Origin: Harriotta raleighana
Taxonomy: Eukaryota
Direction of reading: 5' to 3'
NCBI GenBank assembly: GCA_050575255.1
Contig: JBNZDD010013730.1
Location: 9,791,849-9,855,848, forward strand
Length of the DNA stretch: 64,000 bases
Within the stretch, counting starts at the first letter, position 1. Every line of letters starts with the position of its first letter. The notes beneath the pieces were generated by a model that worked only from the letters and a program-made list of their open reading frames with translations, did not search any database and was not told the DNA's origin. The translations under genes and the position numbers were made by a program. Positions 1 to 64,000 of the stretch are shown one piece after another.

Positions 1-2302
1 GCTTGCTGGAGGAAGTTGTAGTTCTCACTAAGTGGCATCAGGATAATAGAATAGAAGACTATAGTCATCTGAATGAGTCCACAATGACTAAAACCCTTTA
101 TCTCTCAAATTCATTTGGTTGAATCTAGCACTTGTAACAAAATACTGCTTTAAACTACATATTGGCTAACGTTTTATGGATTTTTGAGTTAAAATATTAC
201 TTGAGGGGCTATAGACCTAAGCTCTTGTGTACAATAAAATGGTTACCTTTCAACTTAATGCTGTATAATAGTCATAGTTATTTTGGAATACTTGGGAGAG
301 TTTTATAATACTGGAATAAAAGATCTATTTGTTTTGTGTGCTGTCTTGCATTAAAATAAGTTTGGTTGGTTGAAGAATAAAACAAGTTTTAATTCTCGCT
401 TAATAAAGGCTTTGGTGAGCAGTCGCCCACTGAAGGCATAACATTATCGCCTGCTGCAGAAGTTACCAAAATGGCTGAATCATTTCCAACATTTTAATAA
501 CTTTTTCTGCAAATATATTAAAATTCAAAAACTATCAAGTCAATATCATTTTGGGCTTGAATTACAACTGTAGAACATGTTAATCATTAAGCCGTTTAAT
601 CCTATAGTTCTTGTAAGAATTCAAGTTTTTGAGACTATGAAGCATATAACTAAAGCATATGTTCAGTTTGAAAGGCAGTTTATGTGTGTTTTGAGGAGAG
701 CAATTGAAAGTTTTTTTTAGTTCATTATTCAGTCTTAACTTTTTGTGCTTATTCTGCAAAAACAATAGGTATATAACCTGATTGAGATGTGTCTTTATTT
801 CATCATTAAAATGACTTGTTGCATTTCTGTGGAATATCTGATAGGTTATGAGTTGAGATGATACCCTTAAGAAAAACTCACTAATTTATTTAGCCTGAGA
901 TATTCTTGCTGCTATAGTGATGAGTTGATTATGACTAGGATCTTAAGAAATTGAAGCAGATACTACAATTATTTTATCTTGTAAAATAATAAAGGACAGT
1001 CGACGATGGAACTATGAGGGAATAAAATATTTTGCAATGCTGAGTGTAAGAACGTCATTATTAATCAATGAGGATCTAATAGGTGAACCATAAAGTGACA
1101 ATATGAAACTTGTAACTTGGCAATTGATACCAGCACCCAGATGAAACTGAACACGTGTATGTATAAAGAAACAGAGTTGTTTAGAAAAGAAAGCAAGGTT
1201 GCAGGAAATTGCGCTCGTCGAATGATATTTAAATTTTCTAGAAGTGAGTTGTTTAAACCTCGTGCATATGAGAAGAGAAGGTTGATTCTTCACAAGTACT
1301 GTTATGAACGTAATGACTGTTGCTTGACACTAGTAACACAAGTAGGAGCAGATGCTCTATTAGATTTAGTGTTCTGCAGTCTACCAGGATGGATCAGAAA
1401 CTTGGAAGTGGATGAAGGGCATAGTCAGTGAACGGGTGGATCTGATACAATAGTAAAGCTAAATTGCTGATTAATAATAGAGAACCATGATTTGTCAAAC
1501 ACGCACTGCTTCCTTCTGGTTTAATTTCTTTCATTCGGTAGCCAATAAGCTTCAACTTTTCAAATAATTAAGAATAATGTACAGCAGTATACTTATTAGT
1601 TTCACAAAATTCTACATGCTGGGCATAATAAAATATCAAATAGAAAATGTTTCGAATCTCTGGATGCAGAGAATGTTTGGTAAGATATGCCTGTATTGTC
1701 TGATATCTTTAAAAATTATATTGTTTTTATTATAGCAGGAGGGTGCTTTTTTCCACCTACATTTGCATTTTGTTTGTGTGTTGCAAATAATCATTGGTTT
1801 GTATTTGTGCCAACATTCTCTATTGCAACTTAAAGCATTGACTTTAGATGAAAAGCTAGAGTATATTTATACTTTCAACTGTACAGCTGTTTAGCTCGGG
1901 CAGTTGCTGGTCAATAGTGACATTCCATGTGTCAGTGAACAAATTCTCCTGATACCTAAAGCTGCAGTTCACACATCACCATAGCTCCAACTGTCGAACA
2001 TTTCAATCCCTCAGTGTTTTTTCAGCCTCGAGACTCTCCTGGCTGGCTCATGTTTCATTCTTGGCAATTTGCCCTAATGATATCCCTCAGGAGCCTTCAG
2101 ACCCTGTTTTTTTCCATATTTAATCATGTTATTTTAATCCTGAAGATGAGCAAATTGTAGCATTGTTGTGACCTTTTCTGTGGTTTACCAACTAGGTGTT
2201 TAATATATAGATTTAAATGTGATTAATAGTTTTTAACATATTACTGTGGCTTAATCAATTGATTCTGGAATATATATTAATGTTATGCTTTCTGTCTTCC
2301 AG

Positions 2303-2403
2303 TTAACTGCTTGCGTTCATGCCTCAGCTGCCATGCTTTATCCGATGTTTTGGCAGCATATTTACATCCCAGTGCTCCCTCCCCACCTGCTGGACTATTG
2401 CTG
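2303..2403 (+). CDS. DENND1B: DENND1B exon, DENN domain: [33 protein letters not shown](C)
   Basis: ttccag acceptor, gtaagg donor, 101 nt, phase 0 to 2. Confidence 0.97.
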
Positions 2404-2625
2404 GTAAGGCCACTAATTTTCATACTCTACCTTGGAGCTCCTGCAAGACTCCTTTAAAAGTCTGTGCAAAAACTGACTTCTGTATCTTAACTGGGGCTAT
2501 AATCACCGTGTGAATTTGAGGATTCAGTATTAGGGCTCCTTTGAGCACTCAGTTTTTCTGGATGACCATTTGGAATGTTTTGCGGTTCTGCCAATGTTTT
2601 TATTCCCATTTTCTTTAATAAGAGG

Positions 2626-3165
2626 AACAACAACAAACAACAACAAAATTACATTTATAGAGCGCCTTTCACGTCGGGAGGACATCCCAAGGCACTGAAC
2701 AGTTAGGTCGGGCCCCAAGCATGGAGCGAAGGGTCGGGGTAGAGGCAGGGGGAAGGACAGTAGGAAAGGGGGGAGAGTTAGGAGGGGAGCAGAAGGCACG
2801 GTCGAAGAGGAAGATCTTGAGATCGGCCTTGAAGGAGGAAAGGAAGGAAGCGAGGCAAAGGGATTGTGGGATTCCAGAGTGTGGGGGCAGAGAAGCTGAA
2901 AGCCCAGCCACCGAGGGTAGGGCGGTTCGGACGGGGTACACAATGCAGGCCAGAACCCACTGAATGGAGGGGACGAGCTGGCTGATAGGGAGACAGCAGG
3001 TCAGAGAGATAGGCGCGGGCAAGGACGTGAATAGCCTTGAAAGTGAGGGCGAGGATCTTGAATTTGATCTTCTGGGGGATGGGGAGCCAGTGGAGATGGG
3101 CGAGAGTGAGAGTGATGTGGTCACGGAGCCTAGTGCGGGAGAGTTCACAAGCTGCAGAGTTCTAA
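2626..3165 (-). mobile_element. 5'-truncated L2-type LINE, 3' end with (TTG)n tail
   Basis: GC-rich block with broken RT C-terminal peptides (AFSFSAPTLWN) and tail gacgtgaaaggcgctctataaatgtaattttgttgttg on -. Confidence 0.85.
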
Positions 3166-6149
3166 ATAAGGAAGGAATTGTTGTATGAACAATTCACCTC
3201 GGAGAACTTTTATCTTAATTTGAAAGCCTAATGTAAATTCATTCATTGGCATTTGCACAGTATCAGCTGAATATTTTATTATCCTTTGCACAATGAGATG
3301 AAAATGATTCTTAATGTGACAACTGACCGATATGGGATCGTTTGGCAGAGTTCTGAGTTTTCTGAATCAATGGGTTGCTTTAATTGGAGAAAGGTGAAGT
3401 GCTTTATTTAGATATTCAGATCTGAAAAATAAATTCTATGAAAATCTAATTTGCAAATTAACTGAAATAATCATTGATTTGCTCCAGGGACATCTATCAA
3501 TCCTGATGGTGCATCTTGTTTGTGAATTGTTTGGTGGGTGTGAAATCTCACTTAACTGTTGTGTATTTTTTTTGAAAATTCCAGGAATGCTTATAAAATG
3601 CATCACACAACAACAAAATTACATTTTTAGAGCATCTTTCATGTCGGGAGGACGACAAAACCAGATTGAAAGCTGCTTTCCACTCAAAAGAGCAATTGGA
3701 ATGCACCATTCTTCCTTCTTTTCAATCCCTCTATTGGCTCTAGCCAACTCTCTTCATCAATCACTTGTGAATAATATTATTTCTGTTTTGGAATCAGTTG
3801 TTATCTGTTCAAAGTCTATTATTAATATTTAAATGCAATTTACTGGATCATATTTTGATTGGAAATACTTTATGATCTCAGTACAGAAATGGCAGAATTC
3901 CCAATTCATCTTATTTTAGAAAAAATAATTGTGACTGTTCTCAAAATGTTCTGAATGATGGGCTGACTCCCAGTCCTCAAGTGGATGTTATGTTATGTTA
4001 GCTATGTCATCTTATGATGTTGGAATTATGTATTAGGATATCCATGAAGGAATGCTTGAGATAAGCACAAATTAAAAAAATTCTAGTCCTAGCAATCAAA
4101 TTTATCTGTGATGGTTCATCAGTATTTAGAAATCTGCTACCCTGCAAATAATATTAGAATTATATGTTCACACCAAAACTTTTGCGTGCTAATTTGATAA
4201 TCCATTTTAAACACATTCTGAAGCTAGATTTTACACTGAATTTATCCCTGTGCAAATTGTAAATGGTTTATGTAAACAGTGTGTATTTATCACCTAAATT
4301 GCAGTCAAAGTGACACTTTTGCTATCTGCTTTTAACTACAGATCTTAGTGATTTGAATTGCTTAGTTTGCTTTGCTGTGTGTCGTGCAGCAAATACGTTA
4401 GAATGTAATTGGATATTAGTTTACCTAATACCATGGAGGGAGATGCGAGAGAGAATGCTGTGCAAATGCTGACAGAAATTAGATTTAATTCAATTTATTT
4501 GGGGTTAATAAACCCAAACTGAAAATAACGCATCAACAAGGTATAGTCATGTGGTAATATGGTTTATTGAGTATTGTATGGGACAGATTTTAAAGATAGA
4601 ATATACAACACACAAGTGTGAGCTGAACTAAGTCATTTATTTTTAGCGAGCATTGGATATTTAAATAAACAGTTGCGCTCGTTAATTGCACTGAAAATGT
4701 ATTTATAGTAAGCATTTTGATCCAACAAGTATTTCACAAAGTGTGGTAACCCCATAGACAGACCTTAAAACTATTAAATTACATATATCAATGCACATAT
4801 GGAGTGATTGTATTTAAATTACAGAGTACATTGAGAATGATTTACCAATCTTCAAAACTCATTGAGGCACGGTGCAGTGTTTGGGATTATTTTCCTATTT
4901 CCACAAACAAAGCAATTGCTGACTATTCAAATATTGAGATTTAACAATTAGTGGCTGGAGATTGCATCATGTGCACTTCTAATTGTGGGTGTACAGTACA
5001 GGGAAGAAACAATGGAATCATTCATAAAACTACACTTTAGCTTCAATCGAACATTTTTAATTGAAGATGTACTGAAAAGAATGTTGTCATTCGATAAGGT
5101 CCATTTATCTGATGAATAATACTCATTTATACTTAGTTATAGAAGTAATTGCAAAATCATCTTATTAAAATATTGCATACTCCATTTTTGTGCTTGCAAT
5201 GTCTTATCATTTCACTTGTTCAAATGATTATTGGTTCTGATTCTGGGTAGTTATTAATGCGGAAAAAACAATTATAACATATGAAACTGGATGAAAACGT
5301 GAGTTTGTAGACTAGTAAACAGCAATGTGATAGAAATTAAAACTGAAAAATATACATTAAAACAATCACTTCTTAGTCTTGTGTTGCAATTTTGGAGTTC
5401 AATTTATTGGGGGGCACAGATACTGTTCTAGTACGTGCCTTAAACAATAGTAGCACTTGCTTTAGCCTGATTTTGTGAGATGGGAGCCATTATCTGTCAC
5501 ATAACCAGCTTACCTTGTGCAATGCAATCACAGAAATTTCAATAGGAAATCACATACTTAACTAATAAAATATTTCTTCAGTAATAGCAGGCCTTGTTGC
5601 TGTCTCAATTATAATTTGCATGCCAACGAAACATTACTTCACAATTATTCCTCTTATCAGCAACAAGGTACAGTATTTTGGTGGACAGTATAGTTAAGGT
5701 TCAAGGATCTCTGATTCGTTAAGTTTTTTTTTACGTAGAAATTCCAAGAAAACAAATTTATATAGATTGAGACAATCACATTTTGAATTTTTTACTGCTT
5801 TTTGTTCAGAAATGAATAAAACATACCTACTTTGTTCAGTTCTCCTGCTTGCACACCATTCAAATTGCTTCTTTTCACTGACCCCGATTGTTTTTTCTTC
5901 CCTTGCTTGAAAAGAAGACTATTATCTTTCCCTTGCTGCTGGCTCATAATAACATGACCAATATCAGCACCCTACTACATAAGGAATTACAGCATGAATC
6001 AATGTTCTATTATTATTTGCCTCCAACATAGCATTGCACTGGCCTCTGAACAGTTGTAATTTATTTCTATAATTTTCAGTAGTTGTGTGCTGAACTTAAA
6101 TACTTTTAATGTATAGAATTGACTAATGATTAACTTTTTCTCTCCCCAG

Positions 6150-6195
6150 TGCCCCAATGCCCTATGTGGTTGGAGTTCACTTGAGCTTAATGGAT
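6150..6195 (+). CDS. DENND1B: DENND1B exon: (C)APMPYVVGVHLSLMD
   Basis: ccccag acceptor, gtaagt donor, 46 nt, phase 2 to 0; APMPY DENN motif. Confidence 0.96.
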
Positions 6196-8542
6196 GTAAG
6201 TTAGTAATATTCACTTTTGTTAAAATCCAGTATTTATGTTCATAGGTCATTCCTGTAGGGATTCAACTATGTGAGAAAGATGGAGGTGCAAATATAGTTA
6301 CAATGCTACTTTCTTACAGTAAGCAGAATAATGTATCCTGACGAGTGTTGCTGTTTCATTGATTGTACAATGTTAAGACACTATAAATGTAAGTAACTGA
6401 TTGCAAAACTTTGGCTGTGAGTATATGGATAAATATATAGGATGGGTAAATGGGAATGAAAAAGTAAATCCAGAACAAAACTTTCAAATACACCAATGCA
6501 ACAGAGCAAGAGGACATATGTTCATGTTTGCAATAAGATAGTTTCAGGACAGACTTTATACAGAGTGTAATTAATGACTAAAACAGGTTACAAGGAAAGG
6601 TGGTTAAGGTAGGATCCTGGATTCAATTTAAAATGAACAGCTTGATGCTGTAATGGGAGGAGGACAGCAGGGTGAGTATTCTGAGAGAATGAGATCAAAT
6701 GGTTTGAAGAGAGTTCTTCATTAAGGGCTTTCTTCATCCAGACATCTATCTTGGCTTCTTGTGATTGTCTAGACAATCGGGGTTATTGGTGCAGCAGACG
6801 TGTTGCCTTTGACCGGGTATGCTTTCCCTTATCTAAATTATTAGTGAAAATGTTCAGTCTGTTACAACTTCAACAGACCAACCCTCTCTAGAATTATTGA
6901 TCATACTCTATCCTGTCTATTAAATATGAGCTTGAACCAATACAGATTTAAATGCAAGCTTGTCAACTGCAAAATTTTGTTTAGGCCTTTATATTAGTAT
7001 CAATAATACTTGCATTTGATATCTGTGCTTCACAGAATATACTGTAAAGTGGATTGACTGTATATTAGTGGGCAAAATAAATAGTCTTCACCATGACCTC
7101 ATCAGAGTTTGATCTGTGAAGCACTTTGAGGCGTCTAGAAGACATGTAATGCGCTATATCAAATGTAAGGATTATTATTATCTGAAATTGTTCCATCCAC
7201 AAATGCAGTGAACACAGCAGAGTGGAGACACTATTTCGAAGATATTTTTATTTCTAACCTCATGTATGTAGTTTTATTGAGTATTTGAGTTAGACAATCT
7301 CTCCCTCCACAGAAAGACTTGCAACTGTTTGGTCAGTTCTCACAATTTTTATTTTATATTGAAGCAAACAAGAATTCAGATTGACTATTTATGGAGATCC
7401 ATGAAATGTGATTTGTATCTGCATTAGTCAAGCAGACTGAATGATTTCAAGCTTGTTGTTGAATTAAAAACTGACTCACAATTTGGAATAAATATCCTAA
7501 GTGACTGCCTTGAAATTTTTGTTTGTAAATTATTCAAATGTAATAATGCATTATGAAAAACTACAGCACAAGTAGAAAGAAGAGATAGTAAATACTAGAA
7601 AACAAACTTGAAGTCTGCCAATCATTCGTCCCAGAGATTGTTGTTCAAGTCCCTCATCACAGTTGCCCATTATGTGGAAGTATGCAGTTTATTGGTCTCC
7701 TGCAGAACTATTCTCGGGCTGCATGTTGCTTCTTTCACCATTTATTAACTCCTGAGGGTAAGAGATATGGGAGTAATATGGAGGGGATTGATTTGGAAGG
7801 AGAATATCTTTATGCTTTTTGCAAAGCATGTTTGCCCTTGTGCCCTTTTAGGATATTGAGTTCTTTTCCAACTTCCCCGATACTGACCCAGGATCACAAT
7901 CACACTTTTTTTTCCCACATATCTACAAATGCCATCCATCTCATTAAGCACTTTCTTCTCTCCCTTCATCACCCCTTTTTTTTGATAAGCCTCCTTCATA
8001 AATTAGGTTAACATTTTGGCTTCTCTCTTACTCTCAATTGTACCTTCTTGCTCTTTTTTGTTGGGAATTTTATAATGATTTTTAAAAATGTTTTTAATTG
8101 ATGTCTTTTGAAAATACAATACAAAGAGTTAAATTAATCTCTGTGAGTTGTGACAATGACTTACATGGCTTTGTATAGTCTTTAAACTCTCTTCAGGGAT
8201 GATCTAAAAATTCTCTGACCTGGACCGTGTCACAAATTAACAGGTTGTCATCAATCTACTTGCTTCACCAGTGGCTTAAACTGTTAGACTGTAACTTGAT
8301 AGAATTTTACCTGTGTTTATTATTTCACCATAGACTATTTTATAGAAAGAAAAATTGTAATGTCTGATTGAAAGCAAGATATTTAGTTACTTGTAAAACT
8401 TTCCTGTGGGGAAATTGTGCTGCCTGCTGAAATGGCAACTGGAAATCATTTGTATTCCTTGATTATGAGACCACACACCCTTTATTTAAAAAAATTACAG
8501 ATATGTTCAAAGCGATTTCTTTTATTCTCTCTTGTCAAACAG

Positions 8543-8644
8543 AAAGTGAAGAACAAAGCTCTGGACGATGTTATTATCCTCAATGTAGATACAAACACAC
8601 TGGAATCACCATTTGATGACTTGCACAGCTTACCCAATGAAGTC
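8543..8644 (+). CDS. DENND1B: DENND1B exon: KVKNKALDDVIILNVDTNTLESPFDDLHSLPNEV
   Basis: aaacag acceptor, gtaagt donor, 102 nt, phase 0 to 0. Confidence 0.96.
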
Positions 8645-9443
8645 GTAAGTTTTAATAGAAGTTGATTTTTTTAAACTGGGCGGAGAAAGGGAAGCATTTT
8701 GCTGCGCTAGTCTTGCAATATTAAAACGTGTCCTTTCTGATTCTAAATTGAGCTGAAGGTCTAAGAGAATAACAAAAAATAGTTTTAGTTTTTAAAACAA
8801 GCATTAATTCATCATATTGATACAAATAGAACTACAAAAAGCAGACCTCACAAGATTTTGAGACTGGTTCTGGCTGAAGAGCAGTTTTGAATTGTGTGGC
8901 CGATTGCAAATGAAACCCATGATCAGGAAGCTATCTGCATTCATTAACCATAGCTGCTTAAAATGTAGGAGTCTCTTCATCTTATACTTAATCATTAAAT
9001 TACAAAGTATGCATATCTGTCTGCCTGGTGGCATGTCTTGCTGAAGAACGAGTTGAGTTGTGAAAGGAAGGAGAAGAAGGGGGCCAATTACCAGCTCCTG
9101 TTTTCCTACCACCTGCCAGCTCTTTTTGCTTTAATTAATGATCAAATGGGGCTGGTCAATATAATAAGAAATACTTTTACAGTTGGGGTCACAAAATTCC
9201 TCCTTTGATCTGCTGTATTCTAAAACGTTTGTTTTTGTGATTTTTTAGTTTACTTGTATATTTTAACCATTTTCCTTCCAACTGAGATGATATGAGTGGA
9301 CAACTTGTCATTTGGTTTTCAAATTTTAAATTTGTCTAATGTTGATATTCTGTTATTGAAGACAATTCCAATATAAATTTGCATGACAAATTTCTTTTTA
9401 AAAAGCCTTTTTTTTGTTCATAACATCTGATAATATAGGTACC

Positions 9444-9509
9444 AAGCTAGTGCTTTGATCTTGTGTTGCATTTCCTAAGCTACTGCTTTGATCTTGTGCT
9501 GCATTTCCT
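9444..9509 (+). repeat. 33-bp tandem duplication, 2 copies
   Basis: aagctagtgctttgatcttgtgttgcatttcct / aagctactgctttgatcttgtgctgcatttcct. Confidence 0.9.
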
Positions 9510-12500
9510 AGTTATAAATACTTGGGTGTGGCCAGTGTTTCATGTTTAATTCATGCAAACCACAAATAAATGATCAATACTTATGGAAGTGATATACAAG
9601 AACTAATTTACGATATTCACAACTGCATTTTCTATGTGAATTATAACTTCTGGCTTAAAAATTTCCAGTCTGCTAAACTGTCAAAGTTTGAAAATAACTG
9701 GTGAACAAAACAGTCATTTTCATTATATTTGTTTTTTTTTAAACTTTGACTTCTGATTTGTGATTTGTCAACCACAAATTTCACAAAACACAATTAAGTG
9801 ACAAAAAGGCAATGAAGGCAAACAATTGTGCAAATTAGAACTGAATGTTATGTCAAGATAATTAATAATAAGTGTGGATTACAGGAAATATTTTTATTCT
9901 AGCAAAATTACTAATCTTCCTCTCAAAAAAATCTTAAAATATGATGAGTTGGATTCATGTTAATTTGAGTAAAGCAGTTAGAAAATATGTTTAGCTACAT
10001 GCAAGTTCATGTCCCAATGATTTCAGTCCATATGGAGTCTATTATTAGGTCAGTTTTTGTATTGGTCTCAGTTGTCATAAAGGTCAGTGGGTCACAGTTG
10101 TCCTGAATTACTGAACTGTTTTCATGTAGACGCTCTGCTGTGTTGTGTGCTGTCATCTTTATAATGGTCTCTTGTCAGATATTCACACATAATATTTAAG
10201 ATTTATTGACTATTAGAAATGTTAGCATTGTCGTTAGTGATGTAGCTTCAGAAAATACTATGGACTTCCAGATGGAAAAACAATTGCATTCATTAGCCTT
10301 TTGGGAATCTGTTTATTTATGTTCACATGTACATTGTAGTTGTGTCCGGATAAATTAAAATTGTCCGTATTCTGTTGCTTCATTTTTGTTGGGTTAAGGG
10401 CATGGGTTTCATAACAGTTGTGTTTTAAACCCAATATAAAATAACACATACATTTATGTGCATTATATGCAAGAAGAACAACTCGTGAAAAATGAGAATC
10501 TAGAAATTTCCTATTAGTTCCAGGTTTCTTTAGCTTTCTTGCTCTGCTACTCAGCATTCTCTTGGTTGATAGCTTTTAGCATCCAGGCTGTGGCCTCTCT
10601 GCGGGAAGCAGGCTGTGCCCAACACAGCTTGAAGATAAATAGTTTGCTTCCAGTTTAATTCAAGAATTCTGGTTGCTCAATGGATTGTTAATGCATTTTA
10701 AAAGCAAATTGCTCTTTATTCCTACCACTGGTGCCTTATGTGTTTTGGTACTGTCCATTAAATGAAACGTTTCCAGTTTAGCAGTTATTTTCTGCTGTGT
10801 TTGCTCAATAAGCTTGTGATGAACATAAACATTCATCTGTCAATAACTTTCCTGATGCAGCAAAAATATTAATGCAATAATCTCATATGCCTTTTAAACC
10901 TTCTGACATGGAAGCTTTCCATTCTTGTTAAATTGGTATATACTGATGGATTTGGCCTCCTAGAAATTGAGTCTATATTATGATTTTCTACAATTTATAG
11001 AACATCCATATTGATAAATTTTGCATTTCATGTAATCCCAATAATGTCAGTGTCTTAAAGTACTTCATACAAAATTACTGTCAAGTGAAGTTACTGTGTA
11101 TATGTAGGCAAACATGGCAGCCAATTTGTGCACAGCAAGATCCCATAAACATTCATGAGATGAATATCCAGACTTTTGGCTTGGACCTCTTGAGAAATTC
11201 CCTTCTCTTTTCAAATAGGGTCATGGGATATTTTAGGCTTGACAATGCCAACACTCTGCTTGCTGGATTCCCCCAGCTCTTTTCAACACAGGCTGCAGAC
11301 TACCAAAACTTTGCAGCCAGTGTGCTTCCCCCATTCCAGACTATGCAAATTTGTTTCGTACACTTACAACAACAGTAACAAAAGTACATTTGTATAGTGC
11401 CTTTCATGTCAGGAGACTTAATGTCTAATGTCCATATTGTTAGCGAGGACAGTTTCAAAAAATAAACTTCTGTTTCTAATGGATAAATGCATATAAATTG
11501 TTTCTCATTCAGAAATTGAAAGTAAAGTTTTATAGATTTATCTTGTACTAAAGATCACAAAAATACCTTCAGCCAAAAATTTAACCCAGACATTTTTTTA
11601 AAGATGTCAATATTGTAACTAGATTTTTTTTAAACTAAGAACATAAATATTTATTGTATAATTTCAGCTAAAATTATGAGATTGGATGTACATGAGTCTG
11701 AAATAAAACTACAGAATGTACTGTAAGTGATAATTTTGAAGATTGGTGGCATAAAAAGAAGTCCACTCCACTTATTATTATTTTTGTTCAAATTACACCT
11801 GAAAGCTTTGAATAAATAGAATCTTAATCAGTTTCACATATGATTAAAATGAACTGTCTCAGAAAGCTTTGTGTTCCTTTTCATGGGAACTGAAGTATCA
11901 TCTGCCATGTCATGCAGAGCTGCCAATTGGTGGCACAGCTCTTGAAAACCTGTACAAATCAGGTTGCCTGGGGTTTTAAGATTATAAATAAGTGGACATG
12001 GTAGTATGCACATTTGTAATTATCTGGATAATAGAGAAATATGTGTCCAAATTAACTTGGATCAATTGGCACCTCAAATTCTACCCACTCAAATAGAATG
12101 TTTTTTGTGACGAGGATTCACATGCTGCCTCTGCTGGAATTATTTCAAAGTATAACTACTTTTGTTTTAAAAAAATAATCAATTTAAATTGCTGGAAAAT
12201 TTAGATTTCCATCTTTCAGAACTTCCATTACAAACACCCAGAGCACCCAAGATCTAAGCTTGTTTGAAACCAAGCAAAATAATCAACCATGCTTAGAAAG
12301 CCATATTTTTAATGAATTGAGCTGTCCTGAAAAATAAAGATGTACAGTCCAATACTTGTTTCAAAATTATTTTGATACGGTTGGTTAGAATACATGTTTT
12401 ACCTTTTATTTTCTGTTCCTTAATTGTAGCTGAATTTATGAGGGAAATAAATGAAAGAACACAGTATTTCAAATTTCAAATTGCTTTGGGATTATTTCAT

Positions 12501-12739
12501 TTTGAAACAACAACCATTTGCACTTAATAACTCCTTTCATGTTGGAGAATTCTCGAAGCAGTTCACAAAGATGGATTGGAAGGAGGAAGGAAGGGAAATA
12601 TCACTTGATTCTAATGTAATTGTCTTCCGTTGGTTAGAGTCATTTGTACCCTATCACATTTTGTTGTTTTTGTGACCTTTTGCGGAATATTCGATCCTGT
12701 AAAAGCACTTACTGTATGAGTAATTTCATGTACTTAGTT

Positions 12740-13010
12740 CCCCGATAGTTGAACCAGTTTAACCAATAGCTGAGCCATGCTGATCAAGAAGATTCCCTGG
12801 TCTGAACTGAGTTAGCTGGTCTTAATACATGCACGACTAATGGTTGGGGGCTCAAGTCGGAGAAGAAAAAGGATTATCATTTCTAATCTTGTGACTCATG
12901 CTAAAGATGTGAATTTGGGGATGTTGAATGAGGACAAGATCATATGCTTGCTGTAAAACCTCAAACATCAATGCAGCAACAATAACAAATTGCACTCGTG
13001 TGGCACCCTT
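12740..13010 (+). mobile_element. Degraded ancient SINE (AmnSINE2/Nin-domain-like)
   Basis: tccctggtctgaactgagttagctggtct and tgaggacaagatc motifs; recall only. Confidence 0.35.
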
Positions 13011-14632
13011 CACGCAGGGTAGTGTCTCAGAGTGCTTAATAGTGGCGGAGCCTGATAGACCATTTGGAGGAAAGAACTGGTGTAGGGTCAGTGTGGTTTT
13101 AGATGGGAAGTTAACAAAATAGTGAAAAATAAGGTGATGCTGCACTTTATGTGCTGCTTTTCAAACATCTGCATTTTTTTCTTCTGCAAATGTCCAACAA
13201 TCCAGGCTTTGAACACATTTGGGAAAGTGTACTGTAATATGTTTAAGAGTATGGCTTTTTTTTAAAAAAAAAGCAATTCCCTGGCAATGCCACATAAACA
13301 ATCTGCTCTATGTGTGTTGTTTTCTTTCACTTCTTAGAATTTTTTATTATTGACTGGAATTGAGAGGGTAAATCCAATGATATGCAGAATTAATCTAGTG
13401 CAATGTCAATTAAAAGAGCATGGAGAGTTCATTAGATTTGTATAATATTTAACCTTTCTCACCACAGAGATATAGATTATGTACCTCACAACCTGGTGCT
13501 GAAATTAATTGAAGAAACCTAATGAGCCTTGGTATATGCAGTCACTGTACTAAATGAATTGGACTTCAAGACTTTCATCTGTAGCTATCAAGCCTTGATG
13601 TAAATTGAAAAGATCACAGCTATTGGGAAAAGACCTATATTGTAAAGTCCTTTCTGCATAGATTATGAACATCATAACGCAATGATTTTTCCATAAAAAT
13701 ATGGCTATAATTGGACCCTATGGGGGTCCCTTTCTTTGATCAGATCACAGTAACTGTGACTTTACACTGAAAAATGTCACTGCCGTAAAGGTTTTATCAC
13801 CTGTAGAGCTGGGTTTTCTCTGATGCCTTGTTCTGCACTGGTTATCTTTATTAAGGTGTGATTAATTAGTCATTGAGTTACAATAATAAATGATAGCAGT
13901 GAAAAATAAAATTGAATCCAAATATATATAAGAACAATAGGATAAACTTTAACAATACTGCAACCCCATAATTTGATGCTTTTGAGGTTTTCCACATCAC
14001 AATAATACATTCTTCTTGGAAAGTCAATTGCATAATATTTAAGTCTATTATAGCCATAGCTGTGAGTGTGATTTTTATAATGCCAAAATTGTAGCCTGCA
14101 CTTAAACAGGGGCTATCTTCAATTATGCTTTTCTATTTGCGTGTGAAATAATTCTACGCTTTTCTTAAAAATTGTTGTTGTAAATCATTGAAATTTTATT
14201 ATGCTTGGTGGAACTGATCATGAGTAGTTGACATTTAAAGAGAAATAAAATTATTTGGGAGCTATCTGTTGAATGTTCATGTGAAATTTCCTTCGTCTTA
14301 TTTGGTGTGAGATGTATAAATCCTTTGTTCTGGAGATGATGATGCATGTGGAACAATCCGAATAAGTTTCTTCACAGTTAAATAATTAAAACCCTTGTTA
14401 CCTTAGGAGTCTTTCAGAATCTCAGACAATATATTAGTGTTTTTCCATTAATCGTGTTTTTTTTTGTGGTGCTTAATTGAGCAATGAATACTCAGAAGAA
14501 CAAGGTAAATTTCATTTTTAGAAGACGATCGTTTCAGTGACTTGGGAATCTGTGCATAGCTTCAGTGAAGGGTCTTCACTAATTTTTATTGTACTTGGTA
14601 TGAGTTTCAACTTTTTCTCACTTGTTATTTAG

Positions 14633-14758
14633 ATCTCGACCCTGAAAAATAAGCTGAAGAAACAGTCTACAGCTACAGGAGATGGAGTAGCCAGAGCTTT
14701 TCTCAAGGCACAGGCAGCTCTGTTTGGTTCCTACAGGGATTCACTTCGATATAAACCT
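14633..14758 (+). CDS. DENND1B: DENND1B exon: ISTLKNKLKKQSTATGDGVARAFLKAQAALFGSYRDSLRYKP
   Basis: atttag acceptor, gtgagt donor, 126 nt. Confidence 0.96.
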
Positions 14759-14807
14759 GTGAGTATTTATTTTAATCTCCCAACTGTTTCATACATTTGT
14801 AGGATTT

Positions 14808-14930
14808 ATAGCAATCTTTGCATTCGATGCAGCACCTTATCCTGTCTTCTAGTCGTCTCAAGGTGCTTCACAGAATATACTATAAAGTGAATTAGAGTGT
14901 ATAGTTTGGAGGTAAAATGCAGCAGCCAGC
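14808..14930 (-). mobile_element. SINE 3' tail fragment (similar tails near 7001-7075 -, 7112-7180 +, 18225-18360 -, 21210-21320 -, 54930-55040 +, 60120-60235 +)
   Basis: Shared gtctcaaagtgcttcacagaatatactgtaaagtga core. Confidence 0.75.
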
Positions 14931-15308
14931 CACATCCAGAAGTATCCAGTTGTAGATTAAGTGGCCACATTTTTTTGACGGGGTTAATATCTGAGCTCTT
15001 ACCTACTGCTACGTAAACTGGTGTGTGAAGTAACAAAACTTGCATCTTGGAGTGCTTCCCTTATAAAAGCTCCAGCATTGAAGCCAGGCAAAACTGAAGC
15101 AGTTGCTCCAATATTGCTTAGCATTAAGATTGCCTAGCTTTAACCTCCCACAATTTTGTCAAACTTTGTGTTTCCCTCTACATCCAATCTTAAGTTATCA
15201 AGACGTGTCTTTTCTATAAGAAGCAACACTGCACAACTTGCCAGTGTAGGATAACAAATTTAATTAGAAGTCATTCTTTAAATGAAATTCTTCTTCAAAC
15301 ATCATTTG

Positions 15309-15753
15309 AGTGTCAGCCTGCCTTAGTGGCAGCATTCTCGCCCCTGAGTCAGAAGGTTTTGCAATAAGCCCTACTACAGGACATGGAATCACATAGTCTA
15401 ATGTGAAACTCTCATTGCATTGGTAATGACGTGTTGCATTGTCAGAGGTACCACACTTCCAATGACCTGTTAAACTGAGGTCCTGTCTTCCTATTCAGGT
15501 GGACATTAAAGATCCCATGCTACTGTTTAAAAGGAAGCAGCTTTTCTCCCGGTGTCCTGCCAACAATTCCCTAAATAAAATTGGGCACTCACTTCATGGT
15601 TGTTTGAGTGTCATTGGTGTGTGCAACTGGTTGCTGCATTTTGCCCACAAAATATAACCTATCCACCACAGAATTTCCTGTGAAGTGCTTTGAGACATTT
15701 CAACAATTGGCTGAGATGCTATATCAAATGTGAGAATTACTATTTTATTATTA
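15309..15753 (+). mobile_element. Older Deu-domain-type SINE, near full length
   Basis: tRNA-like head (cccctgagtcagaagg), caggtggacattaaagatcccatg and ggtgtcctgccaacaatt central motifs, L2-like tail; family name from recall. Confidence 0.65.
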
Positions 15754-16426
15754 TTTTTCCAACTCTACTCCAAAGCTTTTGCTCTGGGGAATATCTGAAC
15801 TCTTCTATTCTGTTTTATGGGCATCGCTGTCATATCCTTCTTTCTCATTTTGTGCTTTTTATTTTGCTGCAAAATGTTGGCAGTGGCAAACATGTATAGT
15901 GTAATGAATTCTCCCTGTTATTAAAATGACTGATTTTAAGCACAAAACACCATTAACCCATTTTATCCTAACCTACAGGTGATTTTTTTTTTTGAATTGG
16001 TATGGTGAGAAGGGGATGTGTTGTGTTGCCATCAGAGAGGAAATGTTGTTATTTCTACCCCCCAAATCTATGCATTAATGGTTTCATGTTTTTATTTTAT
16101 GTATTGCATTGCTGAACAATGTCTTGCAACACATAAATCCATAAGATCTACCAATAATGACAATATAATAAAGATTCCTTTGAATTCTGGATTTAGTCTT
16201 GCAGCATACAAATAACATGCAGCTATGTTGTGTATTTTAAACTATAATTTGTGTTTGTTTGCATTTGAGATGTGATCTATTTGATTTCATCGGCATTGAC
16301 TTTTCATTCTTTTCATTGATAAGTAGTATTGGAGAAACATTACAAGCATACAACTATAAGCCTTCAAGTATAATGTGTTAATCAGTTCTTAAAATAAAAT
16401 TTGGTATTTCTTTCATTAATGTTATA

Positions 16427-16731
16427 TAATAATAAGCCTTGCATTTGATCTAGTGCTGTTCAAGTCTTCTTGAGGCGTCTCAAAATGCTTCACAGAATAC
16501 ACTGTAAAGTGGCTATATTTATGGGCGAAACGCGGCAGCCAGTTGCGCGCAGCAGTGTCCCACAAACTATCGTGGATTGAGTGACCAAATTATTATTGTT
16601 TTTATTTTCTTGAGGGATTGTTATCAGGCGTGTGGAGTAAGAAAACTTGCCCAAGGTTTTACCCTTCCGTGTATCAAACCCAGAACTATTGCTTGCGAAG
16701 CAAGTGCTCTAACCACTGAGCTACAGGACTT
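16427..16731 (-). mobile_element. Full-length copy of the same tRNA-derived SINE
   Basis: Reverse complement aligns end to end by eye with 31467-31773. Confidence 0.88.
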
Positions 16732-19700
16732 CACGAGGTTTAGTATCAACCACCACTTCAGGCAGCGAGTTCCAAGGAGTTCCACATTGTGCTGAGTGAA
16801 GTAGTTCCTCCTAAATTCTCTTTTAGATCTCCTAGTCACAATCTTATAATTGTGCCCCTGGTAACGACTTTTCAATAAGTGTAAAACAACCTATTAATGC
16901 TAACTTTATTGAACGCTTTTATAATTTCAACACTTCATTGTGAAAAAAGAGCACCAGCCTAACTTGCACAATTCTTGAGATCTGGGAACTGAATTCTTCA
17001 AACACAGCCAATGGCGTAACAAATGTCTCAACACTTGAGATCAAGTGCTGAGAAAAAAATGCATATTTTTTACCTGGACAGTATTAATGCAACAAGCATA
17101 TTATTCATTAGTGTGTACCACGTCAGTATTTATTCCTTTGGCGTGAATTTGTGAACTGATTAAGATTATTTTCTAGGAGAAGCAAACTTTTCACACATTG
17201 ATCATGTGCTCATGGGTCATGTGTATCATGGGTCAGGTAGAGAAAAGCTCTGTACTCTGCCCGGTGTTTATACCTTAACTCCAACTTCACAAGAGCATGG
17301 TTTGCATCAGCGTGAAGATGAATATTACCCTTTCCACACACTCGCCATTAATTTTGCCTTTCTTTTAGATTTCTAATTTGCTTTTGTAGGAAAAATCAAA
17401 TGAAGTACTGCCTTAAAGCTTTTTAAACTTGTTTCATGTAGAGCTCTACAGTCATTAGTGAAAATAATCTTTCATCCAAGCAGCTCAGGCTCGTTTATGT
17501 TGCGTTCATAGGTTGAGGGTAAAGGACCACTGCATTACCTATTCCCCATGGTGCAATTCTATTGGAAATAATTATAATCTTTATAAAGCCATAATTTACA
17601 AGAGTTTGTGTGGAATGAGTTGCTCCATCATTCGTCTCTGTTCATAAAATAAAACAAGCTTACTCTATTCTGAGGTTTAATATGACGCCTGAGTTGGAAA
17701 ACAAACAAAAATTATTTATGGTGTTGTGCATTTTAATTGTTGGATTCTATTTTGTGAATAATTTGATATATGGTTTAGAGTTTATAGTGATAACGTCGCA
17801 GCATTCCTCGAAGGAAAAAGAAGTCATATTTAATGCTTCTTGGCAGCAGTTATTCCCAATGCTATTAACTGCCAGTGTTCTGAAACACAGCCAGAGAATG
17901 TAACCATTTGTATCGCAATGTTACAACATGTAAAGTTCTCATCTCAAAAAGATTAAAGGATGTTGTCCCAGTTCATATCACAGTTATACTTCAAACATGG
18001 ATTTCCCATTTTGAGAGTCAAACTTTCAGATGTTTTTAATATTGTTGTTTACACGTTACATTTTTAATGTTTTTAATTTAAGATTTTTTGTTTAAAAAAT
18101 CTAACAATTGAACTCTAGTCCCTGTCCCTTCAGTCTTTTCTTTTAATGCATCTGATTGTGTATTTTTCATATGCCACTCAGATTTAAAAGACTGGCTCAA
18201 AGACTGGAATGAGCCAAGAGTTAATAATAACAACAATAATACTCCTTGCATTTGATGCATCACCTCATCACGTCTTCGAGACATCTCAAAGCCCTTCATA
18301 GAATATACAGTAAAGTGAATTGAATGTATACATTTGTGGACGTAAAACGTGTGCACAGCCAATTTATTGAGTTATCAGTAATGTAAAATGTCTCCAAATC
18401 TCCATCGGCCCTTGGTTTCACTGCCACTGCCAAGCAACTTCCAATAGTTCCAGGCTCCCTGAATTGGCCATTTATTTTCAGATTACTGAAGTTCAAATAG
18501 AAATAAAACAGAAGTATTTTTGCTCTAAAAGCTTGTTGGGGAGAATAAGTAAAATCTTTTAACTTGTTCTTTTTCTTCAGTTGAATTCTTACCTTTTGTA
18601 CTCTCCTGTTTTTATTACATTTAAATTTTTCTGCATTTCTGAGTGCAGAAAGGTTATGAAAAGCAATGTCTCAATGGCTGAAAGTTAGTGCAGTCTCCTT
18701 TATTTCCTCCCATTTGAGGCTCAGCAACCCAAAGGATGGAATGAACAAAACGAGAATACGATCAAATCAATGTTTGATATTATAATGTATGTACTAATAC
18801 ACCCACCCACTCTCCCCCAAAACAATAATTGGAAGGATTTCTAACCTCCAAAAATCCAAACATTTCTACTTGTATTTGCTTGGTGTATTCTGTGCTGCAA
18901 TGACTCGTCATAATTCTCCCTTCTCCAGGAAATGCTTAGAAAATATGCTCCAGAGAACCTTCTATGCCATTATCATTGACTGCCTGGCAGAACTATGTGC
19001 TTATGTGACAAAAAAAAATTGGTGCATTGTGAATAAATATAAAAATTTGCATTTTTTCCATTACTTGATCAACTCATCTTTCATTTTGTCTTGTGTGCCA
19101 TTTTAATTTGTAACTCAGTGACATTCAAAACTGATTCCCATTATCCAAATCGTGGTTTCATGTAAAAAGCTATTTTTGCTGTGGATGATTTTCATCTTCA
19201 TGAATGCACACTATAAAGAATAAATGTATTTTGCTTTACCTATTTACAGGTCAGAGATGTCACATGTTGCCTGACTGTACTTGTGTTGCAACTTCAGGTC
19301 AAGCCTGCTAATAAATACATAAATGGAAAAAAACTAATTTTTTCCTTTTTAGACATTTATAATCAATGCATGAGTGACCCATGTTTGACTGAAAGGATCT
19401 CACAGAAAGTAAAATTATTCTCTTTTTCATCAATTGTCAATCCACTGTAGGAATGCACTTACACATAAGTTAATAAAACAGAGTAAAAAGATTAACATTA
19501 ACGTAATTGGAAATCATAATTTGCCAGTGAATTGTAATTTCAAATTCCGTTCATATTAATCTTTTTACTTTTGCTTTGAGCAAAATATTTGCTCAGTGTA
19601 TTTTGGGGAAAGGAATGTTTGCAGTACTTTTTGTATTGTAACTGCTTCAGATAGGATTACTCTATGCTTTGGCTTACAAGGTTAAGCACCTGTCTACGCC

Positions 19701-20199
19701 TGCATGTATGTTTGCTTTGGATTATTGCAGACCTGCCAAGTCTGTCACCTCAGAGACCATTCAGCCCACAGTTTCATAATATGCTGTGATGGATCCTTTC
19801 GCTGTGGTGTAGAAGATGCAGTATTTGTGATTAACATCACACTGCTTTCTGGTGTCAGTAACAAATAATTAAGTCAGCACAACAGGTAGAAAGCCAATCA
19901 AGTCTTCACACAACTTATTCCTTACCCATTGGTCTTCAGAATAAATCAAAATTTTATTTTTCAATAGTGTATAGCCTGTAGCACTTTTCAAGAAATATGT
20001 CATACTTTAAATATGCAAGTTTTATTAATGCAAGTTTTCATACATGTGGAACTCCTACCATGATGTTTAACCTATTTAGTAGTTAATGAACATCAATGCA
20101 TAAAGCAAGTTCTACGTTTAAGTACTGATATGTACTGTTCTTGTATTTGCTGGTGGTGTGATCTATTCACTTAACCTTGTAGTTGTGGTTTAATTGCAG

Positions 20200-20301
20200 G
20201 GAGAATCCATCACATTTTGTGAAGAGAGCTACATTGCTCATCGTTCCAACACAATGAAACATTTCCTTCAAAATGCTGTTCAGCTTCAGCTCTTCAAACA
20301 G
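20200..20301 (+). CDS. DENND1B: DENND1B exon, dDENN: GESITFCEESYIAHRSNTMKHFLQNAVQLQLFKQ
   Basis: ttgcag acceptor, gtaaag donor, 102 nt. Confidence 0.96.
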
Positions 20302-20932
20302 GTAAAGCCTCATGTATTTGTTGTCTTTCTCAAATCACTGAAACTATTATGAATTTATCTGTTTTTAATAGAATAATCTGTTTCTGTACCACACATCTGT
20401 TTGCAGCATTTTTTGAACTGATATAAATTGTATATGATGATAATGAGTAATCTGTGTAGACTTATGACACGGAAGAATTTCTTGGGTTCTCTGAATAATA
20501 GTGATCTGTAGTTCAAACACATTTCAGCTCTCTAGAAGATCAATGCTCTTAAGTCATTTGATCAAAATGATATCCACAAAAAGTTGTCCATATCTGATCT
20601 TGTGAAGGAAAAGCTAAGTATTTTGGCCCACTCACTATTTGTAAGAATCTGTGCAACAAGAATCCAAAACGAATGTCGTTATTTGACTGGTTCATCATTT
20701 GCATCCCGTTGCTGCTGCCATTGTTATAATTTGCAGGATTGCATTTGTTTCATTTCATTGGTTACTGAATTGACATCCTTCATATTACCACTGACAGCGC
20801 TATTTGGGTATTCACTGATTGCACTTTATGGTCCAGTGAGTATCTGGCTTTATTGACCTTTTCAGTGTGATGACGCTTTATAAATTTTTTAAAAACAGGT
20901 TCACATTGGATATACTGTATAATTTGTTTCTA

Positions 20933-21668
20933 CAATTTGTTTGTATGTCTCCCCAAAACATCTTCCTTAATCACAATAAATAAAGTGAAAATATGTTGAG
21001 GCATTAGACTTTAGCTAAATATGTACAGCAAGCCTCATCTATTATTGTAATATAAGGCTGATAACGCCTGTCACCTAAATATCCTAAACAATGAATAATA
21101 TTTATGAAACTATTTTTATAACTCATCCATATTTACAGAATGAGAATTTGGTTTGTTTGTTAGTGTCATCCCCTATAACATCTTTGTAAATCTACTCTGT
21201 GCTCTCCAATAATAATAATTCTTGCATTTGATATAGCCTTCTCAGGTCGTTGAGATGTTTCAAAGTGCTTCACAGAATATACTATAAAGTGAATTGATTG
21301 TATATTTTGTGAACAAAATGTTACAATATATTAACATCTTCAGGGTGGTAGATCATAATTGTATTTCCATTTGGAAATTATAAATGAAGTATGGCCATCT
21401 ACTTTAAAGGATTTCAATTATTTGTACTGTATATAATTATTTTAACAAATGTGCAATGTAGAGAATGCTACCTGTGAATAAATGCTCAGGCATCTCATTT
21501 TATTGATGAAATGCTGGGTACTTGCACCACTTTCTGTACCTGAGAAGTGTGCTGTTAAAAAGCCACAATCATTGATGCCTATTATGTGTATGGAGCAATT
21601 TGTTTGTATGTCTCCCCAAAACATCTTCCTTAATCACAATAAATAAAGTGAAAATATGTTGAGGCATT
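20933..21668 (+). repeat. Exact 73-bp direct repeat (20933-21005 and 21596-21668)
   Basis: caatttgtttgtatgtctcccc...atgttgaggcatt identical in both copies. Confidence 0.95.
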
Positions 21669-21968
21669 CCTGCAGATGTAAAATGGCACTCAGATTAGTA
21701 TGTTTGTGCCAAATGAACTTTACAATGAAATCTTGCCATTAGCAGTTCTTAATAAATTGGTCTTTATTGATTAAATACTGTACCAATAATTGTATATCTT
21801 GGTGCACAGCAATATACAATTCTTATTTGTGAAGAATTGTAGTCTTAGTGTTTTAAAATATTCTGCGAATATTACAGACCAATGAAAGGAAGATGCTTAA
21901 AGTGTTTAAAGTTTTGCTTTACCTTTTCCAATTTAAGTATGTGTTTCTTGATTTTTTTGTCGTGTTAG

Positions 21969-22059
21969 TTTATTGATGGTAGGTTGGAAAAATTAAACAC
22001 TGGGAGAGGATTTTCAGATCTTTTTGAAGAGGAGATAACTTCTGGGGGCTACAGTGGAG
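21969..22059 (+). CDS. DENND1B: DENND1B exon: FIDGRLEKLNTGRGFSDLFEEEITSGGYSG(G), with FxDxF AP-2-binding-type motif FSDLF
   Basis: tgttag acceptor, gtgaga donor, 91 nt, phase 0 to 1. Confidence 0.96.
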
Positions 22060-22527
22060 GTGAGAATACCGCTTCATAAGATTCATTTGTTACCCCTCCT
22101 TATCTTATTGTTGGTCTGTGGAAGAAACTGTCAATTGTTGCAACTTGCATTCACAAAACTTCGCTCCAAGAGTTAAACAAATGTAGTGATGCATATTCAG
22201 GAGAAAACGTTGACCAAAAGCTCACTTCAGAGAGTTTTTATAAGGAGGTTTTTAAAGGCGGATGCAATGATAGCTTAGATGAAGTGTTTGAAATTGAAAT
22301 TCTAGTGTAATTCATTTTCAGAAAATTATACTTTAAATTCTTGTGTGTAGGTCATTACTGTGTGCAAATTGGCTGCCCCTCTCTTACAAACACGCAGTCA
22401 CTACGCTTCATACCAAAATCCTATGAAGTGGTTTCAGACTTCATCCTAGTATTATTTCATTTTTCATTTTTCAAAAATGGAATTACAGTACAATGTTGCA
22501 ATCCATTTCTTTGCATTCTGTCTACAG

Positions 22528-22568
22528 GAAGTTCAAAATCATATCAACAGTGGATGCAAACAGTCAAG
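22528..22568 (+). CDS. DENND1B: DENND1B exon: (G)SSKSYQQWMQTVK
   Basis: ctacag acceptor, gttaga donor, 41 nt, phase 1 to 0. Confidence 0.93.
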
Positions 22569-23195
22569 GTTAGAACAATGTACTGGTATAGATGTGAATG
22601 TATAGATTCTGTTCTCCGTGTTTAATTGGTAGGAAGTAATCAGCTTCATATGTATTCTGATAGCATTATTCTGTACTAAACTAGAGATATAACCAGAAAC
22701 TGCTGCGGTACATAAACTAGCGTATTCCATACTAATCATATTTAAATTTTTAAAAAACAAAGCAGGGCACTGAGATTTGGGGGATCACCAGTTATCCTTT
22801 CCACTTGAACTATCAAATCTTAACAAAACCTTTCCAGTTTACAAAATCTCATCAATGTGATTGCATCCACCAGTAGCATCTGATTGCCAAATAGCCACTC
22901 TTATGGTGGGAGTGGGTTTGGGATCGCTGAGTGGCAACACATTTGTGGACATGTTGACCTGATCACATGGTAACTGAGTGGGAAAATTAACGTTGCTTTT
23001 ATTTCAGATCTACTTTAGTTTTTCCTTGAATGATAAATTTGCTGGGTTATTGTTCATAAAGAGGATAGTAAGATTATAAAGATTTGGAGAAAGTAGAAAT
23101 TTAGAGTAAAATAATTTCAGACAAAATGTTGGGAAGTGCTGAATGGCTGACTCCTTTTACTGTTTTTATTAAAATCCAATACTGTTTGTTTGCAG

Positions 23196-23264
23196 AAAGG
23201 CGGAGCCCTTATTAATACAGTGATGACCAAAGCAAATCCAGCCATGAAAACAGTGTACAAATTT
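23196..23264 (+). CDS. DENND1B: DENND1B exon: KGGALINTVMTKANPAMKTVYKF
   Basis: ttgcag acceptor, gtaagt donor, 69 nt. Confidence 0.96.
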
Positions 23265-23790
23265 GTAAGTACATAAGTTAACTGTAACATTGTCACAGGT
23301 TAAATGATGAATATGTTAGGATTTACGTACTATAACTATTTATCCAGCTTTCGAATCCTTGGTTTAAAAATGTGACCTTTTGTTTACTTTTATAACTAAA
23401 CCTCAATATAGAATCTTCCTATAAATATTTAGGATCTTAATACAATTCAGAAGAATATACTTTCTGTATTCTAATGTGAAAATCCTAATTCCTTTTTTTG
23501 AGTGAGAAAACAATAACTCAGTAATAGTCACAATAACATGTTACAAAGATTTCATAAAGACTGTTGTGTATACACTACTGTATATACAGTATTTATGATA
23601 TACATAGCACACATTATTGTTGAATCATATAGTTTGAAGTTTGGACTGCAGTTATACTATCATTATGAGTTCATAATGCAATTTACTTCTTTGCATTGTT
23701 AAAATTTGCATCTATTTAAAGATAGCATTGAAAAGATATTTCTCATTTAAAATTTAAAAAATATATATTCTGTTCTTTTTTTTCTTCAAG

Positions 23791-23847
23791 GCTAAGAACC
23801 ATGCAAGGCAGGGGATCAAAGAAGTGAAGAGCAGGTTAAAACAGAAA
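23791..23847 (+). CDS. DENND1B: DENND1B exon: AKNHARQGIKEVKSRLKQK
   Basis: ttcaag acceptor after a long pyrimidine tract, gtatgt donor, 57 nt. Confidence 0.95.
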
Positions 23848-24423
23848 GTATGTACTATATCTGATTTCATTGACATTATGTTCTTTGATATGTTTGAACA
23901 ATCTAAAACAAGAAAGTTGCAAGCGATGTACCCTGTTAATGACTTGAGAAATTTGTTTAATCCTTTGTTCAGTAACATACATTTTTTATACCTGACCCTC
24001 AGGCTACCGTGAACTGTTATTATTTCACTTTGAGATTGAACAATCCTTTTCTTTGTTTGCATATTTTATCATTGAGATGTTGATATCCCTCAATACTATG
24101 TGCATTTTGATAAAGCTGATTGTTTTTTGAATTTACAGTTGGGAGTAGCAAATGTCAAACATAACTGAACTGTGGTGCTGAAATAATTTTGAATTTGCAA
24201 GTAAATTTGTGGGCAAGCATCAGTAGTCTGTGGGGGGAGAAAAAAGAAAATATTTTCTCGTGTATGTATTTTGTGGGCCTGAAACCTTATTGAGTTGATA
24301 GCAAGGGAAAAAAGGAATATTTTATTTTGATGAGGCACAGGATATAGGCTTTACACCACAGATGCAATTTCTCTGTTAAATTCTGGAATGAAATTAAACA
24401 ATATTTGATACTTTTTTGCATAG

Positions 24424-24543
24424 GAAACAAATGAGGAAGAAGATGACTCTCTTTGTAGTGATGGTCTATCTCCGAATTTGCAAAGGCGATCAAACTCCGA
24501 CCATTTACAAAATCGATTCCCAGCCACTAAACGCAAAAACAAG
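24424..24543 (+). CDS. DENND1B: DENND1B exon: ETNEEEDDSLCSDGLSPNLQRRSNSDHLQNRFPATKRKNK
   Basis: gcatag acceptor, gtaaga donor, 120 nt open, phase 0 to 0; loosely like the human ENEEDYGTC...KRK segment (recalled). Confidence 0.88.
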
Positions 24544-26810
24544 GTAAGACCAGCTTCATTATAGACATACCTATTATTGGTTTTGCATTAAAATAACTGC
24601 AGAAACAATCATTTTGTTCTTATGTTTCTATTTAGTTTCAAGCACCATTCTTCAGTTTCCACAGGGCTGATTAACATTATTAATGTTGCAAGGTAAACAA
24701 AGGATGCATTTTCAATTATACCATAAACTTTTATTTCACATAACTTTATGATCAAATTTTTACCTCTAAAAGTAACATGAAATTGGGTGCATAAAATTTG
24801 AATGCATAGCATTTAACCATAGCAATCACAAACAATGGAAGTTAAATTGAAATTTGAATCAGCAAACCAAATCTTACCGTAAAAAAGTTTTACTTAAACA
24901 ATTCTTTAATCATTTTAGATGCTATGACAGAACAGTTAGTGAAAGTTTCTCTCTCACTGTAGCAATTAAGAAAAAATTGATCTCCATTAGTCCCAAATGA
25001 AATTGATTTGTATAGTAGTCTCTCCCATTCCTGTGGACCTGGTAATTTTATGAAACATGATTTTTATAATAGAGGATTAATCTATCTGATATAGTAGCAC
25101 ATCTTTAGTTACAAAGAAATTGAACAGTGTTTAGTAAACAATTTTATCATTCTTTAGTCTGCTTTAGTTTATGTAAAGGATGTATTTCAGACCTAGAATA
25201 AGACATATTTCTCGGTAACATTACGATTTAAGAAAATATTCACAACAGTTCATTTTTGGACTTGAAATTATTTTGATAGACCTTGGATGAGAATTTCAAT
25301 TTGCTTGTTTCTGAATCTCAAATATTCTCCATCTCCTGCCTTGTAGATGGAAATAAATTCCACAATTGACATAGACTGTTGAAAAATCAATTTTTGCCTG
25401 GTACAAAAATATATTCTGTTGGATAGTAGTGGATTTCTTCCCCCTCACCCACCCCTTCCCCTCAAGGAATGACATTTTGCGCATAATCAATCTATTTGAC
25501 TTGTGCATTGTAATTTTTGCCTTTCGAGAGCTACAGAATTTCAAATAAGCAGTTATATTGCAGCTGGGAAAAGCAACAATGGGTTTAGATCATTTAGATT
25601 TTGCTTGTTGAGGTTTCACTATTGCTCCAGAATGAATGCAGTTACTTTCTAAAATAGTAGAAATCAAAATGAATTCTGTCGGCTGCATCTTTAACCTATT
25701 CAGTCTTCCGTAACATTTTAATTATCTGCAAAAGAAAACAGAGTTCGCTTTGTTCATATGATCAGCATTCTTAATAGACTCTGTGTCATTGTGGTGACAG
25801 TTGTCATGAGCTTTGTGACTCTTCAAACATGGACCAGCCACATGCAAAAACAATCTTGATATTTATTAAAGGGATATTCTATAATGAGCTTCAGTGCTGT
25901 TTGGCGATCACCTTATGTTTCATAGGAAGAAAAAATACCCATTTTTTTCTTTCCGTAAAAAAAAATTAAATAACACATTCTCATAGTTTTGAGAAACCCA
26001 TTTTGCATTATATTCCGAATTTACAGAGGTTAAGACAATTGACGCACATCATCTTCCACCTAATCCCAATGCTCTCAGCCACAAATCTCACTTTACCTTA
26101 CTGTGTTCAGGGGAGTGTGTCTCGCCCCAAGGGTATTATATTTACCTGTTCCTCCTCTGGAAAAAAAAACTTAATAGAGCAAATCCCTGACTCCCTTAAG
26201 AATTCAGTGGAAACTGTGGCCCAGCATTTCCACATCTGATACCTGATAACATACATCAGCTTGAACTCAACAGTATGGAAAACTGATGCTGTGACTTGAT
26301 GCTAAGGATTTTAACTTGTACATAATTGCATTCTTATTGTTTGCGCACTGTAACCAAACTTGGAATGTTTTCAATGTTTAAACCATTATTTAGCTTGTGT
26401 GCTTATGGAGATTCACTACAGATGCATGTTTGATAGAATTAAGCTGTGCGATAGACCACTATGTATATGGACTGGGAGGAAGGGAAGGGTTGACATTATT
26501 TATCTAAGCTGGCGCTCCTAGGAAGAAGAAAACAAGAATTGCATGTGGAGGGAGAAAAATGCCTGAATTGCGTGGAGGAGAGGAGTGGCTTTCTGAAATG
26601 CTTCTTTTATAATTTTATTCTTGCTTGCAACATGTTGGTTAATTTGATGAAATGTGAGATAATAGAATCCAAATTGGATATAAAAGAGCCTAAAAATACA
26701 TCTGTTTCTTAACTATACAATTTTAAGTTGCTATTCGGACTTTCTCGATAAACATTTTTGTTCATCTTCAAGCGCCCTGGTGTGATAACATCTTTTGCAT
26801 AACTAAATTA

Positions 26811-26825
26811 TGCCATCTAGTGGTC
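26811..26825 (-). promoter_or_regulatory. CTCF-like motif
   Basis: GACCACTAGATGGCA fits the CCASYAGRKGGC core. Confidence 0.45.
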
Positions 26826-27908
26826 AAATTTGACAGTTTGATCATGAATATGAAAGCAAGCAGAGTCTGTCTTTCCAGGTCAAAAGAAGTTTTAGAGATT
26901 TATACAACAGAGAGTAAAAAGGGTCGTAGGACTATTGATAACATTCGCTTGTTTGCATATTACATTATTAAATATATTTTAACTTGTGCGTAGTCAATTT
27001 TAGCCCATTACAGCCTTCACAAGTGAAGGAGCGTACACTTGCTACTTTTAGAAGTAAGGAACCAAGTACTACAGCTCCTCATTTGACCAGAATGTTGTAT
27101 CTTTCAAAACATTCCCCAGGATGAATCTTCTCACCATAACACTGACTCTCTCTTAAATGAAATATTTTTTTTAAAACATTTTTTTTTAAAAACTCCTCAA
27201 CAAATATCTCTCAATGTGCACTAATGGTTCATTCTTCAGGCCTTTACATAACCAGTACCAATAATGGGTGATATTTTAGTGATTCTGGCCCCCATGTTTT
27301 AAACCTGAAAGCCTGTGCCAGATCATTAATTCACTCAGTGGAAATTGTAATTCACTGGTTAATTGCATACAATTTTATACGATGATGCGCAATAATAAAA
27401 TAATACTTTATTTAGTATTATTTATTTAGTGGACCACGACATATCAAGCGACTTCCAGGATGGTGGAAGGTGAACTGGGTGGATTTCTTTCACCTAGTAA
27501 ATTGCTATGTTCCGATAATGCCTATAACTTTATCCAAAGCATTATCCAAACCAATCTTGTGATTGTTTGTAATTATTGTATTTACTGTGATAGATTTACC
27601 ACTACATAGCCTATCCTCTATTATAGCATGAAAAATTGAATGTGGAATGGTAACCAGCCAAAGGGAGAAAAAATTAGAAAGTTGTAAAGGAGTCCAAGGA
27701 GGCAACTAAGACATTATGAAGAGAATTTGACAGAATTTGTAAAACTAAGGTGATCGTTGGCAGAAGAAATTCAATGAGGACAAATGTAAATGACTGAAAA
27801 TTTAAATCTTTAGTTGTCACACATGGTTCCAATATTCAGCTAATTACAGAACAAACGGGTCTTTCGCCACAATAAATTTACGGTTGGATTATTTGAGGCA
27901 TCAGCATT

Positions 27909-28995
27909 TAACAACAACAACAAAATTACATTTGTATATCGGCTTTCACGCCGGCCAATGGGTTGGGCAGAAAGTGTTTCAGACGCGAGCTGGGTTTGGG
28001 ATCGGGGAGGGTGGAGGGAAAGGAGGAGATTTGGGGTAACTGATGGGACCATTGAAGAGGAGGGTCTTGAAGAGGCACTTGAAAGAGGCTAGGGAGGAGG
28101 CAAGGTGGAAGGATTGCAGGATGGAATTCCAGAGGTTGGGGGCAAAGTGGCTGAAGGCTCGCCCGGCGATAGTAGGGCAGGTGGGTCGGGTGACGTGGAG
28201 CAGGCCAGAGCCCACTGAGCGGAGGGTGCGGGCAGGTTGGTAGTGGGTTAGGAGATCGCTGAGATAGAGTGGGGCAAGGCCATGAAGGGCTTTAAAGATT
28301 AGGACTAGGATCTTGAATTGAATCCTCTGGGTGATGAGGAGCCAATGGCATCTGGCGAGAATGGGAGAGATGGGGTTCACAGAGTCGTGTGGGAGAGGAC
28401 ACAGGCTGCAGAGTTCTGCATGATCTGCAGCCTATGGAGGAGTTGGGAAGACCGATAAACAGGGAGTTGGCGTAATCGAGCCTGGACGTGATACACTCCA
28501 AAATAGTGCCTGGGTTTGTTATGTTGGAGTTCCATCCTTGGATAAAACATTAAATTGAGACCCTTATTCAAGTGGATATTAGAGATCCTAAAGCACTAAT
28601 TGAAAAGAGAAGGGGGGTTTTATCCTGTATCCTGGTCAACAATTCCCCCAGATAAAAATTGGCCATTCACTTTTTAGCTGTATGTGTGACATTGCTGTGC
28701 ACAATTTGGGTACCACATTTACATTCAGATAGACAGTCACTACACTTGCAGTATATCCCCTAAAGTGCTTTGAGATGTCCTATTGATGTGAATGGCACTA
28801 TATGTAAGCATAGTGTAAGGATTGTGAATGTAAGGCATGAGTGAGAATTTCAGCAGCCTGAGGGATAAGGTAGTGGCAAAGTCCGGCAATATTGCGGAGG
28901 TGAGGGAAGGCAGAGCGAGTCATGGCTTGGATGTGGGGGAGGAAAGACAGTTGAGGATCGAACAAGACACCTAAATTCTGACTAGGTTCCATATA
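27909..28995 (-). mobile_element. L2-type LINE fragment, interrupted at 28493-28834
   Basis: ORFs NLGVLFDPQLSFLPHIQ, ITSRLDYANSL and HWLLITQRIQFKILVLIFKALHGLAPLYLSDLL...APNLWNS; same (TTG)n tail. Confidence 0.9.
28493..28834 (+). repeat. 342-bp direct copy of 29752-30091
   Basis: About 10 substitutions and one 2-bp indel by eye. Confidence 0.95.
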
Positions 28996-29654
28996 GATTG
29001 TATCAGCAGCCCTTGCTTTGCGTAACTTTGGGTTGAATGGGTTTTGGAAGGTTCATCACAGTTTTTAAGAGTCCCTTAGCAATAAAGCTCCCTGAAAATT
29101 GGCATAGACATTTAGAGAATTGTAGATGTATAATTTCTCATTCTCTTTCCTGTGCTCTTCACATCAAAGAAAAATGTTTATTAAAAATATTTCAAAATGC
29201 GCTGTAAATTTCGAATAAATTCACACCATTGCCTTTACTTTTCTCATTGTGGCAACAGCAGTTCAATATTGGTGCATGCCACCTGCAGTGTTGTGCATCT
29301 GATAACAAACTAATTGCCATAATTTAAACAGAAGTGTTGTGTTAAATAGAGTATTAGCACTTTAATCTGCTGAATAACTCTTAAAACATAGTGATATTGT
29401 GCAACTTTGTCTTGTAACAATCAGTTACATTCTGCAGGTTGCCATTTTCTGATAATGTGTATGTTTAGCATTTTCATCCAGTTTAATTTAATCTCTAGTA
29501 AAAGGTTAGAAAGAACAGGAGAGATTATCGAAGAGAAAGGAATGGATCTTTAAAAAATCAATTCAACCTTCCAGACTCGATAGCAATTTGGAGTAAAATG
29601 ATTAACTAGATTATTTTTCCTTTTTTAATAATCCTAATATATAAATTCTGAGGC

Positions 29655-30091
29655 CAAATTGTGCACACCTACTATTTTCACTCACCTCTGAGACAGAAAA
29701 TTGTGGCTTCCAGTCTCACATTGAACTCTGAACTTATAAGAGTCCAACATAACACTCCAACATAGTGCCTGGGTTTGTTATGTTGGAGTTCCATCCTTGG
29801 ATAAAACATTAAATTGAGACCCTTATTCAAGCGGATATTAGAGATCCTAAAGCACTAATTGAAAAGAGAAGGGGGGTTTTATCCTGTATCCTGGTCAACA
29901 ATTCCCCCAGATAAAAATTGGTCATTCACCTTTTAGCTGTATGTGTGACATTACTGCACAATTTGGGTACCACATCTACATTCAGATAGACAGTCACTAC
30001 ACTTGCAGTATATCCCTTAAAGTGCTTTGAGATGTCCTATTGATGTGAAGGACACTATATGTAAGCATAATGTAAGGATTGTGAATGTAAG
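29655..30091 (+). mobile_element. Deu-domain-type SINE; source of the 28493-28834 duplicate
   Basis: ctcacctctgagacagaa head, gatattagagatcct and tcctggtcaacaattcccc core, aagtgctttgagatgtcc tail. Confidence 0.65.
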
Positions 30092-31466
30092 TACTGTGTT
30101 ATTATTGCAAAGATCTAACTTAATATTTTTAATATGTTTTAACAGTGAGTACTGGTCACATCTTGCAGGGAAATTATTGAGGGACAACTGAGCAGAACAA
30201 TGACTTCCTCACATTAATACCGTAGAAACTGTCATTAGCCCCATAGAGATTGCTATTAACCCAAGGTGCTTCAAATTTTCATTTTAACTACCAGTTGACA
30301 GAAGGCATATGCGAGCGTGGGCGATACTGTTTTTTTCTGTAGTGACACCATTTTCCTTCATGTCTTCCTTTGCTAAACTGCAGGGTAAACTGGCTGGCGC
30401 CAGGCAGAGTGAGACCTGGGTGTCAGTCCCCGCCAATCTCCTGCTGTTGATACAATGTATGGAGAAGTTATTACTTGCACCTAAGATGAATGTGTCAGTT
30501 GTTCAAAAAGTTTGTAACCTCTTCTGGTTTTAAACCAATTTCATCTCTTCTCCATTCTGGGGAAGTAGTGGCATCTATTTTTAATGCATAATCTGAAATA
30601 ATTTCCTCCCTGAAATTCCAAGTGCACTTGAAATATATTTAAATTGCATCAAGACTTGGCAGAGTGGAACTGTTTTATGCTGCCAAATGAAATGGGTAAA
30701 GCATAGCTTTGAAGCACTGAGAGGCATAGACTGTCAGTATGGGTGCTGATGCACTGGAAAGAACAGAGTTTACCCCCTGGGGTTATTTGCAGTCATTATC
30801 CAACATGAGTATGGAATAATGATGTATTCCATATCAGCCTGCCTCTTCAGCATGATTCTAAAAATCAGATTTACGCTGAGTATTGTGCCAGTAATAATCC
30901 AATTACTTGGTTCAAAATTTAAATTTTTCCTCATTTCCATGAATTATGACTATCCAATTAGGGCTTTAGAATGGGATACCCAAATATTCAGTAGCAAATG
31001 AGGGATTCCTGTTTTAGATTTTAATGTGTTTGATTGATTTAATCATACAGTCAACTACAGAAAGCTAAAAATATACAAGTGCTTAAACATTTGTTAATGT
31101 GGCGGCTCCTGAGGCTATAATATTGCTGTTGATCTATTAAGTTGAATTAATTATATCTTTATAAATGCTTTTTGCAAACTTATTGCAACCTCTAACTTGA
31201 ATTGTTCTGTTGAGAGAGGTCCCAGTTCCTTATAAAATTGATATTCAGAATCTTCCCAATTTAGGTTTGTCCTCAGGGACATAGTAATGAACTATAACTG
31301 TCCCTCCCTCTTTGCTTTTGATGTTTTATTGAATTCATTGCACTGGTCCAGGATGCATCAATTTATCCTGGAGAATGAACACCTTTATTCTTTCAGTTTT
31401 CACGGTTCCCAGGTTAAATATTGCTGCAATACATTATAATTTGCATTTATATAAACCTTAATATGT

Positions 31467-31773
31467 AGTCCGGTAGCTCAGTGGTTAGAGCACTCACTTT
31501 ACAAGCATGAGACCTGTGTTTGAATCCAGGCAGGGCGAAACGGTGAGCAAGTTTCCTTATTCCACACGTCTAATAATAATCCGTCCAAAAAAACCTATAA
31601 TAAATTGGTCATTTCAATCCACAACTGTTTGTGGAACACTGCTGTGAGCAATTGGCTGCTGTGTTTCACCCACATATATAATAGTCATTTCACTTTACAG
31701 TATATTCTGTGAAGTATCTTGAGATATCTAGAAGACTGAAAAGCGCTATAGCAAATGCAAGGATTATTATTAT
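31467..31773 (+). mobile_element. Full-length tRNA-derived SINE with L2-like 3' end and (TAT)n tail
   Basis: A box tagctcagtgg (31474), B box gtttgaatcc (31518), body ctgctgtgagcaattggctgc, tail gcgctatagcaaatgcaaggattattattat; multiple copies in the window. Confidence 0.88.
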
Positions 31774-32119
31774 ATGAAATACAAGACCAAAGACCAACAA
31801 ATGTAAGTTGTTGTTAAAAGCATCAGGCAATTTGTGCACAACAATCTTCTGAAAATAACCATGACATGAATGACCAATTCTATTTGTGATGATTGTTGGC
31901 TTGGACACTGGAAGAAACTCCCCACTCTTTTTGAATAATGGCATATGTGAATCAGCAAATGTGATCTTGCTTTAACATCTTACCTGAAAGGCAGCACATC
32001 CAACAAACAGCACTGTATTACAGTGTCACATTGGATTGCGAGTTCAAAATCCTGACATGGGATGTACACCTACAATGTTAGTGTAGACTGCTACAAGTTT
32101 CCTTACTTCACATACCTAG

Positions 32120-32313
32120 TAACAATCCTTCCCAAAAAAACACAACAGTAAAATTGGTCATTTAAATCCATGACTGTATGTGGGACACTGCTGTGTGCAA
32201 TTGGCTGCCACGTTTTGCCTACACAATTCATTTGACAGAATATTCTGTGAAGCACTTTGAGATATCTAGAAGACGTGAAAAGCATTAGATCAAAATGCAA
32301 GGATTATTATTAT
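32120..32313 (+). mobile_element. Same SINE family, 3' two thirds
   Basis: Matches about 31570-31773. Confidence 0.8.
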
Positions 32314-33169
32314 TTTCAGAAGAACTTTCATTTTTCCTCCAAAATGCACTATATACACTACTTGCAAAATAATCATTGATCAAATCATCAAAGGCTTTAT
32401 GAAGAGAAACAATGCATTTTTTAATCCCTCACAGCCATGCTGTTTGGAAACGCATCTTCTCATCGCGTTAGCACAATTTAAAATTTGAATTGTTCTTGGT
32501 GCAAATAGAGATTTATTCTTTTATAATGCTTAGCATTTTTTTTACAGCCATTTTGCAAACCAAATGAGTACAGAAAAATGCCAGCTTTGACAGAAATGGA
32601 CAAGGTTTATCCTGCCTCTAAAGGGACTATTTCCATGATTGATCAAGATGCACATTATAGTATTAAAGTTATTTTCATTTTTGATGTCTGACAGAAATAT
32701 AAAGCTTATATCAACTTTGGGGAAATAAAACAGTGGGGGACTGTGCATCAGTGCCCCGTCAGTAATGCTCTGTTCAGCACTGCTCACAGCAGCACATTTA
32801 CAACACCATATTGGATGTCACATTGTCTCTTAGAACATTGGACTGTGATCATCCAGAAAGAACTATGCCCTGCACATTTCAATAGATGATTCATACTTTT
32901 TTGCTCCCGATGCATCAATATTTGTGAAAGCCATGGGAGCTGAGCGAATTGCCATCGATTTTTGTTTCCCCTGGAAAGGTCTTCCAGTGGAGTCTGGGGT
33001 TTATAACACTGATACAGTACATGTCTTTATTTGTCTTTAACTGGGAGAAATTAGATTCTTGTTGTAGTGAAACAAAAATGAAAAAGTTGTTCTTATTTCT
33101 TTACGATTTGTAACATCGCCAGGTTCTCCAACTCCTGAGTCCTGCTTTTTAAAAAAAAATCAAAAACAA

Positions 33170-33552
33170 GAAACAAAGACTGTCTGTCTGACACTATAAA
33201 TTTATGACTGAATGTTGACACCTTTTGCAACATGTATGAAGCTTGCAGTGACTGTTTATTTTGTGGTGAATGCAGCAGCCAATTAATGCACAATAGTGTC
33301 TGTATAGCCATGAAATGGATGATTAAATGTTTTTCGGGGTATTGCCTGCCAAGACACTCCCTTTTCAAATAGTGCCACAGGATCTTTAACATCCATCTAA
33401 ATTGGTTTAATATATCATCCAAAGGATGGCATCTCACAATACAACAGTCCTCCAGTGCTGTTTTCAAGTGTCAACATTTACTGTTCAAAAAACAATGTAG
33501 GGCTTGAACCCACAACCATCTGACTTAGAGGCTTGAGTGCTTCCAACTGAGA
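33170..33552 (-). mobile_element. Deu-domain-type SINE (other copies about 31815-32080 -, 55832-56062 +, 63855-64000 +, 11090-11230 -)
   Basis: caaatagtgccacaggatctttaacatcca and ggcttgaacccacaaccatctgacttagagg are reverse complements of the core and head. Confidence 0.65.
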
Positions 33553-34939
33553 ATTGTGATCAGAAATGCATAGAATCACCGAATCTGCTGCTACAATGGC
33601 AAGGGAAACATTCCTACAAGATCAGAAAGTTATTTTGCAAAACACATGCTTTGACCATTGGTTTTGCTCATTTAAGATGTCAAGGTAGTTATTTTTGGTT
33701 TCCACTATTTAATTCTGGTAAATTCTGGTTACATTAAAAGAAAGTCAAATATATATTCTTCACATCAGCATGGCAGTTAATAAAAATGGAACTCCAACAT
33801 CCTGTAACTTGTTTCGCATCCTGCATCACATGTGTTGTCTGTCCTCTAGTGAACGATTTCTACAAGCATAAATGATTTTTTTGGCCAATAACCAGTTCAT
33901 TTTTAATGAAGTCGTCCAATCTCATACAATTCCACATTTCTCAGTGCAGAAGAAATAAATCTGGCACTGGAATTAAAAAGTACACGTTGGTCTCAAATTC
34001 AGTATCTAAAACCAAAGCCAAAATATCTGTTACCTCTGTCTCACAATTTATTTGGCTCCCTCAGGGTTGCTATGTTTTGCAGAGCAGAGCCAGCACCCAC
34101 AAAAGCAACATTTCTTCCAATAAGAGTTCTGGGACATCCTCAATTTTTACACTGCACAAATGCACTACCAAACATGCTAGAAACTGAGCACAAGACCACA
34201 GTGTGATATGAACAATGCTACGATTGCTGAAGTGAATTTTAGCTGGAATTGTAAATTGGTCTATCCACCCAACCGAGGCATAATGTGGGTGAAATCTTTG
34301 TGCTCCCCACAAGGGACCATGTCATCTGCAGACAAAGTGCGCAACACTTTCTTTCGAATGAAATCCATTCACAGATCAGAATTAAAGTTAAATGCAGTAA
34401 TCAATACTGGAGTTTAAGAATACAAATCTAGATTTATTGACAGGTTCCTTGTTCTTTTACATAAGATTAATATCCTCAGTTAAATGATACAAAATTGGAC
34501 GTAATTGTTGCAGCAAACTTAAAGAGAGACATACTTCACTGGTCTATACAATTATAGTATTTACCTCCATGTCTTTTTAGGCAGTTTCAGTTTTTTTTTC
34601 TCAATCTCAATGTTCCATGTCCAGTTGAGATGGATAAACATCCCTGTGGGAAAGCATATGGATATAGATATTAGGTCAGAACAGGTCAGAACACTCAGCT
34701 TTGTGACATTCTGTTTTCTGTTTTAAAAGCCTGAAGAATGACTTCTTAGGATGATTAATCAAATTGCTGTTGGTGGTTGTACTGTATAACCATATCCAGG
34801 CATGAGATAGTACCTTTAGGAGAGAGGGGATTAAAAAAATGATTCAATACTAAACTTGTATAAGATTTAAACCTAACCTTTTCATTTCAGCGAAGCTCAA
34901 ATGATTTTTCACAAACACTAGAATTGTTCTTTCATGGTA

Positions 34940-35175
34940 GAAGTTACAGAACATCTGCAATTAAATGGATTTGAAAATGTAAGACCAGAATAATACTTTA
35001 GAATGCACCAAGATAGTCGATCAAGGTTTAGAGTTGCAAAGGGCAATTTCAGGATATATACCAGGAAGTCATTCTTTACCCAGAGGGTAATTAACAACTT
35101 TAACAGGTTGCATGGAGGCATGCTTGAGGCCAGGGCACTGCAAAAAAGCAACTGGATGCTGTGTTGAGTGTAGTA
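34940..35175 (+). mobile_element. CR1-type LINE 3' fragment (others about 16745-16940 -, 7820-8010 -, 58063-58195 -)
   Basis: Encodes FRVAKGNFRIYTRKSFFTQRVINNFNRL, like the CR1 ORF2 C-terminal FFTQRVV-WN-LP motif. Confidence 0.7.
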
Positions 35176-38047
35176 AGACTTTCATTAACATTAGCTGATG
35201 TCTTGAATTGTAGAGCAACGATCTGATGTGACTTAGAGAAACAAATAAAGTATTGTCAAATCACATGACAATTGTAATTTTAAAAAACTGCAGAGCAATA
35301 ATCCTTTCCCTGCAAACACTGTAACTTTCCCTTTTTGGAATATGTGTCATCCAGAATAACTAGTATTTATTTGTTTATTATAATCTTCTAATTTCAAGTT
35401 TTGTTTAAAAAATTGAAATATTTCATATTTTTCTGAAATCTTCTTTGACAACTAAAATCATGTAAAAAGGCATTGACTTAGTGTCAGTTGACAGTTAACC
35501 AAACTATTTTTTAACATTTTTTAACATTATGACAAAAGTATATGTTGAACTTGTGCAGCATGTTGGAGGGTCATATGATGCAATAATGTGCAGCCTTTGT
35601 TTTCTTTCACTACAGAAATACAAACACAGCATTTAATAATTGATGCCACGTTTATACTATTCACCATTGCTTCCAGCAGTAGAGTGATCCAGAGAAGAAG
35701 ACAGGATTTCTGTTCCCTGATCCCAAATTACTTTTTAGCAGCAGTTAACTTTCACTATCATGTGACCAGCTCTTGAAAAACATGAAAAGTGTCAAGAATA
35801 TCTCAGTGGTCCACAGAATGACTTTTAAACAATTTCTTTTTAAATTTTAAAAGTTGTTAATATTGTAGTCCATTCATCAATTCCTATTTGGGGACCATAT
35901 TGCTTGGAAGGAAATTGGTATTTCAAACTTGTTTTGTGCTTCATAAACAAAATAATATTGAATTGACACTAACTGTGCAGTTTAAATAAGCCATAAGGTT
36001 TTATTGCAAATGGACCCTGTTTTAAAAAGTGCATTCTGTGGATCTTTGATTGATTTGGGCTCAGGACTCAAAAAGTGACATCAGCTACCTGATGACCCAG
36101 GATTAGGCCAAATTTTAGCATGGGAAGCCGCCAGCTTCTTGCAAGCATCTGTCGTTTTCTGACAGGCAGGCACTCATCATTCCCTATTATAAAATGGATT
36201 GAAATTTTATGGGCTGCTTTCTATTTTCTTATAATGGTACTGTATTGTGTGTTTTGGGTTTTGGTGTGTGTTGTTCATTCATAAGAAAGCGTGTGCTACT
36301 CAACTATGCATAAACTCAGATCAATGTACTGCATCAAATAGTAAAAGCAAAACAAATTGGTTCCCGGCTCTTTGCACAGAATCATTAATTTGTAGGTATG
36401 GGCAACAACTAAAGATTCTGGCCCTTTTGTGCTTTTGTATTTCTGTGCCATTGCAGTCTATAATTGCTTGAAATAGCTGGTTTGGTATTTCTTAACTATA
36501 GAACATTTCCCATAACAGATGGCCAGCCTTAGGCTAAATAAGGGATTATAGAAGACATATTGGAAGAACAGTGAATTTTAGCTTCTTAATTCTCAACTCC
36601 TGTTAATTTATGTTGATTATAGGTGAATGAAAAGTTCATTTTAAATGTTTTAGCAGTCTGACTGAATATGTATTTAATCTATTAACGTTCTCATCAAATT
36701 AATGAGAATATTGTGCTTCTGTCTCAGGATAGAAGTGGGACATTGGGCATGCAACAACATGCACATGGTATTGTCTTAATCCTTGTGCAATCTAGTTATA
36801 ACTGAAATGCCTGGAATTCTTATATGATAGCCTAAAGATAAGCTTTACATATGCTACATTCGGTCATTAAAGGCACTAAGTTCAATCAAATATTCATTAA
36901 TGATGCTTTTTGTTTCCTGATTTATTTAATAATATATTGACCTTATTATTTTTGCAAGAACTATTACATTTAATATTTTGCCCAGTTGCCTCAATCAGAA
37001 CAAAAATAAGTGAATACCCAGACAAAGAAGTTTTAAAAGTGTCCTTGACATATGCAATATTCACCCTGGCTTAACAAACTAAAAAGATTCCCAATTTTTA
37101 GGTAGGTAATTCAGTAGTTGTAGAAAAGAACAACTCATTGATGCTTGTTAAATTATTCGTTTAATTGTACTCAAAGATTTAAAGGTTTTTTTGGGGGGTA
37201 TCTAGTATATGTGCTATGGTCATGGAGGAGTGAAACTGGTCCACATCCTGTTAATTCACTAGTGGAAGCACAAAACCAAGCTAGCAATTTCCTATCCCAC
37301 AAAGGAAGTTCTATCACATTGGGCAACTGAGCAATTGGTTACAGACACAATATTTGACATGAACACACGTTGTCTTTTCACTGTCTTTATAAGGCAATTG
37401 GATGTTTCTTCAGGATACTTAGAAAAGGGAGAAAGAGGAAAAATATAAACTTAACTTGATACTCAATATAGTAGAGAGGGATTGTGTACTTGCTGACTGT
37501 TAGCATTTGCTTCAAGTGATGTGCTTTCACATCTAAATAATACGTTGTACATGAGGGAGATTTGTGTACATCGGAACCCCATTATAAAGCAGATCATTGG
37601 CATTATGTACCCCCACAGAACCCTCAGCTATGCTTTTTATTATTGTTAATGGATCTGAAAATTGATCTGTGGTCACTAATTGTGAAAGCAAACTAAAATG
37701 ATGCTGTTTCTTTTAGTGATATCAACCAGAATGTCCCTAACAGAATTCCCTCTATATACCTTAAAATAACTGCAAACAGCAGGAAACTGAGTTTATTTGC
37801 ATTTATTTCTGCATATATTTGACAAGTTCTGCCAGTGCATATATTTTATCCAGGGATTTTGAAAGATTTATGACTGCAGTGTCAGCAATTAATACAATAT
37901 TTTGAGACTGGCAATCAGAGCTCCCTATAATTACCTTCATTATGACTTCTGCTTACCGGGGAAGGCACTACATTTTTTTTAAATGTGTGCTGTTGCCATG
38001 TTATGAAAGCCATATGCATTTTAACCCCTTCTTGCTTACCGCTGCAG

Positions 38048-38059
38048 GGTTTCTGGAAG
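38048..38059 (+). CDS. Candidate 12-nt DENND1B microexon GFWK
   Basis: ttttaaccccttcttgcttaccgctgcag GGTTTCTGGAAG gtactt; frame-preserving in a phase-0 intron. Confidence 0.4.
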
Positions 38060-39637
38060 GTACTTTTTCATTCGTTCTGCTATTACAAAAATAGTCATTA
38101 AAACAATTCTGTCTGAAACAAAATGGCTTATTAACACATGCAACCAGTCAGTTGTACTTACAACAAAATGTATAATGAAGTACATTAAAGCTTGTTTTAT
38201 CCAGTAGGATCAAAGAGCACTCATTACTGATAATAGCCTTTGTATTCAAACAAGTAGTTCAAACATTAACTGTGGGTAATCATTAATACACTTTTTTTTG
38301 CTCTTTTAGTGCATTTTGACAACAAAGACTTTTTTATATAGTGCAAATATGGTATTGGATGCTGTTAGAAGATTACAGAGATGTTTCTGTGGAACTTCTG
38401 AGAATAATTATAAGAAACCTGTCATAAGGCTCTAAAATTAATGTTTGAACTGCTAGAACTTACTCATTTTATGTAGAGATAAGTACAGAGAATGGTGATT
38501 TATGAAAATGACTGTCAAACTAAATAACGTTATGAATAATCTTCTAGCAGGGAGAGTGAATTAATTTGCACTTATTTTAGTTTGCGTTTATTTTAAACTC
38601 CAGCTTACTTTCATTGTCTCCTGTTCCATCTATTCCACTGAAGATGATGATTCACACTGTAGTGTGGATCAGTGGGTTTTAAAGATTCCCATCTGGCAGT
38701 TTTTAATGTCTGAGATTTGAGTGAGTGTCAGCAAGCAATTTGACCGTGGCAAGGGAAGGAAAGCATCACAACAAAGATCCTTTTCTCATTCAACTTTCAC
38801 ACATTTCCTTGATTAAAAAATCACGATTGTGAACCTTTTTTACTCCTCTCCATTCAGAGAACATGAATGCCATTGCCATTCTGCTTGAGATCAATAAACT
38901 CAGTCCCTGGAACTTCTGCATGGTTCAGCTCCCTGCCAGGCAATCCGTCTGCCTACTGAGCTATTGGGGAAGGGGATGGGGAAAGAGATTGTGTAGCTCA
39001 TTCTGTGGTTTATCACCATTTGGTTTGCTTCAGACCCAAACAGCTTGGTGTTTGTATCGCATGACTTAAATAGGTGGATGCCTACAATTTCCTTCACACT
39101 TGGTTTCTATTCTCGAGTGTGCTTTGCAAGTTGTGCTTAGGCCCTTCTCCTATACCTTCCCCTCCCCTGGTATACATAGTGGCCAAATGTAGAGCAGCAT
39201 TGGTTAGTTAGTTTGTTCTTTAGAGAGCTGAAGAGTTTTTCTGCCAGAACCAGAGAAGGAAATGTTTGCTTAATTGTACACTCTATATTCTGTTTATAAC
39301 ACACTTTCACCTTAGATTAATTCCCAGAAGAAAAAGCCTTAAAAGTAAAGGAAGGTAAAACTCAGGCCACAATGAAGACCTATCCTTTATACTCAATAAT
39401 GCTGATTAATAACAGGAAATTGCAAGAGGGCATGAACAATTGCCAGTAAATAGTCATTAGAATTTCTGAAGATCATTTAGCCTGCAATTGTATAAGATGT
39501 CTAACACTGTTTTTGTATGCTTCATTTGTTTAAGATGGGATACATTTGATTAATCCATTTACTTGGGTTAATTGGGCTAAAAATTGAAGTTACCAATAGG
39601 TTGGCTTGAAACTAAATACTCACTTACACACTCCAAT

Positions 39638-39646
39638 GAGATGTTT

Positions 39647-39696
<50 letters not shown>

Positions 39697-39950
39697 ACCC
39701 GTAGGGGACGACTGCACGACTGAAGTGAAGCTCAGCCAAGAAGATATCCGTCTCTCTTGTGGACTCAGCGCAAGTCGCTAGTACGGTCTTTCATACAAAC
39801 TGGTCCGCGGTGTCGCCTCTGGCACTTTTCAGCATTAAAAAAGTATTTTCAGCATTTAAATTATTAATTTTTTTACTGATGACCCTTCGCAACCCTACTG
39901 AGGACCCCTGAACCCTGATTTGGGTCGGGACCCGAGGTTGGGAACCACTG
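39638..39950. mobile_element. Non-autonomous hAT/Charlie-like DNA transposon (MITE)
   Basis: Right end aggttgggaaccactg, left end gagatgtttccaacct (12/16 inverted match); internal gaccc repeats; GC-rich; no clear 8-bp TSD. Confidence 0.6.
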
Positions 39951-40056
39951 CCTTATATAAAGGCTTTATATTTCCTTGCCTACATATTTACAACTCATAG
40001 ATATTGGTACAGGAAAGAAAGGGCTTCATCCCAGGGCTGCTTCTTGACAGATTATT

Positions 40057-40306
40057 AATAATAATAATAATCCTTACATTTGAAAAACGCTTTTCACATC
40101 TTTAAGACGTCTCAAAGCTTATTACGGAATTTACTGTAAAGTAAATTAACTGTATATTTGTGGACGAAACGCATCAGTTTTTTCTGAGGAATTATTATTA
40201 GGCGTGTGGTGTAAGGAACCTTACCCAAGGTTTCGCCCTGCATGAAATCAAACCCAGATATCTCCTTTGCAAAGCGAATGCTCTAACCACTGAGCTACAG
40301 GACTCC
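40057..40306 (-). mobile_element. Same SINE family, internally deleted copy
   Basis: Head ctctaaccactgagctacaggactcc and (AAT)n tail present; central segment missing. Confidence 0.85.
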
Positions 40307-40475
40307 ACGGCCCAACTCACATGTACTTAAATTTTCATCAAATAATTGTTTTTTTTAAACTGATAGGGATGAAATGATCATGGTCAAACATTCTAAAACT
40401 TAGCACAAAGTCTTTCACGGGCATGATTAGGATATAAAATAGTTTTGTACAATTCAAAATTGAATTTTTTTTTAG

Positions 40476-40540
40476 GTTCGCCCTCAACATTCTCTTGCTG
40501 GTGATCATGTTGAAGATGATGAGACTGACAGAGCAAGCAA
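40476..40540 (+). CDS. DENND1B: DENND1B exon: VRPQHSLAGDHVEDDETDRAS(K)
   Basis: poly-T/ttag acceptor, gtaagg donor, 65 nt, phase 0 to 2; resembles human RPLKSLDG...DIERASK (recalled). Confidence 0.88.
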
Positions 40541-41736
40541 GTAAGGAATTGTTTGAATTGTTTTATTGTGATCCCTACTTCATATGCTTGGTACCTCTTG
40601 GAAACAAAGGACTGTTATATGTTTATCTTTTAGCCTCAATTTAGCCTTCCATACATCCCAAACTCAGCACAAATCAAGATTTGAACCATTAATCTGGGTC
40701 CACAAGCTGAAGCTCCATCCATAGCCCCATTGGAGTTGTACATTTAAACTTGTATACCACTACAGCTGGTGCGAACAAGCAGTGTCAGACTGCCTCCATG
40801 AGGTTGTCTCGCACAGCTTCTCTGAACAGATATTGGGCTCATTAAATCTGCAACTTGTGCCATCTGCAATCACGCCAGTGCAAACTATACTTTGAGCAAC
40901 CTGGGAGCTTTTTTACTGAAGACTTTAGCAAACATTCATATCAGAGAATTAAGGTATCACAATATTTCATCATATTGTATGGAGTAATGCCAAATTGCCC
41001 TTACACAGTACTTAATTGTACTAAATCATTTCACATTAGAACTTAATGTTTGTTGCAAACAGTTTTGTGTATTAATGTTCAGTCTGAATTAGTTGTTTAA
41101 AAAAATTGAGATTTTGCAATGATTGTTTGTACCTTGGCATTTAATGTGCAAGTCTGTGTTTAGTTTCCTTCTAATTTCCATAAGAGAATGGGTGTTTTTA
41201 GTGTGCCAGTAGAAAAAGAATATGCATCAATGCTGACCTCTACTGGTTTGAAAATATCAAACTGCATTTATATTAGTCCTGAATGTTTTCCTGAATATTG
41301 ATTCTGAGTAATATTGATTCTAGAACTACTCAATAGTTCAAATTGACTATTTGGAAATGAATACTACAGGTTTCAGGTCATTCGGCCACTTTGAGATTCG
41401 TAAACCTTTCTACTCTAATGGCAGCATTCAGAATTTATAGATAACCATTTTGTATACATCCCACTAATTAGCAACAATACACAGTTTCACTCAGGAATGC
41501 AGCAGAGGGAAATGGAAACAACCACACAATGGTGCATTGGAGCATCACTTTCCTGAGGTTAGAGAAATCGCACATTGTTGAAGTCAAGTGAACCTCACCA
41601 TGCTATATCTGAAGAGTGTTTGATGGTGATGCTGGCTGCTAAAACTAAAAGTATTCTTGTTCACTGGGATGACATTTCTGATGTGTGCCTCTTCCATTCC
41701 TTAATAGAATATCATTTTATTCTTCACATCTCTTAG

Positions 41737-41953
41737 GGTATCTTCAGAAGACAGCGGAGAAGTATCTGCATATATTGATGATAGTGATGATTCTGAACAG
41801 ATGGATCTCGAGTCACAGTATCCAGGCCAAATGGATCTACTTGGAGAAATTTTAGATACACTCAGTACAACTAGCTCAGAACAAGGCAAACTATATGCTG
41901 CAAAGAGCCTAGATTTCTTCAAATCGATGGATGATATCAATTATAAAGCTGGC
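41737..41953 (+). CDS. DENND1B: DENND1B exon: VSSEDSGEVSAYIDDSDD...MDLLGEILDTLSTTSSEQGKLYAAKSLDFFKSMDDINYKAG (clathrin-box-type DLLGE)
   Basis: tcttag acceptor, gtaagt donor, 217 nt, phase 2 to 0; overlaps ORF 41801..42067. Confidence 0.96.
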
Positions 41954-42234
41954 GTAAGTGCTCTGCATTGCTGTTCTCATCTGTTGAATGCATACACAGT
42001 TAAACCTTCAAGAGCAATAGAATTGATGTTCAGTTTTTATTTTAAATGTTCGAAGATGACACAATAATCGTTTGCATTTTAGAGATTTAAATGTTCACTT
42101 AATTATAGGAATTAATGGGTCTTCACTATATTTTGACATTGTAATTCTGGTCTTGACCATACATCCATATACTGTTCATAGAAAGCTTGGGATTTGTTAT
42201 CATTAATAACTGTTTCTTGTATATTTTGTTTTAG

Positions 42235-42801
42235 AACAAATCTAATACTCCCAGTGAAGGAAATCTGGCTGAACTTGGTATAAAGGATGCAAGCCATTTG
42301 GACTGGCACTTAGGACAAGATGACACTGTGGTCCATAGAAAGCCTCTTCCCCCGTCACCAAGAAAACCACCTTGTTTTGTGCAAAGTTCAGTCACACTTG
42401 AAACGAAAGCTGGTAAAAATTCCTGTGTTTTTGCTGAAGATTTTACAAAAACCCTTGTAGACTCACCATTGTCCTCAATTTCAACGGCAACAGTTGCTTG
42501 TGGTACAGAATTCAAGAAGGAAGGGAAAATATCATCTAAAGTAAAGGAACAAAAACAAACACTAACCAGTGCAGACAGTACCTCTGAGCAACAATGTCCA
42601 GAAGGGAAAGTAAGATACTCATCAGTTCTAATTCCTTGGGAGAAAGAAGATTCTCAGATTGAATTGAAAGATGACTCAAATGCATTAGATCTAAATGATA
42701 TACTGAAAGAAATTGACTGTTTGTGTTCTGGTTTTGAAACGGGTCAACCCATCTCCAGTGATAGTTCTTCCACTGCCAACAGTGAAAGCAAAGTGCAGTG
42801 A
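42235..42801 (+). CDS. DENND1B: DENND1B terminal coding exon: NKSNTPSEGNL...WHLGQDD...LPPSPRK...IPWEKE...SESKVQ*
   Basis: ttttag acceptor, 567 nt to TGA, in frame with ORF 42298..42801. Confidence 0.95.
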   Translation, partial: NKSNTPSEGNLAELGIKDASHLDWHLGQDDTVVHRKPLPPSPRKPPCFVQSSVTLETKAGKNSCVFAEDFTKTLVDSPLSSISTATVACGTEFKKEGKISSKVKEQKQTLTSADSTSEQQCPEGKVRYSSVLIPWEKEDSQIELKDDSNALDLNDILKEIDCLCSGFETGQPISSDSSSTANSESKVQ

Positions 42802-43094
42802 AATTGCATCGCTAGAGTTGTTTTTTTAAAAATGTAAGTGAAATAAAAAAGATTGACTGTTGTACCTAGGGATGGAGTTACTAAAATGTTTAAGTTTAAA
42901 AATAACAAGGTTGAACCGCGCTGCTTTGCTGATAATAGACCAAATGCAAATTGTCTTTACAGTTTAAACTGCTCGTGCCACAGGCCGAAAAAGTGATTGC
43001 TAATTCAGATAGCCATTTGGATTGAATGTTTGACCAGAAAATTTATTTGCATAGAAGTGCAGTAGTATCATCTATGCAATGTAGCAAAACCATT

Positions 43095-43480
43095 GTTGGG
43101 GCATGAGGTTAGTACACTGGCCTGAGATGTTGGTTTCAATCCAGCCCAAATGGATTAGATCAAAGTCTCCTTCATCTGTTGATCCTATGTGAAATGCTCT
43201 TATGTCGACTCAGCACAGTTTCTTGTCGTTGTTTGTGAGCTCCAAAAGTAAAAACTGCCAACTATTGGGCTCAAAAAGGCAATCTCACCCTTAGAGGGAA
43301 TTGAAAACTCTCACAACAGGACTGGAAGTGTTCTTTTTGGTTTGTGGTTGAAGGGTGTTGTTGGGACAAAGTGGAAAGAGCTTTGCTGTCTTATCCAACA
43401 AACCCAATTTGGATCTGTTTGATGCTGACACTGATGGTCTTAAATGATCGTATTCAATTCCCAGGATGAGCATCACTCAT
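43095..43480 (+). mobile_element. Degraded LF-SINE-like element downstream of the DENND1B stop
   Basis: ggtttcaatccagccca, cctatgtgaaatg and ctcagcacagtttcttgt occur in the order I recall for LF-SINE. Confidence 0.5.
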
Positions 43481-46400
43481 CTTGATGGTCGTAGGATTGC
43501 AATGAAAGTTGTGCTCAAATGCCAAAAGAATACATGTTTTGAGAAAACATTTTTATAATATGTATATTGCAGTACCATGGTAGGGTTGGTAACTATTAAA
43601 TTAGGCGAACAAAGTAAATCAGTACAGTTCACACTGTTTCTTGCTGTTAGAATATAATGCATGCTCTTTACATGCTTGCAGAGTAAAAAATGAATGAAAA
43701 TTAGTTTGTGGATTATACACGTTAGAATCACTTTAAATGAGCGTTATAATAACTATCATGCATTTCTTTTTCAAAATCCCTCTTCTTCCTCTTTTCTCCT
43801 CAGTGCAAAAAATATCTGGAAACTGAATCCTCTCAATCATTTGAATGCAGATGTACATGATTTACAAATATTTATAAATGGATTGAAAACTAAAGCCAAA
43901 TGATCAAGGGCATTCAGTTACCGTGAGGTTGCTGCCTTAAAAAAACATAAAAATCAGAGTCCTCCAAAATCAACATAAGTTCTTCCTAAATAAGATAATT
44001 AGTGCTATTTAATAAGATATTCAGTGTTCAGACATTATTGCAAACCCCAAAATGTTTGAAATCATGTCATTAAGCAATAAGTATCTGAAACGGAGATGTA
44101 AAGGGGAAAGGACATTTCTTCTGGAGCTAATGCATTTTATTGAATCAACCATCTGTTGGAACCAGTGATGATTTATTAAATCCATGTCTTCCAAAATAAA
44201 TTGAACTATTTTTTTCCTCTAAAGCCATTAAGGATGGTTCATTTGAACCTTTTTTTGTGCAACACTTTCATCGTTGGAACAGTTTTGAAACTTTGACCGA
44301 CTTTATCATTGTCCTCAAATAGGAGTTCTGGGCTTCAGTCAATGTCCTATCTCGTCTTGGTTGATGTAAATGTTTCGTATTGAACAACTGTTCAACATGC
44401 TGTAACTGTTATGTGTGAACTATTATGTTTAGAATATAGTTAATATGCCTTTTGCATCATGTAAATAGCAACTAACACTGGGTTGGATATAAGGGATTAA
44501 AAACCACGTGCTTTTGGTACTCCTGGTTGAAAATGGTACCTTAATGTATGTAAAGGAAAGGTTAAATTAATTTTAGGACCGATAACATCTTCATAAACTA
44601 GATAAATCCAGTAACTAGTCCTACACTAATGTTTAATATATTTTATATTCAGATAACATTGTGGTAACATAATGAAGATTTTTTTTTAACTAAAGTCTTG
44701 CACTCTCTTTGTGGTACTGAGGCATGCAATATATTTTTGATCCTCTTCATCTACCCTGATTATTTTCTGCTGTCAATTTAATTGGTTATTAATGAACTCC
44801 ATTTTTTATATATAATATATAAAACATGTGTAAAGTAAATATTTCTAATTGGTTTTGAATTTTATCATACCTGTTATTGCTGTGTTGTGAAGGCTGGAAC
44901 ATGTGCCTTAAAGGAAACAAAATTATGTTGGTACTGATTTTTATTTTGGAAACTGGAACAAGACACAGCATGTGTAACGTATGTAAATAGGGTGACATGC
45001 ACTGTATCAAGATACAATGCTGCCGTCATTGTTAGACTGTACTGTATATCCAAGCATAAAATAGCACAGGAATTTTATTTGATATGCTAATTAATCACTT
45101 TCCAAAAATTCAGATTGACCTTTGTAGGTTCTTTTAATAATGAATGATTAAATCAGGCTAACTGATTACCTATTGTTTAAGTACCAGATTTTTTGTTTCA
45201 GAGATTTTAGAAACAAAATTGAAATGCAGCCTTGGATGGTACCCAGAGTGGATATTATCATTTTTCAAATGATCTGTGCAATATGAATTTCAATTTACAA
45301 TTTAATTGTTTCCAGGTATTGCTGTTAAGCTTTTGAATTTTGTTTTTCTGGAAAAATAACACCTTAAACCTCAATTGTATGTAGTTTTGAACAAGTTCCT
45401 GAAATGCAACTTGCGTCATTTTAACCAGCGGTCAAAGTAATGAAGTGAAGAGGTCATTCTTTGTGCGATTGTGAATAACGATTAATGTAGAATAGTAGTA
45501 ATCTATGAATATTAGTGTGTTCCACTATTGCCATAATGCATATTTTATTTAATCCATCATAAACTCACCATATTCTTGCAGCTGCTTTCAAATGTAGTTG
45601 ATGTTACTTTGTAGGTCCCTGTATGCACTGTGTTGGTATGCTCTGTCTTAAACTAAGAGTGTTCCATTTAAGGGTTTTTAGAAATGTGTTGCCTATTCTT
45701 GTTGCATTACTATTTCTATGGTTGTCTATTATTTTGAATGAATTCTTTCACTTGTGGGTAAAATTTCTGCTCAGTGTTTTCATGCATTCTATTTTAATGA
45801 TTATGAAACTAAAAGGAACTCCCATTGAAAGCTGACATCAACCCAAAGGCTATGGACACGATGGTGAATGGACTTGTCACTCACTCACAATCATTTGCAG
45901 AATTATTTTTTTTTACAAATGTTTACCTGATTGTTTAAACATGTTTTTCATTGAATAATAGAATCCATGCATATCATTCTCATCTTAATTTGTTTTCTTT
46001 ATGCTGTTCTGAACTGTACTAATTTTTAACCAACATGTATCTACCAGTTTTGTACTGTACTGTAGAGTACTAAATGCCTCTTAATGTTATATCCCAATGA
46101 AATCACATTTTTACAACAAAAAATGCTTCAGGAATCTATAAAATGTTTTTAAATGTTATTTGGCCTTTGAAACTGAACATTAAATTGTCATTAATGAACT
46201 AAATCTCTATAAAGTCCTGTGCCAGTTTTTATTTCCAGTATTTTCTGTTGAAACTTTGTAGGAGACCATTCATCTTTATGAAAATTAACACAATACAATT
46301 TTATGTGATGCCTTATTCTGGTTATTTCATTCAAATATTACAGCAACATCTGGATTGCAGAGGCCTGACTTTAATTGATCATGGAAATTCTCTGCGATGG

Positions 46401-49400
46401 CTGTGTTTTCACACATCGCTAACCAGATTTTGGCAATTCTGACTGTTCTGTTCAAATGTTAACTCGAGCTCTTGGTATAGTTGCACGAATAATCTCCGAA
46501 ATTCAGAATATCTGAATTTGACATGAAATAAGTGAGCATTTTGGCACAGCAAATATAGGCTGTTACACAAATTTGGATTGTTGATCTTTTTTGTTTATTG
46601 TTATTGAAGAGTTGTCCAAGCTGCTGTGTAATACTAAGGGAAACTGTACAACATTGACTGAAGAAAGTATTCTTCAGACTTTGCAGAGCTGTGCTTTGCC
46701 TTTGCCAAACAATAAAATTTCAATTTTATGTTGCTCCTGTGCCTTCTGTTGTTTTTTATATTTCGACATTGGTCAGATTCTGAATCGTATTTCAAATTGC
46801 AAATTGGAGTGGAAACTGTCATTGTTTTATTTCATGGGATGGGCAAACTGTTTTCACTAGATTATGAATCTACCCTGACTGACTGATTTACCAGTTAATC
46901 CCAGAATCACAAGGTACTCAAAATTGCTGAAGAAGGAATGCTTTAACCATTGGCATAGAAAGCAGGTGAGAACTGGTCACGTCAGCTAAATGAAGAGTTG
47001 AGTGAGTGATGCAACCAAAGGAGCACCACTGGTTTATCCATTAAACGGAGCTAGAAGCTTTCTTTAATTTGGTTTGCAGCACAAGAGAAGGCAACCACTG
47101 GCTGGTAAGAAATCCTTCAATTAAAACATCTGCTTAGTACAATGAAAATAGTAGTCATTCATGCGGAACAAAAATAATAACTTTTCATTTCTTTGAAATT
47201 TTAAACTACTTTATTTCTTGTATTTTAGTCAATTACAACACAAAGCAAGTAAAATGTGAGTCTCAATTAGATCAAACAATTCCTTTCTGTATTGGTACAG
47301 ATTAGCACAATAATATACTCCAAACAAATACTATTCCTTGCACAGTACATGAACAATATGGAACATTTTATTTTTCTCCACAGTATATTTACATCTAATG
47401 AACTGATCTAAACAGAACTATATGCACTAAATATATACTGTGTATATTATTTATATATTACTAACAATTCTAATTATGACAAGGTAAAAACAAAAATTCT
47501 CGAATGTGACAGTCAGAAATGCTATTCAGCAAAATCATGTAAAAACATTCTTGGGGTAATTGGCACTTTGCACGGAAGTGAAAATATTATTGGTATGCTG
47601 GTTAAAATTAATTGCAAAGCTTTTAAGTCACTTAATAGGATCATCGTATCATTTGAGTACCCATCTTAATGACAATTAAAGTATCACAAAATTGGGTTCA
47701 GAAAATTGCTTGATATTTTAAATAACCTTTCAAACACCCAAGGATTTCCATACCAAAATGCACAAAAACATTCCATTATCTTTCCTAAATCTGAGAATAC
47801 TGTAAAGAAAGATTATTACCAATCCTTTATCTCTCAATGCAGGTTCCTACAGTTCTGTAGAATAGCATTATTATTTCTGTGATTCACAGAAATTATTTCA
47901 GGAAGAATTCAGAATAAACAAGATGATAAGGAGCATGAGAAAAATGAACTAAGGGAGAGAGTTTGGATTTATATAAGCTTTTTAAAAAATTTATTGTTAA
48001 TACCAGATTTTTTTAGATTTGAATTGTATTCTCAACTTTTAAGGTTCTGCTGGTATTCACTGGTGATTCTGTGTAGCCTCTTACATTTTTCATAAACTAT
48101 AAGGAAATATAAGGTATTTCAAGTTAGGCCAACCTTGTACATCAATCCAAAATTTTAAAGGTGAAGTCTTTCATATTCCTTGCTTTCTGCTCATAATGGC
48201 AGTCATATTTTAATGTTTAGATCATTTGGGTTGCAACTATTGTATTAAAGAATCATTTTGCCACTTAAGAGTTCAAACAAAGATTTTTAACTTAAATCAA
48301 AGGAGGCACAAAAACAAATGATGTGTTCACTCTCTGTCAATTCACGCATCTCTTTCCTCAATGACCGATTCTGCACAACTCTATTGTTATTTCACAAATT
48401 TACTCATTCAACACTCTTAATTTATCCAGTTTTATTCCTCCTCTTATTTTATCACAGGAGATTTTCAGAATGCAGATCCTTCAATGCATTTGATCTTATC
48501 CTTAACAATTACAAATCCACCCATCTTCCCATTACGATCAAGCATTTCATAAGTAATGTTTCCATAACAATCTTTTTTCACCATCGCTGTTGCTTGTCTG
48601 AATTTAGGTTCATGTTCCTCCCACAGCTGTTCCCAAAGCTTTCATCCTCTCTCACTTGCATCTTTAGCAATATTCTGCTTTAGTTTGCAAAAAGTATTTC
48701 TTATCCCTTGATCCAGTGTTTCTTTTATTGAATGTATCATCCTATTTTTCAATCTTTGAAATGATCTTTTGATGTAGAAGAATGGTATATGCTAATCAAT
48801 ACACCTTAAACGAATAGTGAAATGTTAATTTAAGGGTTCATGACTAAATGATTCATCTTTAATTTAGGAAATTTTATAATTTCACCTATTTCCTTTCTCA
48901 AATTTGTGGGTTAGGAAATATAAAATTTGAGAAAAGGTAAATGGTAGCATTGGGCATGGCAAGACGGTAGTGTTTATAGAGAACCAAAATAACAAGCTTC
49001 TTCGGGAATATAACAGATTGATGTAGGTACTAATTTGTGGACAAAAATCATTGAACAGAACATTAGTGCATGTGAGTCAAAGAAGATCCAGGAGGCTAGA
49101 TTTAGAACCTGCAAACAAGAAGAGATGGTTCGAAATACTACCTAAGGCCAGGAGGAGGTTAAGATGAACAGCTGTCTTACAGGCACAAAATAGTTATTTG
49201 TAGGTATGCAGCGACTTGAGGCTTGAAACCCCTGTGGGCAAGGAGATCAGACAGGTTGCAGGGATTACAAGATTTTGACAAGAAGAGGCCAAGCATCTGT
49301 AAAGCAGAGTTGAGTAAGACTTCTGTGTCAGATTCTGCTGAATGTTGTTGCAAACTGAAATTATTAATACTTTATTTTCTGGAAAAGAAAATGGGTAAAG

Positions 49401-52303
49401 TAGAATGGATTTTATAGTAAAGCTCCAAACTTTCCAACTCAAAAAATTAAAAACAAATCACTTTCTCTGCTGGCTTTAATCAATCCCAGTTCAGAAACTA
49501 TAAGCAAATTGCCATTGCACGTTCAATGCAGTATATATATCCTGCGATAAAATAAAACTATTCATCTTACTGGGACTTTGTGGCTGGAGATAGATGAACT
49601 CCTGAAATAATGTGTTAGATGGTACCTGATCATTTTGATTTTACTTCACATTACCCTTTTTATTTGGGGTGAAACACATATTTTAGACAGACCTTTAAAT
49701 CTAATAGAAATGATCATAGCTACAAAAAGCACTCCATTCAAACTTGTGTATTTATCCGTAGTTATGTAAATGACTGACCTCACTAAATGTTACTGTAATT
49801 AAATTTGGTTTGAAAATGGTTCTAAACAAGAAAAATGCTGTTTTCTCCAAATAGAAAACCTGTTCATGAATTATGGGCAAATTATTTCATCTGTTTCTAA
49901 ACTGTTTTTTCTCCCAGATAACTCTTATGTCTAAAAATAGAATTTTGCTGGTGATTGAGAGGTTTGAGATCCTGCAGTGAAGTATGTTCGAGTATTTATC
50001 AAGTTCAGTCAATTTATAATGTGGATTTTCACTTCAATTATGTAAATGACATGGCTGGCAGTAAAATACTGTGACCAACTATACCTTGGCTGCTCCAAAA
50101 AATGTCACTAATTTAACTAACTAGTTGTGTCAAAGTACAGTCAGTATAACATTGCAAAAGACACACAATTTTGTATAAATGTAAAGGTCTGTCACAGTGA
50201 TGAACAAAATCTGCACAGAAAGGCTTGTTTTACAGCAATGCAAGCTCTGAAACTTGGGATCGAGTTCACATGTCGAATTTCATTTTCAGCACAGATTCTC
50301 GAACCAGCAGTTACAATGAAATGTTATTTTGACAAATATTGCATTGAACAGTTCAATTGGAATGAATATGAATATTGAATTAACAATGGGCAGAAGTAAA
50401 TGACTAACAGTGAAGGGATATTTATTATAACAACCTCAGCAAAACACATCCCATCTTTTTAAACTGTTCTTAGATCAAATGTGTTCAAAAAATCTTTCAT
50501 ACATTTCTACAGCTCACTGAATGATGTTAGTGAAGGGCTGACATGAAGCTCCTCACTCACATCAAAATACATGGCTGTCCAGTCGAGTGCCCTGCAAAAC
50601 AGAAGTGGATCCAGACTAATTCTTAGCGTTTCAGCTCCAAAAAAAACGAAGTTATTAGGACCTGAAACATGTTCCGTAATGATTTATTCAATCTATTTTT
50701 AAATTTAGGATGACTGCTTCAGGAAGTTTAAAATCAACGCATCAGCTTCAACGACAGGAATAGTTTGTTCTCTTCAAATCCAATCTGCTTTTTAATACTT
50801 TAATACATAAGAAGGCTAACTAAAATGGTAGCTTAAAAACATAACTGTAACTTAAAGTCATTACATGGCTACTAAACATAGTAAAACAAGAAGATCTCAC
50901 AATCTTCTTGAGTGGCTCAGGCGAACCGGCACTGATTTTAAACCTGGGTCATTAGCAAGGAAATCTTTTCACCTTCATCAGAAAAGAGGTTTCTATTGAA
51001 ATAGGCTGTTTAGTTGAGCAAAGCTCCAATTGATTACTTTGAATCACTGTAATAACAAGTTAATATCCTGGCAAAGGCAGAACTGGCAATTGCCACATGT
51101 GAGGAGCTGTGTGACACAATTGGGACATGGTCCCGACGTGAAAGGCGCTATACAAATATAATTTTGTTGTTGTTGTATTCATGATGACCTTACCTAAGAA
51201 AACTAACCTTAACACTGTCTTCATTTTTTCCCAATTGAAATGCGTTGCTTTCTTTCTCGATATATTTGAAGTGTTTGTTCGAACTGGTTATGAGTTAGAA
51301 AAGTTTGCTAGTTCAGAGTTAGTCGGATTAGTTTAGCTCTCAACTAATAATTTTTTTCTAACATTGTGTCATAGAAGAAAGAGTAGGTGTTAAAAGCACC
51401 ATAACACTGTTGAATCTACTGTCTAATACATTTGTTTTTTTCAATATTTCAAAACATTTATAGCTGCAAAAGCAATATAGGATTTTTTTTTAAAAAGAAA
51501 GTACTCACCAAATATTCTGAACCTGAAATATGAACATTTAGTTCCTTCAATTCTACTGCAGTATGAGCACTGCAAGTGCATTGGGATCAGAAAATTAACT
51601 CACGCTGTGCTTCAGTCAGCTCTTAACCCCTGCCACCCCATGCCCCAGTCAACCAATAGGCCAAGTATGTGCATGGGTAAAATTGCATCACAAGCCAATG
51701 ACACCAGATTGAAACACTAATGCTCATGCTTAATTATTCTGAGTGAAAAAGCAATCTCTACAATAAGGAGAATTTTAGATTTCTTTATCCTCTTAAGAGT
51801 TCACTTGGGTTAGTTTGGAGACTGCTTGGGCAGACAGATAAGGTGAAAATGACACTCTCGTGGAAGCAGATAATAAAGAGAAAATAAGAAATAAACAGCA
51901 ACAAGATATTCCCTTCTCACAGTCTAAGCTAAGGGGAATCTACATTGTGGAGACAAGAGGCCTGAAGGTGATTAGGATAATATTGTTTTTGATCAGTTAA
52001 ACCTAGAATCAATGAGATTAATGGTACAATAGGATTCAGCGAATCTCGGCAACGGTAGAATTGGTTCCTCCACCGAAGCTAAAACTGCTGATCCATATTG
52101 TTGTGCCCATTCATATTGATTTTGGAGAGGAATATATAAAATTGTTGGGAGAATTTAAGTTACATGGGATTTTAAGAGCACTCTAAGGCATGCCCAATCA
52201 ATTATTTAATCAAATACTTTAAACCTCTGTAATGTAAGTATTTGTAGCATGTTCAATTTGATGCTTGGTGTTCACTAAGCTTCCCATTTTGTTATAAACT
52301 TGT

Positions 52304-52519
52304 TCAAATCAGTCTCTCCATTGGAGGAGGCTGCACCATGTTCCACATCTCCACACGTGACCCCTCCTTCTCCTGTCGGCTGGGGCTGTAGGTCCCCTGT
52401 GTTGCCCTCTTATTCAAGGCCACAATGAAGGCTGCGAGTACTAGAAGCAGAATCAGCAACAGAGCCACGGTCACCAACCCAATGTACAGAAGAACTTCTG
52501 AGGTCCAAATATCCAGGTC
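52304..52519 (-). CDS. CRB1: Canonical CRB1 terminal exon: [71 protein letters not shown]
   Basis: Translated by hand (absent from the ORF track); ctgttttgactctgtacaacag acceptor, phase 0; [11 protein letters not shown] and [25 protein letters not shown] match human CRB1 as recalled. Confidence 0.96.
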
Positions 52520-52748
52520 CTGTTGTACAGAGTCAAAACAGTTAAAGAAAAGTTTAACCCACAGAGGGTTAGCTTTGAAGCTGCCATGCTACGAAAAACA
52601 CATTCAATTCTGAAGCCTCACAACAATTGCAATTCCTCGTACGTTGTTTGATAATACAATACAGGGAATACCTGGGACTTTCCAGATTTAAAAAAATATT
52701 CTTCCCAACATAAACACAACTCTCACACAGCACAGGTGCCTGAATGTA

Positions 52749-52970
52749 TCAGATCAGCCGCTCCTCTGGTGGCAATTTGAGAGTACTGTTCATTTCCATC
52801 CGCGGTCCAGTGTGTTCCTGATTGCTCGGGCTGTATGTTCCTTCAGTCTGACGCTTGTCACGCAGTTTTAAAATCAGAACAAACAGAATGATAGCCAGGA
52901 CTATCACTCCTGCAATGACGCACGGGACCACAATAGCTGCTATGTTTACTTTATAAGGCGCTGGATTTGT
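52749..52970 (-). CDS. Extra CRB1-locus terminal exon, CRB2/CRB3-type TM + tail: [73 protein letters not shown]
   Basis: ttattttcacag acceptor, phase 0, intact 73-aa frame with TM helix, GTY FERM-binding motif and ERLI PDZ-binding motif. Confidence 0.9.
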
Positions 52971-53555
52971 CTGTGAAAATAATTTTAGACTTTTATTAGA
53001 AATTCTCACAAAACAGGACTAGGATCAATCTAGGCAGTCCCATTCTCACTTTTTTTCGTTAAGAATTGGAATGGTATCTAGCTCTACATCGTCCCCATTA
53101 TGAGCAAACTGCACTCACACTATTTTTTGAACCTTTATTAAAACATAAGTAGAACTTTTCTAAATTTATGTCCTTGTTTTTTTCACCTTTGTGATGTAAC
53201 TTGGCTCTCAAGTCGTCAATGTTGATTCCTGATTTGAAGTCAAGTGATCCCAGGCAGAATGGAAGTAGGATCACAATTACCCACATAATCCCCTGGTTAG
53301 GAAGTATTACAACTTCTGATTGCTACTTGTTGAGATGCCCATTACACAGGGCATCGCAGATAAATCCAGGTTTGGCCTTACATCCTACCAATTCGACTAC
53401 CTTATTTGTGCACAAGTTACTTGGCCTTGTAGATTTATCTTCGCTTGCAAAAAAAAGGTAAGTTCTAGAATAAAGCTATATTTTAAGCATGAATTATTCA
53501 TTATTATTTCATATATTTTTAATTCAAAACTTTTTTGAAATCATGGCCTTCCTAC

Positions 53556-53569
53556 ATGGGAAACATTTA
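53556..53569 (-). CDS. Candidate 14-nt exon (V)NVSH
   Basis: tctttctaccttttgtgctttcgttcag TAAATGTTTCCCAT gtagga; phase 1 to 0; donor only moderate. Confidence 0.25.
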
Positions 53570-56329
53570 CTGAACGAAAGCACAAAAGGTAGAAAGATAT
53601 TTTAAATGCAGTTAGTTCTTGCAAGGTTCTTGTGGTCGATACATTCCTGGGATAATGCATATACAGTAATTGGACTAATTTCTCAGTAGCTGTAGCACTG
53701 ATCACTGTATCAATTAATGGCATTTGAAAGATCAAATGAAGTTTTAAAGGTAAGCCTGCCTCGACATAGAGAATCAGTTTTATTGAGCCCTTCGTGTATT
53801 ACAGCATGAAAGCTGAGTCCAAAACATAGATTAGAATGCTGTTATGTCAAGTTAAATCTATCAACTTACAGATGTGGTATTATCAGCAATTGTTGATTGC
53901 GAAGGATCTGTTACATTCGACACTGCAAAGGAACCAACACTATCATAAAGTTGTTATGGAATTGTTGCAAATTTGTCATTTCAAAGTCAAGTCACAACTT
54001 TACCAGATAATCAAGAAAAATTGCAAACACCTGTCTCTTGTTATGAAGGAAGCTGTTAAGTGTCCACTGAGCACTTTTTTTTAATATCCTTTTTAAGGTC
54101 ACTTAAGGATGACCACATGACAGCAGGTAAGTTCTTTTAAGTCGGGGGAGAATTGTCAAGCCCTCTTCGTGTGATTCCAGAGTTTCAAGTACAGGAAAAT
54201 AGCTCTGATCTGTGCCACAAAGTGACTGAGGGACATCAGGTCTCCGTTTTATGCAGGATGATGAATATAGACACATGCGAGAGATGGGTGTAAGAATGTT
54301 AAACCCACACTCGAACCTTAAATCATGTAGCCAGTTCTACAACAGTCCTTAAAAACTGAAAATGTGCATTTAAATTATGCATCACTTGCATGAAATATAG
54401 CTAGAAAAATTATGGCTATTCACAAAAGGTTTCCTAACTAGACAGTGCTCTTTCAAACTAGACATTGCTCCTTTGACAAGTTACGAGCCACCCATTCTTT
54501 AGACTGCCTGCTCTCATTATTCAACAACAGGCACTACATATTGGGTACTGTTCCTGTAATGTGGTTCAGACACTAAAGATTAAGAACTATTGTTAGTGTA
54601 TTGTTTAGAGGGATTCAACAGATCGTGACAAGGGCAAGTTGTGTTTTCAGATACCCTGTATTTTAAAGAAATTGAAAAGCCCAGACCTTTCTTTTTGCAG
54701 GCCTAGTTGGGATCTCAGCCAGACGCGGGCGGGAGCTGTGACTGCACATTCCCACCAATTCACTGGTTGACCCAGTTTCTCTGGTATGGATTAATGCAAC
54801 AGGCTGATTACCATGACATTCCCCGAATCTGAGTAAATCTGGAGCCTGGCAGACTGCCCATTACAGGGTGTACTGCCATTATAGTTAAAGCTGAAAATAA
54901 AACTACCTGTAAAGCTCACTGGCTGAAAACATGGTGTCTTTTACATGTATTTATGCTTTGCAGTTTATTCTGTGAAGCTCTTTGAGATGTTTCAATGATG
55001 TGATAAGTCGCTATATCATATGCAAGGATGATTATTGTTATCAAATGTTATAACCATACATAGTATGACACTAATTTTCTAATGTAACAAATTTTCTAAG
55101 GCAGTAATTTTTAACTGACGTCTCAGATAAAAGAAAATTGTCAATCACAGATATTAATATTCTTTTGGCTGGAACCTCTCTCGGAGCTCCTTCTTCATTG
55201 TTTTCGCTTTATAATACTTACAGTTAACCTACCATCTTAGCCTGGCTGTTTATTACACTATAGTTTTCTTTGAACATTATTTCCCCATTCTTTATATTTA
55301 ATGCAGCTTGAAACTGTAAGGCTCAGGCTAGGAATGACTTCTTCTCCATTTACAGGGGTAACTGAAAGCTTGCTGCATGTAATTTGGTGGCCAAAATATG
55401 TCTTTTATGAATTAGAAAACAGTTTCTGGGACTTGTCACACCACTCACCTTCATTTTGCAAAAGATGAAGTGTTCAGACAGGCTAGGGTTATATAGTGGA
55501 GATAATGATGCTTTACTCACCATTTGTGACTAAATTACCTCTAAAATCCCATTATGTTGTTTCTCAAATAGAATCCTTTTAATTATTCTTGCTCTTTGCT
55601 TTCTCCTTCCTCAAAAGATTATGAAATGCTTATATTTTAAACTACAGTTTAATACTCCTTGTTTCAATGCTGCATTGGAGGTTACACTTTCAGTTTAGAT
55701 GAGAAGTGATGTATCTGTCTGATTGACGCCTGTTGTTGATGTACCGTATTCAGTCGTAATATCGTTATCATGTGGCAAACAGTTCAAACAAAATTTTGCT
55801 GATCTATTTGGTACGCAAACAATCACAATCTAGGTGTCAGTCTGGCTCACTTGGTAACACACTCCCCTCTGAGACAGAAAGCTGTGTTTCAAGTCCAATC
55901 AAATGCAAGGATTATTATATTGGGGAATTGAAATCACAGCTGACACTTAAGTGCAGTGCTGGGGAACAACGCATTGACTTCAGATACAACGTCTTCTCTT
56001 TCTGTTCTGGTGGACAAGAAAGATCCCATCGCACTATTCAAAAGGGAAAGGGAGGTTTTTCTTAAAATGTTTCTGATGTTTGTGAATAGGATTTTCTAAA
56101 GGAACACTACTTGTAATCCTCGCGGTGTTTGCTTTAATTTTTTGTTATTTGTAGATTAAGACACAGCAAGAAATTTCAGCACATTTCCTGATCAATATTA
56201 TTATTTGTTTTCCAAAAATGAACAGTTCGAGATGCTGGTGCCTCAGTTATAACCTAATAAACAACTGTCCGTTCACAAATGACTATCATCTGATTGTCCT
56301 GAGCTTCTGAAAACCGTCAGCAATTCACA

Positions 56330-56575
56330 TTATTACAGCACATTTCAAATTGAGTGGATGTCACAAAGCATTTCACATAACGTGCTGGTTATTGAAATCT
56401 TTGGTGGATGCTTGGGGGTTGGAAGGAGGGGACTGGGGTGGGGGTTGGAAGCTTAGGAGTCGATAGTGGCCATGACTGAAGAATGAGGTTTTATGGTGTC
56501 TTTTGAAGGTGGGGAGAGAGGGTGAGGCAGAGGGATTCCAGGATGGAGTTCCAGGAAGCAGGGAAGAGAGAAGGT
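56330..56575 (-). mobile_element. Degraded L2-type LINE 3' fragment
   Basis: ttttgaaggtggggagagagggtgaggcagagggattccaggatggagttccag resembles the other L2 copies. Confidence 0.55.
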
Positions 56576-56946
56576 GGCAGTGACTATTTCCTATCTATTA
56601 ATAGAAATACTAATCTTTTCAATAAATCATTTGTGTTCACACCCAGAACACGTTTAACTATTTAACATCAGAAGCGGGTGTCACCTTAGTCCCAACTTTA
56701 CACAGCATTTTGCTCGCACAATTTATTGCTAATCACAATGTTGCATCAATGAACCATTAGAAATTTAGATCCCACAGACTATCTATGTCATTACCCACTC
56801 TCTGTGCAAAACATGGCTTTTCTGTTTCGGTAGAAATAGTGCTAAGTTGGTTAAAAAATCAACAAAGTCCCTAAATTTAAACAAAATCTTAATGTATGTA
56901 CTTTTACCTATGTGCCATTTTTTATAGTATTCAAACTAAGGTTTAC

Positions 56947-56968
56947 CTGTAGAGTTTGAAGAGTCTGC
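56947..56968 (-). CDS. Candidate 22-nt exon in the last CRB1 intron
   Basis: tttttgttcaag GCAGACTCTTCAAACTCTACAG gtaaac; reads ADSSNST in phase 0 or (W)QTLQTLQ in phase 2. Confidence 0.35.
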
Positions 56969-58852
56969 CTTGAACAAAAATATTAAAAACGAAAGCCAAA
57001 TGAGGTTTAAAAGCAGTCTTTCCATATTAAGCATAACCATTTGAAATGCAGTCCCAGGATTTTGGTGATAGTACAGAAGAATTCAGTCATTGGAAAGACC
57101 TTCCACCACCAACAAGCTCGCAATGTAGCACAATGAATGTATCTGTACTTCAGGCTGCTGTAAAAGGCTGATTCATCTTGGTAGTTCCCACTATGCTCGA
57201 CCTCTCTTCTTTTTCTGCTCGATGATCCTTAGAGCCTTTACTTTGCCATTACTATTCCAGTGAAAAATGTTGAAACTGATCTAAAGATGCGCAGTCGGAT
57301 TAGTTTTAGCATTCGCCGGTAACCTCTGTCTGTATATTTTAACGCTAGCAATTTCTGTCGGCCGTCCTTCACATACCTGGCTCTAGTTTCAGGTTACAGC
57401 CACACCTGAACCCTGGCAGATAAAATATCCGAACCTACAGTGCAACCTATTGTTAGGTCCCCATTGCTGCCTTCAGCTGGCCTAGGAAAAATTGACCCCA
57501 AAAATCTTCAAAATTAAAAGCTTTCAGAACTCTTTCCTAGTACAATACTGACATTAATTTGCATTAAAAAAACACATCTTTGTATGCTGCAATTGAGCTA
57601 CATATCAAGATTAATCTGCACTGACCTTGAATAAAACACAAACCCACTTTACCTTATTGGTTTTCCCCCCTATTCATGAAGGAAAGAGGTTATATTAAGA
57701 TGACTTTGCATTGATCTTGTGGATTCTTTGAATCTCTAGCTCTTCTGTATCCATAAGTACATTTGAACATCTCAAAAGCATGAGCCTGAAAATATCAGGG
57801 CTGGTTATCAATTAATTTCAAGTAAATTGAATGGTTTTGAATCTGTGGTCGAGTCAAATTTGGAATGAGGCTGAAGAGGACTTGTAGAAGGTCAGGAGAT
57901 TTCAGATAACTAATGAATTGAATCCCACTATTCACTCCCAGTACTTCAGTGAATTGAATTTAAGATCCTCATGGTCTGTGTTTCATTCCAAGTTCTTGGC
58001 CCATTCTACATATGCAATCTCCTCCTGCACTAAATTCCAGCCCGTATTATTCGTTCTTTCAATACAGAAACAGATGTAGGCTATTCAGCCTCTTGAGCCT
58101 GTTCTACCATTCTATAACATGATGATCTGTATCTGCACTTCAAGTCCAATTACCCGCCCTTGCCCCGTATCCATTAATACCTTGACAATTAGGCATCTAC
58201 TCTGATTTATTTCACCTTAAGCTATCTCTGAAACTTCACCAAAGTTTCTTCCCTGGTTACATCTCTCCGTAACTTTAAAAAAATCTCTTAAACTGCCTTT
58301 GGTCAACACCTTTGGATCTCTTATTTCTCTGCTTGGTATCCACCTCTATGTTTTTAAACTTTTTTTCATGTCGAAACTGCTGTATAAATGATTTGTGATG
58401 CTGTTTTTGAGGCTGCCTTGTGCAAGACCCGCCACCTGGTGGTGCCTTATATCAATTTGTAGCAAGAACAATTGAGGTGAACATGACAAAACATCAGGCT
58501 TAGTGACAGAAGACATCTCTTTCTGTGCGTACAGATTCCTGTCAGTCACGAGACATAGGTGAAATCCCATTTGTAATACCTTGGTATTAAATCATTCTAA
58601 TCTGTTTGTTTGATTCCAAAATAATACCACAATTCTCAAAGAATTATGACCATATAATTTTATGATATTAAAGAAATTATTGAGCAAAGTCAAATGGTTA
58701 TGAAATGTAGCAGTTGGCAACTCTATTTTAATTGTAATTTTAAAACTACAATGGTGAGATACTCATCTCTTATGTCCTGTAAGTTCTACATTTGTATGTC
58801 TTTAAGTTCTAACAACTTGGTTCCTTCTTACTGCTAGGCAAACAGAGGTGGG

Positions 58853-58948
58853 GGGAGTAAGGAAACTTATCCAAAGTTTCTCCCTGCCCGGAAATCAAAC
58901 CTCTTGCTTGCAAGGCAAGTGCGCCAACCACTAAGCTACAGGATTCCA
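58853..58948 (-). mobile_element. Same SINE family, head only
   Basis: gcaagtgcgccaaccactaagctacaggattcc matches the heads at 16700 and 40280. Confidence 0.75.
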
Positions 58949-61034
58949 CTTTAAACAGGTAAGGACCTGTTACTAATTCTCTTCTATATAAAGATTAGGC
59001 TTCTAAAATGGTCTTATTAAAGCAAATATCGCAGACTCAAAGGCTTATGTAAAGCCAATTGACTCACTGATGTTGGTAACAATATACAACGCTAACCACA
59101 ATTGCTTCTGAAATAAATAGCACAACCTCCTCAAAAGCCTGACAACACATATAACTATTTGGAAGTGGACACTGGGAGCACAATTGGATGTTTTTTTCCT
59201 TCACTTTCCAGCCCATACTGGATGAATCATTGGATTCTCATTTTAATCTTTAGAGAACCAAGCCAATAATAGCTTGGCATTTAAAAACTTTGTTTAAATC
59301 ACAAAAGTACCCATCCCACCATGTTGTGTAAGGCGTGTAAAGACATTTTAATGCACACGTTTCATGTGTCATAACTGAAACATGGAAACTGCAAGAAGGA
59401 ACCTGCATCCTACCACACCAATGCAATATTCCACTGAGGGCTAAACGGTGTGGAATTGGTTTCATTTATAAAATTACACTGTGCCTAATGCAAAGATACC
59501 TTGAGAATTTTATTATTTGTTTTCTTTTTCGAGAGAAATATTTCCAAAGCCTTAATGCATGAAATACATAATCTGTCGATCTGACATCAATCTCACTCCC
59601 AGACTCATAATCCAGGAATGAATCTGTATTAAGAAGTCCTCAAGCCAATCTGCAAAAGGGTCGGTATATCTTGGACTCAAAGTATTTAGGCTACACATTT
59701 ACAGAACTCGCATTACTGACTTCTGAAATTGTAAATGAATGGTGTGGTGGAGAATGGGACATCTGTGTTCATTTCTTTTTAAATCAGGGAAATATAATAT
59801 TCGGTTTACATCAGATGTTTGAGAGGTTGTCATGTAACAACATGCCAGAATTACTAGCTTCAGCATTCCAATATCAAATGTATGGATTAAACTGAAAGCT
59901 AACACAGTGCTTGAGGCATAGTGAAAAGAAGAATGCCTTACCAGTTCAGTTCAAACTCTTTTCACAAAAGCCAACTAGAAATTTGATGAGTGTCCAAGAG
60001 GAAACTGGCTATAGACAATACACTACAGATTTTGAGCCATCTTAATCCTTGCAAGTGAAAGAAAGGATAGATGTCAGCAGGCTGGGAGATTTCACCAGAG
60101 CTAAATCAACTCCCATCATATTTTGCGAGCAAAATATAGTCAATCTAATTTACTGTGTATCCTTTGAAGTGCCTTGAGACATCAACAATGTGATAAGGCT
60201 ATACATTAAATGCAAGTGTTATTATTGTTATTATTTTTACAAAATTGACTGTCTAAGATTGCATTTGAGGAGCGTACATATGAGTCACTGGCAACCTGAT
60301 GATCCAAAGTTAACTTCTTTTAAACACGAGAGCTGGATGGCGCACAGGAATCAAGCCAGTCTGCTGTTTGGAATTTTTTGTGAATAAACGACCTGTGGTA
60401 TAACAAGCAAGTGTTAAATAATGGAGTTCTAGTTGGACTGAAACAGTGCTACTTATTGCAAAACCTCTAGTGGTTAAACGCGGGTTAACAATGATCAACG
60501 ACACAAAGTTTTTACGGGAAGGTTCAGTAGTTGAGAACAGGACACTGGACTAGTTTTTTTTAAAAAGGCAGCTAGATCCTATGATAGGAGGGCAAGTATT
60601 TTGGAGGGATGAGATCAGATGTGCCAATGGATCGTCTTCAACCAAACCAATCTTGCGATCAATCTGATGATTAAATATTTAGATAGTGATTTCCACAGTG
60701 GTGCACATGTGCAGAGGGTCTGTCTGCTTTCCTTGATCTGAGCCAAGAAGAGCAATACAGAGCTAGCAGTTTAATAGTAAACCACAACGTTGTTTAAAAT
60801 CGCACTCTGTAAAGGGACACCTTTTTGCTTAGTGTCAGGAGTAGAACTGTGGCCTAATTTACTAATAAGGCAAACCAAGATCTGTCTTTTTTGTACGTAT
60901 TCGTTTAAGTTAGTTTTTAATGAAAGAAAAGAATAAGGAAGGAAGACAAAGATACAATGATGGATGTGTTTAATAACTCATTTGATAGGGCTAGACATAT
61001 GCACATTCAATATGGAGTCACGTATAGATATTTT

Positions 61035-61068
61035 CACACACACAAACACACACATACACATGCACACA
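61035..61068. repeat. Imperfect (CA)n microsatellite
   Basis: cacacacacaaacacacacatacacatgcacac. Confidence 0.8.
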
Positions 61069-61892
61069 AAGGCAGAACAACATTATGAACATTATACAGA
61101 ATGGTTCACATGACAACAAGTGACAAGACAGAGAAATAGAGTGAAGAGACGCAGAATATTAGAATTGCTGGTAAAAGCGGATGATTAACAAGGGGGATAC
61201 ATGAACAAGTACAAAAAAGAAATCGCGACAGCCTAATCCTCCTGCTTCCTAAATTTGCCTTCATGGCATTTATGTCTTCTATGATGATATCTAGATGATA
61301 TCTTAGAAAAGTTGTTGTGAATATGTTGGAAGTTTGGTGTCCACGTTTTGTGATGGGGACAAACGGTATTCCAATAACCCAGGTATTCCCATTTCCATTA
61401 TCAAATCAACCAGTCATCGCATTTTCTGTGCATTTCTTACTTACTCTTGGTCTATGTTTCTTTTCTTTGAGCAGGATAACTCCATCTGATATACTTATGT
61501 CCTGACAAATACTATTACTGCATAACTCAAAATAGAGCTTTTAACCAGGAAAAAGTAAACATTTGTTGTAGCACATCTCTAAATATACAGTACCAAAGTT
61601 AGAACAACTAAGAACCTTAAATGTAAACCACATATTTACAGAGGTAGAGAATAAAATATTGACAGCATATTTCTTTTTTTTAACTATTGATGGAAACTTA
61701 TTCAAGAACAAAGTCAGAGTAATAGGAACTAATATTTAATTCATGAGAAATTCAAACCATTTAATGATGGATCCTATCATTAAAGGCATAATACTGAAAT
61801 GAAAAGCAATAATTTTTGGTCTATTTACGAAGAATTTACTTAGAATGGGATTGGAATATGGCATATACAGTGAAAATAAATATACAGAATTT

Positions 61893-62225
61893 TTCACTTT
61901 CAAGGCCATTCAGGGCTTTGCCCCTTCCTATCTCTCCGACTTGCTGTCTCCCTATGAACCTCCCCTCCACCTCCGTTCAGTGGGCTCCGGCCTGCTCCAT
62001 GTCCCATGCCCGACCCACCCTCCCATCGTTGGACCGTCTTTCAGCCTCTCTGCCCCCACACTCTGGAACTCCATCCCAGTCCTTTGGCAAGGCTTCCTCC
62101 CTTGTCTCATTCAAGGTCGGTCTCAAGACCCTCTTCTTCGATCCTTCCTTCTACTATCCTCCCTAACTCTCTCCCTGCCTTGCTAACTTTCTCCCTGCCC
62201 CTTTCTCCTCCCTCCCCTCCCCCCT
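61893..62225 (+). mobile_element. L2-type LINE 3' fragment
   Basis: FKAIQGFAPSYLSDLLSPYEPPLHLRSVGSGLL...SAPTLWNS; same family as the 2626 and 27909 copies. Confidence 0.85.
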
Positions 62226-62839
62226 GAGGATACAAAGAATGTGAACCCCTGCATCACATCTCTCCATGAGACTTTGGGTTTTTTGAATGTACTCTAATTT
62301 CCTGCCCTTATTGCCTTTTCTCCTGTGTTTAATACTTAGGGGTTTCTTTTGGATTAAATGAGTAAACATTCTTAATGTAACTGTTCAGATATTTAGTATC
62401 GGTGAAATGAAGTGAAATAGAAGTGAAATAGTAGTCTTTTTTTTCCCCTTAACTATTGCTAAGCGTTGTATAGACATCAAGGGTCTATCACCAGGGTACT
62501 TTATTGAAAAAAATCAATGCTCACTCTGTGAAAATAAATTGGGCTGTATATTAAAAGTCATCAGGAATATTCTAGAAACAAACTGAGCTATTCAGCTGTG
62601 CTCATTGTATGTTTAAATGTGCAGTAATATTGTAACAAGATCCTTAACATTTTAACCACATTTTTAAGTTGAAAGAAGTTCTAGGGGATTATTATCGACT
62701 TTGGCAGTAAATTAACTTGTTGGTGTTTGCTTATCCAGGCATTGTAAACTCACAGCACAAAATTCACAGCGGATGCTCTAGAGCATATCTTACAAAAGCT
62801 GCTGTCTTTCAGTATTTTTCAAAAATTCCATACATTTAC

Positions 62840-62898
62840 CAACGAGCAGAAAACAGGCCCAGAGTAATTAAAACTGCTAAGGAAACAGGGAAACTCAT
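62840..62898 (-). CDS. Candidate signal-peptide exon inside the last CRB1 intron: MSFPVSLAVLITLGLFSAR(W)
   Basis: accATG context, hydrophobic core, TTG|gtaaat donor (phase 2); no transcript evidence. Confidence 0.4.
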
Positions 62899-63305
62899 GG
62901 TTAAATTATTGATCTCCCCATTGCTTGTGCACATTGTTCTGGTAAAACCAAACACTGTAAAGTGCTACATTTTATTTTATGCAGATCATAGCATTTAACC
63001 CTTTGAAGTCTGCAGCTAGAAGCCAAACAATTGCTGCCTTGGTTCATTCTTAAAATACCATGGGATAAGTAGCATTCTAGCTCCCTGTCAATTCCTTGAA
63101 TTGAACTGTACCTTGTAATATTTAGTTTTAAACGTTTACAAATAAACTAATTTCCCTCAGCCATTCCATGTTTAAAGGGTTGTACATAAAAGTCGCTAGT
63201 GCTTCCAAAGTTAAATATGTTGTACTTGGATGAGTGAATTCCCATGAACTTTAAAGGCATAATGATAGTTGTTCTATAGTTGATAGACACACTGATTTGT
63301 ACATT

Positions 63306-63311
63306 TTTATT
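63306..63311 (-). promoter_or_regulatory. Intronic polyadenylation signal for the read-through CRB1 isoform
   Basis: AATAAA on - strand (tttatt on +) 20 nt past the stop, followed by a GTGTGTCT element. Confidence 0.6.
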
Positions 63312-63331
63312 GAAATGATTATGCCAGAAGT

Positions 63332-63442
63332 TCAGGCCCACTCAACTGCTGGCTCATCATCCATTCGAAGTATGAGAAAGGAGAGAAGCTGAAAAAGATT
63401 TTGCCAAAGTAGCAAAGAGATGAAAAAGAAGAGATCGCTTAC
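63332..63442 (-). CDS. CRB1: CRB1 intron read-through C-terminus (exon 11b / CRB1-B type): [36 protein letters not shown]
   Basis: Open frame continuing through the donor; close to the human alternative end [36 protein letters not shown] as recalled; AATAAA 20 nt after the stop. Confidence 0.88.
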
Positions 63443-63569
63443 ATCCATTTCGCATCGGTCACCAACAAAGCTCATGTCGCAGATGCACTGGAACCTGCCG
63501 GGCAGGTTCTGACACAGGCCCCCATTCAGACAAGGGTCCGATTCACATTCATCAGCGTCCATCTCACAC
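63443..63569 (-). CDS. CRB1: CRB1 last EGF-like exon (exon 11 equivalent): [42 protein letters not shown]
   Basis: cggcag acceptor, GAT|gtaagc donor, 127 nt, phase 2 to 0; EGF cysteine spacing. Confidence 0.96.
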
Positions 63570-64000
63570 CTGCCGGGCGAACAGTCACAGACTGATTTGA
63601 AACCAAAATACTTCAGTGGTAAACTTTACTGATATACAATTCTTATTTCAATGAAGGAATGTATCATTTGCCACAGCAGTAGAGTTTTTACCGAATTGTT
63701 GTCATCATCATAGTAGCTAAAGTTAAAGTAAACGCCAAAGCACGCCAGTAGCAATGCAGGAGCCTTTAAACGTGAATTGAATTTTCCCCAAATCTGCTAA
63801 ATGAATTCCTAAAACATAAACTTAGTTAAAATGATTATACTGATAAATGTCTGTATCAGCCTGACTCAGTCAGTAGCCTCTCAGTCAGAGGGCTGTAGAT
63901 TCAAGCCTCAACTTGAAAGGCGCTCTACAAGTGTAATTTTGTTGCTGATGTAGTTGTTGGGAGTAGCTCATATTCTAAACTGACACTCCAGCGGAGATCT

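Follow-up and report, generated by a model that had tools for sequence, protein, structure and literature searches.

Twin tail exons and a nested CRB3-like unit at the CRB1 locus of Harriotta raleighana

The CRB1 locus and its two tail exons

The window, by which we mean the whole stretch of 64,000 nucleotides that was analysed (64 kb with zero N), contains the end of a Crumbs gene on the minus strand, whose EGF and laminin-G exons extend upstream of the window, and the exons of a convergent DENND1-family gene. Two exons encoding a transmembrane (TM) helix and an ERLI tail are present; they are named P (proximal) and D (distal) here, so as not to be confused with CRB1-A and CRB1-B, names already in use for isoforms. 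The features are as follows.

8525..42798, plus strand: exons of a DENND1-family gene, convergent neighbour, used as a synteny marker only
51712..52303, minus strand: shared 3' UTR, at least this far, from an X1 contig, with ATTAAA at 52210
52304..52519, minus strand: exon D, TM helix and canonical CRB1 tail
52520..52748, minus strand: spacer, 3' UTR in P-ending transcripts and intron in D-ending ones
52749..52970, minus strand: exon P, TM helix and 37-aa tail of the CRB2/CRB3 class, last coding exon of the nested unit and, on the basis of gene models, also an alternative last exon of long CRB1
53870..53922, minus strand: exon M, 53 nt, entered in phase 1 and left in phase 0, with good splice sites, coding for a stalk rich in Ser/Thr that has N-glycosylation sequons
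56947..57392, minus strand: exon S, probably the first of the nested unit, comprising a 5' UTR that contains in-frame stops and the coding part 57040-56947
63332..63442, minus strand: donor read-through tail, hydrophobic 36-aa end of CRB1-B type, third possible C-terminus, ORF intact
63443..63569, minus strand: last EGF exon of CRB1, from the sequence and a 4088-nt spliced X3 contig covering 63442-63570

As a sequence-only reading of this DNA had described, the acceptors of P (52970, preceded by ttttcacag) and D (52519, preceded by gtacaacag) lie 451 bp apart on the minus strand and open stop-free frames of 73 and 71 codons, respectively. Each frame encodes one hydrophobic TM helix followed by a 37-aa tail with the sequence RxxxGxYxPS and a terminal ERLI. 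RxxxGxYxPS is the FERM-binding motif in the form given in PMC5968619 and is present in both exons, and the Thr residues corresponding to the aPKC sites T6 and T9 of fly Crumbs (PMC2172211) are retained in both P and D of the window. The residue after the first aPKC-site Thr is Glu in P, Gln in D and Arg in the fly. The tail profile matches the Drosophila Crumbs tail in PDB 4wsi with an E value of 1e-17, and D is of one class with the peptide given for human CRB1 in PMC4356366. A phase-0 GT donor directly after 63443 ends the last EGF exon. Both acceptors had been proposed to fit this donor, and the EGF-to-P and EGF-to-D joins indeed agree residue for residue with database proteins at the junction.

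P shares 70/73 residues with a Callorhinchus model and 54-60/73 with four shark and ray models, and this conservation excludes chance. Contigs of a related organism run colinear across P, spacer and D, so an assembly chimera is not the cause. The twin-exon feature is real, old and conserved. Neither AATAAA nor ATTAAA was found in the spacer 52520..52748; since no poly(A) hexamer occurs between the P stop and D, and an X1 contig continues through D, the P forms carry D in their 3' UTR. In several shark and ray CRB1-P tails (P0002, P0004, P0013, P0015, P0142-P0144) Asn replaces the Thr matching fly T9, which is kept in CRB1-P of Heptranchias, Mobula and the window.

The identity of the host gene was based on a quick-method tree of a single ectodomain exon with 30 rows, which places it inside the CRB1 clade (SH-aLRT 99), beside CRB1 of Callorhinchus with 90% identity, and so points to a chimaera-like cartilaginous fish; CRB2 was not recovered as a single clade in the same tree. 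Summed tblastn scores were also tried as a discriminator of CRB1 and CRB2 and gave no separation, the two databases being unequal, and the ectodomain tree was used instead. The DENND1 exons of the window disagree, one favouring 1B (66 vs 51 bits) and another 1A (55 vs 49). Three DENND1 genes were found in the same genome, two of them convergent with a Crumbs gene. The human pairs we take to be CRB1-DENND1B, CRB2-DENND1A and CRB3-DENND1C. DENND1C lies near C3 and CRB1 near CFH, and in zebrafish the cfh block, a neighbour of crb1 in teleosts, is on chromosome 22 (PMC7768046).

A short CRB3-like unit in the last intron

Four of 11 runs were compared over 50000-63700. None of the runs is catalogued as RNA. 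X1-X3 are contigs of another organism, presumed to be RNA; X1 and X3 are taken as RNA-containing because their contigs skip introns at exact exon ends. Run X9, with about one read per exon bin, was not used. Such contigs lose rare forms and carry no information on starts, strand or level. Interspersed repeats at 50914-51370, 58683-59139 and 61882-62338 show very high depth in all four runs, and related repeat ORFs occur again at 2533-3193 and 27929-29052.

Two small exons precede P in the last intron of CRB1. Exon S has ATGs at 57040, 57034 and 57025, a signal-peptide-like hydrophobic stretch, called by hydropathy only, and a phase-1 donor after 56947; the in-frame stops 5' of its ATGs fit a 5' UTR. 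It is represented by contig pieces in X1 (56947-57392), X2 (56947-57290) and X3 (56952-57133), its upstream limit of 57392 being a contig end and not a mapped start, and 7-11 of its 26 residues are common with four shark and ray models. For exon M, 17/18 residues are identical in the Callorhinchus model P0141. The joined product S-M-P has 117-122 aa and consists of a signal peptide, a short stalk without EGF or LamG domains, a TM helix and an ERLI tail, which is the architecture of CRB3.

The splicing of S, M and P is seen in one X1 contig of the related organism, based on its table of contig pieces and on depth arithmetic. This 2009-nt contig (contig 2) runs from 57392 to 56947, continues with 53 unlisted letters, and then from 52970 through P, spacer and D to 51712. 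The gap of 53 letters equals the length of exon M, and the depth of 1.19 in the X1 bin equals 10.3 x 53/457. An S-M-P spliced transcript thus exists in a relative. The account of the locus as a choice between two long tails is therefore incomplete, since P also terminates a CRB3-like transcript that is nested in the gene and apparently begins within its last intron.

From S-M comes the sole use of acceptor 52970 visible in the RNA contigs. The junction 63443-52970 from the EGF exon was seen in none of the four runs, with a hole over P and D in X2. In X1 and X3 the S-M-P contig and the EGF and D contigs account for all of the bin depth at the P acceptor. In X3, the 4088-nt contig ends in the EGF exon plus 29 letters and contig 15 starts exactly at 52519; these ends would fit an EGF-to-D junction with the usual k-mer overlap. 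A joint 52409-63513, which lies off the splice sites, was disregarded. The joint table, of which 15 rows of 172 were given, consists mostly of repeats. The read-through tail is covered by an X2 contig continuous over 62795-63570; the Mustelus model P0010 has this ending, and the end of the window's read-through ORF matches the mouse CRB1-B antigen printed in PMC7335077.

A short-length database search matched eight of nine candidates, namely five chondrichthyan 'CRB3/CRB3-like' models and three tetrapod CRB3 proteins. The five chondrichthyan models, entered in RefSeq as a separate 'CRB3-like' gene, match P at 54-70/73 and M at 8-17/18 residues. The Mustelus model is on a contig equal in length to that of its CRB1, probably the same one, and the units of Carcharodon, Narcine and Mobula presumably lie inside CRB1 too, judged from sequence. 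In a model of the shark S. torazame (P0302) the last EGF exons, S, M and P are joined in series. The nearest Atlas clusters to a shark orthologue of S-M-P are CRB3 (score 0.97). The nested unit is nevertheless not a free-standing CRB3 orthologue, for it sits inside CRB1; Callorhinchus and Mustelus also own a separate CRB3, which groups with tetrapod CRB3 apart from CRB1-P. Four tail queries found no standalone CRB3 in the fragmented assembly studied here. A third DENND1 exon was found on a tiny contig full of triplet repeats (L033, G000:C763, 1056 bp), which is probably a fragmented part of the region where the standalone CRB3 is expected.

In models from tarpon, eel and mudskipper (P0149, P0185, P0199) a diverged P- or CRB3-like unit is fused to exon D of CRB1, with ERLL as its end in tarpon, and the nested unit probably survives in some teleosts. 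The idea that zebrafish crb3b is the nested unit of crb1 was rejected, with crb3b placed at 1:56.73 Mb (PMC3747860 supplement) and the cfh block on chromosome 22 (PMC7768046). As the place of crb3b is at odds with the crb1-linked cfh block, the 'crumbs homolog 3b' label in Periophthalmus is no evidence about zebrafish. Positions of crb1 and crb3a were not found in the searched part of the PMC3747860 supplement, and the supplements of PMC10601974 yielded no coordinates. In PMC5676222 crb3a/b are regarded as a zebrafish duplication.

P and D tails in CRB2 and in other species

Searching the same genome with P gave six candidates, and the four that matched were P, D and a further pair of exons on contig C13702, separated by 1.3 kb. 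This pair constitutes the last exons of a second long Crumbs gene, in the order P then D, convergent with a 1A-like DENND1. We call the gene CRB2 on three grounds: the grouping of its P tail with tails of named CRB2 proteins (99/97), its position outside the CRB1 clade, and its 1A-like neighbour. Like-to-like identity between the CRB1 and CRB2 tails is 55% for P and 55% for D, with cross identities of 42-48%. No S- or M-like exons were found in the last intron of CRB2 (11,984 bases, including 1,194 N, about 10%) by a scan that recovered both in CRB1 together with one extra signal-like and two extra micro-exon candidates. Thus the short unit is not datable to before CRB1/CRB2.

Several further observations concern this CRB2 gene. 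DNA homologous to the CRB1 read-through lies beyond the CRB2 donor (L007 about 505-400, minus strand), with TGA where CRB1 has TGG, so that the third ending is also older than the CRB1/CRB2 split. The acceptor of CRB2 D (L005 7213-7210, minus strand) has the form NAGNAG; in each of tit, axolotl and turtle there are two D models that differ by one residue at the D junction (P0097/P0030, P0032/P0104, P0078/P0133), which suggests a conserved tandem acceptor. An EGF exon ORF with its flank occurs twice inside CRB2 with identical translation, about 11.7 kb apart (G000:C13702:6514048-6515279 and 6526115-6527010), as either an assembly duplication or a recent segmental copy. The ORF downstream of CRB2 gave no informative match in the Atlas.

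All isoform support from other species consists of automated gene models. With P as a query, three long proteins, all chondrichthyan CRB1, were matched among 57 candidates. Among the 21 of 25 cluster members listed, long CRB1 ending in P was present in Heptranchias, Pristiophorus, both Scyliorhinus species and Cetorhinus, and D-ending CRB1 models in S. canicula, Cetorhinus and Callorhinchus; CRB1 of S. canicula and Cetorhinus thus shows both tail types. Models of five shark species join the EGF exon to P cleanly, among them four of the six listed S. canicula isoforms. Two Callorhinchus UniRef models reach P through malformed junctions. Tail switching by 3' splice-site choice, as earlier proposed for CRB1, is accordingly represented among gene models and, as described above, not among the junctions of the four runs.

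The query with CRB2-D returned 59 proteins among 195 candidates, all of D type. Named matches are from birds, amphibians, turtles and lizards, and one is gecko CRB1; no mammal or teleost names occur among the 59, in a word-limited search that is no evidence of loss. In eight of ten clusters, P- and D-ending CRB2 models were found in one species (a tit, axolotl, two frogs, a newt, two lizards and a turtle), and both kinds of model exist for CRB2 of the shark Heterodontus. The orthologous EGF-to-P junction is the standard one in CRB2. Many bird proteins named CRUM1 carry CRB2-type D tails (P0025-P0074, P0082-P0095), and four bird models labelled CRUM1 or crumbs 1 group with reptile CRB2 in the ectodomain tree (100). 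The bird CRUM1 labels are likely a misnaming driven by the tail.

A tail tree was constructed from 65 rows and 66 columns, hand-picked from about 300 proteins with most near-identical bird rows omitted; many rows were classed by sequence, one nemertean is the named invertebrate row, and no cyclostome is identified among them. All 20 D tails are on one side of a branch with 100/100 support, which corroborates the assignment of D to the canonical CRB1 class. Likewise, 19 P tails and 13 CRB3 tails group together (98/95), as the assignment of P to the CRB2/CRB3 class had predicted. CRB1-P joins CRB3 with 92/90, which is under the starred threshold in a short alignment with many open forks. Outside both the D and the P+CRB3 groups are 13 invertebrate-type tails. 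Tails of this type, the fly sequence of PDB 4wsi among them, resemble D at the front and P at the end, a mixture to be expected of an ancestor with the exon still unduplicated.

An AU test on 28 rows rejects a clade of all CRB1 tails (CRB1-P+CRB1-D) with p 9.4e-5; the hypothesis came from the sequence-only reading, and the test was run after the tail tree had been seen. With a CRB1-specific duplication rejected, the P/D pair is older than the CRB1/CRB2 split. This and the same pair in CRB2 bear out the view that the exons are no recent duplication, and the P/D order in CRB2, the tail trees and the AU test agree with the proposal that the Crumbs gene before the paralogue split had both. P is conserved in sharks and rays, it is no lineage-specific copy within CRB1, and the assembly is not chimeric here. 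Mammalian CRB1 would have kept D and mammalian CRB2 P, the mammalian genes not being known to have more than one tail exon each. The accompanying suggestion that the paralogues later lost one exon each would fit mammals, but CRB2 has both exons in a shark, amphibians, reptiles and birds.

Origin of the tails and relation to known Crumbs systems

The best explanation, to which we give a probability of about three in four, is that tandem P and D exons existed before CRB1 and CRB2, that a short S-M-P transcript arose within the gene in the CRB1/CRB3 line, and that the products were divided among the copies after genome duplication. A single TM and tail exon would have duplicated in tandem in the vertebrate stem, before CRB1/CRB2, giving P and D. 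The last EGF donor would then choose among read-through, acceptor P and acceptor D, and in the CRB1/CRB3 line an intronic start with the small exons S and M may have added the short S-M-P form. After genome duplication CRB3 would have kept S-M-P only, non-mammalian CRB2 both P and D, and chondrichthyan CRB1 everything. The products of the locus would accordingly comprise long-D, a read-through of CRB1-B type, short S-M-P as an apical protein like CRB3, and probably long-P, and a P-ending mRNA would hold D inside its 3' UTR, with the same 3' end as the D form and no junction after the stop. An own promoter of the nested unit, the splicing of long-P, the order of the losses and a difference in function are parts of this reading that we infer.

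Tissue-specific use, with a short epithelial and a long neural form, and different behaviour of the TM and FERM-binding regions would be the likely purpose. ERLI binding is textbook knowledge, and both tails should bind PALS1 and PAR6 through ERLI. The affinity of the isolated PALS1 PDZ domain is set by the last four residues alone (PMC4356366), so P and D should not differ there. Any difference would more likely involve the TM helix, the residue that follows the first aPKC-site Thr, or a Trp-containing segment of D.

The rival that has most to recommend it, though we consider it unlikely, holds that P of CRB1 serves the nested unit only and that long P-ending CRB1 models are artefacts of gene prediction, the EGF exon having been linked to a strong acceptor close by; tail switching would then be real in CRB2 only. 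It accommodates the spliced use of 52970 from S-M alone, the separate 'CRB3-like' gene of RefSeq in five chondrichthyans and the malformed junctions of the Callorhinchus models; the clean EGF-to-P joins in five shark species and the standard status of the orthologous junction in CRB2 argue against it, and the comparison rests on four runs whose contigs drop rare forms. A somewhat less likely order of events reverses the direction of transfer: a free short CRB3-like gene came first, landed in the last intron of a long ancestor and was captured as a tail, so that CRB3 is old and the usual CRB2 tail is a captured CRB3 exon. Short Crumbs proteins do exist outside vertebrates, C. elegans CRB-3 being put nearer mammalian CRB3 (PMC4359734), and invertebrate-type tails, ending like P and starting like D, make neither exon clearly original. 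Yet the 13 invertebrate-type tails, with C. elegans CRB-3 not among the rows, lie outside the P+CRB3 clade (98/95), which indicates a vertebrate-stem origin common to P and CRB3; moreover, P has the same phase and order in both long genes, and S and M were not found in CRB2.

Separate origins of P in CRB1 and CRB2 by duplication, gene conversion or convergence, or a chimeric assembly, are largely refuted and highly improbable. Tails are short and constrained, which makes convergence conceivable, but the AU test (p 9.4e-5) speaks against one CRB1 clade, the P-D order is identical in the two genes, and the exon is colinear in the contigs of another organism and conserved in sharks and rays.

Returning to the tandem pair divided among paralogues, we lean, with less confidence than in that core, towards a wider account of the family. 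CRB3 would have been born as a nested short transcript in an ancestral long Crumbs gene and freed when a copy from genome duplication lost the rest; both tails would be old alternative exons, and the switch between them would persist in CRB2 of sharks, amphibians, reptiles and birds; CRB1 of chondrichthyans and some teleosts would hide a second CRB3, and dead remnants may persist in the last introns of human CRB1 and CRB2. The data suggest that the three mammalian Crumbs genes are divided pieces of one multi-purpose ancestral gene. This provides a concrete, testable origin for CRB3 and for the difference between CRB1 and CRB2/3 tails in a family involved in inherited blindness and kidney disease. 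In chick, frog, salamander and lizard, CRB2 is probably able to produce a tail of CRB1 type, which bears on knockdowns, tail antibodies and paralogue assignment in those models. One ectodomain with either tail, both kept since before the shark-tetrapod split, also constitutes a natural experiment on the function of the tail classes, a question relevant to replacing CRB1 by CRB2 in gene therapy.

Splice forms can be partitioned among duplicates after genome duplication, each paralogue retaining a subset, and the Crumbs genes would be a clean case of this general mechanism. What would set the Crumbs case apart is that a whole paralogue, CRB3, owes its origin to the partition and that cartilaginous fishes still show the ancestral state. 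A literature search of mostly open-access scope, with the original zebrafish crumbs papers outside it, found no description of twin ERLI exons, of a CRB2 isoform with a D-type tail or of a CRB3-like unit inside CRB1. The pieces of the twin-tail arrangement are already in automated databases, as the earlier caveat about isoform annotation had allowed: RefSeq and UniRef models such as XP_038650790/791, XP_007893872 and XP_023794146/147 include both tails and the short protein. These models carry no interpretation of the arrangement; in automated naming the nested unit becomes a separate CRB3-like gene, and D-ending CRB2 is often called CRUM1 or 'crumbs homolog 1-like'.

Among the mammalian isoforms CRB1-A, -B and -C (PMC7335077), D corresponds to the tail of CRB1-A and the donor read-through to that of CRB1-B, which is without the polarity motifs that P keeps. 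Internal promoters in CRB1 are already known from that work, and its available passages mention neither a second ERLI exon nor a signal-peptide unit in the last intron; it covered size-selected cDNA of retina and cortex, and a short epithelial form is compatible with it. Zebrafish Crb2b-lf and Crb2b-sf (PMC7044448) are likewise long and short proteins from alternative starts of one gene. However, crb2b-sf starts in intron 7 and keeps parts of the ectodomain, whereas S-M-P apparently starts in the last intron and is without EGF and LamG domains. In layout the nested unit resembles CRB3 (CRB3A), with 117-122 aa for S-M-P and P as sister to CRB3 (92/90); unlike CRB3, it lies in CRB1 and has its last exon and 3' end in common with the host.

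What the first reader, a model, noticed from the sequence alone, without database searches (positions are those of the whole stretch)
62840..62898. Possible nested CRB3-like mini-Crumbs: signal-peptide exon inside the last CRB1 intron
Seen: accATG AGT TTC CCT... encodes MSFPVSLAVLITLGLFSAR(W) and ends at a TTG|gtaaat donor, about 400 nt downstream of the read-through isoform's AATAAA. An in-frame ATG lies 12 codons further upstream. From recall the human CRB3 signal peptide is MANPGLGLLLALGLPFLLARW, sharing MxxP, LxxLGL and ARW. Splicing to the 22-nt candidate (56947-56968, phase 2 to 0) and then to the CRB3-like TM exon gives a 100-aa type I membrane protein with CRB3 architecture. Inference: a short isoform from an internal promoter. 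That would offer an origin for CRB3 as such an isoform whose host lost its EGF/LamG exons. The exact exon chain is uncertain, because short exon candidates arise easily by chance.
Basis: partly seen in the sequence, partly recalled or inferred. Interest (0 to 1): 0.72.

Follow-up and report, generated by a model that had tools for sequence, protein, structure and literature searches.

The report
Mini-Crumbs nested inside chimaera CRB1
A short CRB3-like polarity protein is encoded inside the last intron of this cartilaginous fish's CRB1 gene, from exons other than the one first proposed, and it likely preserves the layout from which the separate CRB3 gene arose.

Summary
The proposed exon (62840-62898) is in the sequence but is probably chance. 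Six unrelated look-alikes occur in the window, it resembles no shark signal peptide, and a relative's contig runs unspliced across its donor.

The nested mini-Crumbs is real, with other exons: signal exon 57025-56947, a 53-nt exon 53922-53870 and ERLI tail exon 52970-52749 (117 aa). Contigs of a related species join these exons.

The unit sits in CRB1 in shark, ray and teleost gene models. Rays also have a stand-alone CRB3 on another chromosome. CRB2 carries the same two tandem tail exons. This favours CRB3 as a duplicate of the nested unit whose host lost its EGF/LamG exons (about 0.7, inferred).

Databases already hold the model ('crumbs homolog 3-like', 'crb3b'). Ten literature searches found no account of the nesting. 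This scan reported it before in a ray (e1-7942591).

The parts
62840..62898 (-).
   Evidence: Present as described; chance-level pattern; X2 contig record 7 runs unspliced 62795-63570, 45 letters past the donor
56947..57025 (-). Coding part of the true signal-peptide exon of the mini-Crumbs (79 nt, phase-1 donor CAG|GTAAAC; a second in-frame ATG at 57034)
   Evidence: tblastn match to the Carcharodon CRB3-like N-terminus, 52% over 21 aa, E 0.26; shuffle test; X1 contig continues from 53922 into 56947-56979, 26 of 30 loose letters matching
53870..53922 (-). 53-nt mini-ectodomain exon (phase 1 to 0), Ser/Thr-rich with two N-glycosylation sequons
   Evidence: Matches C. milii and shark CRB3-like proteins; AG/GT ends; joint 52970-53870 in X1 and X2; sequons
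52749..52970 (-). Tail exon A: transmembrane helix, GTY FERM-binding motif, EERLI end (CRB2/CRB3 type)
   Evidence: Translation; 96% to C. milii 'crumbs homolog 3'; aligns with the solved Crumbs tail 4WSI, E 4e-11
52304..52519 (-). Tail exon B: canonical CRB1 transmembrane and MERLI tail; also lies inside the 3' UTR of the mini-Crumbs transcript
   Evidence: Translation; hits named CRB1; X1 and X2 contigs run unspliced from 52970 through it; an X3 contig starts exactly at 52519
63443..63569 (-). Last EGF exon of CRB1 (phase-0 donor)
   Evidence: Translation; upstream CRB1 exons in L013/L014 match ray CRB1; 4088-nt X3 contig holds it near its end
63332..63442 (-). Read-through extension: CRB1-B-type alternative C-terminus, AATAAA at 63311
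   Evidence: Translation ends like the mouse CRB1-B C-terminal peptide quoted in PMC7335077
2300..2401 (+). DENN-domain exon of the tail-to-tail neighbour (DENND1B by recalled synteny); context, not part of the unit
   Evidence: Pfam DENN hit here and a 91% identical paralogous exon about 92 kb from the CRB2 tails on C13702

Best explanation
The last intron of this fish's CRB1 gene encodes a 117-residue CRB3-like protein from exons 57025-56947, 53922-53870 and 52970-52749, which contigs of a related species join in that order, while the proposed 62840-62898 exon is likely chance sequence and a dedicated internal promoter is inferred. Mechanism: transcription likely starts inside the intron; the signal exon splices (phase 1) to a short glycosylatable ectodomain exon and (phase 0) to tail exon A; the transcript runs on unspliced through CRB1's own tail exon B and shares its 3' UTR. 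Long CRB1 skips the unit and splices from the last EGF exon to tail B, or reads through to the CRB1-B end. The product is predicted to be a type I apical membrane protein that binds FERM proteins (GTY motif) and Pals1/Par6 PDZ domains (ERLI), as CRB3A does (established knowledge of the family, untested here). Origin (inferred, about 0.7): the ancestral vertebrate Crumbs gene had tandem tails A and B; the CRB1/CRB3 ancestor carried the mini unit; after duplication one copy kept everything (fish CRB1) and the other kept only the mini unit (CRB3).
For: Joint 52970-53870 with GT-AG ends in 2 of 4 runs laid (X1, X2). Frame closes at 117 aa, against 118 aa for Mustelus, Carcharodon, Narcine and Mobula RefSeq models. 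Nesting elsewhere: Mobula hypostoma CRB1 XP_062919931.1 and CRB3-like XP_062919932/3.1 are consecutive on one chromosome; Zoarces VZT92_022253/022254 likewise; models of catshark (P0012), Mobula birostris (P0140), gar (P0155) and teleosts (P0018, P0022, P0026, P0027, P0025) fuse the unit to CRB1 exons. Stand-alone 104-aa CRB3 on a different chromosome from CRB1 in 4 of 4 ray species where both were returned. CRB2 has tail A then tail B in G000, in P0028 and in a sparrow model P0120. All B tails form one group, 100/99; nested tail with CRB1 tail B is rejected, p-AU 0.001. One-Ala isoform pairs at the signal junction in both nested ray (P0007/P0015) and stand-alone gecko CRB3 (P0017/P0010) fit a shared phase-1 intron (inference). 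CRB3 lies by DENND1C in human and sturgeon (passages of PMC3299635, PMC11395957), as CRB1 and CRB2 lie by DENN genes in G000.
Against: RNA comes from a related species, as assembled contigs whose RNA status is a guess, and the joined runs X1 and X2 are one study. The 53922-56947 junction rests on one contig's loose end. No transcription start was seen; a non-coding upstream exon is possible. In one search only 15 of 586 joints and 24 of 3253 loose ends were shown, so rare use of the 62840 donor could be hidden. Nested plus stand-alone CRB3 group at only 91/78 and 78; nested with CRB2 tail A is not rejected (p-AU 0.117); 65-67 columns only. Hypanus CRB1 and CRB3-like share a chromosome but their accessions are not consecutive. 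No stand-alone CRB3 was found in G000, though a third DENND1-like exon lies on a 38-kb contig, so the assembly may be broken there. No jawless-fish sequence was seen.
Confidence: 0.88

Rival explanations
1. The 62840-62898 exon is a real minor alternative first exon, spliced not to the 22-nt piece but to an upstream phase-2 acceptor at 53939, giving an open 116-aa signal-bearing protein.
For: That chain has no stop; the older C. milii model XP_007893872.1 appears to use the same acceptor from a different 5' exon near 54879-54823; good Kozak context and donor.
Against: No loose end or joint at 53939 in 4 runs, with all 3 joints and 13 loose ends shown; X2 and X3 contigs run unspliced across it; X2 contig bridges the 62840 donor; no match to nested shark/ray N-termini; pattern frequency about 1 per 20 kb.
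Confidence: 0.05
2. The nested unit is a copy of an already separate CRB3 gene that moved into the CRB1 intron in a gnathostome ancestor.
For: The nested tail groups with stand-alone CRB3 tails, which fits either direction.
Against: CRB2 has a tail A exon in the same place and phase, just before tail B, so tail A beside CRB1's tail B looks ancestral in place; the copy keeps its introns, strand and a phase-0 acceptor that CRB1 models of ray, bichir and teleosts use directly.
Confidence: 0.1
3. Tail A is ancestral in all three loci, but the signal and mini-ectodomain exons arose twice, once in CRB1 and once at the CRB3 locus.
For: The nested signal peptide is not clearly similar to those of stand-alone CRB3 (best 49/1000 shuffles for a ray, 336-608 for lizards); tree support for nested plus stand-alone is modest; no mini exons found in the G000 CRB2 last intron (weak search, 1.2-kb gap).
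Against: Same length, same layout and, by the one-Ala isoform pairs, the same phase-1 junction; shared IAAIV-PC motif at the start of the helix; signal peptides drift fast.
Confidence: 0.15

Closest known systems
Vertebrate CRB3 (ERLI-ending CRB3A form); in rays the stand-alone 104-aa 'crumbs homolog 3a'
   Same: Signal peptide, tiny Ser/Thr-rich ectodomain without EGF/LamG, one helix, GTY motif, EERLI end; 63-66% identity of the tail exon to caecilian and tegu CRB3
   Different: Lies inside CRB1 and shares its 3' UTR; rays hold both this and a separate CRB3, so it is likely a paralogue, not the orthologue, of human CRB3
NCBI 'protein crumbs homolog 3(-like)' of C. milii, sharks and rays; UniRef 'Crumbs homolog 3b' of teleosts
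   Same: The same unit: 96% to XP_007893872.1 over the tail exon; teleost nested type named 3b in two UniRef entries
   Different: The C. milii model has another 5' exon with no signal peptide, unsupported in the runs laid; teleost forms end ERLV/ERLL with a changed juxtamembrane motif; the names do not record the nesting
CRB1-B, internal-promoter isoform of CRB1 (Ray et al. 2020, PMC7335077, passages read)
   Same: Internal promoter with its own signal-peptide exon inside CRB1 and an alternative 3' end; its C-terminus is present here at 63442-63332
   Different: CRB1-B keeps most EGF/LamG exons and lacks the FERM/PDZ motifs; the mini unit drops the whole ectodomain and keeps both motifs

Membership tests
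CRB3-type short Crumbs (works like) | N-terminal signal peptide and very short ectodomain without EGF or laminin G domains | tested here: met
   26-residue exon with hydropathy 2.81, homologous to shark N-termini; 17-residue second exon. SignalP itself not available.
CRB3-type short Crumbs (works like) | Single helix plus short tail with GTY FERM motif and C-terminal ERLI | tested here: met
   (alignment to 4WSI/4YL8 Crumbs tail, E 4e-11)
CRB3-type short Crumbs (works like) | Spliced transcript exists | tested here: met
   In a related species only: joint 52970-53870 in X1 and X2, loose end to 56947 in X1
CRB3-type short Crumbs (works like) | Apical localisation in epithelia; binding to Pals1/Par6 and FERM proteins | not testable with these tools
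   Needs tissue data and binding assays
Orthologue of human CRB3 | Stand-alone locus beside DENND1C | tested here: not met
   Lies inside CRB1; rays hold a separate CRB3 on another chromosome; CRB3-DENND1C adjacency from passages of PMC3299635 and PMC11395957
Orthologue of human CRB3 | Groups with tetrapod CRB3 to the exclusion of other short forms | tested here: inconclusive
   Nested, ray stand-alone and tetrapod CRB3 unresolved in a 65-column tree
Isoform of CRB1 | Same strand and overlapping mature transcript | tested here: met
   X1 and X2 contigs run from tail A through tail B into the shared 3' region
Isoform of CRB1 | Shares a coding exon with long CRB1 (EGF exon spliced to tail A) | tested here: inconclusive
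   Seen in gene models of Hemitrygon, Polypterus, Erpetoichthys, Scomber and Anarrhichthys, not in the 4 runs
Isoform of CRB1 | Own internal promoter | not testable with these tools
   Contigs cannot show starts; one contig carries about 440 letters 5' of the 56947 donor

The most novel reading that the evidence does not exclude
The ancestral jawed-vertebrate Crumbs gene was a switchable locus with two tandem tails and an internal mini-Crumbs; CRB1, CRB2 and CRB3 are different deletions of it. Fish 'crb3b' is then the CRB1-nested unit and an ancient paralogue of crb3a rather than a teleost duplicate, fish CRB1 can swap between three C-termini, and CRB2 of chimaera and birds still holds an overlooked CRB1-type tail exon.
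Probability: 0.6. Interest if true: 0.62.

Novelty: new variant of a known kind. Interest (0 to 1): 0.48.

Why it matters
It gives a concrete route from a giant Crumbs to CRB3: keep an internal-promoter unit, lose the host's ectodomain exons. PMC5676222 (passages) ascribes crb3a/crb3b to a duplication 'in the zebrafish genome'; if crb3b is the CRB1-nested unit the split is at least as old as jawed vertebrates, and deletions or probes at the 3' end of fish crb1 would hit two products with different tissue patterns. It also corrects the 5' end of the public chimaera model. The surprise is moderate: the protein models are already in databases, and nested internal-promoter units are a known kind.

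Tried and rejected
Direct 62840 > 52970 splice: out of frame. C. milii model's 5' exon near 54879-54812: an X2 contig passes it unspliced. Mini exons in the G000 CRB2 last intron: no credible tblastn hit with 9 short proteins, weak test with a 1.2-kb N gap. Stand-alone CRB3 in G000: none in three searches (4 of 6, 4 of 7, 5 of 8 candidates matched; the fifth, E 0.3, was not followed); not evidence of loss. Naming the neighbour through its C-terminal exon: no paralogue in G000, no Atlas hit; dDENN search did not hit the window. No listed run was on record as an RNA holder. X9 (raw single-cell reads, another organism) had under 0.5x cover on the exons; X5 did not cover tail A. CpG scan around 57.2-57.6 kb: o/e 0.57, not distinct from other bins. 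Conservation of the 62898 ATG in relatives could not be read: the difference tables were cut and both lay calls are spent. Look-ups of earlier findings by place and by sequence were empty. Literature: ten searches showed no paper on the nesting; most hits were seen as listings only, Omori and Malicki 2006 and Hsu et al. 2006 were not read and may give map positions, and no supplements were read.

Full report
Setting. The gene is on the minus strand. The tail exon at 52970-52749 is 96% identical to Callorhinchus milii 'protein crumbs homolog 3' (8 hits of 9 candidates), so the window is likely from a chimaera. The host is CRB1: exons upstream in L013/L014 match ray CRB1 at 57-71%, the exon at 52519-52304 finds proteins named CRB1 (254 hits, 120 listed), and a DENN-domain gene faces it tail to tail. 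The last EGF exon (63569-63443) either splices in phase 0 or reads through to a stop at 63332. That read-through ends like the mouse CRB1-B peptide quoted in PMC7335077 (passages).

The observation. It is not beyond chance: the same filters pick 6 unrelated start sites in the two strands of the window. Its peptide matched 0 of 5 nested shark/ray N-termini and 1 of 13 short Crumbs N-termini at the 5% shuffle level. In one search a 965-nt contig of run X2 covers 62795-63570 without a break, 45 letters past the donor; it may be 3' UTR, pre-mRNA or DNA, and other intronic contigs of X2 have similar depth. The joint and loose-end tables of that call were swamped by repeats (15 of 586 and 24 of 3253 rows shown), so it does not exclude rare use. 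Conservation of the ATG could not be read.

The real unit. Shark and ray RefSeq 'CRB3-like' proteins (118 aa) pointed to two other exons: 57025-56947, 79 coding nt with a phase-1 donor, and 53922-53870, 53 nt, phase 1 to 0. With tail A they give 117 aa. X1 and X2 join 52970 to 53870 across a GT-AG intron of 899 nt; X3 and X5 do not cover that junction. X1 and X2 then run unspliced through tail B, so CRB1's last coding exon lies in the mini transcript's 3' UTR. An X3 contig begins exactly at 52519, and a 4088-nt X3 contig leaves the EGF exon one base past the donor, which fits tail B (first base G) and not tail A (first base A) (inference). These runs are one study of a related species, assembled contigs, RNA by guess. 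The 5' end is open: X1 carries about 440 letters 5' of the 56947 donor, X2 cover fades near 57300, and an AG at 57281 could be an acceptor for a non-coding first exon.

Spread. Mobula hypostoma CRB1 and CRB3-like have consecutive accessions on one chromosome; Hypanus shares the chromosome without consecutive numbers; Zoarces has consecutive locus tags. Models of catshark, Mobula birostris, gar, conger, tarpon, plaice and toothfish fuse the unit to CRB1 exons in the same order. CRB1 models of Hemitrygon, Polypterus, Erpetoichthys, two Scomber species and Anarrhichthys splice the EGF exon straight to tail A; these are predictions. The percomorph form ends ERLV and two UniRef entries call it 'Crumbs homolog 3b'; both entries are chimeric with tail B, and zebrafish crb3b itself was not seen. 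Four ray species also have a 104-aa CRB3 on a chromosome other than CRB1's; in the gecko Paroedura CRB1 and CRB3 are on different chromosomes. Loss of the nested unit in tetrapods is recalled, not tested: (95 hits of 8000 candidates scored) returned no mammalian CRB3 either, so it is too insensitive.

Origin. The second Crumbs locus of G000 (C13702, CRB2-like, also facing a DENN gene) has tail A followed about 1.1 kb later by an intact tail B, as do model P0028 and a sparrow model P0120. In a 36-row tree all B tails group at 100/99; nested, ray stand-alone and tetrapod CRB3 tails group apart from CRB2 tail A at 91/78 (rows were chosen by hand, no jawless or invertebrate rows, 65 columns). With the 7 teleost nested rows left out, nested plus CRB1 tail B is rejected (p-AU 0.001), nested plus CRB2 tail A is not (0.117). 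So the A-then-B pair predates the CRB1/CRB2 split (well supported), and tail A in CRB1 is likely ancestral in place. Human and sturgeon CRB3 sit by DENND1C (passages), and G000 has a third DENND1-like exon on a 38-kb contig. Isoform pairs that differ by one Ala right after the signal peptide occur in both nested ray and stand-alone gecko CRB3, which fits a shared phase-1 intron. The simplest reading is that CRB3 is a duplicate of the CRB1-type locus that kept only the mini unit (about 0.7). That the duplication was a whole-genome one is established knowledge of such paralogous blocks, recalled and not tested here.

What is known. The protein models are public. Passages of PMC5676222 treat crb3a/crb3b as a zebrafish duplication, with crb3b strong in the digestive system; passages of two reviews (PMC11129452, PMC7456964) list the family and did not mention nesting. 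Ten searches found no paper on it; the library lacks most subscription papers, the two 2006 zebrafish papers were not read, and no supplements were opened.

Verdict. The named feature is probably not an exon; the system it was meant to explain is real, conserved across cartilaginous and ray-finned fishes in gene models, already annotated as a protein, and of moderate evolutionary interest.

Noticed in passing
G000:C13702:6494988-6495212 (L012) and models P0028, P0120: The CRB2 locus keeps an intact CRB1-type tail exon behind its normal tail, in this genome and in a bird model. Long contigs of X1 and X3 (7.7 and 8.1 kb) hold it about 5.6-6.0 kb in, which would fit a place in the 3' UTR; whether it is ever coding is unknown.
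   Followed up: partly
window 63442-63332: The CRB1-B-type alternative C-terminus is conserved in this chimaera, and in ray and teleost models P0140, P0025, P0260.
   Followed up: partly
proteins P0172, P0186, P0190 and relatives: Percomorph nested tails end ERLV and have changed the GTY motif (e.g. GGF), so they may have lost FERM binding while keeping a PDZ ligand.
   Followed up: no
window 57026-57480: Eight upstream ATGs lie in the 455 nt before the start codon, one in frame at 57034; an AG at 57281 could be an acceptor.
   Followed up: no
window 53939 and 54879-54812: Alternative phase-2 acceptor and 5' exon apparently used by the C. milii model XP_007893872.1, which has no signal peptide; unsupported in the runs laid.
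   Followed up: partly
G000:C12906:1163-1273 (L065): A third DENND1-like exon on a 38-kb contig, near its end; likely the fragmented DENND1C region where a stand-alone CRB3 would be expected.
   Followed up: partly
G000:C13716:8886776 and 8893894 (L032, L033): Two DENN exon hits with identical scores 7 kb apart: a recent tandem duplication or an assembly artefact.
   Followed up: no
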